From assembly GCF_964355755.1 (NCBI RefSeq), contig NC_092674.1:31806001-31870000 (forward strand): 64,000 bases of DNA. Reading direction: 5' to 3'. Shown in pieces: positions 1 to 64,000 of this stretch. The notes below the pieces were generated by a model. That model saw only the letters and a list, made by a program, of their open reading frames with translations. It was not told where the DNA came from and did not search any database. The translations under genes were made by a program, and so were the position numbers. Origin of the DNA: Antedon mediterranea (taxonomy: Eukaryota > Animalia > Echinodermata). The first letter of the stretch is position 1; the number at the start of each line of letters is the position of its first letter.

Positions 1-55
1 CCGCGTAATCGAGTGATTTGTGTATTTTTAAACAAAAAATGCATCAACTTTACAG

Positions 56-3000
56 GTGTTCCTGGTTACCCTGGTAACAATGGTGAACCCGGCTGCAAAG
101 GTGATCAGGGAATAAGAGGTAAAACTACTGATCATAGTCATCATCTTTATTATTATTATTATAATTACAACATTTGGACAAATTAGTAAAATAACTTTAT
201 TTATCGTTATCATTAACATTACCATATCAGAGTTGATTGTCTTGTTGTAAACAAGAGTGTGATTAAATAAATAAATTAAATAATAATAAAAAAATATCAA
301 TTATTATTGTGTACAAAAATCATTATAAATTGGTATGACTTATGTATCTTCTGTAACCATTTCCAACATTAATGACAATGCTGTCTGTTTATCCTTTTAG
401 GTGCCAAGGGAGATATGGGTTTACAAGGTAAGACATTAATTGAGAATGATAATATTATTTGACAGTATTATTATAATGTTTGTTTCACAATTGATACATT
501 CCATTCATAAATACTTTATATCAACATAATTTTGAAATCAAATTTTGCTAAATTATTTAATGCCTAGGTGAAATCGGATACACTGGCCAGTCTGGAGCAC
601 AAGGTGAGCTGTTTATATATTTTATTTAAAACAAACAAATTTGATCACATTAAGTTCAAACAAGTTAATTATTTAAAAGAACAGAACACGATTGTATTAT
701 TATATGTTTTAGGCCTACCGGGTGCTGTTGGATTACCAGGACCACGTGGACCAAAGGGTGCATCATGTAGGTATCTTACTTGATTAAATGTAATAACAAA
801 TGCAATATTATATATACCAAATTATCGAGAAATGTTTTTTATCAATCTATTTTTAATAAACGAACCAATTTCAACAGAAAAAAGAAATACAATTAAAAAT
901 GAAATATTTGTGGTATTTCACTCTTAAATAGCATCCCTAAAACAAGTTGAAACACTTGAGTCATGTGATGCCCTAAAGAAAGCCGGTGTTAAATTCAATG
1001 GTGTCTACATGATTGATCCCGACGGCCCTTCTTCTGGCTTGGATCCTTTTCAGGTAGTCTGTGATATGACGTCAGACCTATCTGTCGGTACGTATTTATG
1101 AAATTGATATTTTACTATGGCATGCATACCGATATATAGAATGACCTTTTAGAAACAACATACAATAACTCTTAGTTTTTAGCACCTTCAATGTTGGTAT
1201 CTTATTTATAAATCTGTATACTATTATTGAATTGTATTTACGTTCTTTTACATTACATTCAATAACCATTCATCTGACCATTTCTGAGCCAATTTAATTT
1301 TCGGTTTCCTCTCTATGATTTTTTATTATCTTGGCATCATGCAAACATATTACGTATTATCTTGTCTGGAAGTCTCCTACATATTTTTAGGGTACACAAC
1401 GATTCATCATGACAAAGAAGAAGAAGGTAACGTAAAAAATTATGAAGAGAAGGGATCTTTTCAAGTTATAGTTACCTATGCTCAAAACAGGCAGCAGATA
1501 GAAGCTATCAAAAACGTTTCAACTTCATGCAGACAATTTATTAAGGTGATTGACTAATTAAGTTCATGCAATAACATAATACATAGCTATACCTTTATAT
1601 AACCTTTATGTAGGTTTTTATGTTATACTGTAGCAATACTTTCCGAAGCACATTAAAGTAATAAAGTTACAAACTTGTCAATTTGTCAATTGATTTATTT
1701 TTTTTAAACATTTTCTTTCTTATAAAATTTTCTAGCATATAACTTTTGCTAAAATTATTAATATTTTATACTTTGTAATTCTCAACAGTACAACTGTATT
1801 GGATCTTTATTTACAAATGGTCATCAATATTGGAAGTCGGTAGATGGAGAAGATATGGTTAATTGGGGAGGAGTACCAACAGGAACCAAAGGCTGTGAAT
1901 GCTGGATGACAAGTACGTTGGACACAATATATTTTATAGATGGATTGAGTATTATTTTTAAAGAAACATTTACTCAAAAAGAACTTTTTTGAAGAACTAA
2001 AAAACATTTGCGTGTGTGACATGCGTGTTATGATAAGATTTTAAATATACTATTAAATAGTATATTTAAAATATTTTTAAAATGTATCCGAATCGAAACC
2101 GTTAAAGATATATAATTGTCGCCCCTAAACATTGTTGTTGTCGTTGAATATACCATTTTAATGTAACATAGTTAGTTTGACCATAAATTTAATATAAACA
2201 GTTATTTACCTGAAAAAACTGTAATTTAAAGCAAAAATTATTAAAAATGGCTGCCAGCCAATGGGTTTTTGGTTGAATGTAACCGTTTATTTTGTCATTT
2301 TGTAACACACATTTTTTTTTCTTGGTTTTTAGTCGCGTGGAAGCGACTCTATAGTTCACTATGTCGGTCGGTCGGTCTGTCTGTCTGTCTGTCTGTCGGT
2401 CTGTCTGTCGGTCTGTCTGTCTGTCTGTCTGTCGGTCCGGTATCACTATGCGTTTTATCGCTTTCTGACCTTATCTTGATATCAGTTTAATCTAGCTAGG
2501 TAAATTTTTCACAGTATATTTCTTATGGCCAGGAATCAATGTGGTTATGTTTTCACGGTGCGCAATAAAAAATTACGCGGTCTACGCACGATTTAACGAA
2601 ATCACGTTTGTAATCATATCTTCACAACCATGAATCACAATTAAATAAAATTTGGTACTCATAAATTTCAGGGCATAAATCATCATATGGCAATACAATT
2701 ACGTGCGTAGCGCATGTAACGCATGCGTACGCGCGCTTAACATTTTCAAAATTTATTTTCGATGAAATAAGAGTACATTTCAGGCAATTCTAAGCGTTTA
2801 CAAAATTGCCATGAGTGCGCATATTTTTGCGAGCGCACTGCGCGTTAAATGTTGTTGCGCACTCTTTTTGCCCGATTTCTGTTTTCTTGACTTACTTTTC
2901 AACTCGAAATTATGTTATACGAGCACGTCGAAAGTGACAGGCTACGCACGTGTAAATTTAAAAAAAATAAATGTTTTTAAAAATTTCAACATTTTTAAAC

Positions 3001-3528
3001 ATGTTCAGTAATTTCGGTCAGTATAGTTCACTATGTCGGTCGGTCGGTCTCTCTTGTCTGTCTGTCTGTCGGTCTGTCTGTCGGTCTGTCTGTCGGTCTG
3101 TCGGTCTGTCTGTCGGTCTGTCTGTCGGTCTGTCGGTCTGTCTGTCGGTCCGGTATCACTATGCATTGTAGCACGCGACTTAATGGCTGTTGGCCTTGTT
3201 TTTCTACAGAAGTGATTGACTTTGCTAAAACTACAAAATGGCTAATTCAAAGTCTCATTATTAATCTTCATTTTTCATGTTTGGGGGACAATAAATCTTT
3301 AAAGATACACAGAATAGTGTGCAAATGTATTATTTAATTATCATTTCAGGATCTTGTGATGATGTTACTAAACGTTGCAACTGTGACGTCAATGATGAAC
3401 TACCCCGTATGGACCAGGGCTATCTTACCGATAAAGCCACATTGCCAGTGTCAGAACTTCGTTTTGGTGACACGGGACATCAAAACGAAAGAGGTATCTA
3501 CACCTTGGGACCATTCCAATGTGCTTAA
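56..3528 (+). CDS. 5'-partial gene: short collagen (Gly-X-Y) repeats followed by a Caspr/neurexin-IV-type fibrinogen-like C-terminal domain
   Basis: GT-AG exons 56-118 (GVPGYPGNNGEPGCKGDQGIR), 401-427, 568-603, 713-766 (phase-1 Gly-X-Y exons of 63/27/36/54 bp), then 932-1087 (SCDALKKAGVKFNGVYMIDPDG..PFQVVCDMT), 1391-1545, 1789-1912 (YWKSVDG..NWGG..GCEC), 3350-3528 (CNCDVND..DQGYLTDKATLPVSELRFGDTG..YTLGPFQCA-stop); AATAAA overlaps the stop codon. Motifs match the fibrinogen-like module of contactin-associated proteins as I recall it. Confidence 0.85.
2106..3298. mobile_element. Kolobok-like non-autonomous TIR element (TTAA TSD) carrying a nested Helentron-type element
   Basis: TTAA at 2102-2105 and 3299-3302; termini AGATATATAATTGTCGCCCC..GGGGGACAATAAATCT; same terminal family as 35573-35879, 27954-28456, 42276-42828. 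Confidence 0.6.
2329..3199 (+). mobile_element. Helentron-associated (HINE/DINE-1-like) non-autonomous element with GTCT/GTCG microsatellites
   Basis: Begins in a T-run with subterminal repeat AGTCGCGT (2331), inverted copy ACGCGACT (3173-3180), short 3' hairpin GGCTGTTGGCC followed by a T-run; two internal (GTCT/GTCG)n blocks (about 2363-2440 and 3035-3153). Confidence 0.7.
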
Positions 3529-3943
3529 TAAAGCAAGACATTTTATAATTATTCGATGCTGATAATAACTACCGTACTATGCAAATTGTATCCTAATAAA
3601 TGTACATTGTTGTTTTTATGGTAAAACAGTTACGATAATAGGCTACGATATTGAGTACGCTAACCTGTGGCATGCTTACTTCAGTGTTACCATGATAATT
3701 TAAGTATGCAAATCTACAGGACATGGCCTATTCGCAATGTATGTAATGTATAAGCACCGCAACATGCGTGCTTAAACGAACGCATTTTGTAATAGCATGC
3801 GCACAATACTTTTTAGAAATAGAAATTTTTTACATTAACTTTGCTCAAATCAACATATACACGGTCGCCTGAATAACTAAATGAACAAGCATCGTAATCA
3901 AATAGGCCTAAGTCTCATATTCAGAAAATATACGCGCCGGGCC

Positions 3944-5084
3944 GCGATTTTTTTTTTCGTACATAAGTTGGAGACCCCTCATGAAACGTCACAAAAATAC
4001 ACATGAATAATTCATCAGTTAAATTTGTTGTTCCGTGTGCACCCAAGCGTATAGCAACAAGAAGTGATTACACAAACAACTGCGATACGATTCTTTCTAC
4101 AGTAGGCCTAGGATTCTAAGTCAATTCACGTGATTGCCTTCGCGCACTATTCTTCACACAAAATGTGTCGAGTCGAGGCTAATCGACAGCTAGGCAAGAC
4201 ATTAAACTAAGTAGTAATTCATTGGACATAGCCCAAAGAAAACTTAGACCCACAAGAATAAAGAATGTGTATAATTTGTGTACTGTATTTTTTTAATTCT
4301 GCTATTTTATTATCAACAATATGCATGTACTCAAAGGAACTTTAAAAATGCGCGTATATGAACACATGAGATGGGAAGATTAGACCCACGAGAATAAAAA
4401 ATGTATTTTTGTGTAATGTTTAATGTTTAATTTTGCTGACTTATTACTCGGATTGTGTCATACCTAACACACACACGTCACACACACACACACACCCACA
4501 CAGCTACTAGACATGGGTTTAGAGACTAATAATTAGGCCTATAGTATTAATAGAAACTATAATTTTAACACGTAATTCTTTAGTAATAAATTATATTAAA
4601 AACACCATAAACTAAAGGCTGATTTTCGACAATCCACACAAAACGCCGCTATTCTTCTATGAAATCGCACGCCGCAACAACAGCGGAGATAGGCCTAGAA
4701 TCTTAAGCCTGGTTAAAATCGCTACATGACAGAGCGTAGCGATTCTATGGAAACGCTAGAGTTTATCGGGGATCTAGTACGCGTATACGATTCATCGCCG
4801 ACAAAATCGGCAAAGTTGAACATGGTTGAACTTTGCCGATTTGACTGCGATGAATCGGCGAGCCTTCCCGATTGTGTCGGCGACATCTGCGCGTGTAGCG
4901 ATTTTAATGGAAACGCTGTAGCGATTTTAATGGAAATCAGGCTTTACCGCACTTGTGTAATCACTTCTTGTTGCTATACGCTTGGGTGCACACGGAACAA
5001 GAAAATTTAACTGATGAATTATTCATGTTTATTTTGTGACGTTTCATGAGGGGGTCCCCAACTTATGTACGAAAAAAAAATCGC
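3944..5084. mobile_element. MULE-like non-autonomous TIR element, copy 1 (about 1.14 kb)
   Basis: About 130-bp TIRs starting GCGATTTTT / ending AAAAATCGC; perfect 9-bp TSD CGCCGGGCC (3935-3943, 5085-5093); near-identical inverted copy at 48849-49988. Confidence 0.9.
4706..4943. mobile_element. PIF/Harbinger-like MITE nested inside the MULE-like element
   Basis: TTA direct repeats at 4703-4705 and 4944-4946; termini AGCCTG..CAGGCT with inverted TTAAAATCGCTAC/GTAGCGATTTTAA subterminal motifs; also present in copy 2. Confidence 0.65.
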
Positions 5085-5141
5085 CGCCGGGCCGATCAAG
5101 TCTATTAGCGGTTTATATTTATAGCTCAAGCAGACCTATAC

Positions 5142-8100
5142 CTAACCATAATAGGCATAACAAAATATCCCAACCCCGATTAATATTACAACGTTAATGT
5201 TCATAATGCGGATCATTTTAGGGGTTTCATAAAGAGAAATCTGCTGATCATTCTTCTCATGGGTTTCTTCGTATGATTCCTCACTTTTTAGACTTTTAGA
5301 TGACACTCCACATATAAACAAGAACAACCAAGACCAAATATTACCTAAGTAAAGAAAAAAACCATCAATCGAATTTTCTGAAAACATAGCCGGCCTCCAA
5401 ACTCATACCTAAATGTCAATATTACAATATGCCTAATTCTTTTTTTTTAATTTTTTAATTATTGCTAAATGTCATACTAGAATCATCTGCAGTTGAATTG
5501 TCCTCTTCCTCTGTGTTTTTCCTAACTTTCTTCTCTAACATGTCACTATCTTCCTTCTGTATATCTTCTTTCTTGTTTTCTTTTACCTGGTCATGTTTGA
5601 GCATTTTATTTACAGGATCTACAGTGTCTCTATGTCTCGTCCACCATGTCATCCCAATTAACTGTTAATGAATTATGTAATAGTTTATTTTTACATTATG
5701 TGTTATACAGTATTAATTATTTATAAGGATCGACGAGAATGCAGGGGCTCTTTTGATTTCAATTTTCAACTAATTTATTTTTTACAATTTGTCGGATAGC
5801 GATGTGTAATACAATTCGTTTAACTTACTTGTTCTTGTGGCATAGGTTCAGTTAACAGGCTAACAACTACAGTAAATAGTATAGTTGATCCAAATAAAAA
5901 ACAAGCGAAATGAAGATAATGAAAATTTTTAATAAGATTTGGTCGAGTATCTGTTTCTGCACAAGCTGGTGGAGGATAAGTAAAATCCAGTACCAATCGA
6001 ACAAACCCAATCAGTAAGCCAGACATAAGCCCCCAGAATGCACCCTGTTTATAAAAACAACATTTATCAACAAATTATGATTGAATAATGTAAACACGAC
6101 GTGGTTGTATTGCATAGTGAATAGTTTGGACATTTCTGATGTTATTTTGACAGTATTATTTGTATCTGAAAACTAAATTACACTATAGTTGAAAAAATAT
6201 GTTATTATATTATGTATCATTATCTATAATGCAGTGTGTACATCGACTGGTTTACGCGTAGAGTTACTGTATTAACATAGTTAATACATCATCACTTATT
6301 CATACCTTTTCGTTCGTTCTTGTCCAAAACACTGCTAGTAGAAAAGTGGCAAAAAATGGTGGAGCAAAAAATGAAGCCATAGATTGGACGTAGACAAACA
6401 GCTCACCAGATCCATACGCTGTGATCAAAGGTAACCAAAGAACACTTACGATGACAAGGGCAACAGTGCTTACTCTAAATTAGTAGCAAAGATTTGAAAG
6501 AAATTAATTTCGTGTCATGTTTGTCAGTCTGTCGATTTCGTACGTATTTATCATTTTCATACTTCAACACGGTTGGTCATCGACATTGCCGTGGTATTTT
6601 TACATTTTTGATATATTTATTATAATAAAAGGAAACCCACCTTCCTACAACCATTAATTCAGCTTCCGATGCATTTTTTCTGATTCGAAGCCATATATCG
6701 ATTGTAAAAATCGTACTTGCACTATTAAATATAGAAGTCAGGGAACTCATAAGAGCTGCTAGCATGGCTGCCATCATTAGTCCCCTTAAACCTTATCCAG
6801 AGAAATGAATAGCATAATTCAATACCTTAATAATGTCAAAGTTTAAATGAGTCTCTGTTGTATATACACACGGGTTATAAAGCCTTACCTGTTGGCATTA
6901 ACTCTAGTACAAGTTTAGGATACGCAATGTTGGTGCAGCCCGCAGGTATACCGCATACAGCTTCGCATATTTCAGGGTCGGCACATGCCACTTCGTCTAC
7001 AAGAGTAATTAGAGGTAGCTAATTTTAACAGACAAATAGTCAGAAGTACCAAACTACTTACACTGAAATGTTAGACTATTCATCGGTTAAATCCACGCAG
7101 GTTCATCGGCGAGTGGATTTGGTAAAATGCATAATGTGCTGTAAAAAACAAATTGGCACGACGCGCAAGTAATCTTATTAATTTGTTTTTTAGTTTAGTT
7201 CAATTTTTATTAAACCAAATCACAAAAGTCTTCTGTAACAAATAAAACAAAGTTGAATAAATCGTTTTATTTTGTATTATTATTCTCAGTATTATTTAAT
7301 TTGTTGTAACACAGTACGAATTACTGACCTGGGTAAAGTGCTCTGCTGATCATACCGGGAAAAATCATTAAAAACATTGGAAGGATCTTGAAATAAGCAG
7401 CCATTATGGCACCAGCTTTTGCGTTTGTCAGATTCTTGGCAGATAATGTCCTCTGAACTATAACCTATGGCAAATAAATATAAAAACTGATTTAAGCTAC
7501 ATTAACATGACGCCGTATTCTTAAATAATGTAAGTCTTACAGAATTGAACCGTCAACCATGAAACGTGTAGCTTTATTATTTTATTTTCAGTAGGCAGTA
7601 TGTTGTTAGAGATAAAGAATTTAAAATATATCAAAAACCCTTAGGGCCTGCGTTTATATTTTAAACAAATTACCTGATTTGTGCAAAAAAACCAACCGGA
7701 TAATATATGAATACCAAATACCACACCAGGCCATGGTAAGGCAGGATCCTGAGCACTTCTGAATATATGAAACGATTCTTCTCCAGGTACACCACAAGTT
7801 GTATTACCCCATAATTGCGTTGTGTTCGGTACTGCTAGCATATATTTCAGATGAAGATTTTCCATTCCGTCAATTTCAATAAAAGCTATAGATAAATAAT
7901 TATTATGTCTATATTGTACTTTTACATTATCTATAGCGAAACATGTGTGTGTACTATACTTATATTTATTTGTTTTATAGAAATACCAATTAGGCCCGTT
8001 ATCAACAGCACATTCTTATTATAGGCTAGTAAAAACATTATTTATGTAATCATTTACCTATAATCATTAGAATAAATGCACCAAAAAGCATGACTACAGT

Positions 8101-10002
8101 CTGCAGCGCATCAGTGTATATAACAGCTTTTAATCCTCCGACGACCGTGTAGATAGCTGTTAAAAATAGCAGAAGACAAACGGACAAATAAAGTGGCCAT
8201 CCAAGCACTTGTTGTATTATTATTGCACCTGCATACATCTCACTCTGAAAGATCAATATAAATAGTAAGTACCAGTTTTTAATGGTTACATATTAGTTTT
8301 TGCATTTTAAAAATGTTGATTTATTTAGACAATTTTAACCTAATAAGAGATGTGAGCACTGCCATTCTTGTGTTTAGTGAGATATTTATTAAAGAATGCA
8401 TGACGACACGGCACAGCTTGCTAAGGCCCATGTGAATGGTATTAGTGGTATAAAGTTGAATTGATATTAAGATAAATATTTACCGATATAGATCCTATGA
8501 CGATCAAAATTAGTGATACCACGGCAATGTACATGCGCACACGGTTTCCGCCGTATCGTTTCTTCAAATATTCAGGCATAGTGTAAGCCTATATGGAATA
8601 AAGCCGTATGAACCATATGTAGTTTCAAACAATGAAACACACTATCATGATACATTGAGTGACACGTTATAATGGAATAATTAGGCGTATGTATGATTGG
8701 GATTAGAAACTTTAACGATGACTTCAAGAAGTAAATTAGATCTATAACGAATGACTACAATAAACAATACAAATAATTAATATTGAAATATTAAGAGATT
8801 TTTTAATCGCTAGTAATGACATTTTTTATTTTAAATATTTATGAACCATAATTTTAAGATTGTATTTTATTAATCATTGTTGTCCTATTTTATTTTGATA
8901 TTGTTATACTACATTTTTATACTATATTTTTATATCTGATTTTGTGAAGTGAACAATGCAATTTCAGGTTTTTTTAAACAATTTATCTGTATCTGTATCA
9001 AACATTGTAATTTACGTTAAACCAATCTAAAACGTGCTTTGTATTTTTGGGTCAAAAGTTGTTACTGAGTCAGCAACAACATCATCGACATTATATATTT
9101 ACCCCGGAAGACAAGTAAACTGGTGTGAACACAAATCCAAGTAGAGCTAAACACATAACACCCTGAAACAAAAGTAACCAAGCATTATTTAGTCTATATA
9201 ATGAAAATTGTTGTCTAATAGAATATATGAGTTAAGTGTGCAAAAGAAAGAAAGCATGACTTACTGAAAATTCGTAAGAAACAACAGCATAACCATTTGC
9301 CGCCGCTGTGCTTGCTAAACCGATAAACGACCCACTACCGATGTTACTTACATATATAGACATACCAACCTAATAGAAAACAACATATGAACATTTTTCT
9401 TCCTTATCAATACTTTTACAGAGTACAGTAAAACTTTAATGCGTGGTTACAAATTTGACCACATTGTCTTTAGAGTTTTACAAGGTGCATAAATTAAAAA
9501 TGTATAGCTGCTAAACAACTTACCAGCCACCAACTCATGTCTCTTCCTGCTAGAAAATATCCAGATGCGCTTCCCTTGTTTGATCCCCATGTTGACTATG
9601 GAAAAAACACTATACTTTTGGTTATAATTCTTATCCTTTCCTGTTGGTTTAGGTTTTATTATTAACATTATAAGCTGTAATTAAAGCTATAATTATTTTT
9701 TTTAAACATGCATATTTATCCACAATCAGGAAAAAAAATTGATTACATTGAGATTTTATCTTAGATACGAAAAATCGAAAAAAAAAACCAAGTTTTTGTA
9801 TATATAATATAATATAATAAATAAATGTATTTACTAATTCCCTAGCTCTTCCAAAATCCAGCTGGAATATACCCTCTTTTCATGCAAAACATACACAAAC
9901 TGTACAGTAGGACTGCAATTCACTTACCCAAATACCAATTCCAAACACAACGCAGAAATGAAGAACAATTATAACAATATCAATCGGATTAAGGTAACCC
10001 AT
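5142..10002 (-). CDS. SLC5 family sodium/glucose-type cotransporter (SGLT-like), about 660 aa, 14 exons
   Basis: Exons in transcription order: 10002-9928, 9595-9524 ([12 protein letters not shown]), 9369-9265 (SNIGSG), 9162-9103, 8588-8484 ([12 protein letters not shown]), 8244-8058 ([13 protein letters not shown]), 7885-7674 (LPWPG..CTNQ), 7464-7329 ([11 protein letters not shown]), 6996-6889, 6791-6641 ([24 protein letters not shown]), 6474-6306, 6044-5829, 5661-5478, 5344-5142; GT-AG and frame-consistent (1983 nt). The last junction is the least certain; the paralogue cannot be assigned by eye. Confidence 0.93.
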
Positions 10003-11079
10003 TTTCAAAATTAAAGATAGAAATAAAAATTAGTAGAAACAAGATCTGTTTTCTAGTATGCCTTTATTGGGCACAGTAGGTGTTCTCTGCAGATCCAACA
10101 AGTTGTTGACACAGACACTTTGCTATCAGAATAATCAAGATAACTTTGGGCTGAATCTCGACTTTTGCCCCCAATTACCATTTAATATTCATAATGTAGA
10201 CAAAACATGTTCTATTAACATCCTACAAGTTAGAGAGTTGCTTTTGTTAACTTATTATCCTCCAGATCATATGTTTCATAAATTAGGCCTACGGATCTTG
10301 TGATTTATTATTGGTTCAATCAATATATCAGTATACATTCCTCATCTTCTTGTCAGGTTGTCATTATGTCAATTCACGGTTATAAGTAGCAATGGGCATA
10401 TCGTGAGAGATAACCGGCGTTTGTCAGTCAAAATTGTGAGCTGATCTTGCTTCTCAGGTCAAAGGAGAAACACACCCAACGTGTACGGCCAAGGGTCAAA
10501 TCAAGATAGTTCTTTAATGTTTTAAAATTACCTTGTTGAGGTACAAGCTTATTGGATGTTTTCGAACACAGTGCACTCATAATTGTCGTTTTTTATTTTG
10601 ACTAATGTGTAAGGTCTTTGTAAATAACGTTTTGATAATGTTTTATAGTCAATAATAGGTTAATAGATACATAATAAGAATGTTTCGAAACTGGCCACTG
10701 TTTTCTTTGGCAACATATCTTTTCATCTGCTCGTCTTTGGAATGATTTGCTACTAAAGAGGCAACATCAATCGATATTTTCTTATTTTGATAGGATAGGA
10801 TAGACAGATTCCTTTTCACGCGAAAGCATTCTGTCATTCCGGCAAGCTTTCATATGGGAGCTTCAAAGTAATGGAGCGGTGTGTAAATGATTCCTCTGCT
10901 TCATCACCTTTTTTTTGTGGGTTATCTTAGGATTCTTTATGGATTAATATTAGGGTGGATGAAAATCACTTATTTTTATTTCTTTTTAAAAGTAAGACAT
11001 AAGTCAATTTTAATATCACTTTGTAAAGTTATAAAGTTATTTGTTATTATAAAGTTGAACATTTTATTTCTGAACTGGC

Positions 11080-11790
11080 TTATTGTAATTGGCGTGAAGT
11101 GTATGATACCAATGATACAACATACAGCCTATAATCATTTTAATGATATATTTCTGAATGTTTGTGATAAACATGCCCCAATTACAACGCAAAATCCAAA
11201 GAAACAGCATGTGGATAAACCTTGGCTTTCCAAAGCAATCAAGACAAGCATAAACAAAAAAGAACAAATGTACTCAAAGTGTATAAAAAGAAATGTTAAT
11301 CCAGAGATATTTTCACGCTATAAGAAGTACAGAAATATATTAACAAGTGTAATCAGAAAGGCTAAAAAAATATATTACGGTAAAAATATGGAACTATATA
11401 AACATGCTAATTAAAGGATCTAACTCTAATGATCACGGAAATCCTCTCGATACACTCAGAGGAGTCTATGACATGGGTGAACAATAAGTAACGGTCCAGA
11501 AAATTGTGCTTCAACTTTCAATAATTATTTTGTTAATATAGGGCCAAATTTAGCCAGCAAAATTAATGAAAACTCGTCACCACCTTCTGATTATTTACAA
11601 AATCCCATAACGCCTTCTTTTTTCTTGAAACCAATTACACATTATGAAATTGAAAATCTAATTAAAAATATAGATACAGGTATAAAGAAGTCATCTGGTT
11701 ATGATTACATGTCTGGTCGTCTAGTCAAAGACTCTGCTTCCCATATTAGTAGACCACTTGAGCATGTATTTAATTTATCATTTATTAAGT
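11080..11790 (+). mobile_element. Decayed L2/CR1-group LINE fragment A (pre-RT region)
   Basis: ORF pieces CDKHAP..KPWLSKAIKTSINKK..YKKYRNILTSVIRKAKK and KPITHYEIENLIKN..SSGYD..ISRPLEHVFNLS with stops/frameshifts; boundaries approximate. Confidence 0.8.
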
Positions 11791-13947
11791 TCAATATCAA
11801 GGCCACCTGGCGTGTCATCAATTCTCTTCTTAAGTCAAATAAAAACGCACCTACCGATATTGAACTTTTAGCTGATGGAAAATTAATAAAAGAACCTTTA
11901 ATAGTAGCAAATCTATTCAATGACCACTTTACAAATATTGGACCCAACCTTGCTTGAAAAATAAACAATGACTCTGATAAAACTTTTCATCACTTCTTAC
12001 ATCCCCCTATTCCTAACTCAATTTTTCTTTCACCTGTAACCGAACAAGAAGTGCACAAAATCACAAATTCATTTAAAAGCAACAAGTTATTAAAAAATCC
12101 ATTGACACTATTCTCTCTCCTCTCACTTACATTTTTAATTTATCTCTTACATCTGGTGTTTTTCCCAACTCCCTAAAAATTGGTAAAGTTATTCCAATTT
12201 TCAAGAAAGGTAGCAAGTCCGATCCAAATAACTATCGTCCAATCTCCGGCCATCCTTCCCTTTTTTTCAAAGATTCTTGAAAAGATTATTTATAACCGCG
12301 TCTATGATTTTATAAGCAAGCACAATATTCTTTATAATAAACAATTCGGATTTAGGAAAAACTATTCTACGTCTTTTGCGCTAATTGATTTAACCAACAA
12401 CATTATTGATGCAATTCAAAACAATTCTTTTCCCTCTGGCTTGTTTATTGACCTGTCGAAAGCTTTTGATACTATTGACCATCATATTCTGATTACTAAA
12501 CTTTCAAATTATGGTATCCGTGGTGTTGCTCTTAAACTTTTAAACAATTACTTATCAAATAGATTTCAATCTACTTCTGTTAACAATCATACCTCTGATC
12601 TTAAGCCCATTACCTGTGGTGTTCCCCAAGGGTCCTTGCTTGGCCCTCTTTTATTTCTAATTTACATCAATGATTTACCAAACGCCTCAGATATCCTTAC
12701 CTTTTATCTTTATGCAGATGACACGACTTTATTTTATAAAAGTGTTAACTTTCAATCAATTTTTCATACTTTTAACCAAGAATTAATTAATATTAACGAT
12801 TATTTTAATGTGAATAAACTTTCAATAAACCTAAGTAAATGCAACTTTATGTTGTTTGGAATACGTCATCAAAAACTGACCGACGAGTCTCATAAAATTC
12901 TGATTGGTGATCAAGTAATCCCCCATGTTAAGCAAACCAAATTTCTAGGTGTTTTAATTGACCAAGAGCTAAATTTTAAAAATCATATAAAAGAAATTGA
13001 ATTAAAAATTTCTAAAAACATTGGCATACTTTATCGTCTGTCTTCCTTTTTACCGTCTCAAATTTTACGCAATATTTACTTTTCCTTTATTCTGCCTTTT
13101 ATTAGTTACTGTAACATTGTATGGGCCAATAATTACCCTTCAAATCTTAATAAAATACACGTCCTTCAAAAGAAAGCTGTTCGTCTTATCTCGGGTAACT
13201 CGTCTTGCTCATACTAATATCCTTTTTTATAACCTTAAACTCTTAACTGTGCACGATATTAATAAACTCCAACAATGCATTTTCGTTTATGAACATATTA
13301 ATTCCAAACTGCCTTCTAACTTTTCCTGTAATTTTTTAACTAACTCTGAAATCCATTCGTATAACACAAGAGCATCACGGGACCTTCATCTTCCTCAACC
13401 TAAACTAACTAAAATGAAACATAACATTCGCTATATAATAGTGGTTCTAAACTATTCAATAATCTACCTCCCGAAATTTCATCATCGTCTTCTAGCAAAA
13501 TGTTCTCTTTTAAACTTAAAGAATATCTTATTTCAAATTATAACTAATTGTTTTCTCTATTTTGTAATATTTTTTTAACTTTAGAAACTTTTTCGAAATT
13601 GCTTCCTTTACTGTTGGTGTGTGTGTGTGTGTCTGTTGATCTTTATGTGTTTGTGTAGTTATATGTTTACATTTATATATATAAGTATATAATCTCCTTA
13701 CATCCCATGGCTTCCCAACATACAAGTTTCAATTTGATTTTTTTTTTCCAATTGATCGATACTTTCTTGGGTTTTTTTGCCTCTTTCATTTTGTATATAA
13801 CTGAATCATCTTTTTATACATTATGATTTACTGTATTATATCTCTAAAAAAATATATATATATTTATTTATAAAATATCAGAAATTATAATGTTTTTTAC
13901 TCAAATATGAATGAAAGAAATAAATGTTTATTTGAATTTGAATTTGA
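11791..13947 (+). mobile_element. 5'-truncated L2/CR1-group (Crack/Daphne-like) LINE B with reverse transcriptase domain, frameshifted
   Basis: ORF 12180-13217 has QFGFR, FIDLSKAFDTIDH, GVPQGSLLGPLLF, YADDT, KFLGV; 3' end has AATAAA and TTTGAA repeats at about 13919-13947. Confidence 0.92.
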
Positions 13948-14200
13948 GGTAAAGTCACTATTGGAATCTTCATTGACATGGCAAAGGCATTTGATACAAT
14001 TGATCATAATATTTTACTTAACAAACTTCATCACTACGGGATAAAAGGAATTTGCCTGGATTGGTTTAAAAGTTATCTAACAAACAGGAAACAGTTTGTA
14101 AATTATGGTGGATGCAACTCCACCGAAGAACGTATTACACATGGTGTGCCTCAGGGCTCTGTCCTGGGACCAAAACTTTTTCTTTTGTTTATAAATGACT
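13948..14200 (+). mobile_element. LINE RT fragment (probable continuation of fragment A)
   Basis: GKVTIGIFIDMAKAFDTIDH..GVPQGSVLGPKLFLLFIND, truncated by the tRNA-like tandem array. Confidence 0.85.
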
Positions 14201-14413
14201 CGAATTAATGTTCATTGCCTAATGTGTTTATATATATAAAAGTATCTCTTCGGAGATCCCGCCTCGTGTATAAAAATACTGAAAGATGAGGGCGTATCAA
14301 TTTGATCTCTGGTGCGCGTGCGTACAACTGAGGACTAGTGCTGTTCCGCCGTACCACCACGCCGAGAATGTTAAAGAGTCGCTATCCAATCGAGTTTGAA
14401 CAATACCATGAAA

Positions 14414-14485
14414 GCCCCAGTGGTCTAATGGTTAGGACATCAGCATATCAAGCAGGCGGTCCGAGTTCGAGTCTCGGTTGGGGCG
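14414..14485 (+). tRNA. tRNA-like sequence, anticodon ATC, copy 1 (anticodon-stem mismatch)
   Basis: Same as copy 2 but TCAGC instead of TCTGC in the anticodon stem. Confidence 0.45.
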
Positions 14486-14777
14486 ACTTTTTCTCATTCT
14501 CACAGATTTCCTCATCTTTATCGTTTCACATTAATTAATTAAATTTCAGTATATCACCGGGCGGTTTCGAATTAATGTTCATTGCCTAATGTGTTTATAT
14601 ATATAAAAGTATCTCTTCGGAGATCCCGCCTCGTGTATAAAAATACTGAAAGATGAGGGCGTATCAATTTGATCTCTGGTGCGCGTGCGTACAACTGAGG
14701 ACTAGTGCTGTTCCGCCGTACCACGCCGAGAATGTTAAAGAGTCGTTATCCAATCGAGTTCGAACAATACCATGAAA

Positions 14778-14849
14778 GCCCCAGTGGTCTAATGGTTAGG
14801 ACATCTGCATATCAAGCAGGCGGTCCGAGTTCGAGTCTCGGTTGGGGCG
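14778..14849 (+). tRNA. tRNA-like sequence with complete cloverleaf, anticodon ATC (Asp-like); probably repeat-borne
   Basis: Acceptor GCCCCAG/TTGGGGC, D arm GTCT-AATGGTTA-GGAC, anticodon arm TCTGC-ATATCAA-GCAGG, T arm CCGAG-TTCGAGT-CTCGG, discriminator G, followed by TTTTT Pol III terminator; intact A and B boxes. Confidence 0.6.
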
Positions 14850-15143
14850 ACTTTTTCTCATTCTCACAGATTTCCTCATCTTTATCGTTTCAAATTAATT
14901 AATTAAATCTCAGTATATCACCGGGCGGTTTAGAATTAATGTTCTTTGCCTATTGTGTTTATATATATAAAAGTATCTCTTCGGAGATCCCGTCTCGTGA
15001 ATAAAAATACTGAAAGATGAGGGCGTATTAATTTGATCTCTGTTGCGCGTGCGTACAACTGAGGACTAGTGCTGTTCCGCCGTACCACGCCGAGAATGTT
15101 ATAAAGAGTCGTTATCCAATCGAGTTCGAACAATACCATGAAA

Positions 15144-15215
15144 GCCCCAGTGGTCTAATGGTTAGGACATCTGCATATCAAGCAGGCGGTCCTAGTTCGA
15201 GTCTCGGTTGGGGCG
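15144..15215 (+). tRNA. tRNA-like sequence, anticodon ATC, copy 3 (T-stem mismatch)
   Basis: Same as copy 2 but CCTAG instead of CCGAG in the T stem. Confidence 0.45.
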
Positions 15216-16499
15216 ACTTTTTCTCATTCTCACAGATTTCCTCATCTTTATCGTTTCAAATTAATTAATTAAATTTCAGTATATCACCGGGCGGTTTAGA
15301 ATTAATGTTCTTTGCCTATTGTGTTTATATATATAAAAGTATCTCTTCGGAGATCCCGTCTCGTGAATAAAAATACTGAAAGATGAGGGCGTATCAATTT
15401 GATCTCTGTTGCGCGTGCGTACAACTGAGGACTAGTGCTGTTTCGCCGTACCACGCCGAGAATGTTAAAGAGTCGTTATCCAATCGAGTTCGAACAATAC
15501 CATGAAAGCCCCAGTTAGTCCAGTCCCTAAGAGGAAATGATGTTACCATAGTGGATACAAGTGTGCCCTTTGGCATGTTGATAGAACATGATATGGAGAT
15601 ACCAAAACAAAGTTACTGGAAATCTGATTTGACCTCTGTGACCTCTGACCTCAATTTTTATATTTCTATCTTAAACAGCCATATCTCCGCAACGGGTTGG
15701 ACAATTGAAATGATATTGGTGTCAAATAGATCAAAGGGTACATATTTATATTCGCTCTAATAGAACTTTTTTCAAAAAAAACGACCGGAAATGTATTTTC
15801 TCAATGTTTTGACCTTTGACCTCGGCTTACTATATCTCAATAACTACTGGTCAAAATTTCTTGAAATTTGTTTCAAATTGTTAAGAGCATACATATTTAT
15901 ATATACTCTAATTAAACATGTTCTTCCAAATCCACAGGAAATGTCATTTACTGACCTTTGACCTTTAATGTTTAAATATGTCTCTATCTCTGTAACCAAA
16001 TGTCATAAAAAGTTCAACTTGGTGTCAAAATGTTCAAAATGTAAACATTTATATTAGCTCTAATAGAAGATGTTATCATATTTTTACTGGAATGCCAGTT
16101 TGAGGTATGACCAGGATATACTGTTAAGCGTGCGTGTGTCATACTTATAATAATATACCTAAAATATAGATTTAATGGACCAGAACTACATTCAATATCC
16201 TATTTAGCCTTTTAAAATTTTCTTAAAACTTAATGTTTAATTTAATTTCAATATATAATTCCATCGCATGGTAGGCCTACACCGTAAGAGCAACACTTAA
16301 TATCAACAAAAAATTAGATAAGCTTAAAAGTTAAATAACATTTAAAAAAAAGAAAGAAAATCAGGATCTTAAAGAAAGAAAAGAAGAATTAACCAATGCG
16401 ATTTGATACTCATAAAACATATGACCTAATTATCAATTAATTACTTAAAGTATGCTGAAAAAATAAAATGTTTGAAACAGTGAGGAAAAAGCGAAGAAA

Positions 16500-17120
16500 A
16501 GAAAAACATATGTTTAAAATATTAGAAATCTGAAAAGGATCAAAGACAAATTAATTACAAAGCTGATTTCTTTTCAAGAACATACTGTAGTGGAATATAA
16601 AAGGAAAACAAACCAGTGAGCAGTCAAAATTACCATCTTGGCTTGATGAGGCAATAACACATCAAGCTCATAACACTATACAACTAAATCTTTGAAACCA
16701 GAATAAATTAAGAGAAGCAATGATAATTATACTTTAATCCACAAAAACATGACAAAACTGACATCAACCATTACCGACCAAACGAACATTATCAAATGTA
16801 CACAAATAATTTACAAAAGTAATCAAAAAACAAAATAAACAAGTAAATAAACCAATATATAAGGCTTTATACAGTAGGACCATCTTATACAGTTTGTCAA
16901 TCAACTAAAATAAAAAGGAAATGAATATCACCAAATCTTTGATTTAGAGAGTATCAGAAAGCATTTGACTCAATAAAACATTACCATATTAGAGGGAAAT
17001 ATTATACCTCAACAAATATTGATTACGATCGTTCAAAGAGAAGTTAAGGAAGATTAGTAAGACAAGGCGACACTTAAGATCTTCGCTGCATTGGAAGAGG
17101 TGTTTAATCAAAGAGCTAAT
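16500..17120 (+). mobile_element. Highly decayed RTE-like LINE reverse transcriptase remnant nested in the Academ-like element
   Basis: Residual motifs NHYRP, LSNVHK..TKVI, QKAFDSI, VRQGDT in broken frames; boundaries approximate. Confidence 0.5.
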
Positions 17121-17148
17121 CTAAAAAATAGAGTAAATATCACTTTAA

Positions 17149-17355
17149 AGACAAAATAAACAGTTAATTTAACCAAAATCACATTGACTTCCAGCCTATT
17201 TTTTGCTTTGAATAACAGTTTTTTGGGGTATGCACTATATCATTTTTTTTTCAATCCAATTTTTGGTGAAACTATTATGTGTGACATTAAAATTGCATAT
17301 TCAACAAAAATATTTGTCAAAGTTACTTTTTTCAGGGGGAAAATAAGTATATCTT
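17149..17355. mobile_element. Kolobok-like MITE remnant nested in the Academ-like element
   Basis: Similar to 35573-35879 (CTATTATGTGACATTAAAAT..ATTCAACAA..TTTTTCAGGGGGA) and ends ..TATATCT-TTAA. Confidence 0.5.
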
Positions 17356-18582
17356 TAATAGCATGTGATATTATTAGCAAATATTTCAAATGTAGTTTTA
17401 AAACTTTCTCATTACAAACAATTGCCATAATTCTGATAACATTACAATACACCCATCCTCTGGGACTTATTTTCAAATGTAGCTAAAAACTTTCCAGTAC
17501 AATTCCGGCCATTTTGATGTGTATAGATGCATGCAGTAGCATTGGAAAAGCGAGAGAGGGAGAGGTGGTTGGGTTGATGGAGAGACACATATTTTTTACA
17601 TGTTCGTCTACACTATAAACTAGTTTAACAAAAAAGGTGTGATGTGCCCAAATATGGTAGTGATATGTCATTCATCGTGTCCATATATGGGCACATAACA
17701 TTTTTTGTCGCATAAAAATGTTATAGTGTAGACAGAGTTTAACATTTGTGTAACATGTAACAAAAATATGTGTCTCTCCATCCACCCCAACCCCTCCCCT
17801 CTCTCGATCTCTTTTTATAGATTATTAATTGCTAAATATATGCAAAACGATGGGTCATAGCTCAAAATGACATTTTCAATTGAATTCTGACAAAATATTT
17901 TGTTAGAGCAAATATAAATGTGTATATTCTAAACAATTTGACACCAAACTGAACTTTTTAAGACAAATAGTTACCGAGATATTGACATATTCAAACATTA
18001 GAGGTCAAGGGTCAAAAAAGCTTAATTTATGGTAATTTTTTTTAAAAGTTTCTATTAGACTAAATATTAGATTTATTTTCTTAACATTTTGAGCCCATTC
18101 TCAAATCTCTGAGATTGCGTGTTATTGAGATATTAGGCAATCAAGGTCAAAGGTCAAACTGAAAAATAAAGTCTTTGCGGCCATTTTTGTACAATTTTTT
18201 TCATTATAGCGAATATAAATATATATTTTCCAAGCATTTTGAAAAAAAAATAAATGTAAAATGTCCCTGCGTTGTCAAGATATGGCGATTTTTAGTTATA
18301 TAATAGAAAAATATAAAAATTGAGGTCAGAGGTCACAGAGGTCAAATCAGATTTCCATTAACTTTGTTTTGGCATCTCCACACTATACTCTACCAAACTG
18401 CTATATTGAAAAATTTGTATCCAGTGTGGTAACAATCCACCCCTTTTTCTCCCCTTAGGGACTGGACTAAGTGGTATAATGGTTAGGACATCTGCATATC
18501 AAGCAGGCGGAACATGATCTCATAATCGCGTCGAGCATAGCTCATTGGCGAATGTTCCGTATTTTTTAGTTGTATGAAAAAA

Positions 18583-18654
18583 TGTCTCTGGCTGGATTCG
18601 AATCTGCAACCTCTCGCTTACAGGGCGAGTATCATACCACTAGACCACAGAGCC
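18583..18654 (-). pseudogene. Degenerate tRNA-like sequence (Pro-like body) inside a second repeat unit bounded by a CGGAACATGATCTC direct repeat (18508, 18880)
   Basis: Minus strand GGCTCTGTGGTCTAGTGGTATGATA-CTCGC-CCTGTAA-GCGAG-AGGTT-GCAGATTCGAATCCAGC-CAGAGACA then TTTTTT; T stem is mismatched. Confidence 0.55.
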
Positions 18655-18896
18655 ATGTATGGTATTATCACAGATTTTCACCCACCAGATACATTCTCTC
18701 ATACAGCAAACGCCCTCACAATCAGTGTGGAGGCTTGTTGACAAGTCAGAATAAATTCCAACTTTAATTCGCAACGGTTTTTTAAATAATATTGTGTATA
18801 TGTAAATCAATGATGTTGCGTAGCACTGTGTAAATTATATATAAATCATACTGTAAATTATAGAAACAGTGCTCATATTCGGAACATGATCTCTCA

Positions 18897-19030
18897 TATA
18901 TATATATATATAAACACAATAGGCAAAGAACATTAATTCTAAACCGCCCGGTGATATACTGAAATTGAATTAATTAATTTGAAACGATAAAGATGAGGAA
19001 ATCTGTGAGAATGAGAAAAAGTCGCCCCAA
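18897..19030 (-). repeat. Inverted partial copy of the tRNA-array unit 3' end, abutting (TA)n
   Basis: Reverse complement of the TTGGGGCGACTTTTTCTCATTCTCACAG..GCCTATTGTGTTTATATATA segment of the 14200-15515 units. Confidence 0.9.
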
Positions 19031-19512
19031 TATACATCTATTATTATTATTATTATTACTGTTATAACTATTATACTATTATTTCTTAGTAATTAAATTC
19101 TATCATAATATGATTTGTTTGATTTGAATACAATTGAAATCTTTTAGTTATACAGGGAGTAGAGAGCTAGATAGGCATGAAGTTGCCTTTTCTCTTCTTC
19201 CTTTGTATCCAATTATTTTAATGTTTTATATTATAATGTTATGTTTATGTATTTTTTTTGGATGAATAAAGAAAGAAATCAGTTTTTTTGTAATTCCGTT
19301 TTTTAACCGCCAAGAACTTATGTTTAATTTGTTTAGTTTGTTTCTTTATTTCCATTCACAAAAACATAAACATACATAAATAATCATTAAAAAACACAAA
19401 ATATGTGTTTTTGGTCTTCAACGCTGACTTGCACTTTTGGTACAATACTAAGTTACACTGACTGAATCGCATGAATTACAAACATGGTCACATGGTGCGT
19501 TGGCTCCGGGAC

Positions 19513-19869
19513 GCGTAATTTTTTTTCCCAGGACGAACGTGGGCAGAATTCATGAATAATTCATGATTAATTATGACATAATAGGGAACATTATAGAGGG
19601 CGCTATATTAGAATGCAGAGAGACGTTTGCCAACCGAAATGTTTGGTCTAGTGGTAAAAGGCTTTAACCTATTACGCTGAAGCCCTCGGTTCGAGTTCTT
19701 TCATGAACATGTTTTTTTTAATAGTTGAGAGATATTATTTAGAGGGTTAGGTTTAGTATATTTAGGAAGTAGATCAGCTATCTTTCAATTCTTTATAATA
19801 GAAAATAAGTAAGGTAATGAATTATTCATGACTTCTGCCCACGTTCGTCCTGGAAAAAAAACAACACGC
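19513..19869. mobile_element. MULE-like MITE (357 bp) with internal tRNA-like remnant
   Basis: Termini GCG..CGC next to T/A runs; TIR core CCAGGACGAACGTGGGCAGAA-TCATGAATAATTCAT; perfect 9-bp TSD CTCCGGGAC (19504-19512, 19870-19878); internal TGGTCTAGTGG..GGTTCGAGT A/B-box-like motifs. Confidence 0.88.
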
Positions 19870-20798
19870 CTCCGGGACTTTGATTGTGGTTAGGCTTCTT
19901 CTATACGATTACGTAGGTGATTCATTTGTAAATGTTTTACGAATTGTACATTGTGGCCTAATATTGAAGTTAGGCTTTTGAATGTGTGTGGCTGTTTGTA
20001 TTTTATAATGTTTGTTCTGTTGACGTACGGTCATGGTATGGATGAATGCATGCCTCGCTGGTATTTTTGTATACGAATGAAAACGCCACTGGTGCATTTT
20101 ACTACTGTACAATACAATGTTATTGACCAGAACGGCGCTCCATATGACCATCTTGAATTGTTTATTTTTTCGGATCGAACGTACGACGTATTTTATAAAT
20201 TTATTTAATGCTATTTAGGCCTAGGCCTAGTTATTTTTTCATGCTATATAGCCAATCCTACGCCTTTTAGTATTAATTGCAGTAAGCCTAGGCCTAAGCC
20301 ATTTTTATGGCCTAAGCTAGGCAGTACTATCCTAGTTGGTAGGCTACTCTTATGCTAACCTAGATGGTGGATTACGCGACGCCAGGCGACCCGGCCGCCT
20401 TCTAGCTAGGCTAGAGGCTGACCTAGCAGGCCTAGCATAGGCTATTTTAAAATGCTCAGGAATTTCCTTGCCCAATTTCAAATTGGTGCCCTTCTTTGTT
20501 ACAATTGCTCGGCGTCCCTGTTCCCTACTACAAATACAGTAGGCCTGGCCTACAGTCTGGCTGGGGGTGGGTTTTATAATACGTACAATAGCCTTTAGTT
20601 TAGGCCTCCGTCAGCCAATATTGATTATTATATTATAATTATAGTAATATATAGGTTTTTTAGGCCTAAGTATATAATATCATATAATATACTGTAGTAT
20701 ATTGCAACAGCCTGCTGTATATGAAATAGAATTACTTAATATTAATAATATTAATATATTGTTTTTTTTAAATAGTTCAAATTCAGGATTCACAGACT

Positions 20799-22166
20799 AT
20801 GATTCCACTTCCAAGGACTGGTATCCGAAACAGGAATGGTCTTATCATTGCTGGTTTTATTGGCTTCATTGGCGTAGCTCTCTATCCTATTATTGTTCAG
20901 CCATATTTCGATCCTAAACCTTGGCGTAAGTTAGTCATTTTATAATCTTCGGCCCATTCAATTCTTGTAGACTTGACACTGTAATTATCCATGAGGCACT
21001 TGCTACTGGTGGTAACATAATCATGAATGCTTTCTTGCAGAACATACACAAAATGAGGCAAGGAAGGATATAAAACAAGAAGATATTCAACCAGGAGGTA
21101 TGTATTGTACACTAAATGCTCCATAAATGTTTTAATTTCTAAATGTCTTAAATTGTAATGATATCTCTGTTGTGAAGTTAAGTTAATGTTGTGCCATAAT
21201 AGACACGTTTTGCGCTCGCGAGGTCACCGTCAGTTTGACCTTTTAGTGGGTATACAATGGTAAACAAACACAGCGAGAGTTATGTTAAAGCATGGGAGAA
21301 CTGAGAGATGATCATCTTAAAAAGCAATCGTCAAAACTAGCCTTTGATGGAATGGCATGGTAAGGATGTTATTTATTTTCTAAACTTATGTTTTATATTC
21401 ACTGTAGAATTATTTGGGCATTTGGTTCGGAATTATCGACTTTATTTATGTATTGTCATTTTTGGTTTAACACTTAAGTATTACGGTGCATTTAATACAT
21501 GTTAACTGTTGATTTTATTTACAAATGTTGCGTAAATATATTAATTATTATCTTTCATTCTTCTTCATGCTCCTATTGCATCTTCCATGTATTATGTGAT
21601 GTTCTTCGGCGCTTAAACAGACACCCAAGGCTCCTAGGCCTAGTAGACGAAGTACCGCATCAGGCAACGCCACCGGGCGGGCGGAGAGGCACGAGCACAT
21701 CGTGGACGTACCTTTCCTTGAAAAATTTCCAAGATTTTGCGCCACTATCCTTCGGAGCTGACGCAAACCACTCAGCAAGTGTTTGAAAATTAAAAACAGG
21801 AATATTATTCAGTGATTTTGTGTAGTTAAATTAACGATTTATCCAACATATACAACATTTATGATGCACCTTGCAACAAAAGCACTCGGCAGTCGCCATT
21901 TCGCTATGCTTCAACACGCACTAGGCGAGAGGTGTTCGGTTTGTTTACAAATCTATACCCACAATTTCTGATTGGTCGCGAGCGCGAAACGTGTCTATTG
22001 AGCTAACAAATTCTGTATTGTAAGTATGTTGTTGGCAATTATTTCACTTATCATATCTTCATTTTAGTCAATTTTAAGTTCTCTATGGATTTATTTTTTT
22101 CCTACTTTAGGAATGAGAGTTTGGAGCGATCCCTTTTCACCAAGAAAAGACATTCCACAGAAATGA
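20799..22166 (+). CDS. SMIM20: Small integral membrane protein 20 (MITRAC7 / phoenixin precursor) orthologue, 79 aa
   Basis: Exons 20799-20925, 21041-21097, 22111-22166 (GT-AG, 240 nt) give MIPLPRTGIRNRNGLIIAGFIGFIGVALYPIIVQPYFDPKPWQHTQNEARKDIKQEDIQPGGMRVWSDPFSPRKDIPQK; carries the SMIM20 hallmarks GF..IG.A.YPI and QED.QP.G..VWSDPF. Confidence 0.93.
21201..21996. mobile_element. ISL2EU-like internally deleted TIR element in a SMIM20 intron
   Basis: TIRs AGACACGTTTTGCGCTCGCGA / TCGCGAGCGCGAAACGTGTCT flanked by AT on both sides; minus-strand coding remnant KSWKFFKERYVHDV..HGRCNRSMKKNE. Superfamily assignment tentative. Confidence 0.7.
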
Positions 22167-23092
22167 AGGTATATAAACGAGAAAGTGAAATTATTTATTG
22201 CAAATGAATAATAAATTAAATAGGTACTGTTATGCGCAAAATGCACATACAGGCATTTAATGTTTTTGTGTATATGCAAATGAATGATAAATTATTTGTG
22301 TTGTTAGCAAAAGCAAAAGCAAAGATGAATATTCATACAGTTAGAAGAATACTAAAAAAAACATTACTTCTTAAAATAAAAATAAACAATCATGCATTTC
22401 AAGGTTGACAGAAACTGCTTAAAAAAATTGCATAATTTATTGTAAACGAATATACACGTGAATATTAAAGGGAGCAGGTATAATAATATAGATTTTAATT
22501 CATCTGCCTTTGTGCAGAATATGGCAAGCACAATTCTGAATAGAGTATACACTCTAAACTGAGATCTGGTAATACTGTACTTCATATAACAAACTGGGAT
22601 CTGGTAGGCTATACTTTATATCTATTATAAACAACTGGGATCTACAATCCATATAAAACACTGAAATCTGCTAACTAAGCTTTATGTCAAGGCGTCACTG
22701 GAATTCACTTTTTGTGTGTATGCAATAGAAAAACATATTTAAGCTAACAATTAACAGATACTATCATCATTATTACAAATTATTAAACCACTCAAAGAAC
22801 TATCTTGAAAAAAAATTTGCATATCATGCATAATATTTAATTTTATGCCTTTACAAAAAATTACATTTTACAGTACTGCCTTATTTAGAAATACTCAACA
22901 CTGTAGGCCTACACAAACAACAGTACAAAGTGTGTACCTTATTTTAATGTGATATCAATTGTATTTAATATTTGAAAGATATCGTAAATGCTGTAAATAT
23001 ATCCAATAATTGCATTATTAATGTAATGTAAGGCATTGAAATTTATATTTATACTGGGTAACCTCTACTACATTGCTAGGCCTTTGTTTGTT

Positions 23093-23400
23093 ATATATTT
23101 ATACTGGGTAACCTCTTCAGTCAAAGACTGGTCTCCCAGAGGGCCCAGTTGGTGATCAGTGGCTGTGATGTACTAATTCACCGGGGTAACCCCCTACTTG
23201 TCTCGAAAGATGTACTGCTACTAGGTTCTTTAGAGTGCACACGAGCTTGATGTGTACACTGGACCTACGGTTTATAGTCCTTACCCGAGAAAACTTGTTC
23301 TACCACCAGAACCATGGAGTGAGTGAGCTTCGAACCCCTGCCGAAGTTATGGCTAGGTAATTACGGTTCCACTGTCTTAACCGCTCGGCCACTCGCTCAC
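23093..23400 (-). mobile_element. tRNA-derived SINE with Nin/Deu-like core
   Basis: Minus strand: TGGCCGAGCGGTTAAGAC (A box), GGTTCGAAGC (B box), core GGACTATAAACCGTAGGTCCAGTGTACAC..GTGCACTCTAAAGAACC, AT-rich tail; related copy at 52235-52368. Confidence 0.8.
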
Positions 23401-23730
23401 TACACCACCATTAAACAATATCATGCAATATTGCTATTCATTTAAGATTCTTTCATGGCTATAGACAATTGAATAATATTCCACAGAACACAAAATAAAT
23501 ATTTATGTTGTTGTGGAATAAAACATAATAATCATTTGATTGATTCACACATTTAGGTAGATAGATTATTACACTTTGCATACAAAGTAAAATATAAGAG
23601 GTATATCTATTAGAAATAATGTTTTTATTAAATGCCATCATATTATAATTTATTATTTGTTTATTGATATACCTGAACATTTATTTATTTACACATTACA
23701 CTAAGGCCATGGTTAAAAAAGTTTTTGCTG

Positions 23731-24215
23731 TGCACCAGGGGCTATAGGACCTTTCTAGTGCATCAGTAACTATCAGACTTTCTGTAGTAGTGCACCAGGG
23801 GCTATAGGACCTTTCTAGTGCATCAGTAACTATATGACTTTCTGTAGTAGTGCACCAGTGGCTATAGGACCTTTCTAGTGCATCAGTAACTATATGACTT
23901 TCTGTAGTAGTGCACCAGGGGCTATAGGACCTTTCTAGTGCATCAGTAACTATATGACTTTCTGTAGTAGTGCACCAGTGGCTATAGAACCTTTCTAGTG
24001 CATCAGTAACTATATGACTTTCTGTAGTAGTGCACCAGTGGCTATAGAACCTTTCTAGTGCATCAGTAACTATATGACTTTCTGTAGTAGTGCACCAGTG
24101 GCTATAGAACCTTTCTAGTGTATCAGTAACTATCAGACTTTCTGTAGTAGTGCACCAGTGGCTATAGAACCTTTCTAGTGCATCAGTAAACTATCAGACT
24201 TTCTGTAGTCAGTGC
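23731..24215. repeat. 60-bp minisatellite, about 8 copies
   Basis: Unit TGCACCAGKGGCTATAGRACCTTTCTAGTGCATCAGTAACTATMWGACTTTCTGTAGTAG in register with the 60-nt lines. Confidence 0.97.
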
Positions 24216-24622
24216 TTATTCATCTAGTTGTACAACAGTGACAAGATTTTTTCTGCAATATTATGTAAAATTATTATATTATTTTTCTTTCATTATGCAG
24301 TTAGGCCTAGGCTATCCATCATTTCAGTTCTTCAGTGCACCTATAGGCCACCTATAGTGCACCATACAACAAAGTGACTATCTTTCCTGCAATCAGTTGC
24401 AATGACACCATATTTTGTGCGAGCAAGCTTTCAATGCTCTAAATCACATTTCTAAGTTATTTATTCCAAAACTTATTGCTATTTTAAAATTGCTTTTTTT
24501 TTTCTAATTTAATACATTTATAACCAACGTGGTCGTGTATAGTTTATTTATAAAGCCAAACACTATTGTAAACTACTGCAACTATGTTTCTTATTGTTGG
24601 AAGTATGAACTATATGGTAGTA

Positions 24623-27600
24623 TCATTTTAATAGGAGATAAAATGACCAGTACATTATATTAAATGTAATAAAGATGCAAGGAAAGAGTATCCTTGCCCA
24701 TTTATCAATGATATTAACATCTTTTATACCCGGAACCCTTATTCTTGGTCTCCGTTTATTTCTTTTTATAGGATTATTTATTTTTCTTGGACAATATACA
24801 ATGTTGTGGTTGGTCCGTCGACCATCAAGGCTTGTTTTGCGTCGATGTTTTAGGCCTAGTGTCGGTGTTCTACTTGGACCATCAAGTCCATTTAAGGTGT
24901 CCACATGAAATCCGGATTCCTCTTCTTCATCTTGCTGCTGTGAAAGACGTTTTCCTACACTTTGATTGGTCGGTATCTGTTGGGATAAAATGTTACGTCA
25001 TTCAGAAATAATTTGTTTTAATTAATTCTTAATTGTTCTTATCATAGTAACGAATGTTGTTTATTAAGTTTCTTTTTTTAATCTTTGTCTTTTTATTTAT
25101 TACTGTTTTTGTCTTGTTATGTATAGTGATAGGTTCCCGACACACCATTTTAAACTAGTGGGCACATAGTTAGTTATTTCTACTCTAGGCTAAATATTAC
25201 ATCATTTACATGCAAGTCGATCGCCATCATTTATTTGAATCTATTTATCTACACACATTTCTCATCTCCACATCGGTAATTTATTGTATTGTATTAGTAA
25301 AATTTCTAAAAAAATACTTGCTTCTGTATAATAACTATAATAGGTCGATCTTGGATTGGGTAAAATCTTTGTCTTCTCTTGTTGTTTTTTCTTTTTTTGT
25401 AGTGACCAATAACTAAAGTTGACAAGCGCGTATTCTAGGAGGGCAGCAAAGACAAAAGCGAAGCACGTGACCAGATAGATATCTATGGCTTTGATATATG
25501 AAATTCTTGGAAGTGTCTGACGGACGCTGATTGTTGTCATTGTTAATACAGTTGTGATACCTACAAAGATAAATGTTACAGATATCAAATATGTAGTTAT
25601 AATTCCACAAATATTATTGTTTAGAATACTTACAAACTGGCAATGTTGAGATCAGATTAATGTATCTAGAACAATAATATGGTTTACCCTTGATTTTAAG
25701 ATATTTTCAGGAAAGTAATATATAAGTTAGCGTTCAATAATAATTCTGTCAAAATGTCTAGTCTAGGCAATTAGCCATAATAATCGTAAACTAATTATTT
25801 AATTAAGATTATTCTTGTCATATATTTTTCCAATAATGTTTTATAAATAATATTTCTGATTGAGAAATTTACAAAATGTGTAAATATCTTTCTTGGTTTC
25901 ACTGAAGTGTACTTACTATTCCACACAAATTGTGAACGTTCATAATTATTAAGAAACATTTTCACCCAATACTCGGTGTATGTATACTTACTATTCCTCA
26001 CATTGTGAACGTTAATAATTATTAAGAAACATCTTCACCCAATACTCGGTGTATGTATACTTACTATTCCCCACACATTGTCAACGTTCATAATTATTAA
26101 GAAACATCTTCACCCAATACTCGGTGTAAGCACATGCACGAAACCATTTTTTGACTTTGCCAAATGATTATTTCATGCACTTCTGGTTAATATGAAGAAG
26201 CTCTGAAGTGTGTGGGTTAAGCTTAGATTAATGAAATAATGTGAAATTTTAATAGTTCCTTTTAGAAGATTTACCTACCATAGCATATTATGTAACAATA
26301 ATTACATAATGTTACATAGAAAGCTTTATAGTTTTACAAATCTAAAAGAAACATTTTTTAAAAAGAAAGTTTTAGTGATATGATGTTAGCCATGTTATTT
26401 AGTAATATTTTACCGAAATGAATCATTGTTGAGTTCATCCTTTGAAATAAAAACCAAAGCATTATCTGCATACTGTAGGCCTATGTTAACCCATTTAAAA
26501 ATCAAAATGACAGATAAATTGTGAATTAGTTAGCAAACTGTGCCACCACTTTAAATTAGTTATCGCGTATCCTTCAAGATATCAAAAATATCATTCAGAT
26601 TTATATTTTGATATAGTTAAATTATATATTTGCATAATTTATTTTACTAGATGATATATACTTGTATCTATGCTACGTGCTCTGGTCTTCACTTCATAAT
26701 GTTAAATAATAAGGATGTTAAAGATGAGTTTGCCTACTGAAATGTAATAGAACAAACACGCAACAGATAACACACATCTAAACAGATGAATAAGAATCAA
26801 TTGTTATTTAAATTTAGTATGAACCCCGCTACAAAATAAACATGATGCTGTTTCTTCATAAAATGGTGTATGACCTAATAAGCTCATGCAGCTGAGTGGT
26901 ACCGTTAGATTGCGCTTACCGAGGGCAACTCTAGCTGAGGTGGCTTCGTGGTTAATCCAAAAAGCAACCCACGACAATATGACGATCAGATTCGATGGAA
27001 GAAACGTTTGAAGGATGAAAAAACTTATATTTCTGCGCATCCGAAAAATTAAAGACAGGCGGGGGTACTGACCTGGATTTTGAAAGAAAAAAATATCTGT
27101 AACTTCATAAAACAAATGTTAACGACGATTCACCCGATCGTGTTACACCATTTTGATTTAAATATTAAAAACATTTTGGATTGCACGTGCGCGCCACAAA
27201 CGTAATTTAGCACTGACAACGCCATTTCAGCATTTCGCGACTTTACAACAAAAATATTTAATGAGTGTAACTCTTAGAAGGTGAATCGTCACAGCAATGT
27301 GTCGTCCTTACCAAGGGCAACCCTAGCGGCCGTAGCCTCATGGTTGATCCAGAATGCGACCCACGATAAGATTACAATCAGAGTACATGGTAGAAATGTT
27401 TGCAGTGCATGAGAGCCTATGTTACGACGCATCTGAAACGCTATGCTCAAACGCGAGTAATCACCTGAAAAGAGAGGTCAACCACTAATAACTTAACATG
27501 TTAACATTTTAATTTAACTCGCCTCTGAGTGTATCAATATACAAATTAATAATTTATAAAATTATATATAATCCGTATGTTGTGGAACACTGGTTTCGAG

Positions 27601-30600
27601 GGTTATTCTTTAATTCATTTAGTAAATACTATATTGACAATATGTTACTATACCTGTAGAAAAGTTTTGAACCTTAGCTTGAACACTATAATCAACTAAC
27701 GTAAACTGAGCCATGTCAATGTTCTCTGTACCTTCAATAGAGTTGTCACCGTACTCCCACCGATACATTATGTCTTCTGTTGTATACCCATCTAATACCA
27801 TAAAGAACAATGTATTCTTATCAATCAATCTAATTTCAAACTCTTTTCTTAAGGACCCCATTGGAAATAAGTCCTATAACTAGGACTTTCATGGGCTTTC
27901 CTTGCATCTCTAAATCTGATTTTTTATTTTACTTATTTAAATTGTATTATTAAAGATTTAGGCCTATTGTCCCTTGGAACACAGAAAAATGAAGGTCAAA
28001 ATATTCTAAATTTAAATTGGCCATATCAAAGTAATATTAAAGTTATTCACTTTAAGTCCAAAAACAACAAGTTTACGTAAGTAACAGGTAAATTAGTTTG
28101 ATTACATTTCGTCTGAAAAATCGTCGCGAGCTAAACTAAACAAAAATTTCAAACCACGAGTATGCATTATGCATATGCTAATTTGGATTGTTTACAACTC
28201 GTCACTGTTGAGAATGTGTTTTCACACAGATCGCGAGGGATTTATGATTTTATGATTATGCATACAGAGTAGCCAAACAAGCACGTTCCCATTATGGAAC
28301 ATGTTTTGATCGAAAACTTTGACTGGAAGTCAAAGTTATTTTTTGAACAAAAAAACGTCTGTGTTTTAGTTAAATGATTTTTTTTGGACTAATTTTTGGT
28401 GAAAGTTAATAACTATTATGAAACTTCAAAATGACCCACCCAGGGACAATACATCTTTAAATTGTAGTTAAGTACAAATAAAAGAGATTCAGTCAAAAAA
28501 GAATTTTAATAACAATGAAGGAACATTTTAAAAATGATTGTAATTATGTATGATATGTTTTTAGTAGACTAACTTTTAACTTGAATTTAATGTGTAATTA
28601 TGTATTTTCCCATGTCATGTATTTTGAGATGCAAATAAAACAAACCAAACTAAACCAAAACTGTGGTTGAAACAATTACAATTACAGAATTACTGTACTA
28701 ACAATTTATTTGTCGAAAACAAAATACAAAGATGGGCTTATGTTTAAATCTTGATGACTACCAAAAATCAGGTCAATCACTACATCAAGTCGAGTTTTCA
28801 AATCATTTTATAATCCTTCACATATACTTGCTTTTATATTTGTAACATGTGAACAACATTATTTACTTTATGATCTCAAACGTCATTGTCCAGTTAATTT
28901 GCTATTCCTTTCATCGTGTTTATATCAATACTTTCGTCCAAGCTTTTAGATAAAGATTAATTTAATTTGAAAATTATAAAATAATAGAATACTTTATGAT
29001 AGTTATAGTTTTAAAACATTTTATAAAATTAGAAAGCATCGCATTTGTAACGTGATTGCCTAAAGTCATCTCGTTTGAAAAACAACCATAATGTATGTCA
29101 TGTTGTGATTATGCGAACACTATAATAATAATACTTTTTATTTATCCTCCTAATACATTAAGTATGTCAGTTATTTTCTTAGAATCCATTACTTGACGTA
29201 ATGGATGAATGGATATGATATTGCATTCAGATTCAATAATCTTAACAATAGGTATACTTACAACTTTCAATTTCTAACGTACAGTTTTGTTCATCCATTG
29301 GATAATGTTGTAAGTCCATCATACACGATGCCACTGTTGTAATCCTAAAATAATCATATATATTAATGAATTAAATTACACAAATGTGACGCAACCATGA
29401 ATCATGTATCGATTGTCTTAACCAGGTGGAACATTCAGAAATCAGCTTATCATATGCATGTGGACTTTTTTGACATTCAATTAATCAATTATAAATTGTT
29501 CCATATAGGAAATGTAAAGACCGACCACTACGATAAAAAGCAATTGAACCGTTAGAAACATTCTCACATTAGTCATTAGATAGTAATTCTACATTGAACA
29601 GCATGTTAACATTTGGTTACTTAGTTTATTATAGACCATAGGAAAGGTAAAGACCGACCACTACGATAATAAAGCAATTGAACCGTTAGAAACATTCTCA
29701 CATTAGTCATTAGATAGTAATTCTACATTGAACAGCATGTTAACATTTGGTTACTTAGTTTATTATAGACCATAGGAAAGGTAAAGACCGACCACTACGA
29801 TAATAAAGCAATTGAACCGTTAGAAACATTCTCACATTAGTCATTAGATAGTAATTCTACATTGAACAGCATGTTAACATTTGGTTACTTAGTTTATTAT
29901 AGACCATAGGAAAGGTAAAGACCGACCACTACGATAATAAAGCAATTGAACCGTTAGAAACATTCTCACATTAGTCATTAGATATAGTAATTCTACATTG
30001 AACAGCATGTTAACATTTGGTTACTTAGTTTATTATAGACCATAGGAAAGGTAAAGACCGACCACTACGATAATAAAGCAATTGAACCGTTAGAAACATT
30101 CTAACACTCTCTTTCTCTGGAAACGTTTTCTGTCATTCCGACACGCTTTCCACGATTTGTTTCTATATTTCTCTGTTTTGGGCAGGATGGTTTGTTATTT
30201 TGATAATGGAGGTATAAAACTAATTTTATACCTCCATGTTGTAATAAGGTCTATATTTTTTATCTGGTTCATCCAGTTTTCTTTGGTAACCCTGGCGGTT
30301 TTTTTACTTTCTTTTCAGTTTCCTTCATTGCTTGTTTAATTGGCGTATCGTCTGGCGTATAGTATAATTATATGGCCATATAGTCCGGTGGCAGGAGGGG
30401 GGAATCACCACCCGAAAGGGGACAAATTGCCATCCAACTTTTCTAGACTAGAATTTTCCGTAGATTACGAATATGGAAGGTAATCGATCAGGATAGGAAG
30501 CGTTTTCGAGATATAAGGGGTCAAAGTTCAAAATTGACCAATTACAACAATGTATTATGTATATGTATTATAACAAATTTATTATGATGATTATAAGTGT

Positions 30601-33600
30601 CTATTCAATCACCTTATGAAAAAAAAATCCTTTGTGCTTAAGGGTCAAATGTCAATATTGGCCAATCATAGAACGTACCTATAAAACCAAATAAAAACTA
30701 ATATTTAATCAAAATTGGATTTTTTCCTGTTAATCAATCATACGCAACGTAAAAGAGCGAATACATCATTTCATCAGTTGAAATAAGGTCAATTTCATCA
30801 GTTGACATAAGGTCAAAGGTCAACATTTTAGTACGCGTATTAGTTAACAAATAAATGCAAAGTTGTCCAAACTATGATATTGATGGTTTTACAAGTAATC
30901 AAATTATTTGATTAGTAAAGTTATGTTATTTCATTATAATACTGTATTTAATCAAATCAGACTTCGATCAGGATAGGAAGCGAATAGGAAGAGATAAGGG
31001 GTCAAAGTTCAAAATTGACCAATTATAACAATGTATTATAACCAATTTATTAAAGTTCAATTTGGTCTTTCAATACATTTGTATGGTTATAGGTATTGTA
31101 TGGTGTTATTCAGTCGCCTTATAAAACAAATACTTCGCAATTAAAGGTCAAATGTCAATATTGACCAATCACACAATTTGCATTTAAAACCAAATAAAAA
31201 CTAACATTTAATACAAAATGTTATGTTTTATCATTCTGTTGAGACATCTATCAATCATACACAATCAAAAGAGCACATCTATCATTACACAAGTTGACAT
31301 GCGTCAAAGGTCAACATTTGAACAAATGATATACTAAATAATTAAAGTTATTCAAACTATGAGATCGATGTTCATAAATTTAATCACGTTATTTGATCAG
31401 TGAAGTTATGGTATTTTTATGTTTTTTCTAGTGCGCATTATTTTAAATGTATTAATATAATACTGTAAAATAAATAATAAAATTAATATTATGACGATTA
31501 AAATGTTATGATGTTAAAATGTTGCGCTATGACCAATGATTTGCCACTATACAGTTGCATTTATAAGGGCTACAATATTCGTTTTTGGAAAATAAACTAT
31601 TCATCAGAACCAGAGAATACATATTCGTGCAGGATAGGGAAGGCAGATCCAGGTGGCCAAACTCAATCCACAACTCACTACACAGACAGACCCCTATTTT
31701 TATATAGTTTGGCCCATACAGGAAAGAGTTTCCTGTATACAAGGATTCTAAAATAACCCATATGGATTTGCCCGAATGAACCCTCTAAGGACCCTTTTGG
31801 GATCTCTATGTGGTGTGCTTCTACATAAGGCCCTGTATTAGAAATTAGTATGGGGTAAATAGTTCATAGATGAACTATGGAATAAAACTAAATGTGCACC
31901 CTCAATCTTTAAATAACATTATTTATGGATTTGCCCAAATGGACCCAAGGCAGATTCTTCAGGGACCTTTCGGGGTTCTCTATGTGGGGCTACAAGAGAC
32001 CCTATATTGGAAATAATGTATGTGGGGTGAAAATGTGGGTTCATAGAGATATAATAAATATCCCTGTGCACCCTCGATCATCCATAAGGAACATTTTATG
32101 GATTTGCCCAAATTAACCCAAGGGCCGGTCGTTCTCCATGGATGGACATTAAGCTCCATAATGGAAATATAAGGGTTGACACTGTGAGTTCATATAGACA
32201 GGCGCGGCCCATGAATTAAGGTGCCTGTGCACTCTCGATCCTTAAGAAAAATTTATGGATTTGCTCAAATTAACCCAAGGGCCGGTCTTCCATGGACATT
32301 AAGTCCCATAATGGAAATATAATGGGTGACACTGTGGGTTTATATAGACAGGCAGAACCATGGAATAAAGCTGCCTGTGCACTCTCGATCCTTAAGGAAC
32401 ACTTATGGATTTGCCCAAATTAACCCAAGGGCCGGTCCTTCATGGATGGACATTAAGCCCCATAATGGAAATATAATGGGTGACACTGTGGGTTTATAAA
32501 GACAGGCACATGGAATAAAGCTGCCTGTGCACTCTCGATCCTTAAGGAACACTTATGGATTTGCCCAAATTAACCCCCAAAGGCCGGTCCTCCATGGATG
32601 GACATTAAGCTCCATAATGGACATATAACGGGTGACACTGTGGGTTCATAATAGACAGGCGGGGCCTATGGAATAAAGCTGCCTTGCACTCTCGATCCTT
32701 AAGGAACACTTATGGATTTGCCCAAATTAACCCAAGGGCCGGTCATCCATGGACATTAAGCCTCATAATGGAAATATAGGTGGTGACAATGTGGGTTTAT
32801 ATAGACAGGCACATGGAATAAAGCTGCCTGTGCACTCTCGATCCTTAAGGAACCGATTTGGATTTTGCCTAAAATGAAACAACAGCAGGTCATCTATTTA
32901 GACCCTTCTGTGGTTCTCTACTGTATGTTCAGTTCTACATTTGGCTCCTGTATCGGATCAATGCATTTGGCTACATAAGTTACTGTGTTACAAATATATC
33001 GGGTAACTATAACTGTAGGTTCCAATATTAAGCCATGGGAAAAGCCTGTCTGTGCACCCTCAATCTTTTTAAAAGGAACCCATATGGATTTGCCAAAATG
33101 AACCAACGGTAACTTCTGAATTCTCTATGAGCCGTAAATTTTGTTTATTGGAGATACATGGATACCTGATTGAAATTGCTCAAAAGAAAGACATTGTACT
33201 GTATAGTAATAGTATTATTCCCCTTCCACACCTCTTTGTATTAAATCCGCCCTGATAGGCTCTTATGTACAGGATTTCAAGGCAATAATCACACTTGTAT
33301 TTTTCAAACAGTATAATCTATTAGATTGAATAAAAATATCTATTATAAACAATTTGCCGTTAGAAATCTCTATGCCATGTCGTTATTTAGATGAGAAAAA
33401 CAGGTCAAAGGTTAAAATTACAGAAAAATAGGTGTTTCAGTCACTTTTGAAAAAAATGTTGCATTATGGCAAGTATAAACATATATATTGTGAACAATTT
33501 GACACCAAAATTGGCTCCTTACGACAAATATTTATTAATTTATGTTTTTATAACCTTATTCAATTATGTCAAAGGTTAATAACCACACTTCCGGTAATTT

Positions 33601-36600
33601 TCAAGCAATATCAACTGTTATACTGAATATAAATGTATATCTTGGGAACAATTTGCTCCTATTTTTAATTCTCTCCGACCTGCCGTTACTTAGATATAGC
33701 AAAAAGAGGTCAAAGGTCAAAATTGCTAACAATGGGGTTTCCGGTCAATTTTTCAAAGAAAGTTCTGTTAGAGCTAATATAAACATATACATTGTGAACA
33801 ATTTGACACCAAAATTATCTCACTACGTCCAGAATTTCCAGAGATATAGCATGTTTTTATATTGGTCAATTTTGAACTTTGACCCCTTATATCTCGAAAA
33901 CGCTTCCTATCCTGATCGATTACCTTCCATATTCGTAATCTACGGAAAATTCTGGTCTAGAAAAGTTGGATGGCAATTTGTCCCCTTTCTGGTGGTGATA
34001 TCCCCCCTCCTGCCACCGGACTAATACCATTTTAATCTTCTTCGATTAATTCTTTTACTCTATTCTTCTTGTCTAATTGTGTGTCATTAGATATATTAAT
34101 TCTACATTGATCAGCTTTTGGCTACTCGGTTATACCAATACAAGATACAACCTCAAATTTGACACAAACACAAAACATGCAAGTATAATAATACCTATAG
34201 TAATACCTTAACCCATATAAAATTGTTCCATCGTAATGTAGCCGAATGAGGCGGTTTTTAACCGTTATATCATGCACGAAAGACCTTTTGTCATTTACAA
34301 AGTATGTATCTGGAACCCATATATTATCTGCTTGTCTTCCATCCAGGGATATGTTGCCGAGCTCTTTTGTGTATTGTAGTCGTTTGTCTTGCCAGTACTG
34401 TCGGAAGTACATTGTGATTGTATATTCCTGTAAAAACAAAATATAACAAAATATAATTATGGTATTACTATGCAGTAGTAGTTTTATTAATTTTATTTAA
34501 CCTTGTTTTATAGTATTAAAGGTGACCCAGAATAAAGCACAGCAAAATTACAGAAAAATACAGACAAAATTATACTATAGTATAATAACAATGTTAAAAC
34601 AATAAAGATTTCAGGGTATGAACATGTTATTTATTGTAGGGAAACAAAATAAATATGGTATTTAAGTTATTATTTATGTATTTTAGGTACCGTACTGCCT
34701 CTGGACGATCTGGAGCTCGTGGGTTCTAGTTATCAAGTTAGTGAGTGGGAATTACGCCAGAGTATAGGGCAAAACAGCAATTACTATCGCTCCATTTATA
34801 TTAATGAATACGTACCTCTATTTACATTTATTCAGTTAAGTATGTTTTTCATTATCCAAAATTATCTGTTATGTTAATTTTCCTTGTTGTGAATAATAAT
34901 GAATATGGTATTATTTCATGGTTATATACAAGGTAGTCGGCAATATAACTACAATTAAAAAAATTAATGTATGTACGGTATTCAAGGATCAATATTTTTA
35001 ATTTGATATGTCTTGAACTGACAACATCGGGTAGCCTTACAGATTCTAAGGTTATAGTTTCATGTAACGCGACGCAAGTATAATTACGAAGATTCTCTCT
35101 GATTTGTTATTAATAACGTTATACTGTACATAATGCAGAAACGATGAAACTATCGTTCTTACCTCTAGTCACGTGCCTATGGGCGGCATAGATAACACAG
35201 CTTAATATCACAGCGAAATACATTGGAAACAATATCTAATTCATATTGGTATGCAAATTCCGTTGATAGTACATCTTATCGGGTAATTATATGTAACCAA
35301 TTATTCACCAAATCGATTATATTCAATTAAGTGCAGGATACTATAATCACTCCTAATGGTAATTTACTTGAATTGGTATCTACAATGAAAACCGCACCCT
35401 TACATCTCAATATTATTTAAATATTGGGCCACCCATCTTATGTAAACACGTGCTTTATGTAGTTCTATCAAAAATATCGATCTTTCACCCGATTCTTACG
35501 GTCATATCATCAGCAGATTCTTAAACAACGATTGCGATTATGTCATTTTTATGCTAAATATAAATGATTTAAAGGTGTATTATCCCCTAAAATCAAGAAA
35601 AATGAAGATTATTAAAATCAAACTTTGAATAGGCCATTTTGTAGTTTTAACAAAAGTAATTACTTCCGTAGAAAAAAGATATTTTCTTATAAAATGACAA
35701 AATAAATGGTCTAAATTCAACCAAAAACCTATTGGCTGGCAGCCAATTTTTCAGGTAAATAATTTTTTTTTCAATCCCATTTTTGGTCAAAGTGGATAAC
35801 TATTATGTGACATTAAAATGGTATATTCAACAACAAATATGTAGGCTAAAAAATTATTTTTCAGGGGGACAATACATATTTAAAACAAAAGTTTCTACTT
35901 ATATTTAAAAATTAAAAAAAACCAAATATAAAACGTCATGTGGCTCCAACATAAGGAATGGACATGAACTAATTATTAAAAAAAATAATTGGCAGAAGCC
36001 CTTTCGCAACACACAAATATTTGAGCCGATTTACAAGATGTTGCGGTAAAGACAAGATATTACCCGGGGCATGTTTGTACGAGAGCTGTAACTACAATTT
36101 AACCGATGCAATATTAAGCCTGTATTGGGTTTCAAATCAATCGAAATGTTCTTCTAACGAAATACCGCTGGCGATAGTTGAGATGATCATACTTAGGTAT
36201 ATATTGCTCGAACAATTTTGGTTGATAAAATGTTGAATAGTTACTATCCTTATACGAACATGTCGATGTATTTTTCTATTCAATATAGCATGTTATACGT
36301 ATAGTTATAATGATGATTAATGATAATTATGATAGGTATTATTACCGTCATGGTTATCATCTAAATAATTTAACACTACCACCTATGTCTTAATAGTGTA
36401 GGCTGGTATGTCGTTTATATGAATGTCGTGTATATTTTTTGTTAAAAGCAAACTTTGACTTTATTTCATATCTTGATAATATAAGGAATGAAAAAAAATA
36501 TGTTGCCATTTTTTCAAAAGACATTTAAAGGACCAAATTCAAGATGGCCACCAACATTCAAATAACCCTATTAAAAATCAGAATATCACCAATAATACAT

Positions 36601-39600
36601 ATTATGAATGTGGAAAAAGTCCGTTTTGATGGTATTACTGTAGCCATTATACAATCCTAACTGTGTAAAGTGATAATCTGTCGGCCATCTTGGATTTCAA
36701 AATGGCCACCACTAAAAATTAAATTCTTTAAATAATTTTTTTAAAATATGTGTGCATAAATTGTTGTTTGTACACAATGTTCTAAAATTGTCACTTCTCA
36801 CAGGATTATAAATTGTAAATATAAATCTAAAGTTGTCAATGTCCTCTCTCTATATAACAGATATATAATACCCCACTATGACTATTAAATTAAGTAATCG
36901 TTCAAAGTTGGAGTTGCAAAAGTATGGAACAAATTAACAATTTATATCAAATATTTAACAACAATTACGTCTAACTAGAGGGTTAGACCTCTAGTTCGTT
37001 CGCTCCCCTCTAGGAAGTGTAAACGAAGGTTCTCGGAAGGATAATGACTCGGGTAAAAAGGTTTTAGAAGGACGTTCTCCTTGTACATTTTCTGTCGGTT
37101 ACCATTATTGAAAATGCTTGACATTCGAAAAACTAAACCTACTCTGTTTCACAGTGTCTTAGATGATTGATAACATTTTAAAGTATAGTGTTTATTGTTG
37201 TATAGGGCGGAGGTGGAGGCAGAGTTCATTTGAGGGAGATGCTTATTCGAGGGATTTTTTAGTTTTAATAATATCGTAACATTCATAATCAAATAAAATC
37301 CTCTAATAGATATGAAAAGTGGTAAAAAATTATAACAAATGCTTGGTAAATTATAGTTAACAGTGTAATGAATTCTATTATAAATAGTATATACAATATT
37401 GTAGGTATAATTAATGTGGATGGGCATTTATTAGATAGTTGGGTAGGTGAAGGGGAGGGGGGGGGGGGTGTAGGCGATTATTATTCAAAGTGATGTTTTA
37501 TTGGGGAGGTGTTTATTCAAATAAATAACATCATAATACATTATTTAATTTAAACATCTTTTGAAACTAACTTCCGCGACAGTGTAGGCCGTTTCGGCCC
37601 AAGAAGGAAGATGTTTTAGACGGCTTGCAATATGGGCCCTAATGGGACACAGATAGCCTACAGTTATTCCTGCCAGCTTACTCAATAAAACTCGGCTATC
37701 GGGATTTTATTTTTTAACTACTGTACCTTCACACGCGCGGTCCGATCCGAAAATAAAAAAAAAAATAAAATAGCTACTAACGACCAACTTAACTGAAACC
37801 AGGTAGTTGCAAGGTGAACCTGTGAACTCATCGTGAACCCGGAAATTACTTTGACCGCGTACAATTGAAATTGAGTTGAAAATCTACCGATGAATCAGAA
37901 ATTTTGTTTTAAAACTCTTTATAATTATATTCCTAAGATAGAAATATGGAACAATATCGTAATAGTGAAAACTGTTTTACATTTCGCGGTACACCTGAGA
38001 TAGTTCAGGTAGGTATCCAAGGCAGAAATTTGTTCCAAAGTTTTTCCATTGTGCTCGCCTATGTCAGAATTAACCATAATTTATATATAGATTCTAAATT
38101 ACAGATCTCATTTCTTTTCATGAAACTGAAACTTGACAGGAGACAGGACCACAATATAAAACAAGTGCATTTATACCTTATTGTGAAATCCTGTATAAAT
38201 ATGTTAAATAATAAATGCGTTATTGCTATGTAATTCAATGTCTGAACCTTCAGGGCCAGTATGGTTGGTAAGTTTTCAACCGGTCAACTTTTGGCAGAAG
38301 CTTGAAGGAAATACAGATACAGCTCTGCCTATAAATAACCTTGTAAATGAATGAATTCCTACTTCTCATCTTCTACAATCTCAACCAATTTCATTAGATA
38401 TGTACCCCCTACAGCATTATACACTGGTTTGATGAGTGCACATGGTTGTGGTATAAAAACTCATGTACTAAGGAAAGACAAGAATGCCTGGTGATGACTC
38501 TTGCCCGAGATGAGTGGATTGTGAAAATAGTGTTGAGGCAAGTGCTTTTGTTGAAACTGAACTTGTATTACATATACAACCAGTGACACAAATATCTTAA
38601 ATGGACAAAAGCACACTAATTCTGCTTTCTCTCTACAACTTGCTTCTACAAATGCAGACGGAAAAAGAGATTCTAAGTCAAGTATCATTTTGTTTGAAAG
38701 AGGCTGATCATAAAGATATTAATTTGAATACATACAGAGAGTCGACGAAATCTAAATGATGTGGTTAAACTATATCCCTATATATGTATATGAGAGGACA
38801 TATATGTGTGGGACTTGCTGGATTTACATCAATTGATCCAGGGTCTTTGAGCGTGGTATCATTGGAATAACACAAATTAATGATTTCATCAGAGCTGGTA
38901 AATCTAGTTAACATTTAAAGAGAGATGATATCCCGATTAATGAAGAATGCTGCAATTCGCACAAAGGTGTTTGTTGGCCATGGCATGATGAAATTGGACA
39001 GAAAATGTTTGAGGCATTGGTAAAAGTCTTGTAGAAGGCAAACTGTCTATATGGGATCCTAAGAAAAAGACGAATATTGGCAAAAAATATATATGACGGT
39101 GAATACAGGTGACAAACTTATCAAAGTAAAAGAAGACTCCTATAGAGATTATTTGCCGGTGAAATGAGGTATTTCAGTTATTTTGCCAATTTGTTTCTGA
39201 ACAAGGTTGTTAGGAACGCAGATCAGTCTGTGGAAGTTTGATGGATACAGTAGTAGAGAACGAAGGAAGGTCAACTTACTGTATCGCATTCAAGATTAGA
39301 AATATTTCATTGAAGGACTTTGGCAGAGTTAGTTGTCATTTAACTGAAAAAGTTTATGAGATGTTTTAATATGAAGAAGTGTACTGTCAGTACAGTAGAC
39401 CTCCTGATGGTCAACATTTTGTGTTGATCACCATGTTGTTGTCATAAGCATATCATTTTGTATATTTCAATCTAATTTTATTTAACTTATACAAGTTTTA
39501 ATAAGAAATTTAACCCATTTTTAAAAAATGGCGGCCATTTTAAAATTCAAATTGGCCGCCATTTTGTGTTAATCACAAATTTTGTTGTCATAGGCCTATC

Positions 39601-41107
39601 ATTTTATGTGATTTCAATCAACGTCATAGCTTGCACATGTTTTAATAAGAAATTTAATCCATTTTTAAAAAATGGCGGCCATTTTGAAATTCAAAATGTC
39701 AGAATACTAATGAATATAGGTTTATAATAATTCTTATATAGCAGAGAACCCATATGAACTTAAAATATTATTCATAATGGGTGTTACTTTGTCCAATATG
39801 GTACATTTATTGGATATTTTACGTATTGGCGGCCATCTTGGATTTGACACCCTTAAGCTTTTTTAAAAAAATGGCAACATATTTTTTTCATTACTTTACA
39901 TCCTAAAGACACTAAATCAGCTGGAATTTTGCTTTTAACAAAAAAATGACACGAAATTACATAGTGGCCTACACTATAAGCCTATATTGTTGGTTGAGAA
40001 TTACTATAACTTCACTTTGTACTCAAACACATTTGTAGGCCTATTATAAAAAAACAGCAGTTCACTCATTTTGAATAAAGAGTATTAAACGATAAATTAA
40101 TTAAACTAATCATGTCTCGCTTGTAATTGATAATTATTATAAAGGCGTGATATGACTAAATGACTCTGACTGAAGTGTCTCGTTACGGTACGTCGAAGAA
40201 AATAATTAACACAAATTGGATTGCATGTGTATAAGAATAAAATGTATTACCATATTGACTTCAGAGAAGCTATTGATACTGGCTATTTCCATATCGACGC
40301 CAACCATAACCGCAGGACCTGTAAATAGATAATAATCTATTATTTCATTAGAAAATCTTCAGAAAATTATGAATCTTCTTCCGCTGAATTTCTAATAGTG
40401 GATTTAATAAATTTGTCTACTTATCTACATAAACAACGAAAATCAGCATGTGAGTATCGGCATTGCCTGATAAAGATAAAAAATCCCTTTTTCAAATCAT
40501 CAATCCTGCACTGATCTTTATTCAATAATATCAGAGAAACACAATTTAGGATTTAGCTAAAATAGTATAATTATTTATGTCAATATTAATATTAAAGTTA
40601 AGCTAATTTTTTTTCAAACTTTGGCTGGTTCCTTGAGATGTTTAAATATGTTATTACTGTCTTCTAGTGAATTTAAATTAATTACAATCGATCATAATTG
40701 TCAGCAACATTATGTAATAAATGGTTCAACTTGGAACCATTTTATATATACGTCTTTTAGTTAATTGCTTTCCAAGATCCAATGTAAAAATACAATATAT
40801 AATTATTTTAGTTGAGATTATAGGCCTATGCGTTTATGTGGTTTTCATGTCTTGATTTTATCTTGCCCGAGTCATGATTTTATTTTAGGTGGGTTAAATT
40901 ATGATTTTTATAAGATAACCGATCAGTTAATTGTATTTGAATAATAATAATAATACTGTTTGAGATGTTTATCAATATATTTTGATATTATTTATATATT
41001 TATATATATAAACAAATCAGGCACAGAACATTAATTCTAAACCGCCCGGTGATATACTGAAATTTAATTAATTAATTTGAAACGATAAAGATGATGAAAT
41101 CTGTGAG

Positions 41108-41177
<70 letters not shown>

Positions 41178-44100
41178 CTAGTTTAATTATTTCTATATTG
41201 TAAATATTCAAGATTAAATTCGATATTATTTTAAAACCCTATATGTGAGACCTTACTCCTTTAATAAGCGCAATAATGTGTCCTTTCCTGACCCGTTGGT
41301 GAAGAATTTAAAATAGCTATTTGTACTCATTATAACACAGAGTGTATTGCCCTCTACATGCCGAAAACTTCAGCTGTTGCTAGTGGAAAGTGGGGGGGCC
41401 TGGTAACGTCATATTGAAATGAATTTACTTGCTGAGATTACTAAACAGATGTATAAATTAATGAAGGTGCAAAATAAACACAGTAGTAACAGACTATTAG
41501 ACTACCGTCACAGAGAGCTGTTTGAAATCGTCTAACTATCGCACTTTGGTGCACGTCTTTTCTGAACTCGTGTAAGTCGACATTGACAATGAAAGACCTA
41601 CAAAAGCTTCCATTCAGCTTTAGAATTGATTGAACTTGTTTCTTTAGTAATCTATCCTTGTATTTGCACAGTACCGTGCATGTCAACATAAATGTCAGTA
41701 TTGGTGATTTAGTTATGGCAAATAATGCAAGCAGTGGTAAATAATATTTTTAAAATCCCGTAAAGATACTTTATGAGTTCAATGTAAACTGAAAACATGT
41801 TTTCCGTTGGCAATACTATTGTTGAGATACTATACACGATATAATTATATAAATTCAAACACAAATCGATCGTAGCTTGAAAGTATGATAATGTTATTAA
41901 CTCCGTTAAGTAGTCTAATTTGTAAAATAGTTAATTATAGTAGTCAGTAATTACGGTACCCTTTGCTATCTTAGGTAGATTCTTGATCAGTTGATTTCAG
42001 CTATTATTACTGAAATACCATTGTATTAATAGATACTGTTAGTTACGATACGATATTATTTATGTCATTTTAACAACAAGGTACAAATGAAATTTGGTTG
42101 GTTTACATTTTGATTTACGTGCAATGTACAAAGAAAACAAAAAGCGTTTAACCAATGAATCTAAAGAGATCTGATGAACTTATACGTGTATAGAATTATA
42201 AACCAATGATTGTCGGCAACGTTTAGTGTTTTTATTCATAGTGATAAGTCTACTTACCAGTTTGGCTAAGCTTAAAGATGTATTGTCCCTTGAAACACAA
42301 AAAAATAAAGGTCAAAATATTTAAAATTTAAAGTGGCCATGTCAAAGAAATATTAAAGTTATTCACTTTAAGTCGAAAATTTGAGCCAAAAACAACAAGT
42401 TTACGTAATTAACAGGTAAATTAGTTTGATTACATTTCATCTGGAAAATCGTCACGAGCGAAAGTAAACAAAGATTTCAAACCATGAGTACGCATTATGC
42501 ATATGCTAAATTAGGATTGTTTACAACTCGTCACGGTTAAGAAGGTATTTTCACACAGATCACGAGGAAGTTTTATGATTATGCATACAGAGTAGCCAAA
42601 CAAGCGCGTTTCATTATGGGATAGGCCTATGTTTTGATTGAAAACTTTGACTGGAAGTCAAAGTTATTTTTTTAACAAAAAAACGTCTGTATTTCAGTTA
42701 AATTTTTTTTTTTTCAAAACATTTTTGGTGATATTTAATAACTATTATGATACTTCAAAATTACCCACCTTTTTTCGAAATCTTTTATATTTTATTTTTT
42801 TGGAATTAGTCAAAGGGACAATACATCTTTAAAGAATTATTTAGATAATGTTATCCAAAGAATTACATATTATAAGCCCGAGAGCCACAAAATACAGTTT
42901 ATTATAAGCATATTCACTGTATCATTGCGTAGTGCTTTGAAAATGTGGAAAATATGCCTACTGAGTTGAGTTGCTACGAGATGGCTACCATTTTATAAAA
43001 AATGTAGAATCGTGGAAAACAAGCACAAATTTACCCCAGGGATGACATTCAATTATAAAGAAAATGGAGTAAATATATGTTCCCCTTTCTTAATTGTATT
43101 ATATTACGTCAATATGTTCATCGACCTCTCTGTTAGCAATTATTGTAAATTATACTTATACACTTTCAAAGCTGGGGGTGCATGTTTGCTTCTCTACTCT
43201 TTTTAATCCAGATAATTGGTCAACCTGTCTTTAATATACACAATTAACTATTTATATAAGACATCTATAAAACAATACCAGCATGATAATAGTGTAGGTG
43301 TCATAAATACACATCCTTGTAACTTAAAGGCAGATCAATATTTAGGAAAAAATTCGAATAAGAACAAAATCAAATTCCATTTTTAGTATTCTTATATGAA
43401 ATAAAAGCAAGATTTTATAGCTTACAATATATGCTGTAATATAATACCAGGGTTACCTAACCCTAACCCTAACCCTTACAATATATGCTGTAATATAATA
43501 CCAAACTAATATAGTTTATAGCTTACAATATATGCTGTAATATAATACCAAACTAATATAGTTTTTAAAATGTTAAATTTAACAGATATGCGTAATGAAA
43601 CTTACAGCAGTAATCAATACAACGAAGCATGAGTGATAAATGTCCCAATATATTATGTATTCTAAACCGTAATATTGAAAAGCAATATTTCTATCATGAA
43701 CTTAATTAATTTATGAACACTGCATTTCATTGAAATACAAAATTGAATAATAAATCTTGGTTTTATCAACCAGGAATTATTTAAACATTGTTTTTTTATT
43801 ATCGGTTATAATTCATTGCTTCGATAATTCAATGTCAACGTCTAGAGTTCATTCTTTGCGTGTATGCATTTTTTAAAAGGAGTCTTGTAGTTCATGCATT
43901 TAAGCACCCTTCTTTTATTACGTCACGCTTCTATCCACTTTTCACGCAGAATATCACTCATGTATGATATTTACAAAAAAACATCGTGGTGTGATTCGAC
44001 ATGGTCAACTGGTGTGTGTGTGAATTTTTTTCTTAGTATCGAAATAAACAATATACTAGTAAACACAATGTGTAATCTTAAAACAATATACTAGTAAACT

Positions 44101-47100
44101 CAATGTGTAATCTTAAAACAATATACTAGTAAACACAATGTGTAATCTTAAAACAATATACTAGTAAACACAATGTGTAATCTTAGAACAATATACTAGT
44201 AAACACAATGTGTAATCTTAAAACACTATACTAGTAAACACAATGTGTAATCTTAACAGAACAACACTAATTCGATGTGAACATGCAATACATCAATTTA
44301 AACATTATAAACATAGTACACATTGAATAACAGCGTTGCCCTAACAACCAACAAACACCCATTTAATACTCAATATTAATAGAAAACGTGATGTATCCGT
44401 GAAAAGAATTGTTAATATTTCGCTTCAATATACGTTTCAACAAAACCGTGAGTTTGTTATTACAACAGCGTCTTTTGAAAAAAGGTAGCTATTTATTATG
44501 TAAGCATAAACGACGGTCTTGAATGTTATTATATCATAATATTTTATGCGTTCGTAGTCATTAAAACACTGAATTGCACTTGTCTATTGTGCAGTACATC
44601 TTGTTTTTGTAATTAATTAACTAATTTTGCTAAATTTTTGCTGAATATAAAGTAACATCAATAACCTCATTTATTAGTGTTCATTGTGTTGCGTATACAG
44701 GTAAATGGCAATAATGGGCTTATTGTAACTAACGTACGTCGTTATCGTTTTTCATCAATAGTTTTTAGAAACCGCGATCCTGGATATCAATCTTAAGTTC
44801 CATAGTTGGAATTTTTGGCTCAGAAGATTATATTTTGGGTAAATTTTAACCAATATGAGAAGAAAAAAATACTAAAATGTTTTGTATTTAATTAATACAA
44901 CCCATAACAGTTTAAACACCATCAGCAACAACAAGGTGCAGCCGTACTTTTTGCACGCGTACGTCCTACCACATGGCGAGTTTTAACATGTTTCTAAATA
45001 CGCCATAGTGCCGGCCCATTATTATGTATTGATTCAAACCTGGTGCTATCAGTTATCTTGAATCTAACTCGTGCGACAAATGCGATGAGAAACATGATAT
45101 TACAATAATTAAATTATTATACTGTTCAATGTTTAGAAGACTATCTAAATATGCCGCATACCATCGCCTAACAAATTTGAATGACAATGTTAAATGCAAG
45201 TGTTGTTTGTTAATGCGATTGAAACAATTCGAATTTAATATTCCTAGGTTTATTATAAAAAAGTGGATAAATATTACATATGCACAGTATGTCGGACGTG
45301 TTTCTCAAGTCAATAAATATCAACCTTAAACAAATTAGAATGTACACATATATATACAGTGCAGTAACGTCAATTTTTCTGAATGTTTTTTTTATTCTAA
45401 AAGTGTAATACAAATTCAAATTTAAATAAAACAGCCAAGATTCATTGTAGTATCAGTATTATCATCCATCATAATCCATTTCATACTGGTTTTATTATTT
45501 AACAAATCCTCATTCATCATGTTTCAATGTACAAGGGCAGTGTAACAAAATACGTTAACAGGCGGCATGGTGTCACCTTATTGGATCAATATACTATCAT
45601 AAATATAGGAACGAGTAAATTATATAATAAGATAACAGGAACAACTGAAAGTTATCTTTAATTATTGATGTCCATTGGGCTTATAATAATTAATTTACAT
45701 TGTTTGCAAACAATGTAAAGAAAGAGAATACTATTCTCTCATATTTTTACACTATAGTGCATAAATTTAAAAGGTCTTCTATGCATGGTCTGTTTTGTTT
45801 TTCAACTTCTGTTTTTGATGAAATGTATATATTTCATAGGCCTAATGTAAGTCTATAATGTTCAATTCAATCAAATTCAATTTATTTTCACAATACACAA
45901 AAACATACAGGAAAATACATACAATAAAGTAATGTGGGGGAGGGTCATATAAAGTCAGAAAGACTTTAAGTTTGACCCACTCAACATGTAAAAGAGACGT
46001 GGAACAAAATAATTTAAACATTAGGAACTTTTTGATTTACACGTCCACTTTCGACTAATACCCTATGACATCATTTTATGACGACTATCACGCTAACTGT
46101 CAAATGTCAGAACGTTTAAGTGGCATTTTCCGTTCGCCTCTCATTGAGTACGTAAGACACTGCAAAAAGTTTACCACAATCATGGCGGAGAATTATCTCG
46201 CGATTATTTTCTGGAATATAAGTAAACTGCGAATTATCAATTTTTGTTAGTATAAGATAGCAAAAACGTCAATGTTCAAATACTATTAATAGGCCACTTT
46301 TAAAATACTATAAAAATACTATCTCCAAACTTCGTGCACGTAATAGTGAAACAATAATAGGCTCCTCACTCACACACTCATTGACATTCAATAGGAAATA
46401 CTTGAATAGTGAAACAATATTAGGCTCCTCATTCACTCACTCATTGATATTCAATAGGAAATACTTGAATAGTGACCCTTGAATATTATCTATTTGAGTT
46501 TTAGTCACGCTATAGCGTTATAACAAACGCCAGTCTATGTTTTAGTAGAGCACAGAATCTATTTGAGTTATAGACATGCTATAGCGTTATATCAAACGCT
46601 AGTCTATGTTTCAGTAGAGCACCAGATCTATTTGAGTTTTAGACATGCTATAGCATTATAACAAACGCCAGTCTATGTTTCAGTAGAGCACCAGATCTAT
46701 TTGAGTTTTAGTCATGCTATAGCGTTTTAACAAACGCCAGTCTATGTTTCAGTAAAGCACCAGATCTATTTGAGTTGTAGTCATGCTATAGCGTTATAAC
46801 AAACGCTAGTCTATGTTTCAGTAAAGCACCAGATCTATTTGAGTTATAGTCATGCTATAGCGTTATAACAAACGCCAGTCTATGTTTCAGTAAAGCACCA
46901 GATCTATTTGAGTTATAGTCATGCTATAGCGTTATAAACAAACGCCAGTCTATGTTTCAGTAAAGCACCAGATCTATTTGAGTTGTAGTCATGCTATAGC
47001 GTTATAACAAACGCTAGTCTATGTTTCAGTAAAGCACCAGATCTATTTGAGTTGTAGTCATGCTATAGCGTTATAACAAACGCTAGTCTATGTTTCAGTA

Positions 47101-48770
47101 AAGCACCAGATCTATTTGAGTTGTAGTCATGCTATAGCGTTATAACAAACGCCAGTCTATGTTTTAGTAGAGCACCAGATCTATTTGAGTTATAGTCATG
47201 CTATAGCGTTATAACAAACGCCAGTCTATGTTTCAGTAAAGCACCAGATCTATTTGAGTTATAGTCATGTTATAGCGTTATAACAAACGCCAGTCTATGT
47301 TTCAGTAAAGCACCAGATCTATTTGAGTTATAGTCATGCTATAGCGTTATAACACACGCTAGTCTATGTTTCAGTAAAGCACCAGATCTATTTGAGTTAT
47401 AGTCATGCTATAGCGTTATAAACAAACGCCAGTCTATATTTCAGTAAAGCACCAGATCTATTTGAGTTGTAGTCATGCTATAGCGTTATAACAAACGCCA
47501 GTCTATGTTTCAGTAGAGCACCAGATCTATTTGAGTTGTAGTCATGCTATAGCGTTATAACAAACGCCAGTCTATGTTTCAGTAGAGCACCAGATCTATT
47601 TGAGTTGTAGTCATGCTATAGCGTTATAACACACGCCAGTCTATGTTTTAGTAAAGCACAGAATCTATTTGAGTTATGCGTAAGGGTTAGCGTTATCATA
47701 AACAAAATGAGCAAACGCTATATACGCTACAGTCTGTTTTTGCAGTAAATCACCAGAGCCTTTAAAATGCATACCGAATTTTATTGGCAAGAGAATTACT
47801 ACCATTGTATACGGTTGCTATAGATACCTTTGTGCTTTAAAAATATAAGTAAACGATACAAATTATTGTGTAATTTATATTGTAAATATTGGTATAATAA
47901 TAATACAAATGCATTATAAACTAATAATCTTGATTAGTTTATAGAATGCTCGAAGCATTTATTCTACAAGTGCACTGTCATTGTTATCTTTATCTTCGAC
48001 CTAAAACCATAAACTTGGCCATTAGAAATAGAAAAGAAAAACTTCTCCAAAAGCAGAATCCCCATATCTTAATTAATACAAACTGGTTCACACAACACAC
48101 GAACACACACACACACAACTGTATTCACTCTATATAAACTTAAATTAAACATTTAACAAAAAATAAAATAAATGTTAGCTTTGAATTGAATCAATCGAGT
48201 TGAATTTATAACCAACTGTATTTTCTCTGTTTTAACATGATGTTATATAAAATGACATTTTATTCAGAAAAAAGTTAAAAAATTAATTTTAGCCAATTAC
48301 ATGACTAATAATCACTTTGCAAGTTATTGACTTGGTAATTAGAGTGATTATTTTCTTTAAAAGTAATGTTCTACAATATTTGATAGTGGTGGAACTTTTA
48401 GCACATGTCGGTGATGAATAATTAATAACTGTACTATTGTTGTGTAATTAATGGATGATTGATTAGTGAAAGTAATTAATTATACACAATAACCATATAG
48501 AACGCCGGTGTATTGTAAAGGCCAATTTAGTTAGACAGACGAGCGGTAACGGTAAGCGGAAAACTTCGTAGCTTGACCACGTAAGAATCTGACCTATCCT
48601 TAGCGGAAACCACCAGTCCGCTCCGATTTGTGTGTAAATGGTAATTCGTGTCCGAAATAGAGCGTTAGCTGTCAAGAAGATTTCTGTCATAAGTATTTTT
48701 GTACCTCAATATATGCAATAGTTACAATGTCTTGGCATGACAATTGATATAATGTTGAAGGGGAACGTGA

Positions 48771-48810
<40 letters not shown>

Positions 48811-51800
48811 TTTCGCGTTTCATGGTTAGGGTTAGGGTTAGCCGGGCCGCGATTTTTTTTTTCGTACATAAGTTGGGGACCCCCTCATGAAACGTCACAA
48901 AATAAACATGAATAATTCATCAGTTAAATTTTCTTGTTCCGTGTGCACCCAAGCGTATAGCAACAAGAAGTGATTACACAAGTGCGGTAAAGCCTGATTT
49001 CCATTAAAATCGCTACAGCGTTTCCATTAAAATCGCTACACGCGCAGATGTCGCCGACACAATCGGGAAGGCTCGCCGATTCATCGCAGTCAAATCGGCA
49101 AAGTTCAACCATGTTCAACTTTGCCGATTTTGTCGGCGATGAATCGTATACGCGTACTAGATCCCCGATAAACTCTAGCGTTTCCATAGAATCGCTACGC
49201 TCTGTCATGTAGCGATTTTAACCAGGCTTAAGATTCTAGGCCTATCTCCGCTGTTGTTGCGGCGTGCGATTTCATAGAAGAATAGCGGCGTTTTGTGTGG
49301 ATTGTCGAAAATCAGCCTTTAGTTTATGGTGTTTTTAATATAATTTATTACTAAAGAATTACGTGTTAAAATTATAGTTTCTATTAATACTATAGGCCTA
49401 ATTATTAGTCTCTAAACCCATGTCTAGTAGCTGTGTGGGTGTGTGTGTGTGTGACGTGTGTGTGTTAGGTATGACACAATCCGAGTAATAAGTCAGCAAA
49501 ATTAAACATTAAACATTACACAAAAATACATTTTTTATTCTCGTGGGTCTAATCTTCCCATCTCATGTGTTCATATACGCGCATTTTTAAAGTTCCTTTG
49601 AGTACATGCATATTGTTGATAATAAAATAGCAGAATTAAAAAAATACAGTACACAAATTATACACATTCTTTATTCTTGTGGGTCTAAGTTTTCTTTGGG
49701 CTATGTCCAATGAATTACTACTTAGTTTAATGTCTTGCCTAGCTGTCGATTAGCCTCGACTCGACACATTTTGTGTGAAGAATAGTGCGCGAAGGCAATC
49801 ACGTGAATTGACTTAGAATCCTAGGCCTACTGTAGAAAGAATCGTATCGCAGTTGTTTGTGTAATCACTTCTTGTTGCTATACACTTGGGTGCACACGGA
49901 ACAACAAATTTAACTGATGAATTATTCATGTGTATTTTTGTGACGTTTCATGAGGGGTCCCCAACTTATGTACGAAAAAAAAAATCGCAGCCGGGCCGGC
50001 CGATAATATCATAAATTGACCATATTACTTTTCTTCACATCTACAACACTTTCAATATTAATGTTCAAATTAATTGCAGGTTAGATATTACCAGGGGCCA
50101 AAATACTGTGTCTCTTTCTCAACCTTTTTCGGTTTGCTTTTAATATGTCTAGTTCGTCTATCTATGGCCTATAGAGAACATTACGTAACATGATGTGTAT
50201 GCCTCATAATGTACTCAGTATTATGCATGACTTTGTATTGCTGTTTAACTTTGTTAAGTGAAAATTAAGTAGCATTCAGATGAATATAAGTGGGTTTTCA
50301 GAGTAGATTTAATTACTTATAGATGAACGGCCACGTGTAAAGGTTTACTATACTGATGTGTTGAAATAGTGTTTTATTGCCAAATAGTATTTCATCGCCA
50401 TAAAGTACTTAGCCAAAATCTTTATAGACCAACAATGTACCTGTATGTGACCTAATTGTAATTTTATAATGCATGGAATTGTGCAAGGAATTAAAACTGT
50501 TTGTTTATTTATTTTACAATTTGTTGTTTAATTTGTTTCATTCGGACTTTGTGTTTTACTTGTGTCATTACCACAAGTAGGGCTCGATCTGTACAGAATC
50601 TGTCGGCAATTGGAAGGTGCTGTATCTTTTACCGATACTCGATTCAAGTAAGTTCCCACCGGGTAACACTCTTGTGCAATTGATCTCTTCACAAACAAGA
50701 CAGAAATTACAACACAGTTATACGACACAATACGTATTATTAAGATAAATCTGAATAAATAAATAAATAGGTTATGATATCATAACTTTATTTTATTTCA
50801 AAATCATTACATTAGTTTAGAATGCAGAATCAGAGTTTTTAGGCTAATTAATAATCCTTTTAGACTATTTAAGTGATTTATACTATTTAAGTGATTTATA
50901 TGAAATGGTTGTTAGTTACTGTATATCTATCCTCCTCAAGAGGATCACATTTTGGCGTTCATTATATTTATTATGATCGTTCTAACAACATGCTAGGAAT
51001 TACAATGTTGACTTGCTCTTCAATATCAGCACAATTATCGTCTTTATTAGGCTAAGATTAGCTGTTAGAAACAATTAATTAGTGCCTGGTGGTAAACGAT
51101 GTGCTGTATTACAGACAGTGTCCATTAATAACAGAGACACAACGTAATGCTCATTATTAAATATATTAGTACTTGACAACAACGGGTTAATTATTGGTAT
51201 CCTGATAAGTTACAATTAGTATTTATTCATCAATTTCTTAAACTTAGTGTTATATTCACCGTGTTTTTGTTCGAATATCACATGCATTCACATTATTTTT
51301 TTTTACAATTCGTATTCATTATTCAGGTTACATAAATAACATAGGCTATTAATGGGCGTATCATAATAACACACCAAAGTATTATTGATTGGTTAATCTG
51401 TACAACTTAGTTTAAATAAAATTATTTTCTGTGCGATGGGACTAGAAAACTTACCAATACTATTTTGAACGTAGAATGAGAGCCGATGACATCCGATTAA
51501 TTAAGTAGGGCCTATGTAGGCCCTATAGAGAATCGTTGAATCATTCAACTAATATATTTTGACTATTGTTGGACGGGAAAGTGTTTGAGGAGGCACTGGT
51601 TTATAATAAATTACTGTCCGCTAAACTGGCCTACCATGAGTGGGGTAACTTTATTACGGTAATTAAAATCATGACTTATTACGTCTTATGATTAAACTCA
51701 TTAGATTATTGTGTGTCTTCTACATTTATTAGGACGTGTATGACGTATAGTTGGCGATAAAATTAGTTAGTTTGTAACATTTTATCTATTAAATAATCGG

Positions 51801-53001
51801 AAAGAGAACGAATTTTAAACTGCCCGGTGATAATCGGTCCATCAAAGTTATTTAAGCAATACCGTATATAGAACGATATTAGCGAGTCAAATTGCCAGAA
51901 GCGATTAAACAGTGGTCGAGGGGCGCGTTTACCGTACCTAAATAACCGGCAAAAGCACTGGTCGAGGGGCGCCGTTTACCGTACCTAAATAGCCAGTCGA
52001 ATTGCCAGAAGCGGTTAAAGCACTGGTCGAGGGGCGCGCCGTTTACCGTACCTGAATAGCCGGCAAAAGCACTGGTCGAGGGGCGCCGTTTACCGTACCT
52101 AAATAGCCGATTCAAATTGCCAGAAGCGGTTAAAGCACTGGTCGAGGGGCGCCGTTTACCGTACCTAAATAGCCGGCAAAAGCACTGGTCGAGGGGCGCA
52201 GATTAACGTACTTAAATAGCCGGCAATATGGGCATGGGTTCGAGACCGACCCGCTTCTCCTTTTTCTGATGGTGAAACAAGTCTTTTCGTCTACGGATAT
52301 AAACCGATGTCCAGTGTTACACAGTGTACTCGACAGTGTGCACTTTAAGAACCCAGTTCATCTTTCGATCAACACAAACGATAATTTACTCTTACAATCC
52401 TTGGCCACATGTGCATAAAGACATACAAAATAAGATGAGGAAATCTGTGAGAATGAGAGAAGCCGCCCCAACCAAAATTCCAACTCAGAACCTTCTGTAG
52501 TATGCACATGTCTTTAACCATTTTATAATATTGAAAAGCAGAAACACTAAAACCAATGCAGCCAAGACCACGCAGAATAAATGTCATATTTAACCAGAGC
52601 GACCTTGACCTAGACTCTTCGTCCAGTCAACATTAATAATTTGGTGTATCAAAAACGTTTGACAAATCAAGCGCTAAATCTAACTATTACTAATCTCGAT
52701 AAAAATAATATTTGTGAAAAGTAGCCAACTTACCTCCGAAATCTGGTCTCAGCCTAATGTCGTAGCCCTTCATTAGATGTGTAATGTTAACGATTTTGCG
52801 ACCATTGCCAACATCTACCGTACTGAGCGCACTGTGGAGAATATCATTCGCAAAATAAATGTTGTTTCACGAAAATACTAAAACAGTTAACTGTAGCATT
52901 AAAAATGTAATATTAGGCCACATTCATAAATTATGTTACCTAGTTTGTAATATATGAGCGCTCAATGTATATATAAACATCATATGATTCGCTAACCACA
53001 T
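24623..53001 (-). CDS. Lcch3/GABRB-like: GABA-A receptor beta / Lcch3-like Cys-loop ligand-gated anion channel subunit, about 471 aa per isoform
   Basis: Exons: 53001-52940 (putative signal peptide), 52831-52734 ([13 protein letters not shown]), 40318-40251 (68 bp, [12 protein letters not shown]), 34427-34207 (221 bp, [11 protein letters not shown]), 29344-29262 (83 bp, Cys loop [15 protein letters not shown]), 27791-27654 (138 bp), alternative 27464-27312 or 27072-26920 (153 bp), 25560-25322 ([22 protein letters not shown]), 24976-24623 ([16 protein letters not shown]). 1416 nt in frame; 68/221/83/138/153 exon sizes are the known GABA-A pattern; [14 protein letters not shown] is Lcch3-like. 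First exon is less certain. Confidence 0.95.
25910..26128. repeat. About 80-bp tandem repeat, about 2.7 copies
   Basis: Repeated TACTTACTATTCC..TTGTGAACGTTCATAATTATTAAGAAACAT..CACCCAATACTCGGTGTA. Confidence 0.9.
26920..27072 (-). CDS. Alternative M1-coding exon 7b of the GABA-A beta-like gene
   Basis: 153 bp, CCAG acceptor, GTAAGC donor; [50 protein letters not shown]. Confidence 0.93.
27124..27290 (-). promoter_or_regulatory. Intronic stem-loop between the duplicated exons (candidate splicing-regulatory RNA structure)
   Basis: Nested complementary blocks GACGATTCACC 27124-27134 / GGTGAATCGTC 27280-27290; GTTACAC 27142-27148 / GTGTAAC 27265-27271; CATT 27149-27152 / AATG 27260-27263; AAATATT 27160-27166 / AATATTT 27253-27259. 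Confidence 0.7.
27312..27464 (-). CDS. Alternative M1-coding exon 7a of the GABA-A beta-like gene (not in ORF track)
   Basis: 153 bp, CTCTCTTTTCAG acceptor, GTAAGG donor; [50 protein letters not shown]. Confidence 0.9.
27954..28456. mobile_element. Kolobok-like MITE (TTAA TSD)
   Basis: TTAA flanks, termini AGAT..TATTGTCCCT / AGGGACAATACATCT; paralogous to 42276-42828 over most of its length. Confidence 0.8.
29503..30103. repeat. About 134-bp tandem repeat, about 4.5 copies
   Basis: AAAGACCGACCACTACGATAA recurs with 133-136 bp spacing. Confidence 0.95.
30105..34085 (-). mobile_element. RTE-like LINE 3' remnant split by an Academ-like insertion (pieces about 34085-34024 and 30380-30105)
   Basis: Removing 30381-34023 plus one TSD restores [36 protein letters not shown] on the minus strand. 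Confidence 0.65.
30381..34023. mobile_element. Academ-like non-autonomous DNA transposon (3.6 kb) in a receptor intron
   Basis: About 160-bp near-perfect TIRs TAGTCCGGTGGCAGGAGGGGG..; 3-bp TSD ATA (30378-30380, 34024-34026); internal roughly 155-bp tandem repeats at about 32095-32860. Confidence 0.9.
35573..35879. mobile_element. Kolobok-like MITE (TTAA TSD)
   Basis: TTAA-AGGTGTATTATCCCCT..AGGGGGACAATACATAT-TTAA. Confidence 0.7.
36394..39976 (+). mobile_element. Old Academ-like DNA transposon with decayed transposase-like remnants
   Basis: Termini TAGTGTAGGC..GCCTACACTA, 3-bp TSD TAA (36391-36393, 39977-39979), degenerate TIRs with AAAATGGCGGCC/GGCCATCTTG motifs; broken plus-strand peptides [38 protein letters not shown] at about 38850-39140. 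Confidence 0.75.
41001..41175 (-). repeat. Fragment of the tRNA-array unit 3' end flanked by (TA)n, including a long TA microsatellite (41109-41175)
   Basis: AGAACATTAATTCTAAACCGCCCGGTGATATACTGAAATTTAATTAATTAATTTGAAACGATAAAGATGA matches the reverse complement of the 14200-15515 units. Confidence 0.88.
42276..42828. mobile_element. Kolobok-like MITE (TTAA TSD)
   Basis: TTAA-AGATGTATTGTCCCTT..AAGGGACAATACATCT-TTAA, perfect terminal inversion. Confidence 0.85.
44046..44256. repeat. 35-bp minisatellite, about 6 copies
   Basis: Unit AAACAATATACTAGTAAACACAATGTGTAATCTTA. Confidence 0.95.
46489..47677. repeat. 69-bp minisatellite, about 17 copies
   Basis: Unit TCTATTTGAGTTRTAGTCATGCTATAGCGTTATAACAAACGCYAGTCTATGTTTCAGTARAGCACCAGA. 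Confidence 0.97.
48849..49988. mobile_element. MULE-like non-autonomous TIR element, copy 2 (inverted relative to copy 1)
   Basis: Near-identical reverse complement of 3944-5084 (same 94-aa ORF in the track); 9-bp TSD AGCCGGGCC (48840-48848, 49989-49997). Confidence 0.92.
51885..52225. repeat. GC-rich compound tandem repeat (about 47- and 61-bp subunits)
   Basis: Six copies of GGTCGAGGGGCGC..TTACCGTACCTAAATAGCC with alternating linkers. Confidence 0.9.
52235..52368 (+). mobile_element. Degenerate tRNA-derived SINE (same core as 23093-23400)
   Basis: GGGTTCGAGACC B box, GGATATAAACCGATGTCCAGTGT..GTGCACTTTAAGAACCCAGTTCATCTTTCGA. Confidence 0.65.
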
Positions 53002-55466
53002 TATCTGTACAGAATAACCTCCGAAGGTTGATCTGTTGTTGGCTAGTGTGCTCCAACGGCACAAACTAACCTCTTTACTTGAAAGCATCAATACTCTATA
53101 TTCTGCGTCTGCGCAATAGCAATTAAGCTTCTCCCTAAATTGAATTACGCGATAGAATACACGCATTGTTGTGCCTCCTTAAAGCCTTGGTAGTCAGCTG
53201 ATCCGTACAGTCTGACCTGATAATATTGATCTGCTCTCCGCCTTCGGTGATGTAATGATTGTCGTTGAAACACAAAAAAAGCGACTCTACAGTAGGCTAA
53301 TACAAAACACATTATATAGGCCTGAATTAATATTAGGATAAGTGTTTTAGTGTTAAATTTAATTTTAAGGCCGCAGTAAAACATATTTACTAATGTTATT
53401 TGTATAGGCCGTGTTTCCGCAGCAACACAAATTATCGGTTAATTTTTTAAGATAATTAGTAAAAATCAGTTAATCCCCGTTTCCACGGGAGTTATAATTA
53501 ATTTATTCAGCAATATAAATATTAACATTGTTACAGTGATCTTACATGTGATATTGTCTGTAGCCATAAGACCCTTTGTGAAAAAACATTATCACAAAGA
53601 AAAAAACATGAAATAAGGTTCTAAATGTACAAGTAAAAAAAATAAGTAAAAGTATACATCATATAATTGTTATCGGTTTATCGGCCTTAGAGTACATGGG
53701 TGTATTGTACAATCTAAATGGAGGGTGACAGTAAAGGTAAGCCGCTAAGAAAACAGCTTTAGTATTCAATGAACGTACATTATTCAAAGATAAATTTTCA
53801 ATTCCAAATTATGTGGTTTTTCCAAGCTAACGAGAGCTAAGTAAACATGTATTTTATTTTATTATTCTTTTGAAGTAATTAAAAACAGAGAATTTAACAA
53901 TGAAAAATAATATTTTAAAAACAACAGGTGATACTAAAAATTATTTGTTAACCAAGTGCTGTCATGTGTTTTTGGAAAGCGCAATAATTTAAATCGATAC
54001 CGTGCCGCGCAGCTGACAATTGTACTTTTATTGAGCATAGTATGTTGTCAAAAAGTAACGTGACGTGGGTTAAAGATAACTGTAAAAACTGTAGTTGAGT
54101 AGATAATTCAAAATCAGAAAACCTAAATCTACCAAAACCAATAATTTGAATATATTGGCATACAAGAGCGTTCTTGAGTGGTATGTGCGCTATAAAAATC
54201 CTGTTATTATTATTTTGACTGAACACCGGGCACAACACTTGTAGATCGCAGTATCGATCTGATGAAGTATACTTTTCACAAGATCACCGCCGTAAGAGCA
54301 ATTGCTTATTTATTATGACGCCGTACTTTACAGATTAATATTGTCGACGAAAGGTTTCTCTTATAATTAATAACTTGTAAGAACTGTAAGGTAATATGTG
54401 TAGTACAAAGTGGTATTGATCTTAGAAGTGTTGATCGATATGTATTGTGACTTATTTTGACAAATATATACTGTGCATCGATTATCACAAAGTGAAAAAT
54501 ATCGATTCAGTAACCCTGTTATACAAAAATGGTTACAAGTTTAGATATTGACACAAATAATAAGACTTAAGTATCGTATAGATCATGAGGACTTTACTAA
54601 GTAATATAGTGGAAATAGCTTAATTCCTACCATCTCTGAACCGCATAATGTTATGTATTGTAGTATTGTATCAGACTGGATTTGGACACTGATCGCCATG
54701 GTATTGAGCGTATTGCCATAAATTTTGCCATGGTTGGTAAATCTATAGCTTCAGTTATGACGTCAGTTAATCAATTGTATACAGAATACGCATGTCCATG
54801 TTTTACACGCACAACACGAATGTTTCGCATTTATAAGTGCGCGTTTATTCAATAGTTAATATACTAGATTTCAAAACGTGTGAAATTAACAATTTATATA
54901 CTTTTTACAGTCATATTGTGTGCCATTAAATCAATTTGTGTCTAATTTGCGTATTTACAAGACAAATGACTTACAATTGTAATTACACTGATTCTTGTAT
55001 AGGCCTACATGTTATACGTTGATAAAATCATCAACAATCATTTTTATTCCTATGGTAGATCGTGTCCGCTTTTATTGTTAATTTTATTCTTAGTTTTTTG
55101 GTTCAGAAAACTTTACTTCCTTAGGTACTATGATAGTTCTTTTGATTTCTGTAGGAAAACGTATTTATTAAATTTAACATTTCGCTGTCGTAAACGGCTT
55201 TTGACTGTGGTTGTGTGTTTGTGTTTACATCTTGCTGGTATTCCAGAATTATTGCTTTGAGAACTGTTCATCCAATGTAAATTTGTTAACAATTCATATA
55301 CAAGAAATGTTTTAAAATACAATTAAAATATTTTCCGTTTCTAATTTATCTTTTGAGTGTTATACTAAACCTGTTCTTCATTTTGTATGTGGTATAGTGT
55401 GCGTTTTGAGTGATTTTTTTTATTCTTTTATATTATAATACGAAATCCCCTGCACTGACTGCCATG

Positions 55467-56084
55467 TACGGTGGCCCACAACTGTCACGCACACTATATA
55501 AATTATATTCACACAATTAAAGAAGTAATCACAAAATTAAAGAAGAAATCACACAATTAAAGAAGGAATCGCATATAAACAAAAGAAAGCATGAAAATAT
55601 AAAACGAAATGCACAAATAAAGAAGAAACGCGCAATTAAAGAAGAGCTAAGCACAATTAATTCGAAAGCAAAAAGAGCCGAACGTAATGGTAAAAGAGCC
55701 GAATAGAATTAAAGTTTGCTGCCGGAAGCAGCGATGGCGTTCCATACGGACTACGGTAGGCTACTGTACTTTAATTATGTGAGGAGCTTTCGAATTTGTT
55801 GCGGACTTCTTTAATTGTGCGAGGAGCTTTCGAATTTGTTGCGGACTTCTTTAATTGTGCGAGGAGCTTTCGAATTTGTTGCGGACTTCTTTAATTGTGC
55901 TTAGCTCTTCTTTAATTGCGCGTTTCTTCTTTATTTGTGCATTTCGTTTTATATTTTCATGCTTTCTTTTGTTTATATGCGATTCCTTCTTTAATTGTGT
56001 GATTTCTTCTTTAATTGTGTGATTCCTTCTTTAATTGTGTGAATATGATTTATATAGTGTGCGTGACAGTTGTGGGCCACCGTA
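55467..56084. mobile_element. Foldback-type MITE with about 190-bp TIRs
   Basis: TACGGTGGCCCACAACTGTCACGCACACTATATAAAT.. and its inverse at the right end; internal 40-bp triplication; TSD either TA or an imperfect 8-mer (CTGCCATG/GGGCCATG). Confidence 0.88.
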
Positions 56085-57554
56085 GGGCCATGATCCTTCC
56101 CTCTGGTTTTTGCAAGTGGTGTGTTTAAAATTGGTTTTTGGATGATGATTTTTTTTCTCCGCGGGAGCTATCTTGTCCTAAATTGACGATTGTGTCATAA
56201 CTCATGCCTAAGACCATTTTTTCCGGTATGCAAGCTGTATAATATAGTGAAAGTCCGGTACATCTACAAATATAAAACGATTGTAGAATTCAAACAGTTT
56301 CCAATCCCAGTTGCATCTTTTGTCAATATATCCAATTATACCATCATTATTTAAACTCACAATGTCAAGTACGTGGTTAACACTTGAAGAAGCAAACGAT
56401 GATGGAATTTAGATTAAAATTCAATGTTCATTCGTTGCTGACCATTTAATACACAACTTTATGCGGCTTCAGTTTCATTATGCTTTTCAATGCGCTGTTA
56501 ACACACTATTTACAGTGTAATACTGCATGTAAAATTAGAAATGTACATATAATAATAATAATACATAAAAGATGAAAGTAATGTAAATATTATAATATTT
56601 TTTTATGACATCCTACTCATTTGATTTATAAAAATACGAGTTTATAGGCCTAATACTATAATATTTAAGAGAATTTGATAAAAAAAATATATCTTGTGTA
56701 TTTTTTTAATGTACAGTATGTACCACTCCCTGGTGGAGTCTAAGGCTTGTGGAACATCATGATCTTCTTATCTGTTTCACAGTCAATATTTAATAAAACT
56801 TTAACCAAACTTTTACTACTATAACATGTTCCGTAGTATAACAACGACTGAATAACGGATATGTAGAAAATAATTACGACATCTGCTTAGATATGGGATC
56901 CGTTGGTTTATTCTCAAAACGTATATTGTATACTGCTCTATGCTAAAATATTAATACGCTCAGTCAAAATGGCTAAGCGCCACCGCCGCCTCAATAAAAT
57001 AGTAATTCGAACTGAATTTGAAAACGTATACTGTTTGTGTAATGTTATGCAACGTAGTGTGTTGCATAATATTTTAAGTGATAATATTGTTGAACCTTTA
57101 TCCTGTCATAGTCAACAAACTATGCTATGATAAAGAAAATATCAAAATAAATTGTGCTGAAATAGTGGAGCCAAGACCTTGATGTATAATATTATCATGT
57201 TATGGTTGTATTTTTATAAGCTAATCGATATACGCTGTTTGTTTGAATAACATTGAAATTAAGCTACGTTCTCTAAAACGTTAGTTTCAAAATGACTCGG
57301 GCTGCCACCCCTCCCGTGATTACATTATTTGAAATAAATCTACGTTTTTCAACGTCCAAAGGATCCACCATTTGGAAATACATTATACAAAATTTAATCC
57401 GTAACAACATAACTAGCTAGCAGGACAAAACGACGAGGAGATTTCTGTTAAAATTTAATTGTCGAGCACATTATTCCCCAAAAATCTAAAGTTATAAACG
57501 TATAGTAGTAATTGGTATAATTGAAATAAAACACGAGTAGGTTTGAAATGAATC

Positions 57555-57693
57555 CACTCTTGTCTTAACTAAACAATGAACGGGCACCATCTTATAATGA
57601 CACTCTTGTCTTAACTAAACAATGAACGGGCACCATCTTATAATGACACTCTTGTCTTAACTAAACAATGAACGGGCACCATCTTATAATGAT
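57555..57693. repeat. 46-bp tandem repeat, 3 copies
   Basis: Unit CACTCTTGTCTTAACTAAACAATGAACGGGCACCATCTTATAATGA. Confidence 0.95.
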
Positions 57694-58314
57694 TTTAAGG
57701 TTCGAGAATCAAAAAGATAGTAGTAAAGTAATAGTACAATATGAATACAGTATACACAAATCTATAAATGGATGTATAGTGATCAGGTACATTACACAGC
57801 ATTTATACTAGAAGGAAGATACACTCCTGTTTTAATTCTAAAAGCAAACAATTGTAAATACAAATGTGTAGAGTCATCGCAAATAATATTAGTGTTGTAA
57901 ATTGAATGTTTGAAAAACATGCAGTCACAATAAAAAATAGAATCTCGTTAATATAATAATGTTTAATATACATTTGTATCTTTGTTCTTGTTTTGTTTGT
58001 GTCAATATGTTGAAATATAATAGACATTTTTTATTTTATTGATTAATATTATTATTATGTTAGTTATTTTCCGTCCATCGTTGTCTCGTAAATTGTCATG
58101 TTTAGTAAAAGCTTCCATATGGAAAATAGTAAAATGGTGCTCAATATATATGTTTGGCAGGTAAGGAGCGGCGTGCATGAGGTAGAACCATGGGCAAGAA
58201 TACAGTATTGTACTTACCGCCCGTTTGAGATTTATTTTAAGTGGTGCACGGCACGGCCCTATAACAGCAACAGTGATGATGACATGTGTGCTGCTGTCTC
58301 GATATTCTAAAGAA

Positions 58315-59015
58315 CTATACAGGTTCAATCTTATCGTTTGGTAAAATACCAAAGTTTCAAGTTTGCCTTCCAATTCTAACGCCATAGTTTCAATCTCATC
58401 GTTTGTAAAATGTCATGAGTTGAATATGCTTTTGCCTTCCAATCTAACGCCTTATATAGATATATCTTATCGTTTGGTAAAATACCAGTGGCGAGTTTCA
58501 AGCTTGCCTTCCAATTCTAAAGTCATGTTCATTCTCAACATTTGGTACCAGTAAAACTGGTAAATACCAGTGGTTTTCTATGCTTTTGCTTTCCAATCTA
58601 ACGCCTTATAGGTTCAATCTCATCGTTTTCATGAGTGGTGAGTTAACTTACAGCTTTTGCCTTTCAATTTAACGCCTTTTAGGCCTATAGGTTTAATTTT
58701 ATCGTTTGGTAAATACCAGTGGCGAGTTTCAAGCTTGTTGCCTTTAAATTCTAAAGCGCTATCGTGTTCAGTCTCAACGTTTGGTACCAGTAAACTGGTA
58801 AATACCAGTGGTGAGTTTTCTAAGCTTTCGCCTTTCAATTCTAACGTCTTATATAGGTTCAATTTTATCGTTTGGTTAAATACCAGTTGCGAGTTTCAAG
58901 TTTGCCTTCCAAATCTATAGCCCTATCATGCTCAACGTTTGGTAAATATAGCGAGTTTTCTAACTTTTTTTTCTAATTCTGACGTCCTATAAGGTTCAAT
59001 TGTTGGTAAAATACC
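58315..59015. repeat. Degenerate tandem repeat
   Basis: Recurring ATCGTTTGGTAAATACCAGTGGCGAGTTTCAAGCTT..GCCTTCCAATTCTAA motifs. Confidence 0.75.
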
Positions 59016-59421
59016 GTATATTAGTAATCTAAATTAAACTACACTATAATACAGTTCAAAGAGGATGGTATTTAATTTAATATCGTCGATAAATTGATTG
59101 GACAATTTGCTGATACTGCTTAATAAAACGATGAATCCGAATCTATCTCATTAAATTCAAATACGTGTTCTTTAAAATTTCTGCTCTATTGAATGGGAAA
59201 GATATCGTTTAGATTGTGTCAATTTGCTATAATTTATAATTAATAATTATAAATGGATGATCACTTAAATATTGTATTGGAGTACTGACATGTTTATCAT
59301 TTTTGATATGAAATTACACTCAACATCTCAACAGTTGCTAAATTAATTTTTCATAGGATATATCGATATTCATTACACAAAATATTATTAGTGGTTTTCT
59401 GTTGTTAGTAATTAGAGGAAT

Positions 59422-61992
59422 GCTAATAATAAGATGATACCAGGGAAGAATTTCATTCTTCTCTGAAGACTACATGTCGGTTAGCCCTCTATACAGCGGC
59501 TAATAATAAGAAGATACCAGGGAAGAATTTCATTCTTATCTGAAGACTACATTGTCGGTTAGCCCTCTATACAGCGGCTAATAATAAGAAGATACCAGGG
59601 AAGAATTTCATTCTTCTCTGAAGACTACATTGTCGATTAGCTCTCTATACAGCGGCTAATAATAAGAAGATACCAGGGAAGAATTTCATTCTTATCTGAA
59701 GACTACATTGTCGGTTAGCCCTCTATACATCGGCTAATAATAAGAAGATACCAGGGAAGAATTTCATTCTTCTCTGAAGACTACATTGTCGGTTAGCCCT
59801 CTATACATCGGCTAATAATAAGAAGATACCAGGGAAGAATTTCATTCTTCTCTGAAGACTACATTGTCGGTTAGCCCTCTATACATCGGCTAATAATAAG
59901 AAGATACCAGGGAAGAATTTCATTCTTATCTGAAGACTACATTGTCGGTTAGCCCTCTATACAGTGGCTAATAATAAGAAGATACCAGGGAAGAATTTCA
60001 TTCTTATCTGAAGACTACATTGTCGGTTAGCCCTCTATACATCGGCTAATAATAAGAAGATACCAGGGAAGAATTTCATTCTTCTCTGAAGACTACATTG
60101 TCGGTTAGCCCTCTATACATCGGCTAATAATAAGAAGATACCAGGGAAGAATTTCATTCTTATCTGAAGACTACATTGTCGGTTAGCCCTCTATACATCG
60201 GCTAATAATAAGAAGATACCAGGGAAGAATTTCATTCTTATCTGAAGACTACATTGTCGGTTAGCCCTCTATACAGCGGCTAATAATAAGAAGATACCAG
60301 GGAAGAATTTCATTCTTACATGAAGACTACATTGTCGGTTAGCCCTCTATACAGCGGCTAATAATAAGAAGATACCAGGGAAGAATGTCATTCTTACATG
60401 AAGACTACATTGTCGGTTAGCCCTCTATACAGCGGCTAATAATAAGAAGATACCAGGGAAGAATGTCATTCTTACATGAAGACTACATTGTCGGTTAGCC
60501 CTCTATACAGCGGCTAATAATAAGAAGATACCAGGGAAGAATTTCATTCTTATATGAAGACTAACATTGTCGGTTAGCCCTCTATACAGCGGCTAATAAT
60601 AAGAAGATACCAGGGAAGAATTTCATTCTTATATGAAGACTACATTGTCGGTTAGCCCTCTATACAGCGGCTAATAATAAGAAGATACCAGGGAAGAATT
60701 TCATTCTTATATGAAGACTACATTGTCGGTTAGCCCTCTATACATCGGCTAATAATAAGAAGATACCAGGGAAGAATTTCATTCTTATCTGAAGACTACA
60801 TTGTCGGTTAGCCCTCTATACAGCGGCTAATAATAAGATACCAGGGAAGAATTTCATTCTTCTCTGAAGACTACATTGTCGGTTAGCCCTCTATACAGCG
60901 GCTAATAATAAGAAGATACCAGGGAAGAATTTCATTCTTCTCTGAAGACTACATCGTCGGTTAGCCCTCTATACAGCGGCTAATAATAAGATGATACCAG
61001 GGAAGAATTTCATTCTTATCTGAAGACTACATTGTCGGTTAGCCCTCTATACAGCGGCTAATAATAAGAAGATACCAGGGAAGAATTTCATTCTTATCTG
61101 AAGACTACATTGTCGGTTAGCCCTCTATACAGCGGCTAATAATAAGAAGATACCAGGGAAGAATTTCATTCTTCTCTGAAGACTACATTGTCGGTTAGCC
61201 CTCTATACAGCGGCTAATAATAAGAAGATAACAGGGAAGAATTTCATTCTTATCTGAAGACTACATTGTCGGTTAGCCCTCTATACAGCGGTTAATAATA
61301 AGAAGATACCAGGGAAGAATTTCATTCTTATCTGAAGACTACATTGTCGGTTAGCCCTCTATACAGCGGCTAATAATAAGAAGATACCAGGGAAGAATTT
61401 CATTCTTATCTGAAGACTACATTGTCGGTTAGCTCTCTATACAGCGGCTAATAATAAGAAGATACCAGGGAAGAATTTCATTCTTATCTGAAGACTACAT
61501 TGTCGGTTAGCCCTCTATACATCGGCTAATAATAAGAAGATACCAGGGAAGAATTTCATTCTTCTCTGAAGACTACATTGTCGGTTAGCCCTCTATACAG
61601 CGGCTAATAATAAGAAGATACCAGGGAAGAATTTCATTCTTATCTGAAGACTACATTGTCGGTTAGCCCTCTATACAGCGGCTAATAATAAGAAGATACC
61701 AGGGAAGAATTTCATTCTTATCTGAAGACTACATTGTCGGTTAGCCCTCTATACAGCGGCTAATAATAAGAAGATACCAGGGAAGAATTTCATTCTTATT
61801 TGAAGACTACATTGTCGGTTAGCCCTCTATACAGCGGCTAATAATAAGAAGATACCAGGGAAGAATTTCATTCTTATCTGAAGACTACATTGTCGGTTAG
61901 CCCTCTATACAGCGGCTAATAATAAGAAGATAACAGGGAAGAATTTCATTCTTATCTGAAGACTACATTGTCGGTTAGCCCTCTATACAGCG
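59422..61992. repeat. 78-bp minisatellite, about 33 copies
   Basis: Unit GCTAATAATAAGAAGATACCAGGGAAGAATTTCATTCTTMTCTGAAGACTACATTGTCGGTTAGCCCTCTATACAKCG. Confidence 0.98.
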
Positions 61993-62520
61993 TGTTACCC
62001 AATATTTTTCTTTATTTTTTAAATTTCCGTACTTTTTGTTAACAACCTATTATAAATAAAATGTCCTTACTCAGTTAATTATCTTTCTCACGGTTTACCA
62101 CCGTTCTCATTTTGATGACGTCATTATGTTAAAATACTAATGAAATACTACCGTAATGAATAACGCTAGACACGTAATTTCGCCTGTAGTACTGTACTTT
62201 TTAATCTATAGTATAAGTAATAATAGATCATCGCAATTGTACCACCATTATATGGAGAAGATATGGATTAATATAAACATTTTGACCATCGCATTTTATG
62301 TCATCATATGGCCAGCTGAATTAAAAAAGTAGTTTGTTTATCTGTCCGTTTATCGTTTAAATGAACAAACATAATGCCACTTCTACGTGGCTGATTTTCA
62401 TCCAAATTGAATATGTTCTTGCTCAGATAATTATCTTTCGAAGTTGTTATTCATGTTCATTTTAATGACGTCATCATTCTAAAAAAAATAGAAAAACAAT
62501 ATGTAGGTCTCGTAATTTCA

Positions 62521-64000
62521 CTTATGCTTCACTGTATACAGTTATATACTATGACTTCAAACAGACATGATTCTGCACTATGAACATTATTACTTATGCT
62601 TCACTGTATACAGTAATACTATGACTTAAAACAGACATGATTCTGCACTATGAACATTATTACTTATGCTTCACTGTATACAGTTATATACTATGACTTC
62701 AAACAGACATGATTCTGCACTATGAACATTATTACTTATGCTTCACTGTATAGGCCTACAGTTATATACTATGACTTAAAACAGACATGATTCTGCACTA
62801 TGAACATTATTACTTATGCTTCACTGTATACAGTTATATACTATGACTTCAAACAGACATGATTCTGCACTATGAACATTATTACTTATGCTTCACTGTA
62901 TAGGCCTACAGTTATATACTATGACTTCAAACAGACATGATTCTGCACTATGAACATTATTACTTATGCTTCACTGTATACAGTAATACTATGACTTCAA
63001 ACAGACATGATTCTGCACTATGAACATTATTACTTATGCTTCACTGTATACAGTTATATACTATGACTTAAAACAGACATGATTCTGCACTATGAACATT
63101 ATTACTTATGCTTCACTGTATACAGTAATACTATGACTTCAAACAGACATGATTCTGCACTATGAACATTATTACTTATGCTTCACTGTATACAGTAATA
63201 CTATGACTTCAAACAGACATGATTCTGCACTATGAACATTATTACTTATGCTTCACTGTATACAGTTATATACTATGACTTAAAACAGACATGATTCTGC
63301 ACTATGAACATTATTACTTATGCTTCACTGTATACAGTTATATACTATGACTTCAAACAGACATGATTCTGCACTATGAACATTATTACTTATGCTTCAC
63401 TGTATACAGTAATACTATGACTTAAAACAGACATGATTCTGCACTATGAACATTATTACTTATGCTTCACTGTATACAGTTATATACTATGACTTCAAAC
63501 AGACATGATTCTGCACTATGAACATTATTACTTATGCTTCACTGTATACAGTTATATACTATGACTTCAAACAGACATGATTCTGCACTATGAACATTAT
63601 TACTTATGCTTCACTGTATACAGTTATATACTATGACTTAAAACAGACATGATTCTGCACTATGAACATTATTACTTATGCTTCACTGTATACAGTTATA
63701 TACTATGACTTCAAACAGACATGATTCTGCACTATGAACATTATTACTTATGCTTCACTCTATACAGTTATATACTATGACTTCAAACAGACATGATTCT
63801 GCACTATGAACATTATTACTTATGCTTCACTGTATACAGTTATATACTATGACTTAAAACAGACATGATTCTGCACTATGAACATTATTACTTATGCTTC
63901 ACTGTATAGGCCTACAGTTACATACTATGACTTAAAACAGACATGATTCTGCACTATGAACATTATTACTTATGCTTCACTGTATACAGTTTATATACTA
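62521..64000. repeat. 70-78-bp minisatellite, about 20 copies, running off the window end
   Basis: Unit CTTATGCTTCACTGTATACAGTTATATACTATGACTTMAAACAGACATGATTCTGCACTATGAACATTATTA with small indel variants. Confidence 0.98.

Follow-up and report, generated by a model that had tools for sequence, protein, structure and literature searches.

A tandem pair of loop C-M1 exons, likely used one or the other, in a GABA-A beta/LCCH3-like receptor gene of feather stars

We found that the minus strand of the 64,000-nt stretch of Antedon mediterranea DNA analysed here (hereafter the window) carries a GABA-A beta/LCCH3-like gene of nine exons, running from 53001 to 24623, in which either of two exons, 7A or 7B, serves as the seventh. 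Exon 1 (52940..53001) contains the start codon and the signal peptide and is followed by exons 2 (52734..52831), 3 (40251..40318) and 4 (34207..34427), by exon 5 with the Cys loop (29262..29344), and by the constitutive exon 6 (27654..27791), which ends in loop C. Next come exon 7A (27312..27464), encoding the end of loop C, beta10, the pre-M1 segment, M1 and the start of M2, an intron of 239 nt (27073..27311), and exon 7B (26920..27072), the paralogue of 7A. The shared exon 8 (25322..25560), which has a GC donor, provides M2-M3, and exon 9 (24623..24976) encodes the intracellular loop, M4 and the stop codon. The nine-exon reconstruction from the window equals, letter for letter, the A. mediterranea RefSeq isoforms X1 (with 7B) and X2 (with 7A), both of 471 residues; exon A was matched to XP_071951888.1 (isoform X2), and its cluster mate XP_071951887.1 (isoform X1) has exon B. 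These RefSeq isoforms are automatic models, and full-length forms are on record for Antedon only.

The encoded protein retains the architecture of Cys-loop channels, i.e., a C-x13-C loop and four membrane helices (Pfam PF02931, PF02932), and scores 454–459 bits against TIGR00860 (cut-off 280). Searched with phmmer against PDB, it matched beta3 with 508 bits, delta with 356, rho1 with 350, gamma2 with 301 and glycine alpha with 296, and the top Foldseek matches were beta3 as well. The GABA-A beta/Lcch3-like identity proposed in a sequence-only reading, made earlier by a model from the letters of this DNA, thus holds. Residues E155, Y157, F200, T202, Y205 and R207, which we take to be the principal-face GABA residues, are aligned and identical in both isoforms, and the start of M2 carries Ala at -1', Arg at 0' and Thr at 13', presumably an anion-type signature. 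Judged by its sequence, the crinoid gene is that of a GABA-A beta/LCCH3-type subunit, for which gating by GABA with partner subunits is predicted. The exon tree described below held a single non-beta row, and the placement among beta subunits rests on the phmmer scores, not on that tree. M2-M4 are well conserved in the gene.

Exons 7A and 7B correspond to mature positions 204-253 of human beta3 and lie at a spacing of 392 nt. As the sequence-only reading had described them (27464-27312 and 27072-26920), they are 153 nt each, in phase 1/1, both open and provided with good splice sites, with canonical AG/GT ends: the acceptors of 7A and 7B read ...CTTTTCAG and ...AAATCCAG, and the donors GTAAGG and GTAAGC, respectively. 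The two copies differ at 12 of 50 residues and are identical at 104 of 153 nucleotides (68%). Our recount returned the same 12 residues, and also the same 12 codon differences among the 17 identical residues that had been named; across the entire exon, different codons encode 23 of the 38 identical residues. Four-fold sites differ at 11 of 17 positions. The suggested dN/dS-type comparison, carried out by NG86, gave a pS of 0.82 (saturated) and a pN of 0.17 (Fisher p 8e-12), which, with the preservation of both copies in a second crinoid, Anneissia, bears out the proposed old duplication with purifying selection. Both exons lie, without a single changed letter, on single contigs from sequencing runs X2, X3 and X5; the contig of run X4 differs by 2 letters over a longer span, and that of run X1, from another sample, shows 3 differences, all intronic; altogether, run X1 has 12 variants in 3251 nt, none of them within A or B. 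Since synonymous sites are saturated and single contigs span both exons, the duplication is real and old. We conclude that the loop C-M1 exon is duplicated in tandem, with both copies evidently under purifying selection. No further duplicated exon was found in the 64-kb window by tblastn with the full protein.

Both exons proved intact in a relative, Anneissia japonica, in which the A-type (model X1) and B-type (model X2) exons are identical to those of Antedon at 48/50 and 49/50 residues, respectively. Across the two crinoids, A-type and B-type exons differ at 11–13 of 50 positions, and the shared extracellular part differs at 4 of 191 between Antedon and Anneissia. Both Anneissia models stop inside the intron after the M1 exon, and their tails match the Antedon intron behind the same exon with scores of 25.5 and 21.5 (0 of 300 shuffles each), as opposed to 0 and 9.0 in swapped pairings; these matches are also the best among 20 real GGTAAG sites in the window. 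From these tails, the first 50 nt of both introns after 7A and 7B look conserved. In an exon tree of 50 columns, the A pair is supported by 99/99 and the B pair by 97/98, with branch lengths of 0.58 for A and 0.32 for B; the tree does not place A and B as sisters and leaves the relation between them open. Two proteins without the start motif, from Holothuria and Nymphon, were omitted from the extracellular tree.

As for other deuterostomes, we compared annotated isoforms, as distinct from scanning genomes, and detected no alternative M1 exon among those of Acanthaster (3), Strongylocentrotus (5), Diadema (2), Apostichopus (2), Holothuria (1), Ptychodera (2), Saccoglossus (1) and Glandiceps (1). 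Many beta-like metagenome loci also contain this 153-nt phase-1 exon; the test for it flagged 31 of 58 loci, of which at least 3 (L004, L031, L032) are false, M2 following there without an intron. A second exon copy was present in none of the 41 beta-like loci, 28 of them with at least 600 nt on both sides, and the second matches seen in 2 of the 58 loci turned out to be a partial, broken copy in a receptor outside the beta class and an exon split by an intron. Crinoid DNA was absent among these 58 loci (best identity 76%). Exons A and B share F226 and A239, neither of which appears in 30 distinct non-crinoid segments (12 from vertebrates and 18 from invertebrates; 149 of 156 non-crinoid proteins entered the column profile, as the remaining ones gave no single clean 50-residue segment), which suggests a duplication on the crinoid line. 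Its date is soft, given the tree and the presence of F226 in 4/41 and A239 in 1/41 beta-like metagenome loci. The duplication would have taken place among crinoids before Antedon and Anneissia separated, and the loop C-M1 cassette is probably crinoid-specific.

Among the 30 non-crinoid segments, G219, F221 and Y226 are invariant and position 220 is always Y or F. Exon 7A replaces Y220, F221 and I222 by S, H and A, and exon 7B carries G219S; S206, A211, S220, H221 and A222 of A, as well as Q204 and S219 of B, were unseen in these segments. All of the listed A and B residues are the same in Antedon and Anneissia, except for position 204 of A. Y205 and R207 are retained in both forms. The difference at M2 -2' pointed out earlier is likewise there, with Ala in 7A and Ser in 7B; both occur naturally elsewhere, and T is found at position 230 in 6 of the 12 vertebrate segments, so that some of the 7A/7B differences may be silent.

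The M2 segment encoded by exon 8 is two residues short. The deletion, at about 15'-17', was found in 2 of 152 sequences, both from Antedon, but in none of another 125 representatives and none of 27 M2 matches from metagenomes; contigs of runs X1 and X5 agree with the window at this site and contain no insertion. No M2-M4 fragment of Anneissia was among the 150 matches listed in a search with the C-terminal 197 residues. On its M2 length, the subunit is a derived member of the GABA-A beta/LCCH3 type. This two-residue deletion and an intronic stem described below are additions to the sequence-only reading.

Equilibrium desensitisation of human beta3 is reduced by Y245H and S254F, two M1 variants at mature positions 220 and 229 (passages of PMC10766243); both positions are changed in exon A. 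A single cavity of human beta3 is lined by F221, Q224, T266 and H267, and the substitutions F221W and T266W increase spontaneous opening (PMC5050400, in part); protonation of H267 raises constitutive activity in a manner non-additive with F221W (an excerpt of PMC13151983). The M2 gap adjoins the F221 cavity, which therefore has both swapped and deleted residues at its edge. By analogy with these human beta3 mutants, we predict that the isoforms differ in gating: both would keep Y205 and R207 of the GABA site and remodel the pre-M1 segment and the top of M1 facing the shortened M2, and such remodelling would change open probability, desensitisation and the response to modulators. AlphaFold2 models of the two isoforms, built from 30-row alignments, gave no usable difference (pLDDT 63.5 and 65.8, and below 50 around the end of M2). 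The relevant passages of PMC10603993 report no effect of GABA on crinoid arm muscle.

Splicing was followed in contigs of the sequencing runs, none of which is recorded as RNA. Contigs of run X1 show joints 6-7A and 8-9 at the modelled sites, as well as the exon 5-6 junction, with the loose end of a contig equal to exon 5; contigs of the DNA run X5 show neither 6-7A nor 8-9. No 6-7B, 7A-8, 7B-8 or 7A-7B joint is among those listed for contigs of run X1, a single run in which assembly drops rare forms. One run X1 contig is unspliced through A, the intron and B and then for 820 nt more, and another runs from the intron into exon 8. Run X1 covers other introns too and therefore holds pre-mRNA or DNA; given this and the loss of rare forms from contigs, it neither shows nor excludes retention. 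Contig depth in this run is 10.8 on intron 6 and 52.5 across A-B, values that cannot rank gene parts. The Antedon RefSeq models contain all four single-exon junctions, of which the run contigs show only 6-7A; the junctions of 7B come from annotation, and, as its joints were not seen in contigs, the use of 7B rests on RefSeq models in two species and on conservation. The alternative use put forward as a candidate in the sequence-only reading is strengthened by the one-exon RefSeq models in two crinoids, the conservation of both copies between them and the 6-7A junction in run X1; 7A and 7B are likely spliced one or the other and would behave like a tandem mutually exclusive pair.

Both exons being 153 nt long, joining or skipping them keeps the frame, and exclusivity needs a steric or regulatory block. 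Exclusion through frame-shift and NMD is accordingly ruled out, as is U2-U12 incompatibility, since the donors GTATAG, GTAAGG and GTAAGC are all U2-type. Docking-site/selector pairing was sought in 15 region pairs against 30 shuffles each, and no shared docking site was found; only intron 6 with exon A beat all 30 shuffles. The yUnAy words 29 and 49 nt from the 7A donor both fall inside predicted stems, and five AGs follow yUnAy words before the acceptor, which speaks against classical steric exclusion in its linear form. The branch-point-like candidates in the A-B intron are TTAAC at 27119 (-47) and TTTAT at 27108 (-36), and the linear distance from the 7A donor to the branch is about 190 nt, as compared with a steric limit of less than 50 nt given in a passage of PMC5740500. 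Steric exclusion would therefore need a stem.

A stem of this kind is predicted in the A-B intron. Its 5' arm (27279..27292) starts 19 nt after the 7A donor and its 3' arm (27122..27135) ends 3 nt before TTAAC, so that the stem ends 3 and 14 nt before the branch-like words at 27119 and 27108. It consists of 11 Watson-Crick pairs plus G-U, with -20.4 kcal/mol and pair probabilities of 0.75–1.0 in two folding contexts, and a second helix (27271-27260 / 27142-27152) is nested inside it. None of 500 shuffles reached the stem energy and 9 of 500 the 11-pair run; the energy is reached by 4–5 of 267 real segments, mostly repeats or palindromes. The whole A-B intron folds no better than shuffles (z -0.9), and 36 of 100 shuffles contain as many confident pairs. 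The stem itself was selected from a scan in which a G-U-rich 19-pair stem elsewhere scored better. As for variation, the run X1 variant at 27251 breaks a predicted A-U pair of an inner helix. The similarity of the Anneissia tail falls after about 27260; the 5' arm lies within the echoed stretch, and the sole change forced there falls on a U-G edge pair. The stem would bring the 7A donor within about 22–37 nt of the 7B branch candidates, and, although we hold this to be less likely than not, the predicted stem is the foremost candidate for the block that would enforce exclusivity. What speaks against it is that bridging stems, according to parts of PMC11802352, as a rule favour splicing.

Three TGCATG words follow exon 7B in the same 1359-nt intron, one at 26885..26890 on the minus strand, 30 nt after the 7B donor, and two further ones beginning at 26179 and 26138. 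TGCATG is, as we assume, an RBFOX-type motif. These are 3 of the 10 sense copies in the gene (p about 0.01, post hoc), which also has 8 antisense copies; we regard the three as a lead for tissue-specific exon choice.

The loop C-M1 exon is duplicated and both copies are kept in two feather stars; we consider it probable that they are used exclusively, giving two 471-residue subunits with a predicted difference in gating and desensitisation. The contigs of run X1 also call to mind regulated intron retention, in which most transcripts would splice 6-7A and keep the following introns, full-length subunits would be rare, and the outcome would be RNA that is detained or destined for NMD, or else a short product made of the ligand-binding domain and M1. 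Such retention would agree with the 6-7A and 8-9 joints and the lack of any joint into exon 8 in this run, with the contig bridging A, the intron, B and the next intron, with both Anneissia models ending as they read into these introns, with the seemingly conserved first 50 nt of both, and with a read-through frame that stops 7 codons after A and 38 after B. Yet bridging is no proof, as contigs drop rare variants and run X1 covers other introns, and a break in the assembly may be what ends the Anneissia models; moreover, full-length X1 and X2 are in RefSeq for Antedon, M2-M4 are well conserved, and the conservation of two divergent M1 sequences would be left unexplained. We thus hold retention to be quite unlikely.

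That one exon is constitutive while the other is a minor variant, or gives a subunit that is non-gating, modulatory or dominant-negative in the manner of UNC-49A/C or AVR-14A, seems to us improbable, and it differs from exclusive use of two functional forms only in the role of the second isoform. The replacement of Y220, F221 and I222 by S, H and A in exon A and the longer branch of A (0.58 vs. 0.32) would suit it, as would precedents: several nematode cassette forms are non-functional alone (a section of PMC8841521), and use of alpha6 exon 8 is strongly skewed (PMC1919356, in part). However, 7A is the very copy seen spliced in run X1, and A is 96% identical between species, i.e., under constraint. 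Identical doubled M1 exons do appear in two fish gene models (P0017, P0023) and could suggest that the second crinoid exon, too, is an artefact of assembly or a neutral copy in decay, but the crinoid copies share only 68% of their letters, their synonymous sites are saturated, both lie together on single contigs from two samples, and both are conserved in Anneissia; this explanation is already refuted and has next to no probability. Returning to the duplicated and exclusively spliced exon, a bolder version of it, which we deem unlikely, has the gating cavity rebuilt: M2 shortened by two residues, two M1 cassettes fitted to it, and an intronic hairpin that hinders 7A-7B joining sterically. If true, histidine 221 of exon A would lie beside the site where the vertebrate H267 senses protons, and the gene would act as a switch, giving either a GABA-gated subunit or one that is active spontaneously or tuned by protons or zinc.

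Mutually exclusive exons are known from insect Rdl (3a/b and 6c/d) and glycine receptor alpha2 (3A/B), where they encode parts of the extracellular domain; like the crinoid pair, these are internal exclusive exons of anion-type subunits, but theirs are extracellular. The restriction of such switches to that domain, as stated in the sequence-only reading, turned out to be too narrow, as nAChR alpha6, unc-49 and avr-14 swap channel parts. In insect nAChR alpha6, exons 8a/8b/8c are mutually exclusive and cover TM2 and the TM2-TM3 loop (parts of PMC6393475, PMC8505678 and PMC1919356). From what these passages describe, alpha6 resembles the crinoid gene in having tandem internal exons in a Cys-loop subunit that encode part of the membrane domain and are each conserved across species; it is, in contrast, an insect cation channel that swaps TM2 and the TM2-TM3 loop rather than loop C-M1, and its variant use was shown by RT-PCR, whereas that of crinoid exon 7B is known from annotation.

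In nematodes, unc-49 (A/B/C) and avr-14 (A/B) combine one N-terminus with alternative C-terminal channel regions that differ in function, and UNC-49A/C and AVR-14A do not form homomeric channels (as related in portions of PMC8841521). As far as that account goes, they share with the crinoid gene the anion-type Cys-loop family, a common N-terminus and alternative copies that include M1, but they duplicate the whole C-terminal channel region as terminal cassettes, unlike the one internal 153-nt exon seen here. Terminal cassettes with duplicated M1-M4 and separate stops do not occur in the window, which holds single exons 8 and 9; UNC-49 is, moreover, related to RDL and not to beta/LCCH3. A fused three-cassette model, CBN-UNC-49, was met among the protein matches. 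The closest proteins, vertebrate GABA-A beta1-3 and invertebrate LCCH3, have a single M1 exon in all cases examined, and the portions of a mammalian review at hand list functional splice differences only for gamma2L/S (PMC8257536).

Mutually exclusive splicing guided by RNA structure operates in Dscam1, 14-3-3, Mhc and ATE1 (passages of PMC11802352), and, as in the systems outlined there, the two crinoid exons are separated by a short intron with a predicted stem close to splice signals. Unlike the Dscam type, no competing docking-site/selector pairing stood out in the crinoid gene. Intra-intron pairing of this kind is reportedly found in 14-3-3 of Lepidoptera. Within open-licence PubMed Central and bioRxiv, we found neither a beta subunit in which loop C-M1 alone forms a cassette, although exon catalogues in supplements could list one, nor a paper on these two Antedon isoforms, and the accessible parts of PMC11861897 contain nothing on this gene. 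Swapping of membrane segments by splicing is thus already known in the Cys-loop family, and the lone beta loop C-M1 cassette is a new form of it.

The cassette is real, conserved and already present, unremarked, in RefSeq. It provides two naturally occurring beta subunits whose only differences lie between loop C and M1, at sites that do not vary from rotifers to mammals and where human epilepsy variants change gating; both forms have the two-residue M2 deletion, which none of the other sequences examined shows. Expression of both forms would be a direct test of how the pre-M1 segment couples agonist binding to the pore, and the compact 239-nt intron offers a testbed for structure-based exclusion. 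For the ion channels at large, the crinoid pair adds a deuterostome case of convergent exon duplication.

The M2 segment of the receptor gene is encoded by exon 8 (25560-25322, M2 near 25520), which is shared by transcripts carrying either copy of the duplicated M1 exon. Compared with the 150 other motif-bearing sequences, this M2 is always shorter by two residues. Both the assembled run that shows splice joints (run X1) and the DNA run X5 agree with the window on this shorter M2. The following intron 8 (25321-24977) is of the GC-AG type and is spliced in run X1. We found that one contig of this run has a loose end within exon 8 (at 25401), which matches exactly a site 3.2 kb downstream (22139-22166) without GT-AG. 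The joining of 25401 to 22139-22166 is likely a template-switch product, which would hint at a receptor transcript extending to about 22140. Within the intron that follows exon B (the downstream copy of the M1 exon), the top score of the stem scan fell to a predicted 19-pair G-U-rich stem pairing 26696-26678 with 26461-26443.

As for the remaining content of the window, exon-like open stretches on the minus strand (5145-8300) resemble a symporter, presumably of the sodium-solute type (SLC5). On the plus strand, 1-3560 holds Gly-X-Y stretches, presumably collagen-like, and behind them a domain that contains cysteines. Broken reverse-transcriptase reading frames at 10887-14205 (plus strand) presumably belong to a LINE-type element. 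A 1.1-kb element is present in two inverted copies, 99% identical (3936-5080 and 48854-49996), one of which sits in intron 2 of the receptor gene. Tandem arrays were found at 59319-62000 (78-nt unit), 62520-64000 (about 72-nt unit), 46350-47824 (69-nt unit) and 23670-24249 (60-nt unit).

Two RDL-like models of Ixodes scapularis (P0163 and P0191) contain 2 or 3 tandem, slightly different M1-M3 blocks that differ at the 2' position (Ser or Ala), representing either tandem genes or alternative cassettes. In the fish beta2 models P0017 and P0023, the M1 exon or the M1-M3 block is doubled in identical copies, which are likely assembly or annotation artefacts. The metagenome locus L049, encoding a receptor of non-beta type, possesses a partial second M1 segment with a stop (3203-3280), 50 nt after the intact copy.

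Three hemichordates (protein models P0027, P0028 and P0130) share the same 14-residue insert within M2 relative to P0019, positioned at the joint of the M1 exon with the M2 exon; in Ptychodera, this insert is alternative between the annotated isoforms X1 and X2. This may reflect conserved alternative splicing by which the pore helix is disrupted or changed. Models of Acanthaster (P0134, P0135) and Strongylocentrotus (P0024, P0136) bear inserts in loop C, at the exon 6-7 junction; thus, both ends of the M1 exon are variable across ambulacrarian annotations.

Follow-up and report, generated by a model that had tools for sequence, protein, structure and literature searches.

The window analysed here, a stretch of 64,000 nucleotides of Antedon mediterranea DNA, carries on its minus strand a gene for a crinoid GABA-A beta-like subunit. 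The whole gene was located at positions 53001 to 24626 by tblastn of P0001, and the best PDB matches of exon 7b were GABA-A beta1 and beta3. Two copies of exon 7 lie between two common exons:

27654 to 27791, minus strand: exon 6, the common upstream exon of 138 nt, found by tblastn of P0001 and joined to exons 5 and 7a in run X1
27312 to 27464, minus strand: exon 7a, the divergent copy, 153 nt, phase 1-1, matching isoform X2, with a GT..AG joint from exon 6 to 7a in run X1
26920 to 27072, minus strand: exon 7b, the more beta-like copy, 153 nt, phase 1-1, matching isoform X1
25322 to 25560, minus strand: exon 8, the common downstream exon, coding for the rest of M2 and for M3

Both copies code for the last part of the extracellular domain (beta10 in 7a), pre-M1, M1 and the start of M2. 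The 7a peptide is 100% identical to P0001, an Antedon mediterranea protein named GABA receptor beta-3-like isoform X2. The protein P0017 (isoform X1) has the same length and contains 7b in place of 7a. The Antedon protein cluster has 2 members with one exon-7 copy in each, and in the annotation of both Antedon and Anneissia every isoform carries one copy. Mutually exclusive duplicated pairs consist of tandem homologous exons that agree in length and phase, and this is the case here. The two exons are identical at 104 of 153 nt, 38 of 50 residues and 6 of 17 fourfold sites; the duplication is considered old because so few nucleotides and fourfold sites are shared. Among the 12 of 50 residues that differ are the positions aligned to G219, Y220-I222 and A248 (-2' of M2) of human beta1, so that the choice of the exon may alter the gating or the pore properties of the receptor.

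Both copies are also present in Anneissia japonica (proteins XP_033112943/4), where 7a and 7b differ from those of Antedon at 2 and 1 amino acids per 50, respectively. In the tree, the 7a copies of the two species were grouped with a bootstrap support of 98/98 and the 7b copies with 97/98. A crinoid origin of the duplication was found in no more than 48% of the bootstrap trees built from the 50 residues. In the isoforms examined from sea urchin, sea star and sea cucumber, each lineage has a single exon-7 type, and the GSHAL motif of 7a occurred in 2 of the compared proteins, both from crinoids. A metagenome scan returned 24 loci with 38-70% identity, none near enough for a crinoid orthologue, and a search of short proteins gave 1 distant match. 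Duplicated M1 regions were also seen elsewhere. In L011:1392-2350, an unrelated invertebrate GABA-receptor gene, the M1 exon is duplicated as well, the second copy being split by an extra intron; the intron between the M1 copies has 532 nt and is without a strong helix (best -9.6 kcal/mol). In L020:626-1083, an M1-exon-like segment of another Cys-loop gene is present in three partial tandem copies. Two fish GABA-A beta2 models (P0032 and P0026) contain two identical copies of the exon-7 peptide, which are probably assembly duplicates.

Since both exons have 153 nt in phase 1-1, a message with both or with neither of them stays in frame. The donors GTATAG, GTAAGG and GTAAGC are of the U2 type. 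Exclusivity enforced by a frameshift and NMD or by U12 splicing was ruled out on these grounds, and the exclusion must therefore arise at splicing. Given the topology of Cys-loop receptors, the helices that follow a double M1 should come to lie inverted. No Antedon isoform with a double or a skipped exon was found in the 2 cluster members or in the 120 listed of 1660 matches. Spliced joins of exons 5-6, 6-7a and 8-9 were present in run X1, which is not on record as RNA yet holds such joins, and the 6-7a join confirms the use of the 7a acceptor. At the cassette, this run lists just the 6-7a join; the contigs show presence, so that the lack of 7a-7b, 6-7b, 7a-8 and 7b-8 joints in them is no evidence. 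An unspliced X1 contig over 7a, the intron and 7b is unreadable as intron retention because the contigs are strandless and a spliced antisense RNA is present, from which this contig may derive. This antisense transcript of the plus strand, also seen in run X1, joins 22139-22168 to 25403 and enters exon 8. Its intron (22169-25402) has canonical GT..AG ends, and a head-to-head promoter around 21950 is the likely start of the transcript. The receptor gene's intron 8 (25321-24977) is of the GC-AG kind, and the exon 8-9 join was observed in run X1.

The exons 7a and 7b are separated by a GT..AG intron of 239 nt (27311-27073, minus strand). The initial annotation had proposed that a long stem-loop in this intron prevents the two exons from being joined. 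The features of the intron and its surroundings are the following:

27461 to 27474, minus strand: 7a acceptor region (pyrimidine tract, AG and first exon bases), possible alternative partner of the 5' arm with 5+6 bp
27279 to 27290, minus strand: outer helix, 5' arm (intron nt 22-33), predicted fold
27265 to 27271, minus strand: second helix, 5' arm (intron nt 41-47), pair probability 1.0 in 8/8 folds
27251 to 27263, minus strand: inner AU-rich blocks 3-4, 5' side, predicted
27142 to 27177, minus strand: 3' side of helix 2 (27148-27142) together with that of blocks 3-4, predicted fold
27124 to 27135, minus strand: outer helix, 3' arm (intron nt 177-188), to which the 5' arm binds most strongly within the gene
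27100 to 27123, minus strand: 7b branch-point candidates from motif scans, A at 27119 (-47), 27108 (-36) and 27100 (-28)
26880 to 26897, minus strand: element after 7b with TGCATG (26890-26885), 23-40 nt past the 7b donor

When the 239 nt were read again, all coordinates and distances of the initial annotation proved correct. The four co-linear complementary blocks are present. The outermost is an 11-bp Watson-Crick pair (27290-27280 with 27134-27124) that grows to 12-14 bp when G-U pairs are allowed; it is followed by 7 bp (27271-27265 with 27148-27142) and 4 bp (27263-27260 with 27152-27149). The fourth block can be drawn with 7 bp as before or in a 9-bp register (27259-27251 with 27177-27169), the last pair of which is broken by a variant at 27251 in run X1. 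The stem begins after 21 nt and is directly followed by GTTAAC (27123-27118), so that 239-167=72 nt are left. Two AGs between GTTAAC and the 7b acceptor, against which the initial annotation had cautioned, were found at -32 and -26.

The strength of the stem was tested in several ways. Folding of the whole intron against shuffled controls, the check that had been proposed for it, did not set the intron apart: the z value was -0.90 and 39 of 200 shuffles folded as well. With 46 of 2000 shuffles and 21 of 267 window tiles containing one, a perfect 11-bp stem is only mildly rare. What is exceptional is the energy: the outer helix had -19.3 kcal/mol compared to a shuffle mean of -9.6 +/- 2.1 kcal/mol, and an equally strong helix was observed in none of 300 shuffles and in 5 of 267 tiles. 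Its mean pair probability was 0.91-1.0 in 8/8 folds (4 contexts at 2 temperatures). In the control introns, the best helices reached just -6.8 and -7.1 kcal/mol. When the 5' arm was scanned over the whole 28.5-kb gene span, it bound the 3' arm with -20.7 kcal/mol and the next partner with -14.6 kcal/mol; opening of the 3' arm costs 14.9 kcal/mol.

Among 36 region pairs, which included parts of the 1.36-kb downstream intron, the 5' and the 3' third of the intron formed the strongest duplex (z -3.9). Two further duplexes with z < -2 were set aside as diffuse multi-segment pairings, and a predicted pairing of 7a with the region after 7b was dropped (z -0.41). A layout of docking site and selector as in Dscam was not found, the stem being the one compact helix among these 36 pairs. 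Nor did the arms belong to a dispersed MITE, which would have spoken against the proposal: the intron is single-copy, with no other copy in the genome contigs at 80% likeness, and in 4/4 DNA-like runs (X2-X5, one sample) a single contig with flat depth covered it. Rfam gave 0 matches up to E 1 over 26500-27900.

Conservation in Anneissia was inferred from protein: both gene models read on into the intron after exon 7. Read in the same frame, the Antedon intron accommodates the peptide tail that follows 7a with a minimum of 8 base changes in codons 4-17, a range that was set after the end of the homology had been seen. This register was the best of 127,916 window offsets, the next best requiring 11 changes. 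Of the forced changes, none hit the 18 nt that make up the 5' arms in helices 1 and 2 and 8 fell outside, a comparison to which synonymous changes are invisible. For zero arm changes given 8, the simulated P was 0.002-0.010 under uniform random substitution at rates of 0.15-0.4. The 3' arms are beyond the stop codon of the Anneissia tail, and the comparison covers the 5' arms alone. Blocks 3-4 are not conserved in register; the codons over nt 48-59 require 6 changes in 12 nt. The initial annotation had made its proposal depend on arms being kept where both exons are kept. In helices 1 and 2, the 5' arms are compatible with full conservation and, by this peptide comparison, look conserved in Anneissia, whereas the inner two blocks do not seem to be kept.

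The first ~40 nt of the intron after 7b are conserved as well, and part of the arm signal may therefore be general conservation of the flanks. In this second intron, the 12 nt around TGCATG fit the read-through residues LHEL of Anneissia P0009 without a change. TGCATG, which we take to be an RBFOX-type motif, occurs in 10 copies in 28.5 kb. The element is a candidate for a protein-binding enhancer of 7b. The exons, their phase, the complementarity, the single-copy state of the intron and the exon 6-7a join are directly established; the stem itself is real, and it probably has a function.

We then considered how far the 7a donor lies from the branch point of 7b. The candidate at -47 has the best match to U2 (5/6 pairs compared to 3/6) and two AGs downstream, whereas the one at -28 is at the usual position with a weaker motif match. 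A sequence, GTTAACAT, common to the regions upstream of 7a and 7b was not above chance (273 of 2000) and lends no support to the -47 branch. In the linear intron, the candidates near the acceptor are 193-212 nt away from the donor, and the classic feature of steric hindrance, a linear span below ~50 nt, is absent for them. When the stem is closed, the 21 nt on its donor side and the 4, 15 or 23 nt on its branch side add up to 25, 36 and 44 nt for -47, -36 and -28, respectively; for -28, the G-U extension shortens this linker to 40 nt.

Human splicing in vitro was abolished at a donor-branch distance of 46 nt and needed ~52 nt (PMC6692369), and branch points at 25-41 nt enforce exclusivity in OGDH, with a limit of ~50 nt (PMC7969005). 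Modelling of the yeast A complex tolerated a stem with a linker of at least 42 nt and 20 nt or more to the branch (PMC12350175). In the same paper, a zipper stem is defined by at least 6 bp, a total linker of 42-85 nt, at least 10 nt from the donor and 20 nt or more to the branch (PMC12350175). All three candidates are below the human limits, so the caveat of the two AGs is not fatal to the proposal, with the reservation that these thresholds are from human and yeast and not from an echinoderm. The -28 geometry (21+23=44) just reaches the zipper-stem minimum and the -47 and -36 geometries do not. Donor-branch paths as short were found in 8%, 3% and 68% of 100 shuffles for the three candidates in silico with sampled structures. 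Since shuffled introns compact nearly as much, the case rests on the strength, position and conservation of the helix and not on compaction alone. To free the U2 footprint, assumed to extend from 25 nt upstream to 5 nt downstream of the branch, would cost 20.0, 18.5 or 7.5 kcal/mol, and the stem may thus also simply weaken the 7b acceptor.

The reading that we prefer, and to which we give almost an even chance, is that the stem keeps 7a from being joined to 7b because the single-stranded RNA that remains from the 7a donor to the 7b branch is too short, while proteins make the choice. By prediction, the two-helix stem forms ahead of the transcription of the 7b acceptor. Once closed, it would leave 25-44 unpaired nt, which should be too few for one spliceosome to span both sites, and it would also crowd the bases upstream of the branch that are covered by U2. 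No such limit would apply to the joins from the exon 6 donor to 7b and from the 7a donor to exon 8, since the other splice site is then far from the stem. Which of the two exons is used might be set by proteins, e.g. at the TGCATG element after 7b. Besides the steric block, the stem could also act by crowding of the 7b branch region or by competition with a second pairing. In effect, the pair would be a steric-hindrance pair, yet it lacks the short linear distance of that family, and an ATE1-type system is at most a candidate assignment.

The second pairing is the basis of an ATE1-like switch, which we regard as unlikely. Here the 5' arm would pair either with the 3' arm, crowding the 7b branch region and so leading to the use of 7a, or with the pyrimidine tract and AG of the 7a acceptor, leading to the use of 7b, and the competition would both block double inclusion and set the 7a:7b ratio. 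The duplex between the 5' arm and the 7a acceptor had -20.0 kcal/mol (13 of 1000 shuffles, for a window chosen post hoc) compared to -30.3 kcal/mol for the stem. Of the gene's 7 acceptors, that of 7a was the best for the 5' arm, the next reaching -13.9 kcal/mol, and among 2846 gene windows 9 were equally good partners, including no fewer than 3 that are the 3' arm itself. In 12 partial transcripts, before the 3' arm is transcribed, the second pairing had a probability of 0.01-0.82, but it dropped to 0.0 with the 3' arm present (8/8 folds). Such a switch would therefore need kinetic trapping. The layout of one element with two competing partners is like that of ATE1 (PMC7797038), but the regions upstream of 7a and 7b, unlike R1 and R4 of ATE1, are not significantly alike (411 of 2000 shuffles). 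In the 5-bp part of the pairing, 2 of 5 nt (nt 39-40) differ in Anneissia; for this reason, and because the window was post hoc, the second pairing is ranked as a rival.

It is also doubtful that a functional stem does no more than adjust the 7a:7b ratio or offer a site to a protein, with splicing factors enforcing the exclusivity. The conserved TGCATG-bearing element after 7b is consistent with such a role, and so are two published cases: in exon 3 of Drosophila Rdl, protein elements are favoured and steric and competing-structure models set aside (PMC13762713), and in ATE1 one structure sets the ratio and leaves double inclusion unaffected (PMC7797038). Tuning of the ratio leaves unexplained, however, that the stem removes 167 of 239 nt and starts at nt 22, just past the region that the donor requires. 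We hold it to be quite improbable that the stem is incidental, e.g. a decayed inverted repeat, and that protein-binding sites close to the donor account for the 5' conservation. The whole-intron z of -0.9, the 21 of 267 tiles with an 11-bp perfect stem and the 5 of 267 with an equal helix would agree with this, but the conservation falls on paired bases, there are two co-linear helices and no other copy was found in the genome contigs at 80% likeness. An ordinary zipper stem that aids splicing, the 7a+7b product being an intermediate or discarded later, appears very improbable. With the branch at -28 and its 21+23=44 nt, the stem would agree with all three published criteria, but the G-U extension cuts the linker to 40 nt; a 7a+7b message would be in frame with two M1 helices, and no such isoform was present in the 2 cluster members or the 120 listed matches. 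Finally, the arm may be a toggle, a combination that we consider speculative and rather unlikely: the downstream pairing would be an over-tight zipper that makes the 239-nt intron unspliceable, and the upstream pairing would hide the 7a acceptor. If true, a deuterostome would by this means exchange the pre-M1, M1 and -2' pore residues in its GABA-A beta subunit, with steric exclusion made wholly by RNA folding and merged with a choice between competing structures.

For Dscam exon 17, to which the initial annotation had compared the intron, hindrance reportedly comes from linear closeness and the RNA structure is said to tune the choice. The analogy is therefore looser than was stated. The Dscam cluster is alike in having two exons that code for a membrane helix, and the title of the paper links steric hindrance with RNA structure. 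The exons 2/3 of alpha-tropomyosin and 4a/4b of OGDH are duplicated in-frame exons in which a span below ~50 nt would block joining (PMC7969005, PMC6692369); there the span is short in the linear sequence, whereas the Antedon intron would be short only when the stem forms. In human ATE1 7a/7b (R1R3/R3R4), a stem lies in the intervening intron and its loss raises double inclusion (PMC7797038), and the Antedon 5' arm similarly has a possible second partner at the upstream acceptor. R1 and R4, however, are described there as near-copies that overlap both 3' splice sites (PMC7797038), whereas the Antedon 3' arm ends immediately ahead of the branch region and its rival pairing is ~10 kcal/mol weaker. 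The yeast zipper stems (RPS17B and others) leave 42-85 nt and usually aid splicing; the 25-44 nt left by the Antedon stem are at or under their limit. Insect Rdl and GluCl are likewise Cys-loop receptors diversified by duplicated exons, but other exons and other subunit classes are concerned. For exon 3 of Rdl, a donor-branch distance of 1755 nt was predicted, and protein elements were identified there instead (PMC13762713).

In a literature search that covered few subscription papers, this cassette was not described, and within the same literature no stem-created steric block was found. The surveys of mutually exclusive exons score steric hindrance by the linear donor-to-branch distance alone (57 of 629 human clusters). 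Should a stem be able to produce an equal block, it could account for some of the clusters that lack an explanation. The 7a-intron-7b cassette, with 545 nt, would be a compact minigene for testing such a block.

Several repeats were noted in and around the gene. By eye, tandem arrays were recognised at 29530-30090 in intron 5 (unit ~134 nt), at 25950-26130 in the intron after 7b (unit ~64 nt) and at 23730-24220 downstream of the gene (unit ~60 nt). Window positions 27850-28500, also in intron 5, contain a very high-copy dispersed repeat with a summed contig depth to ~1.4 million in run X2. A near-identical element of ~290 nt, seen in the six-frame translation, lies at 4725-5007 and 48927-49217 in opposite orientations.
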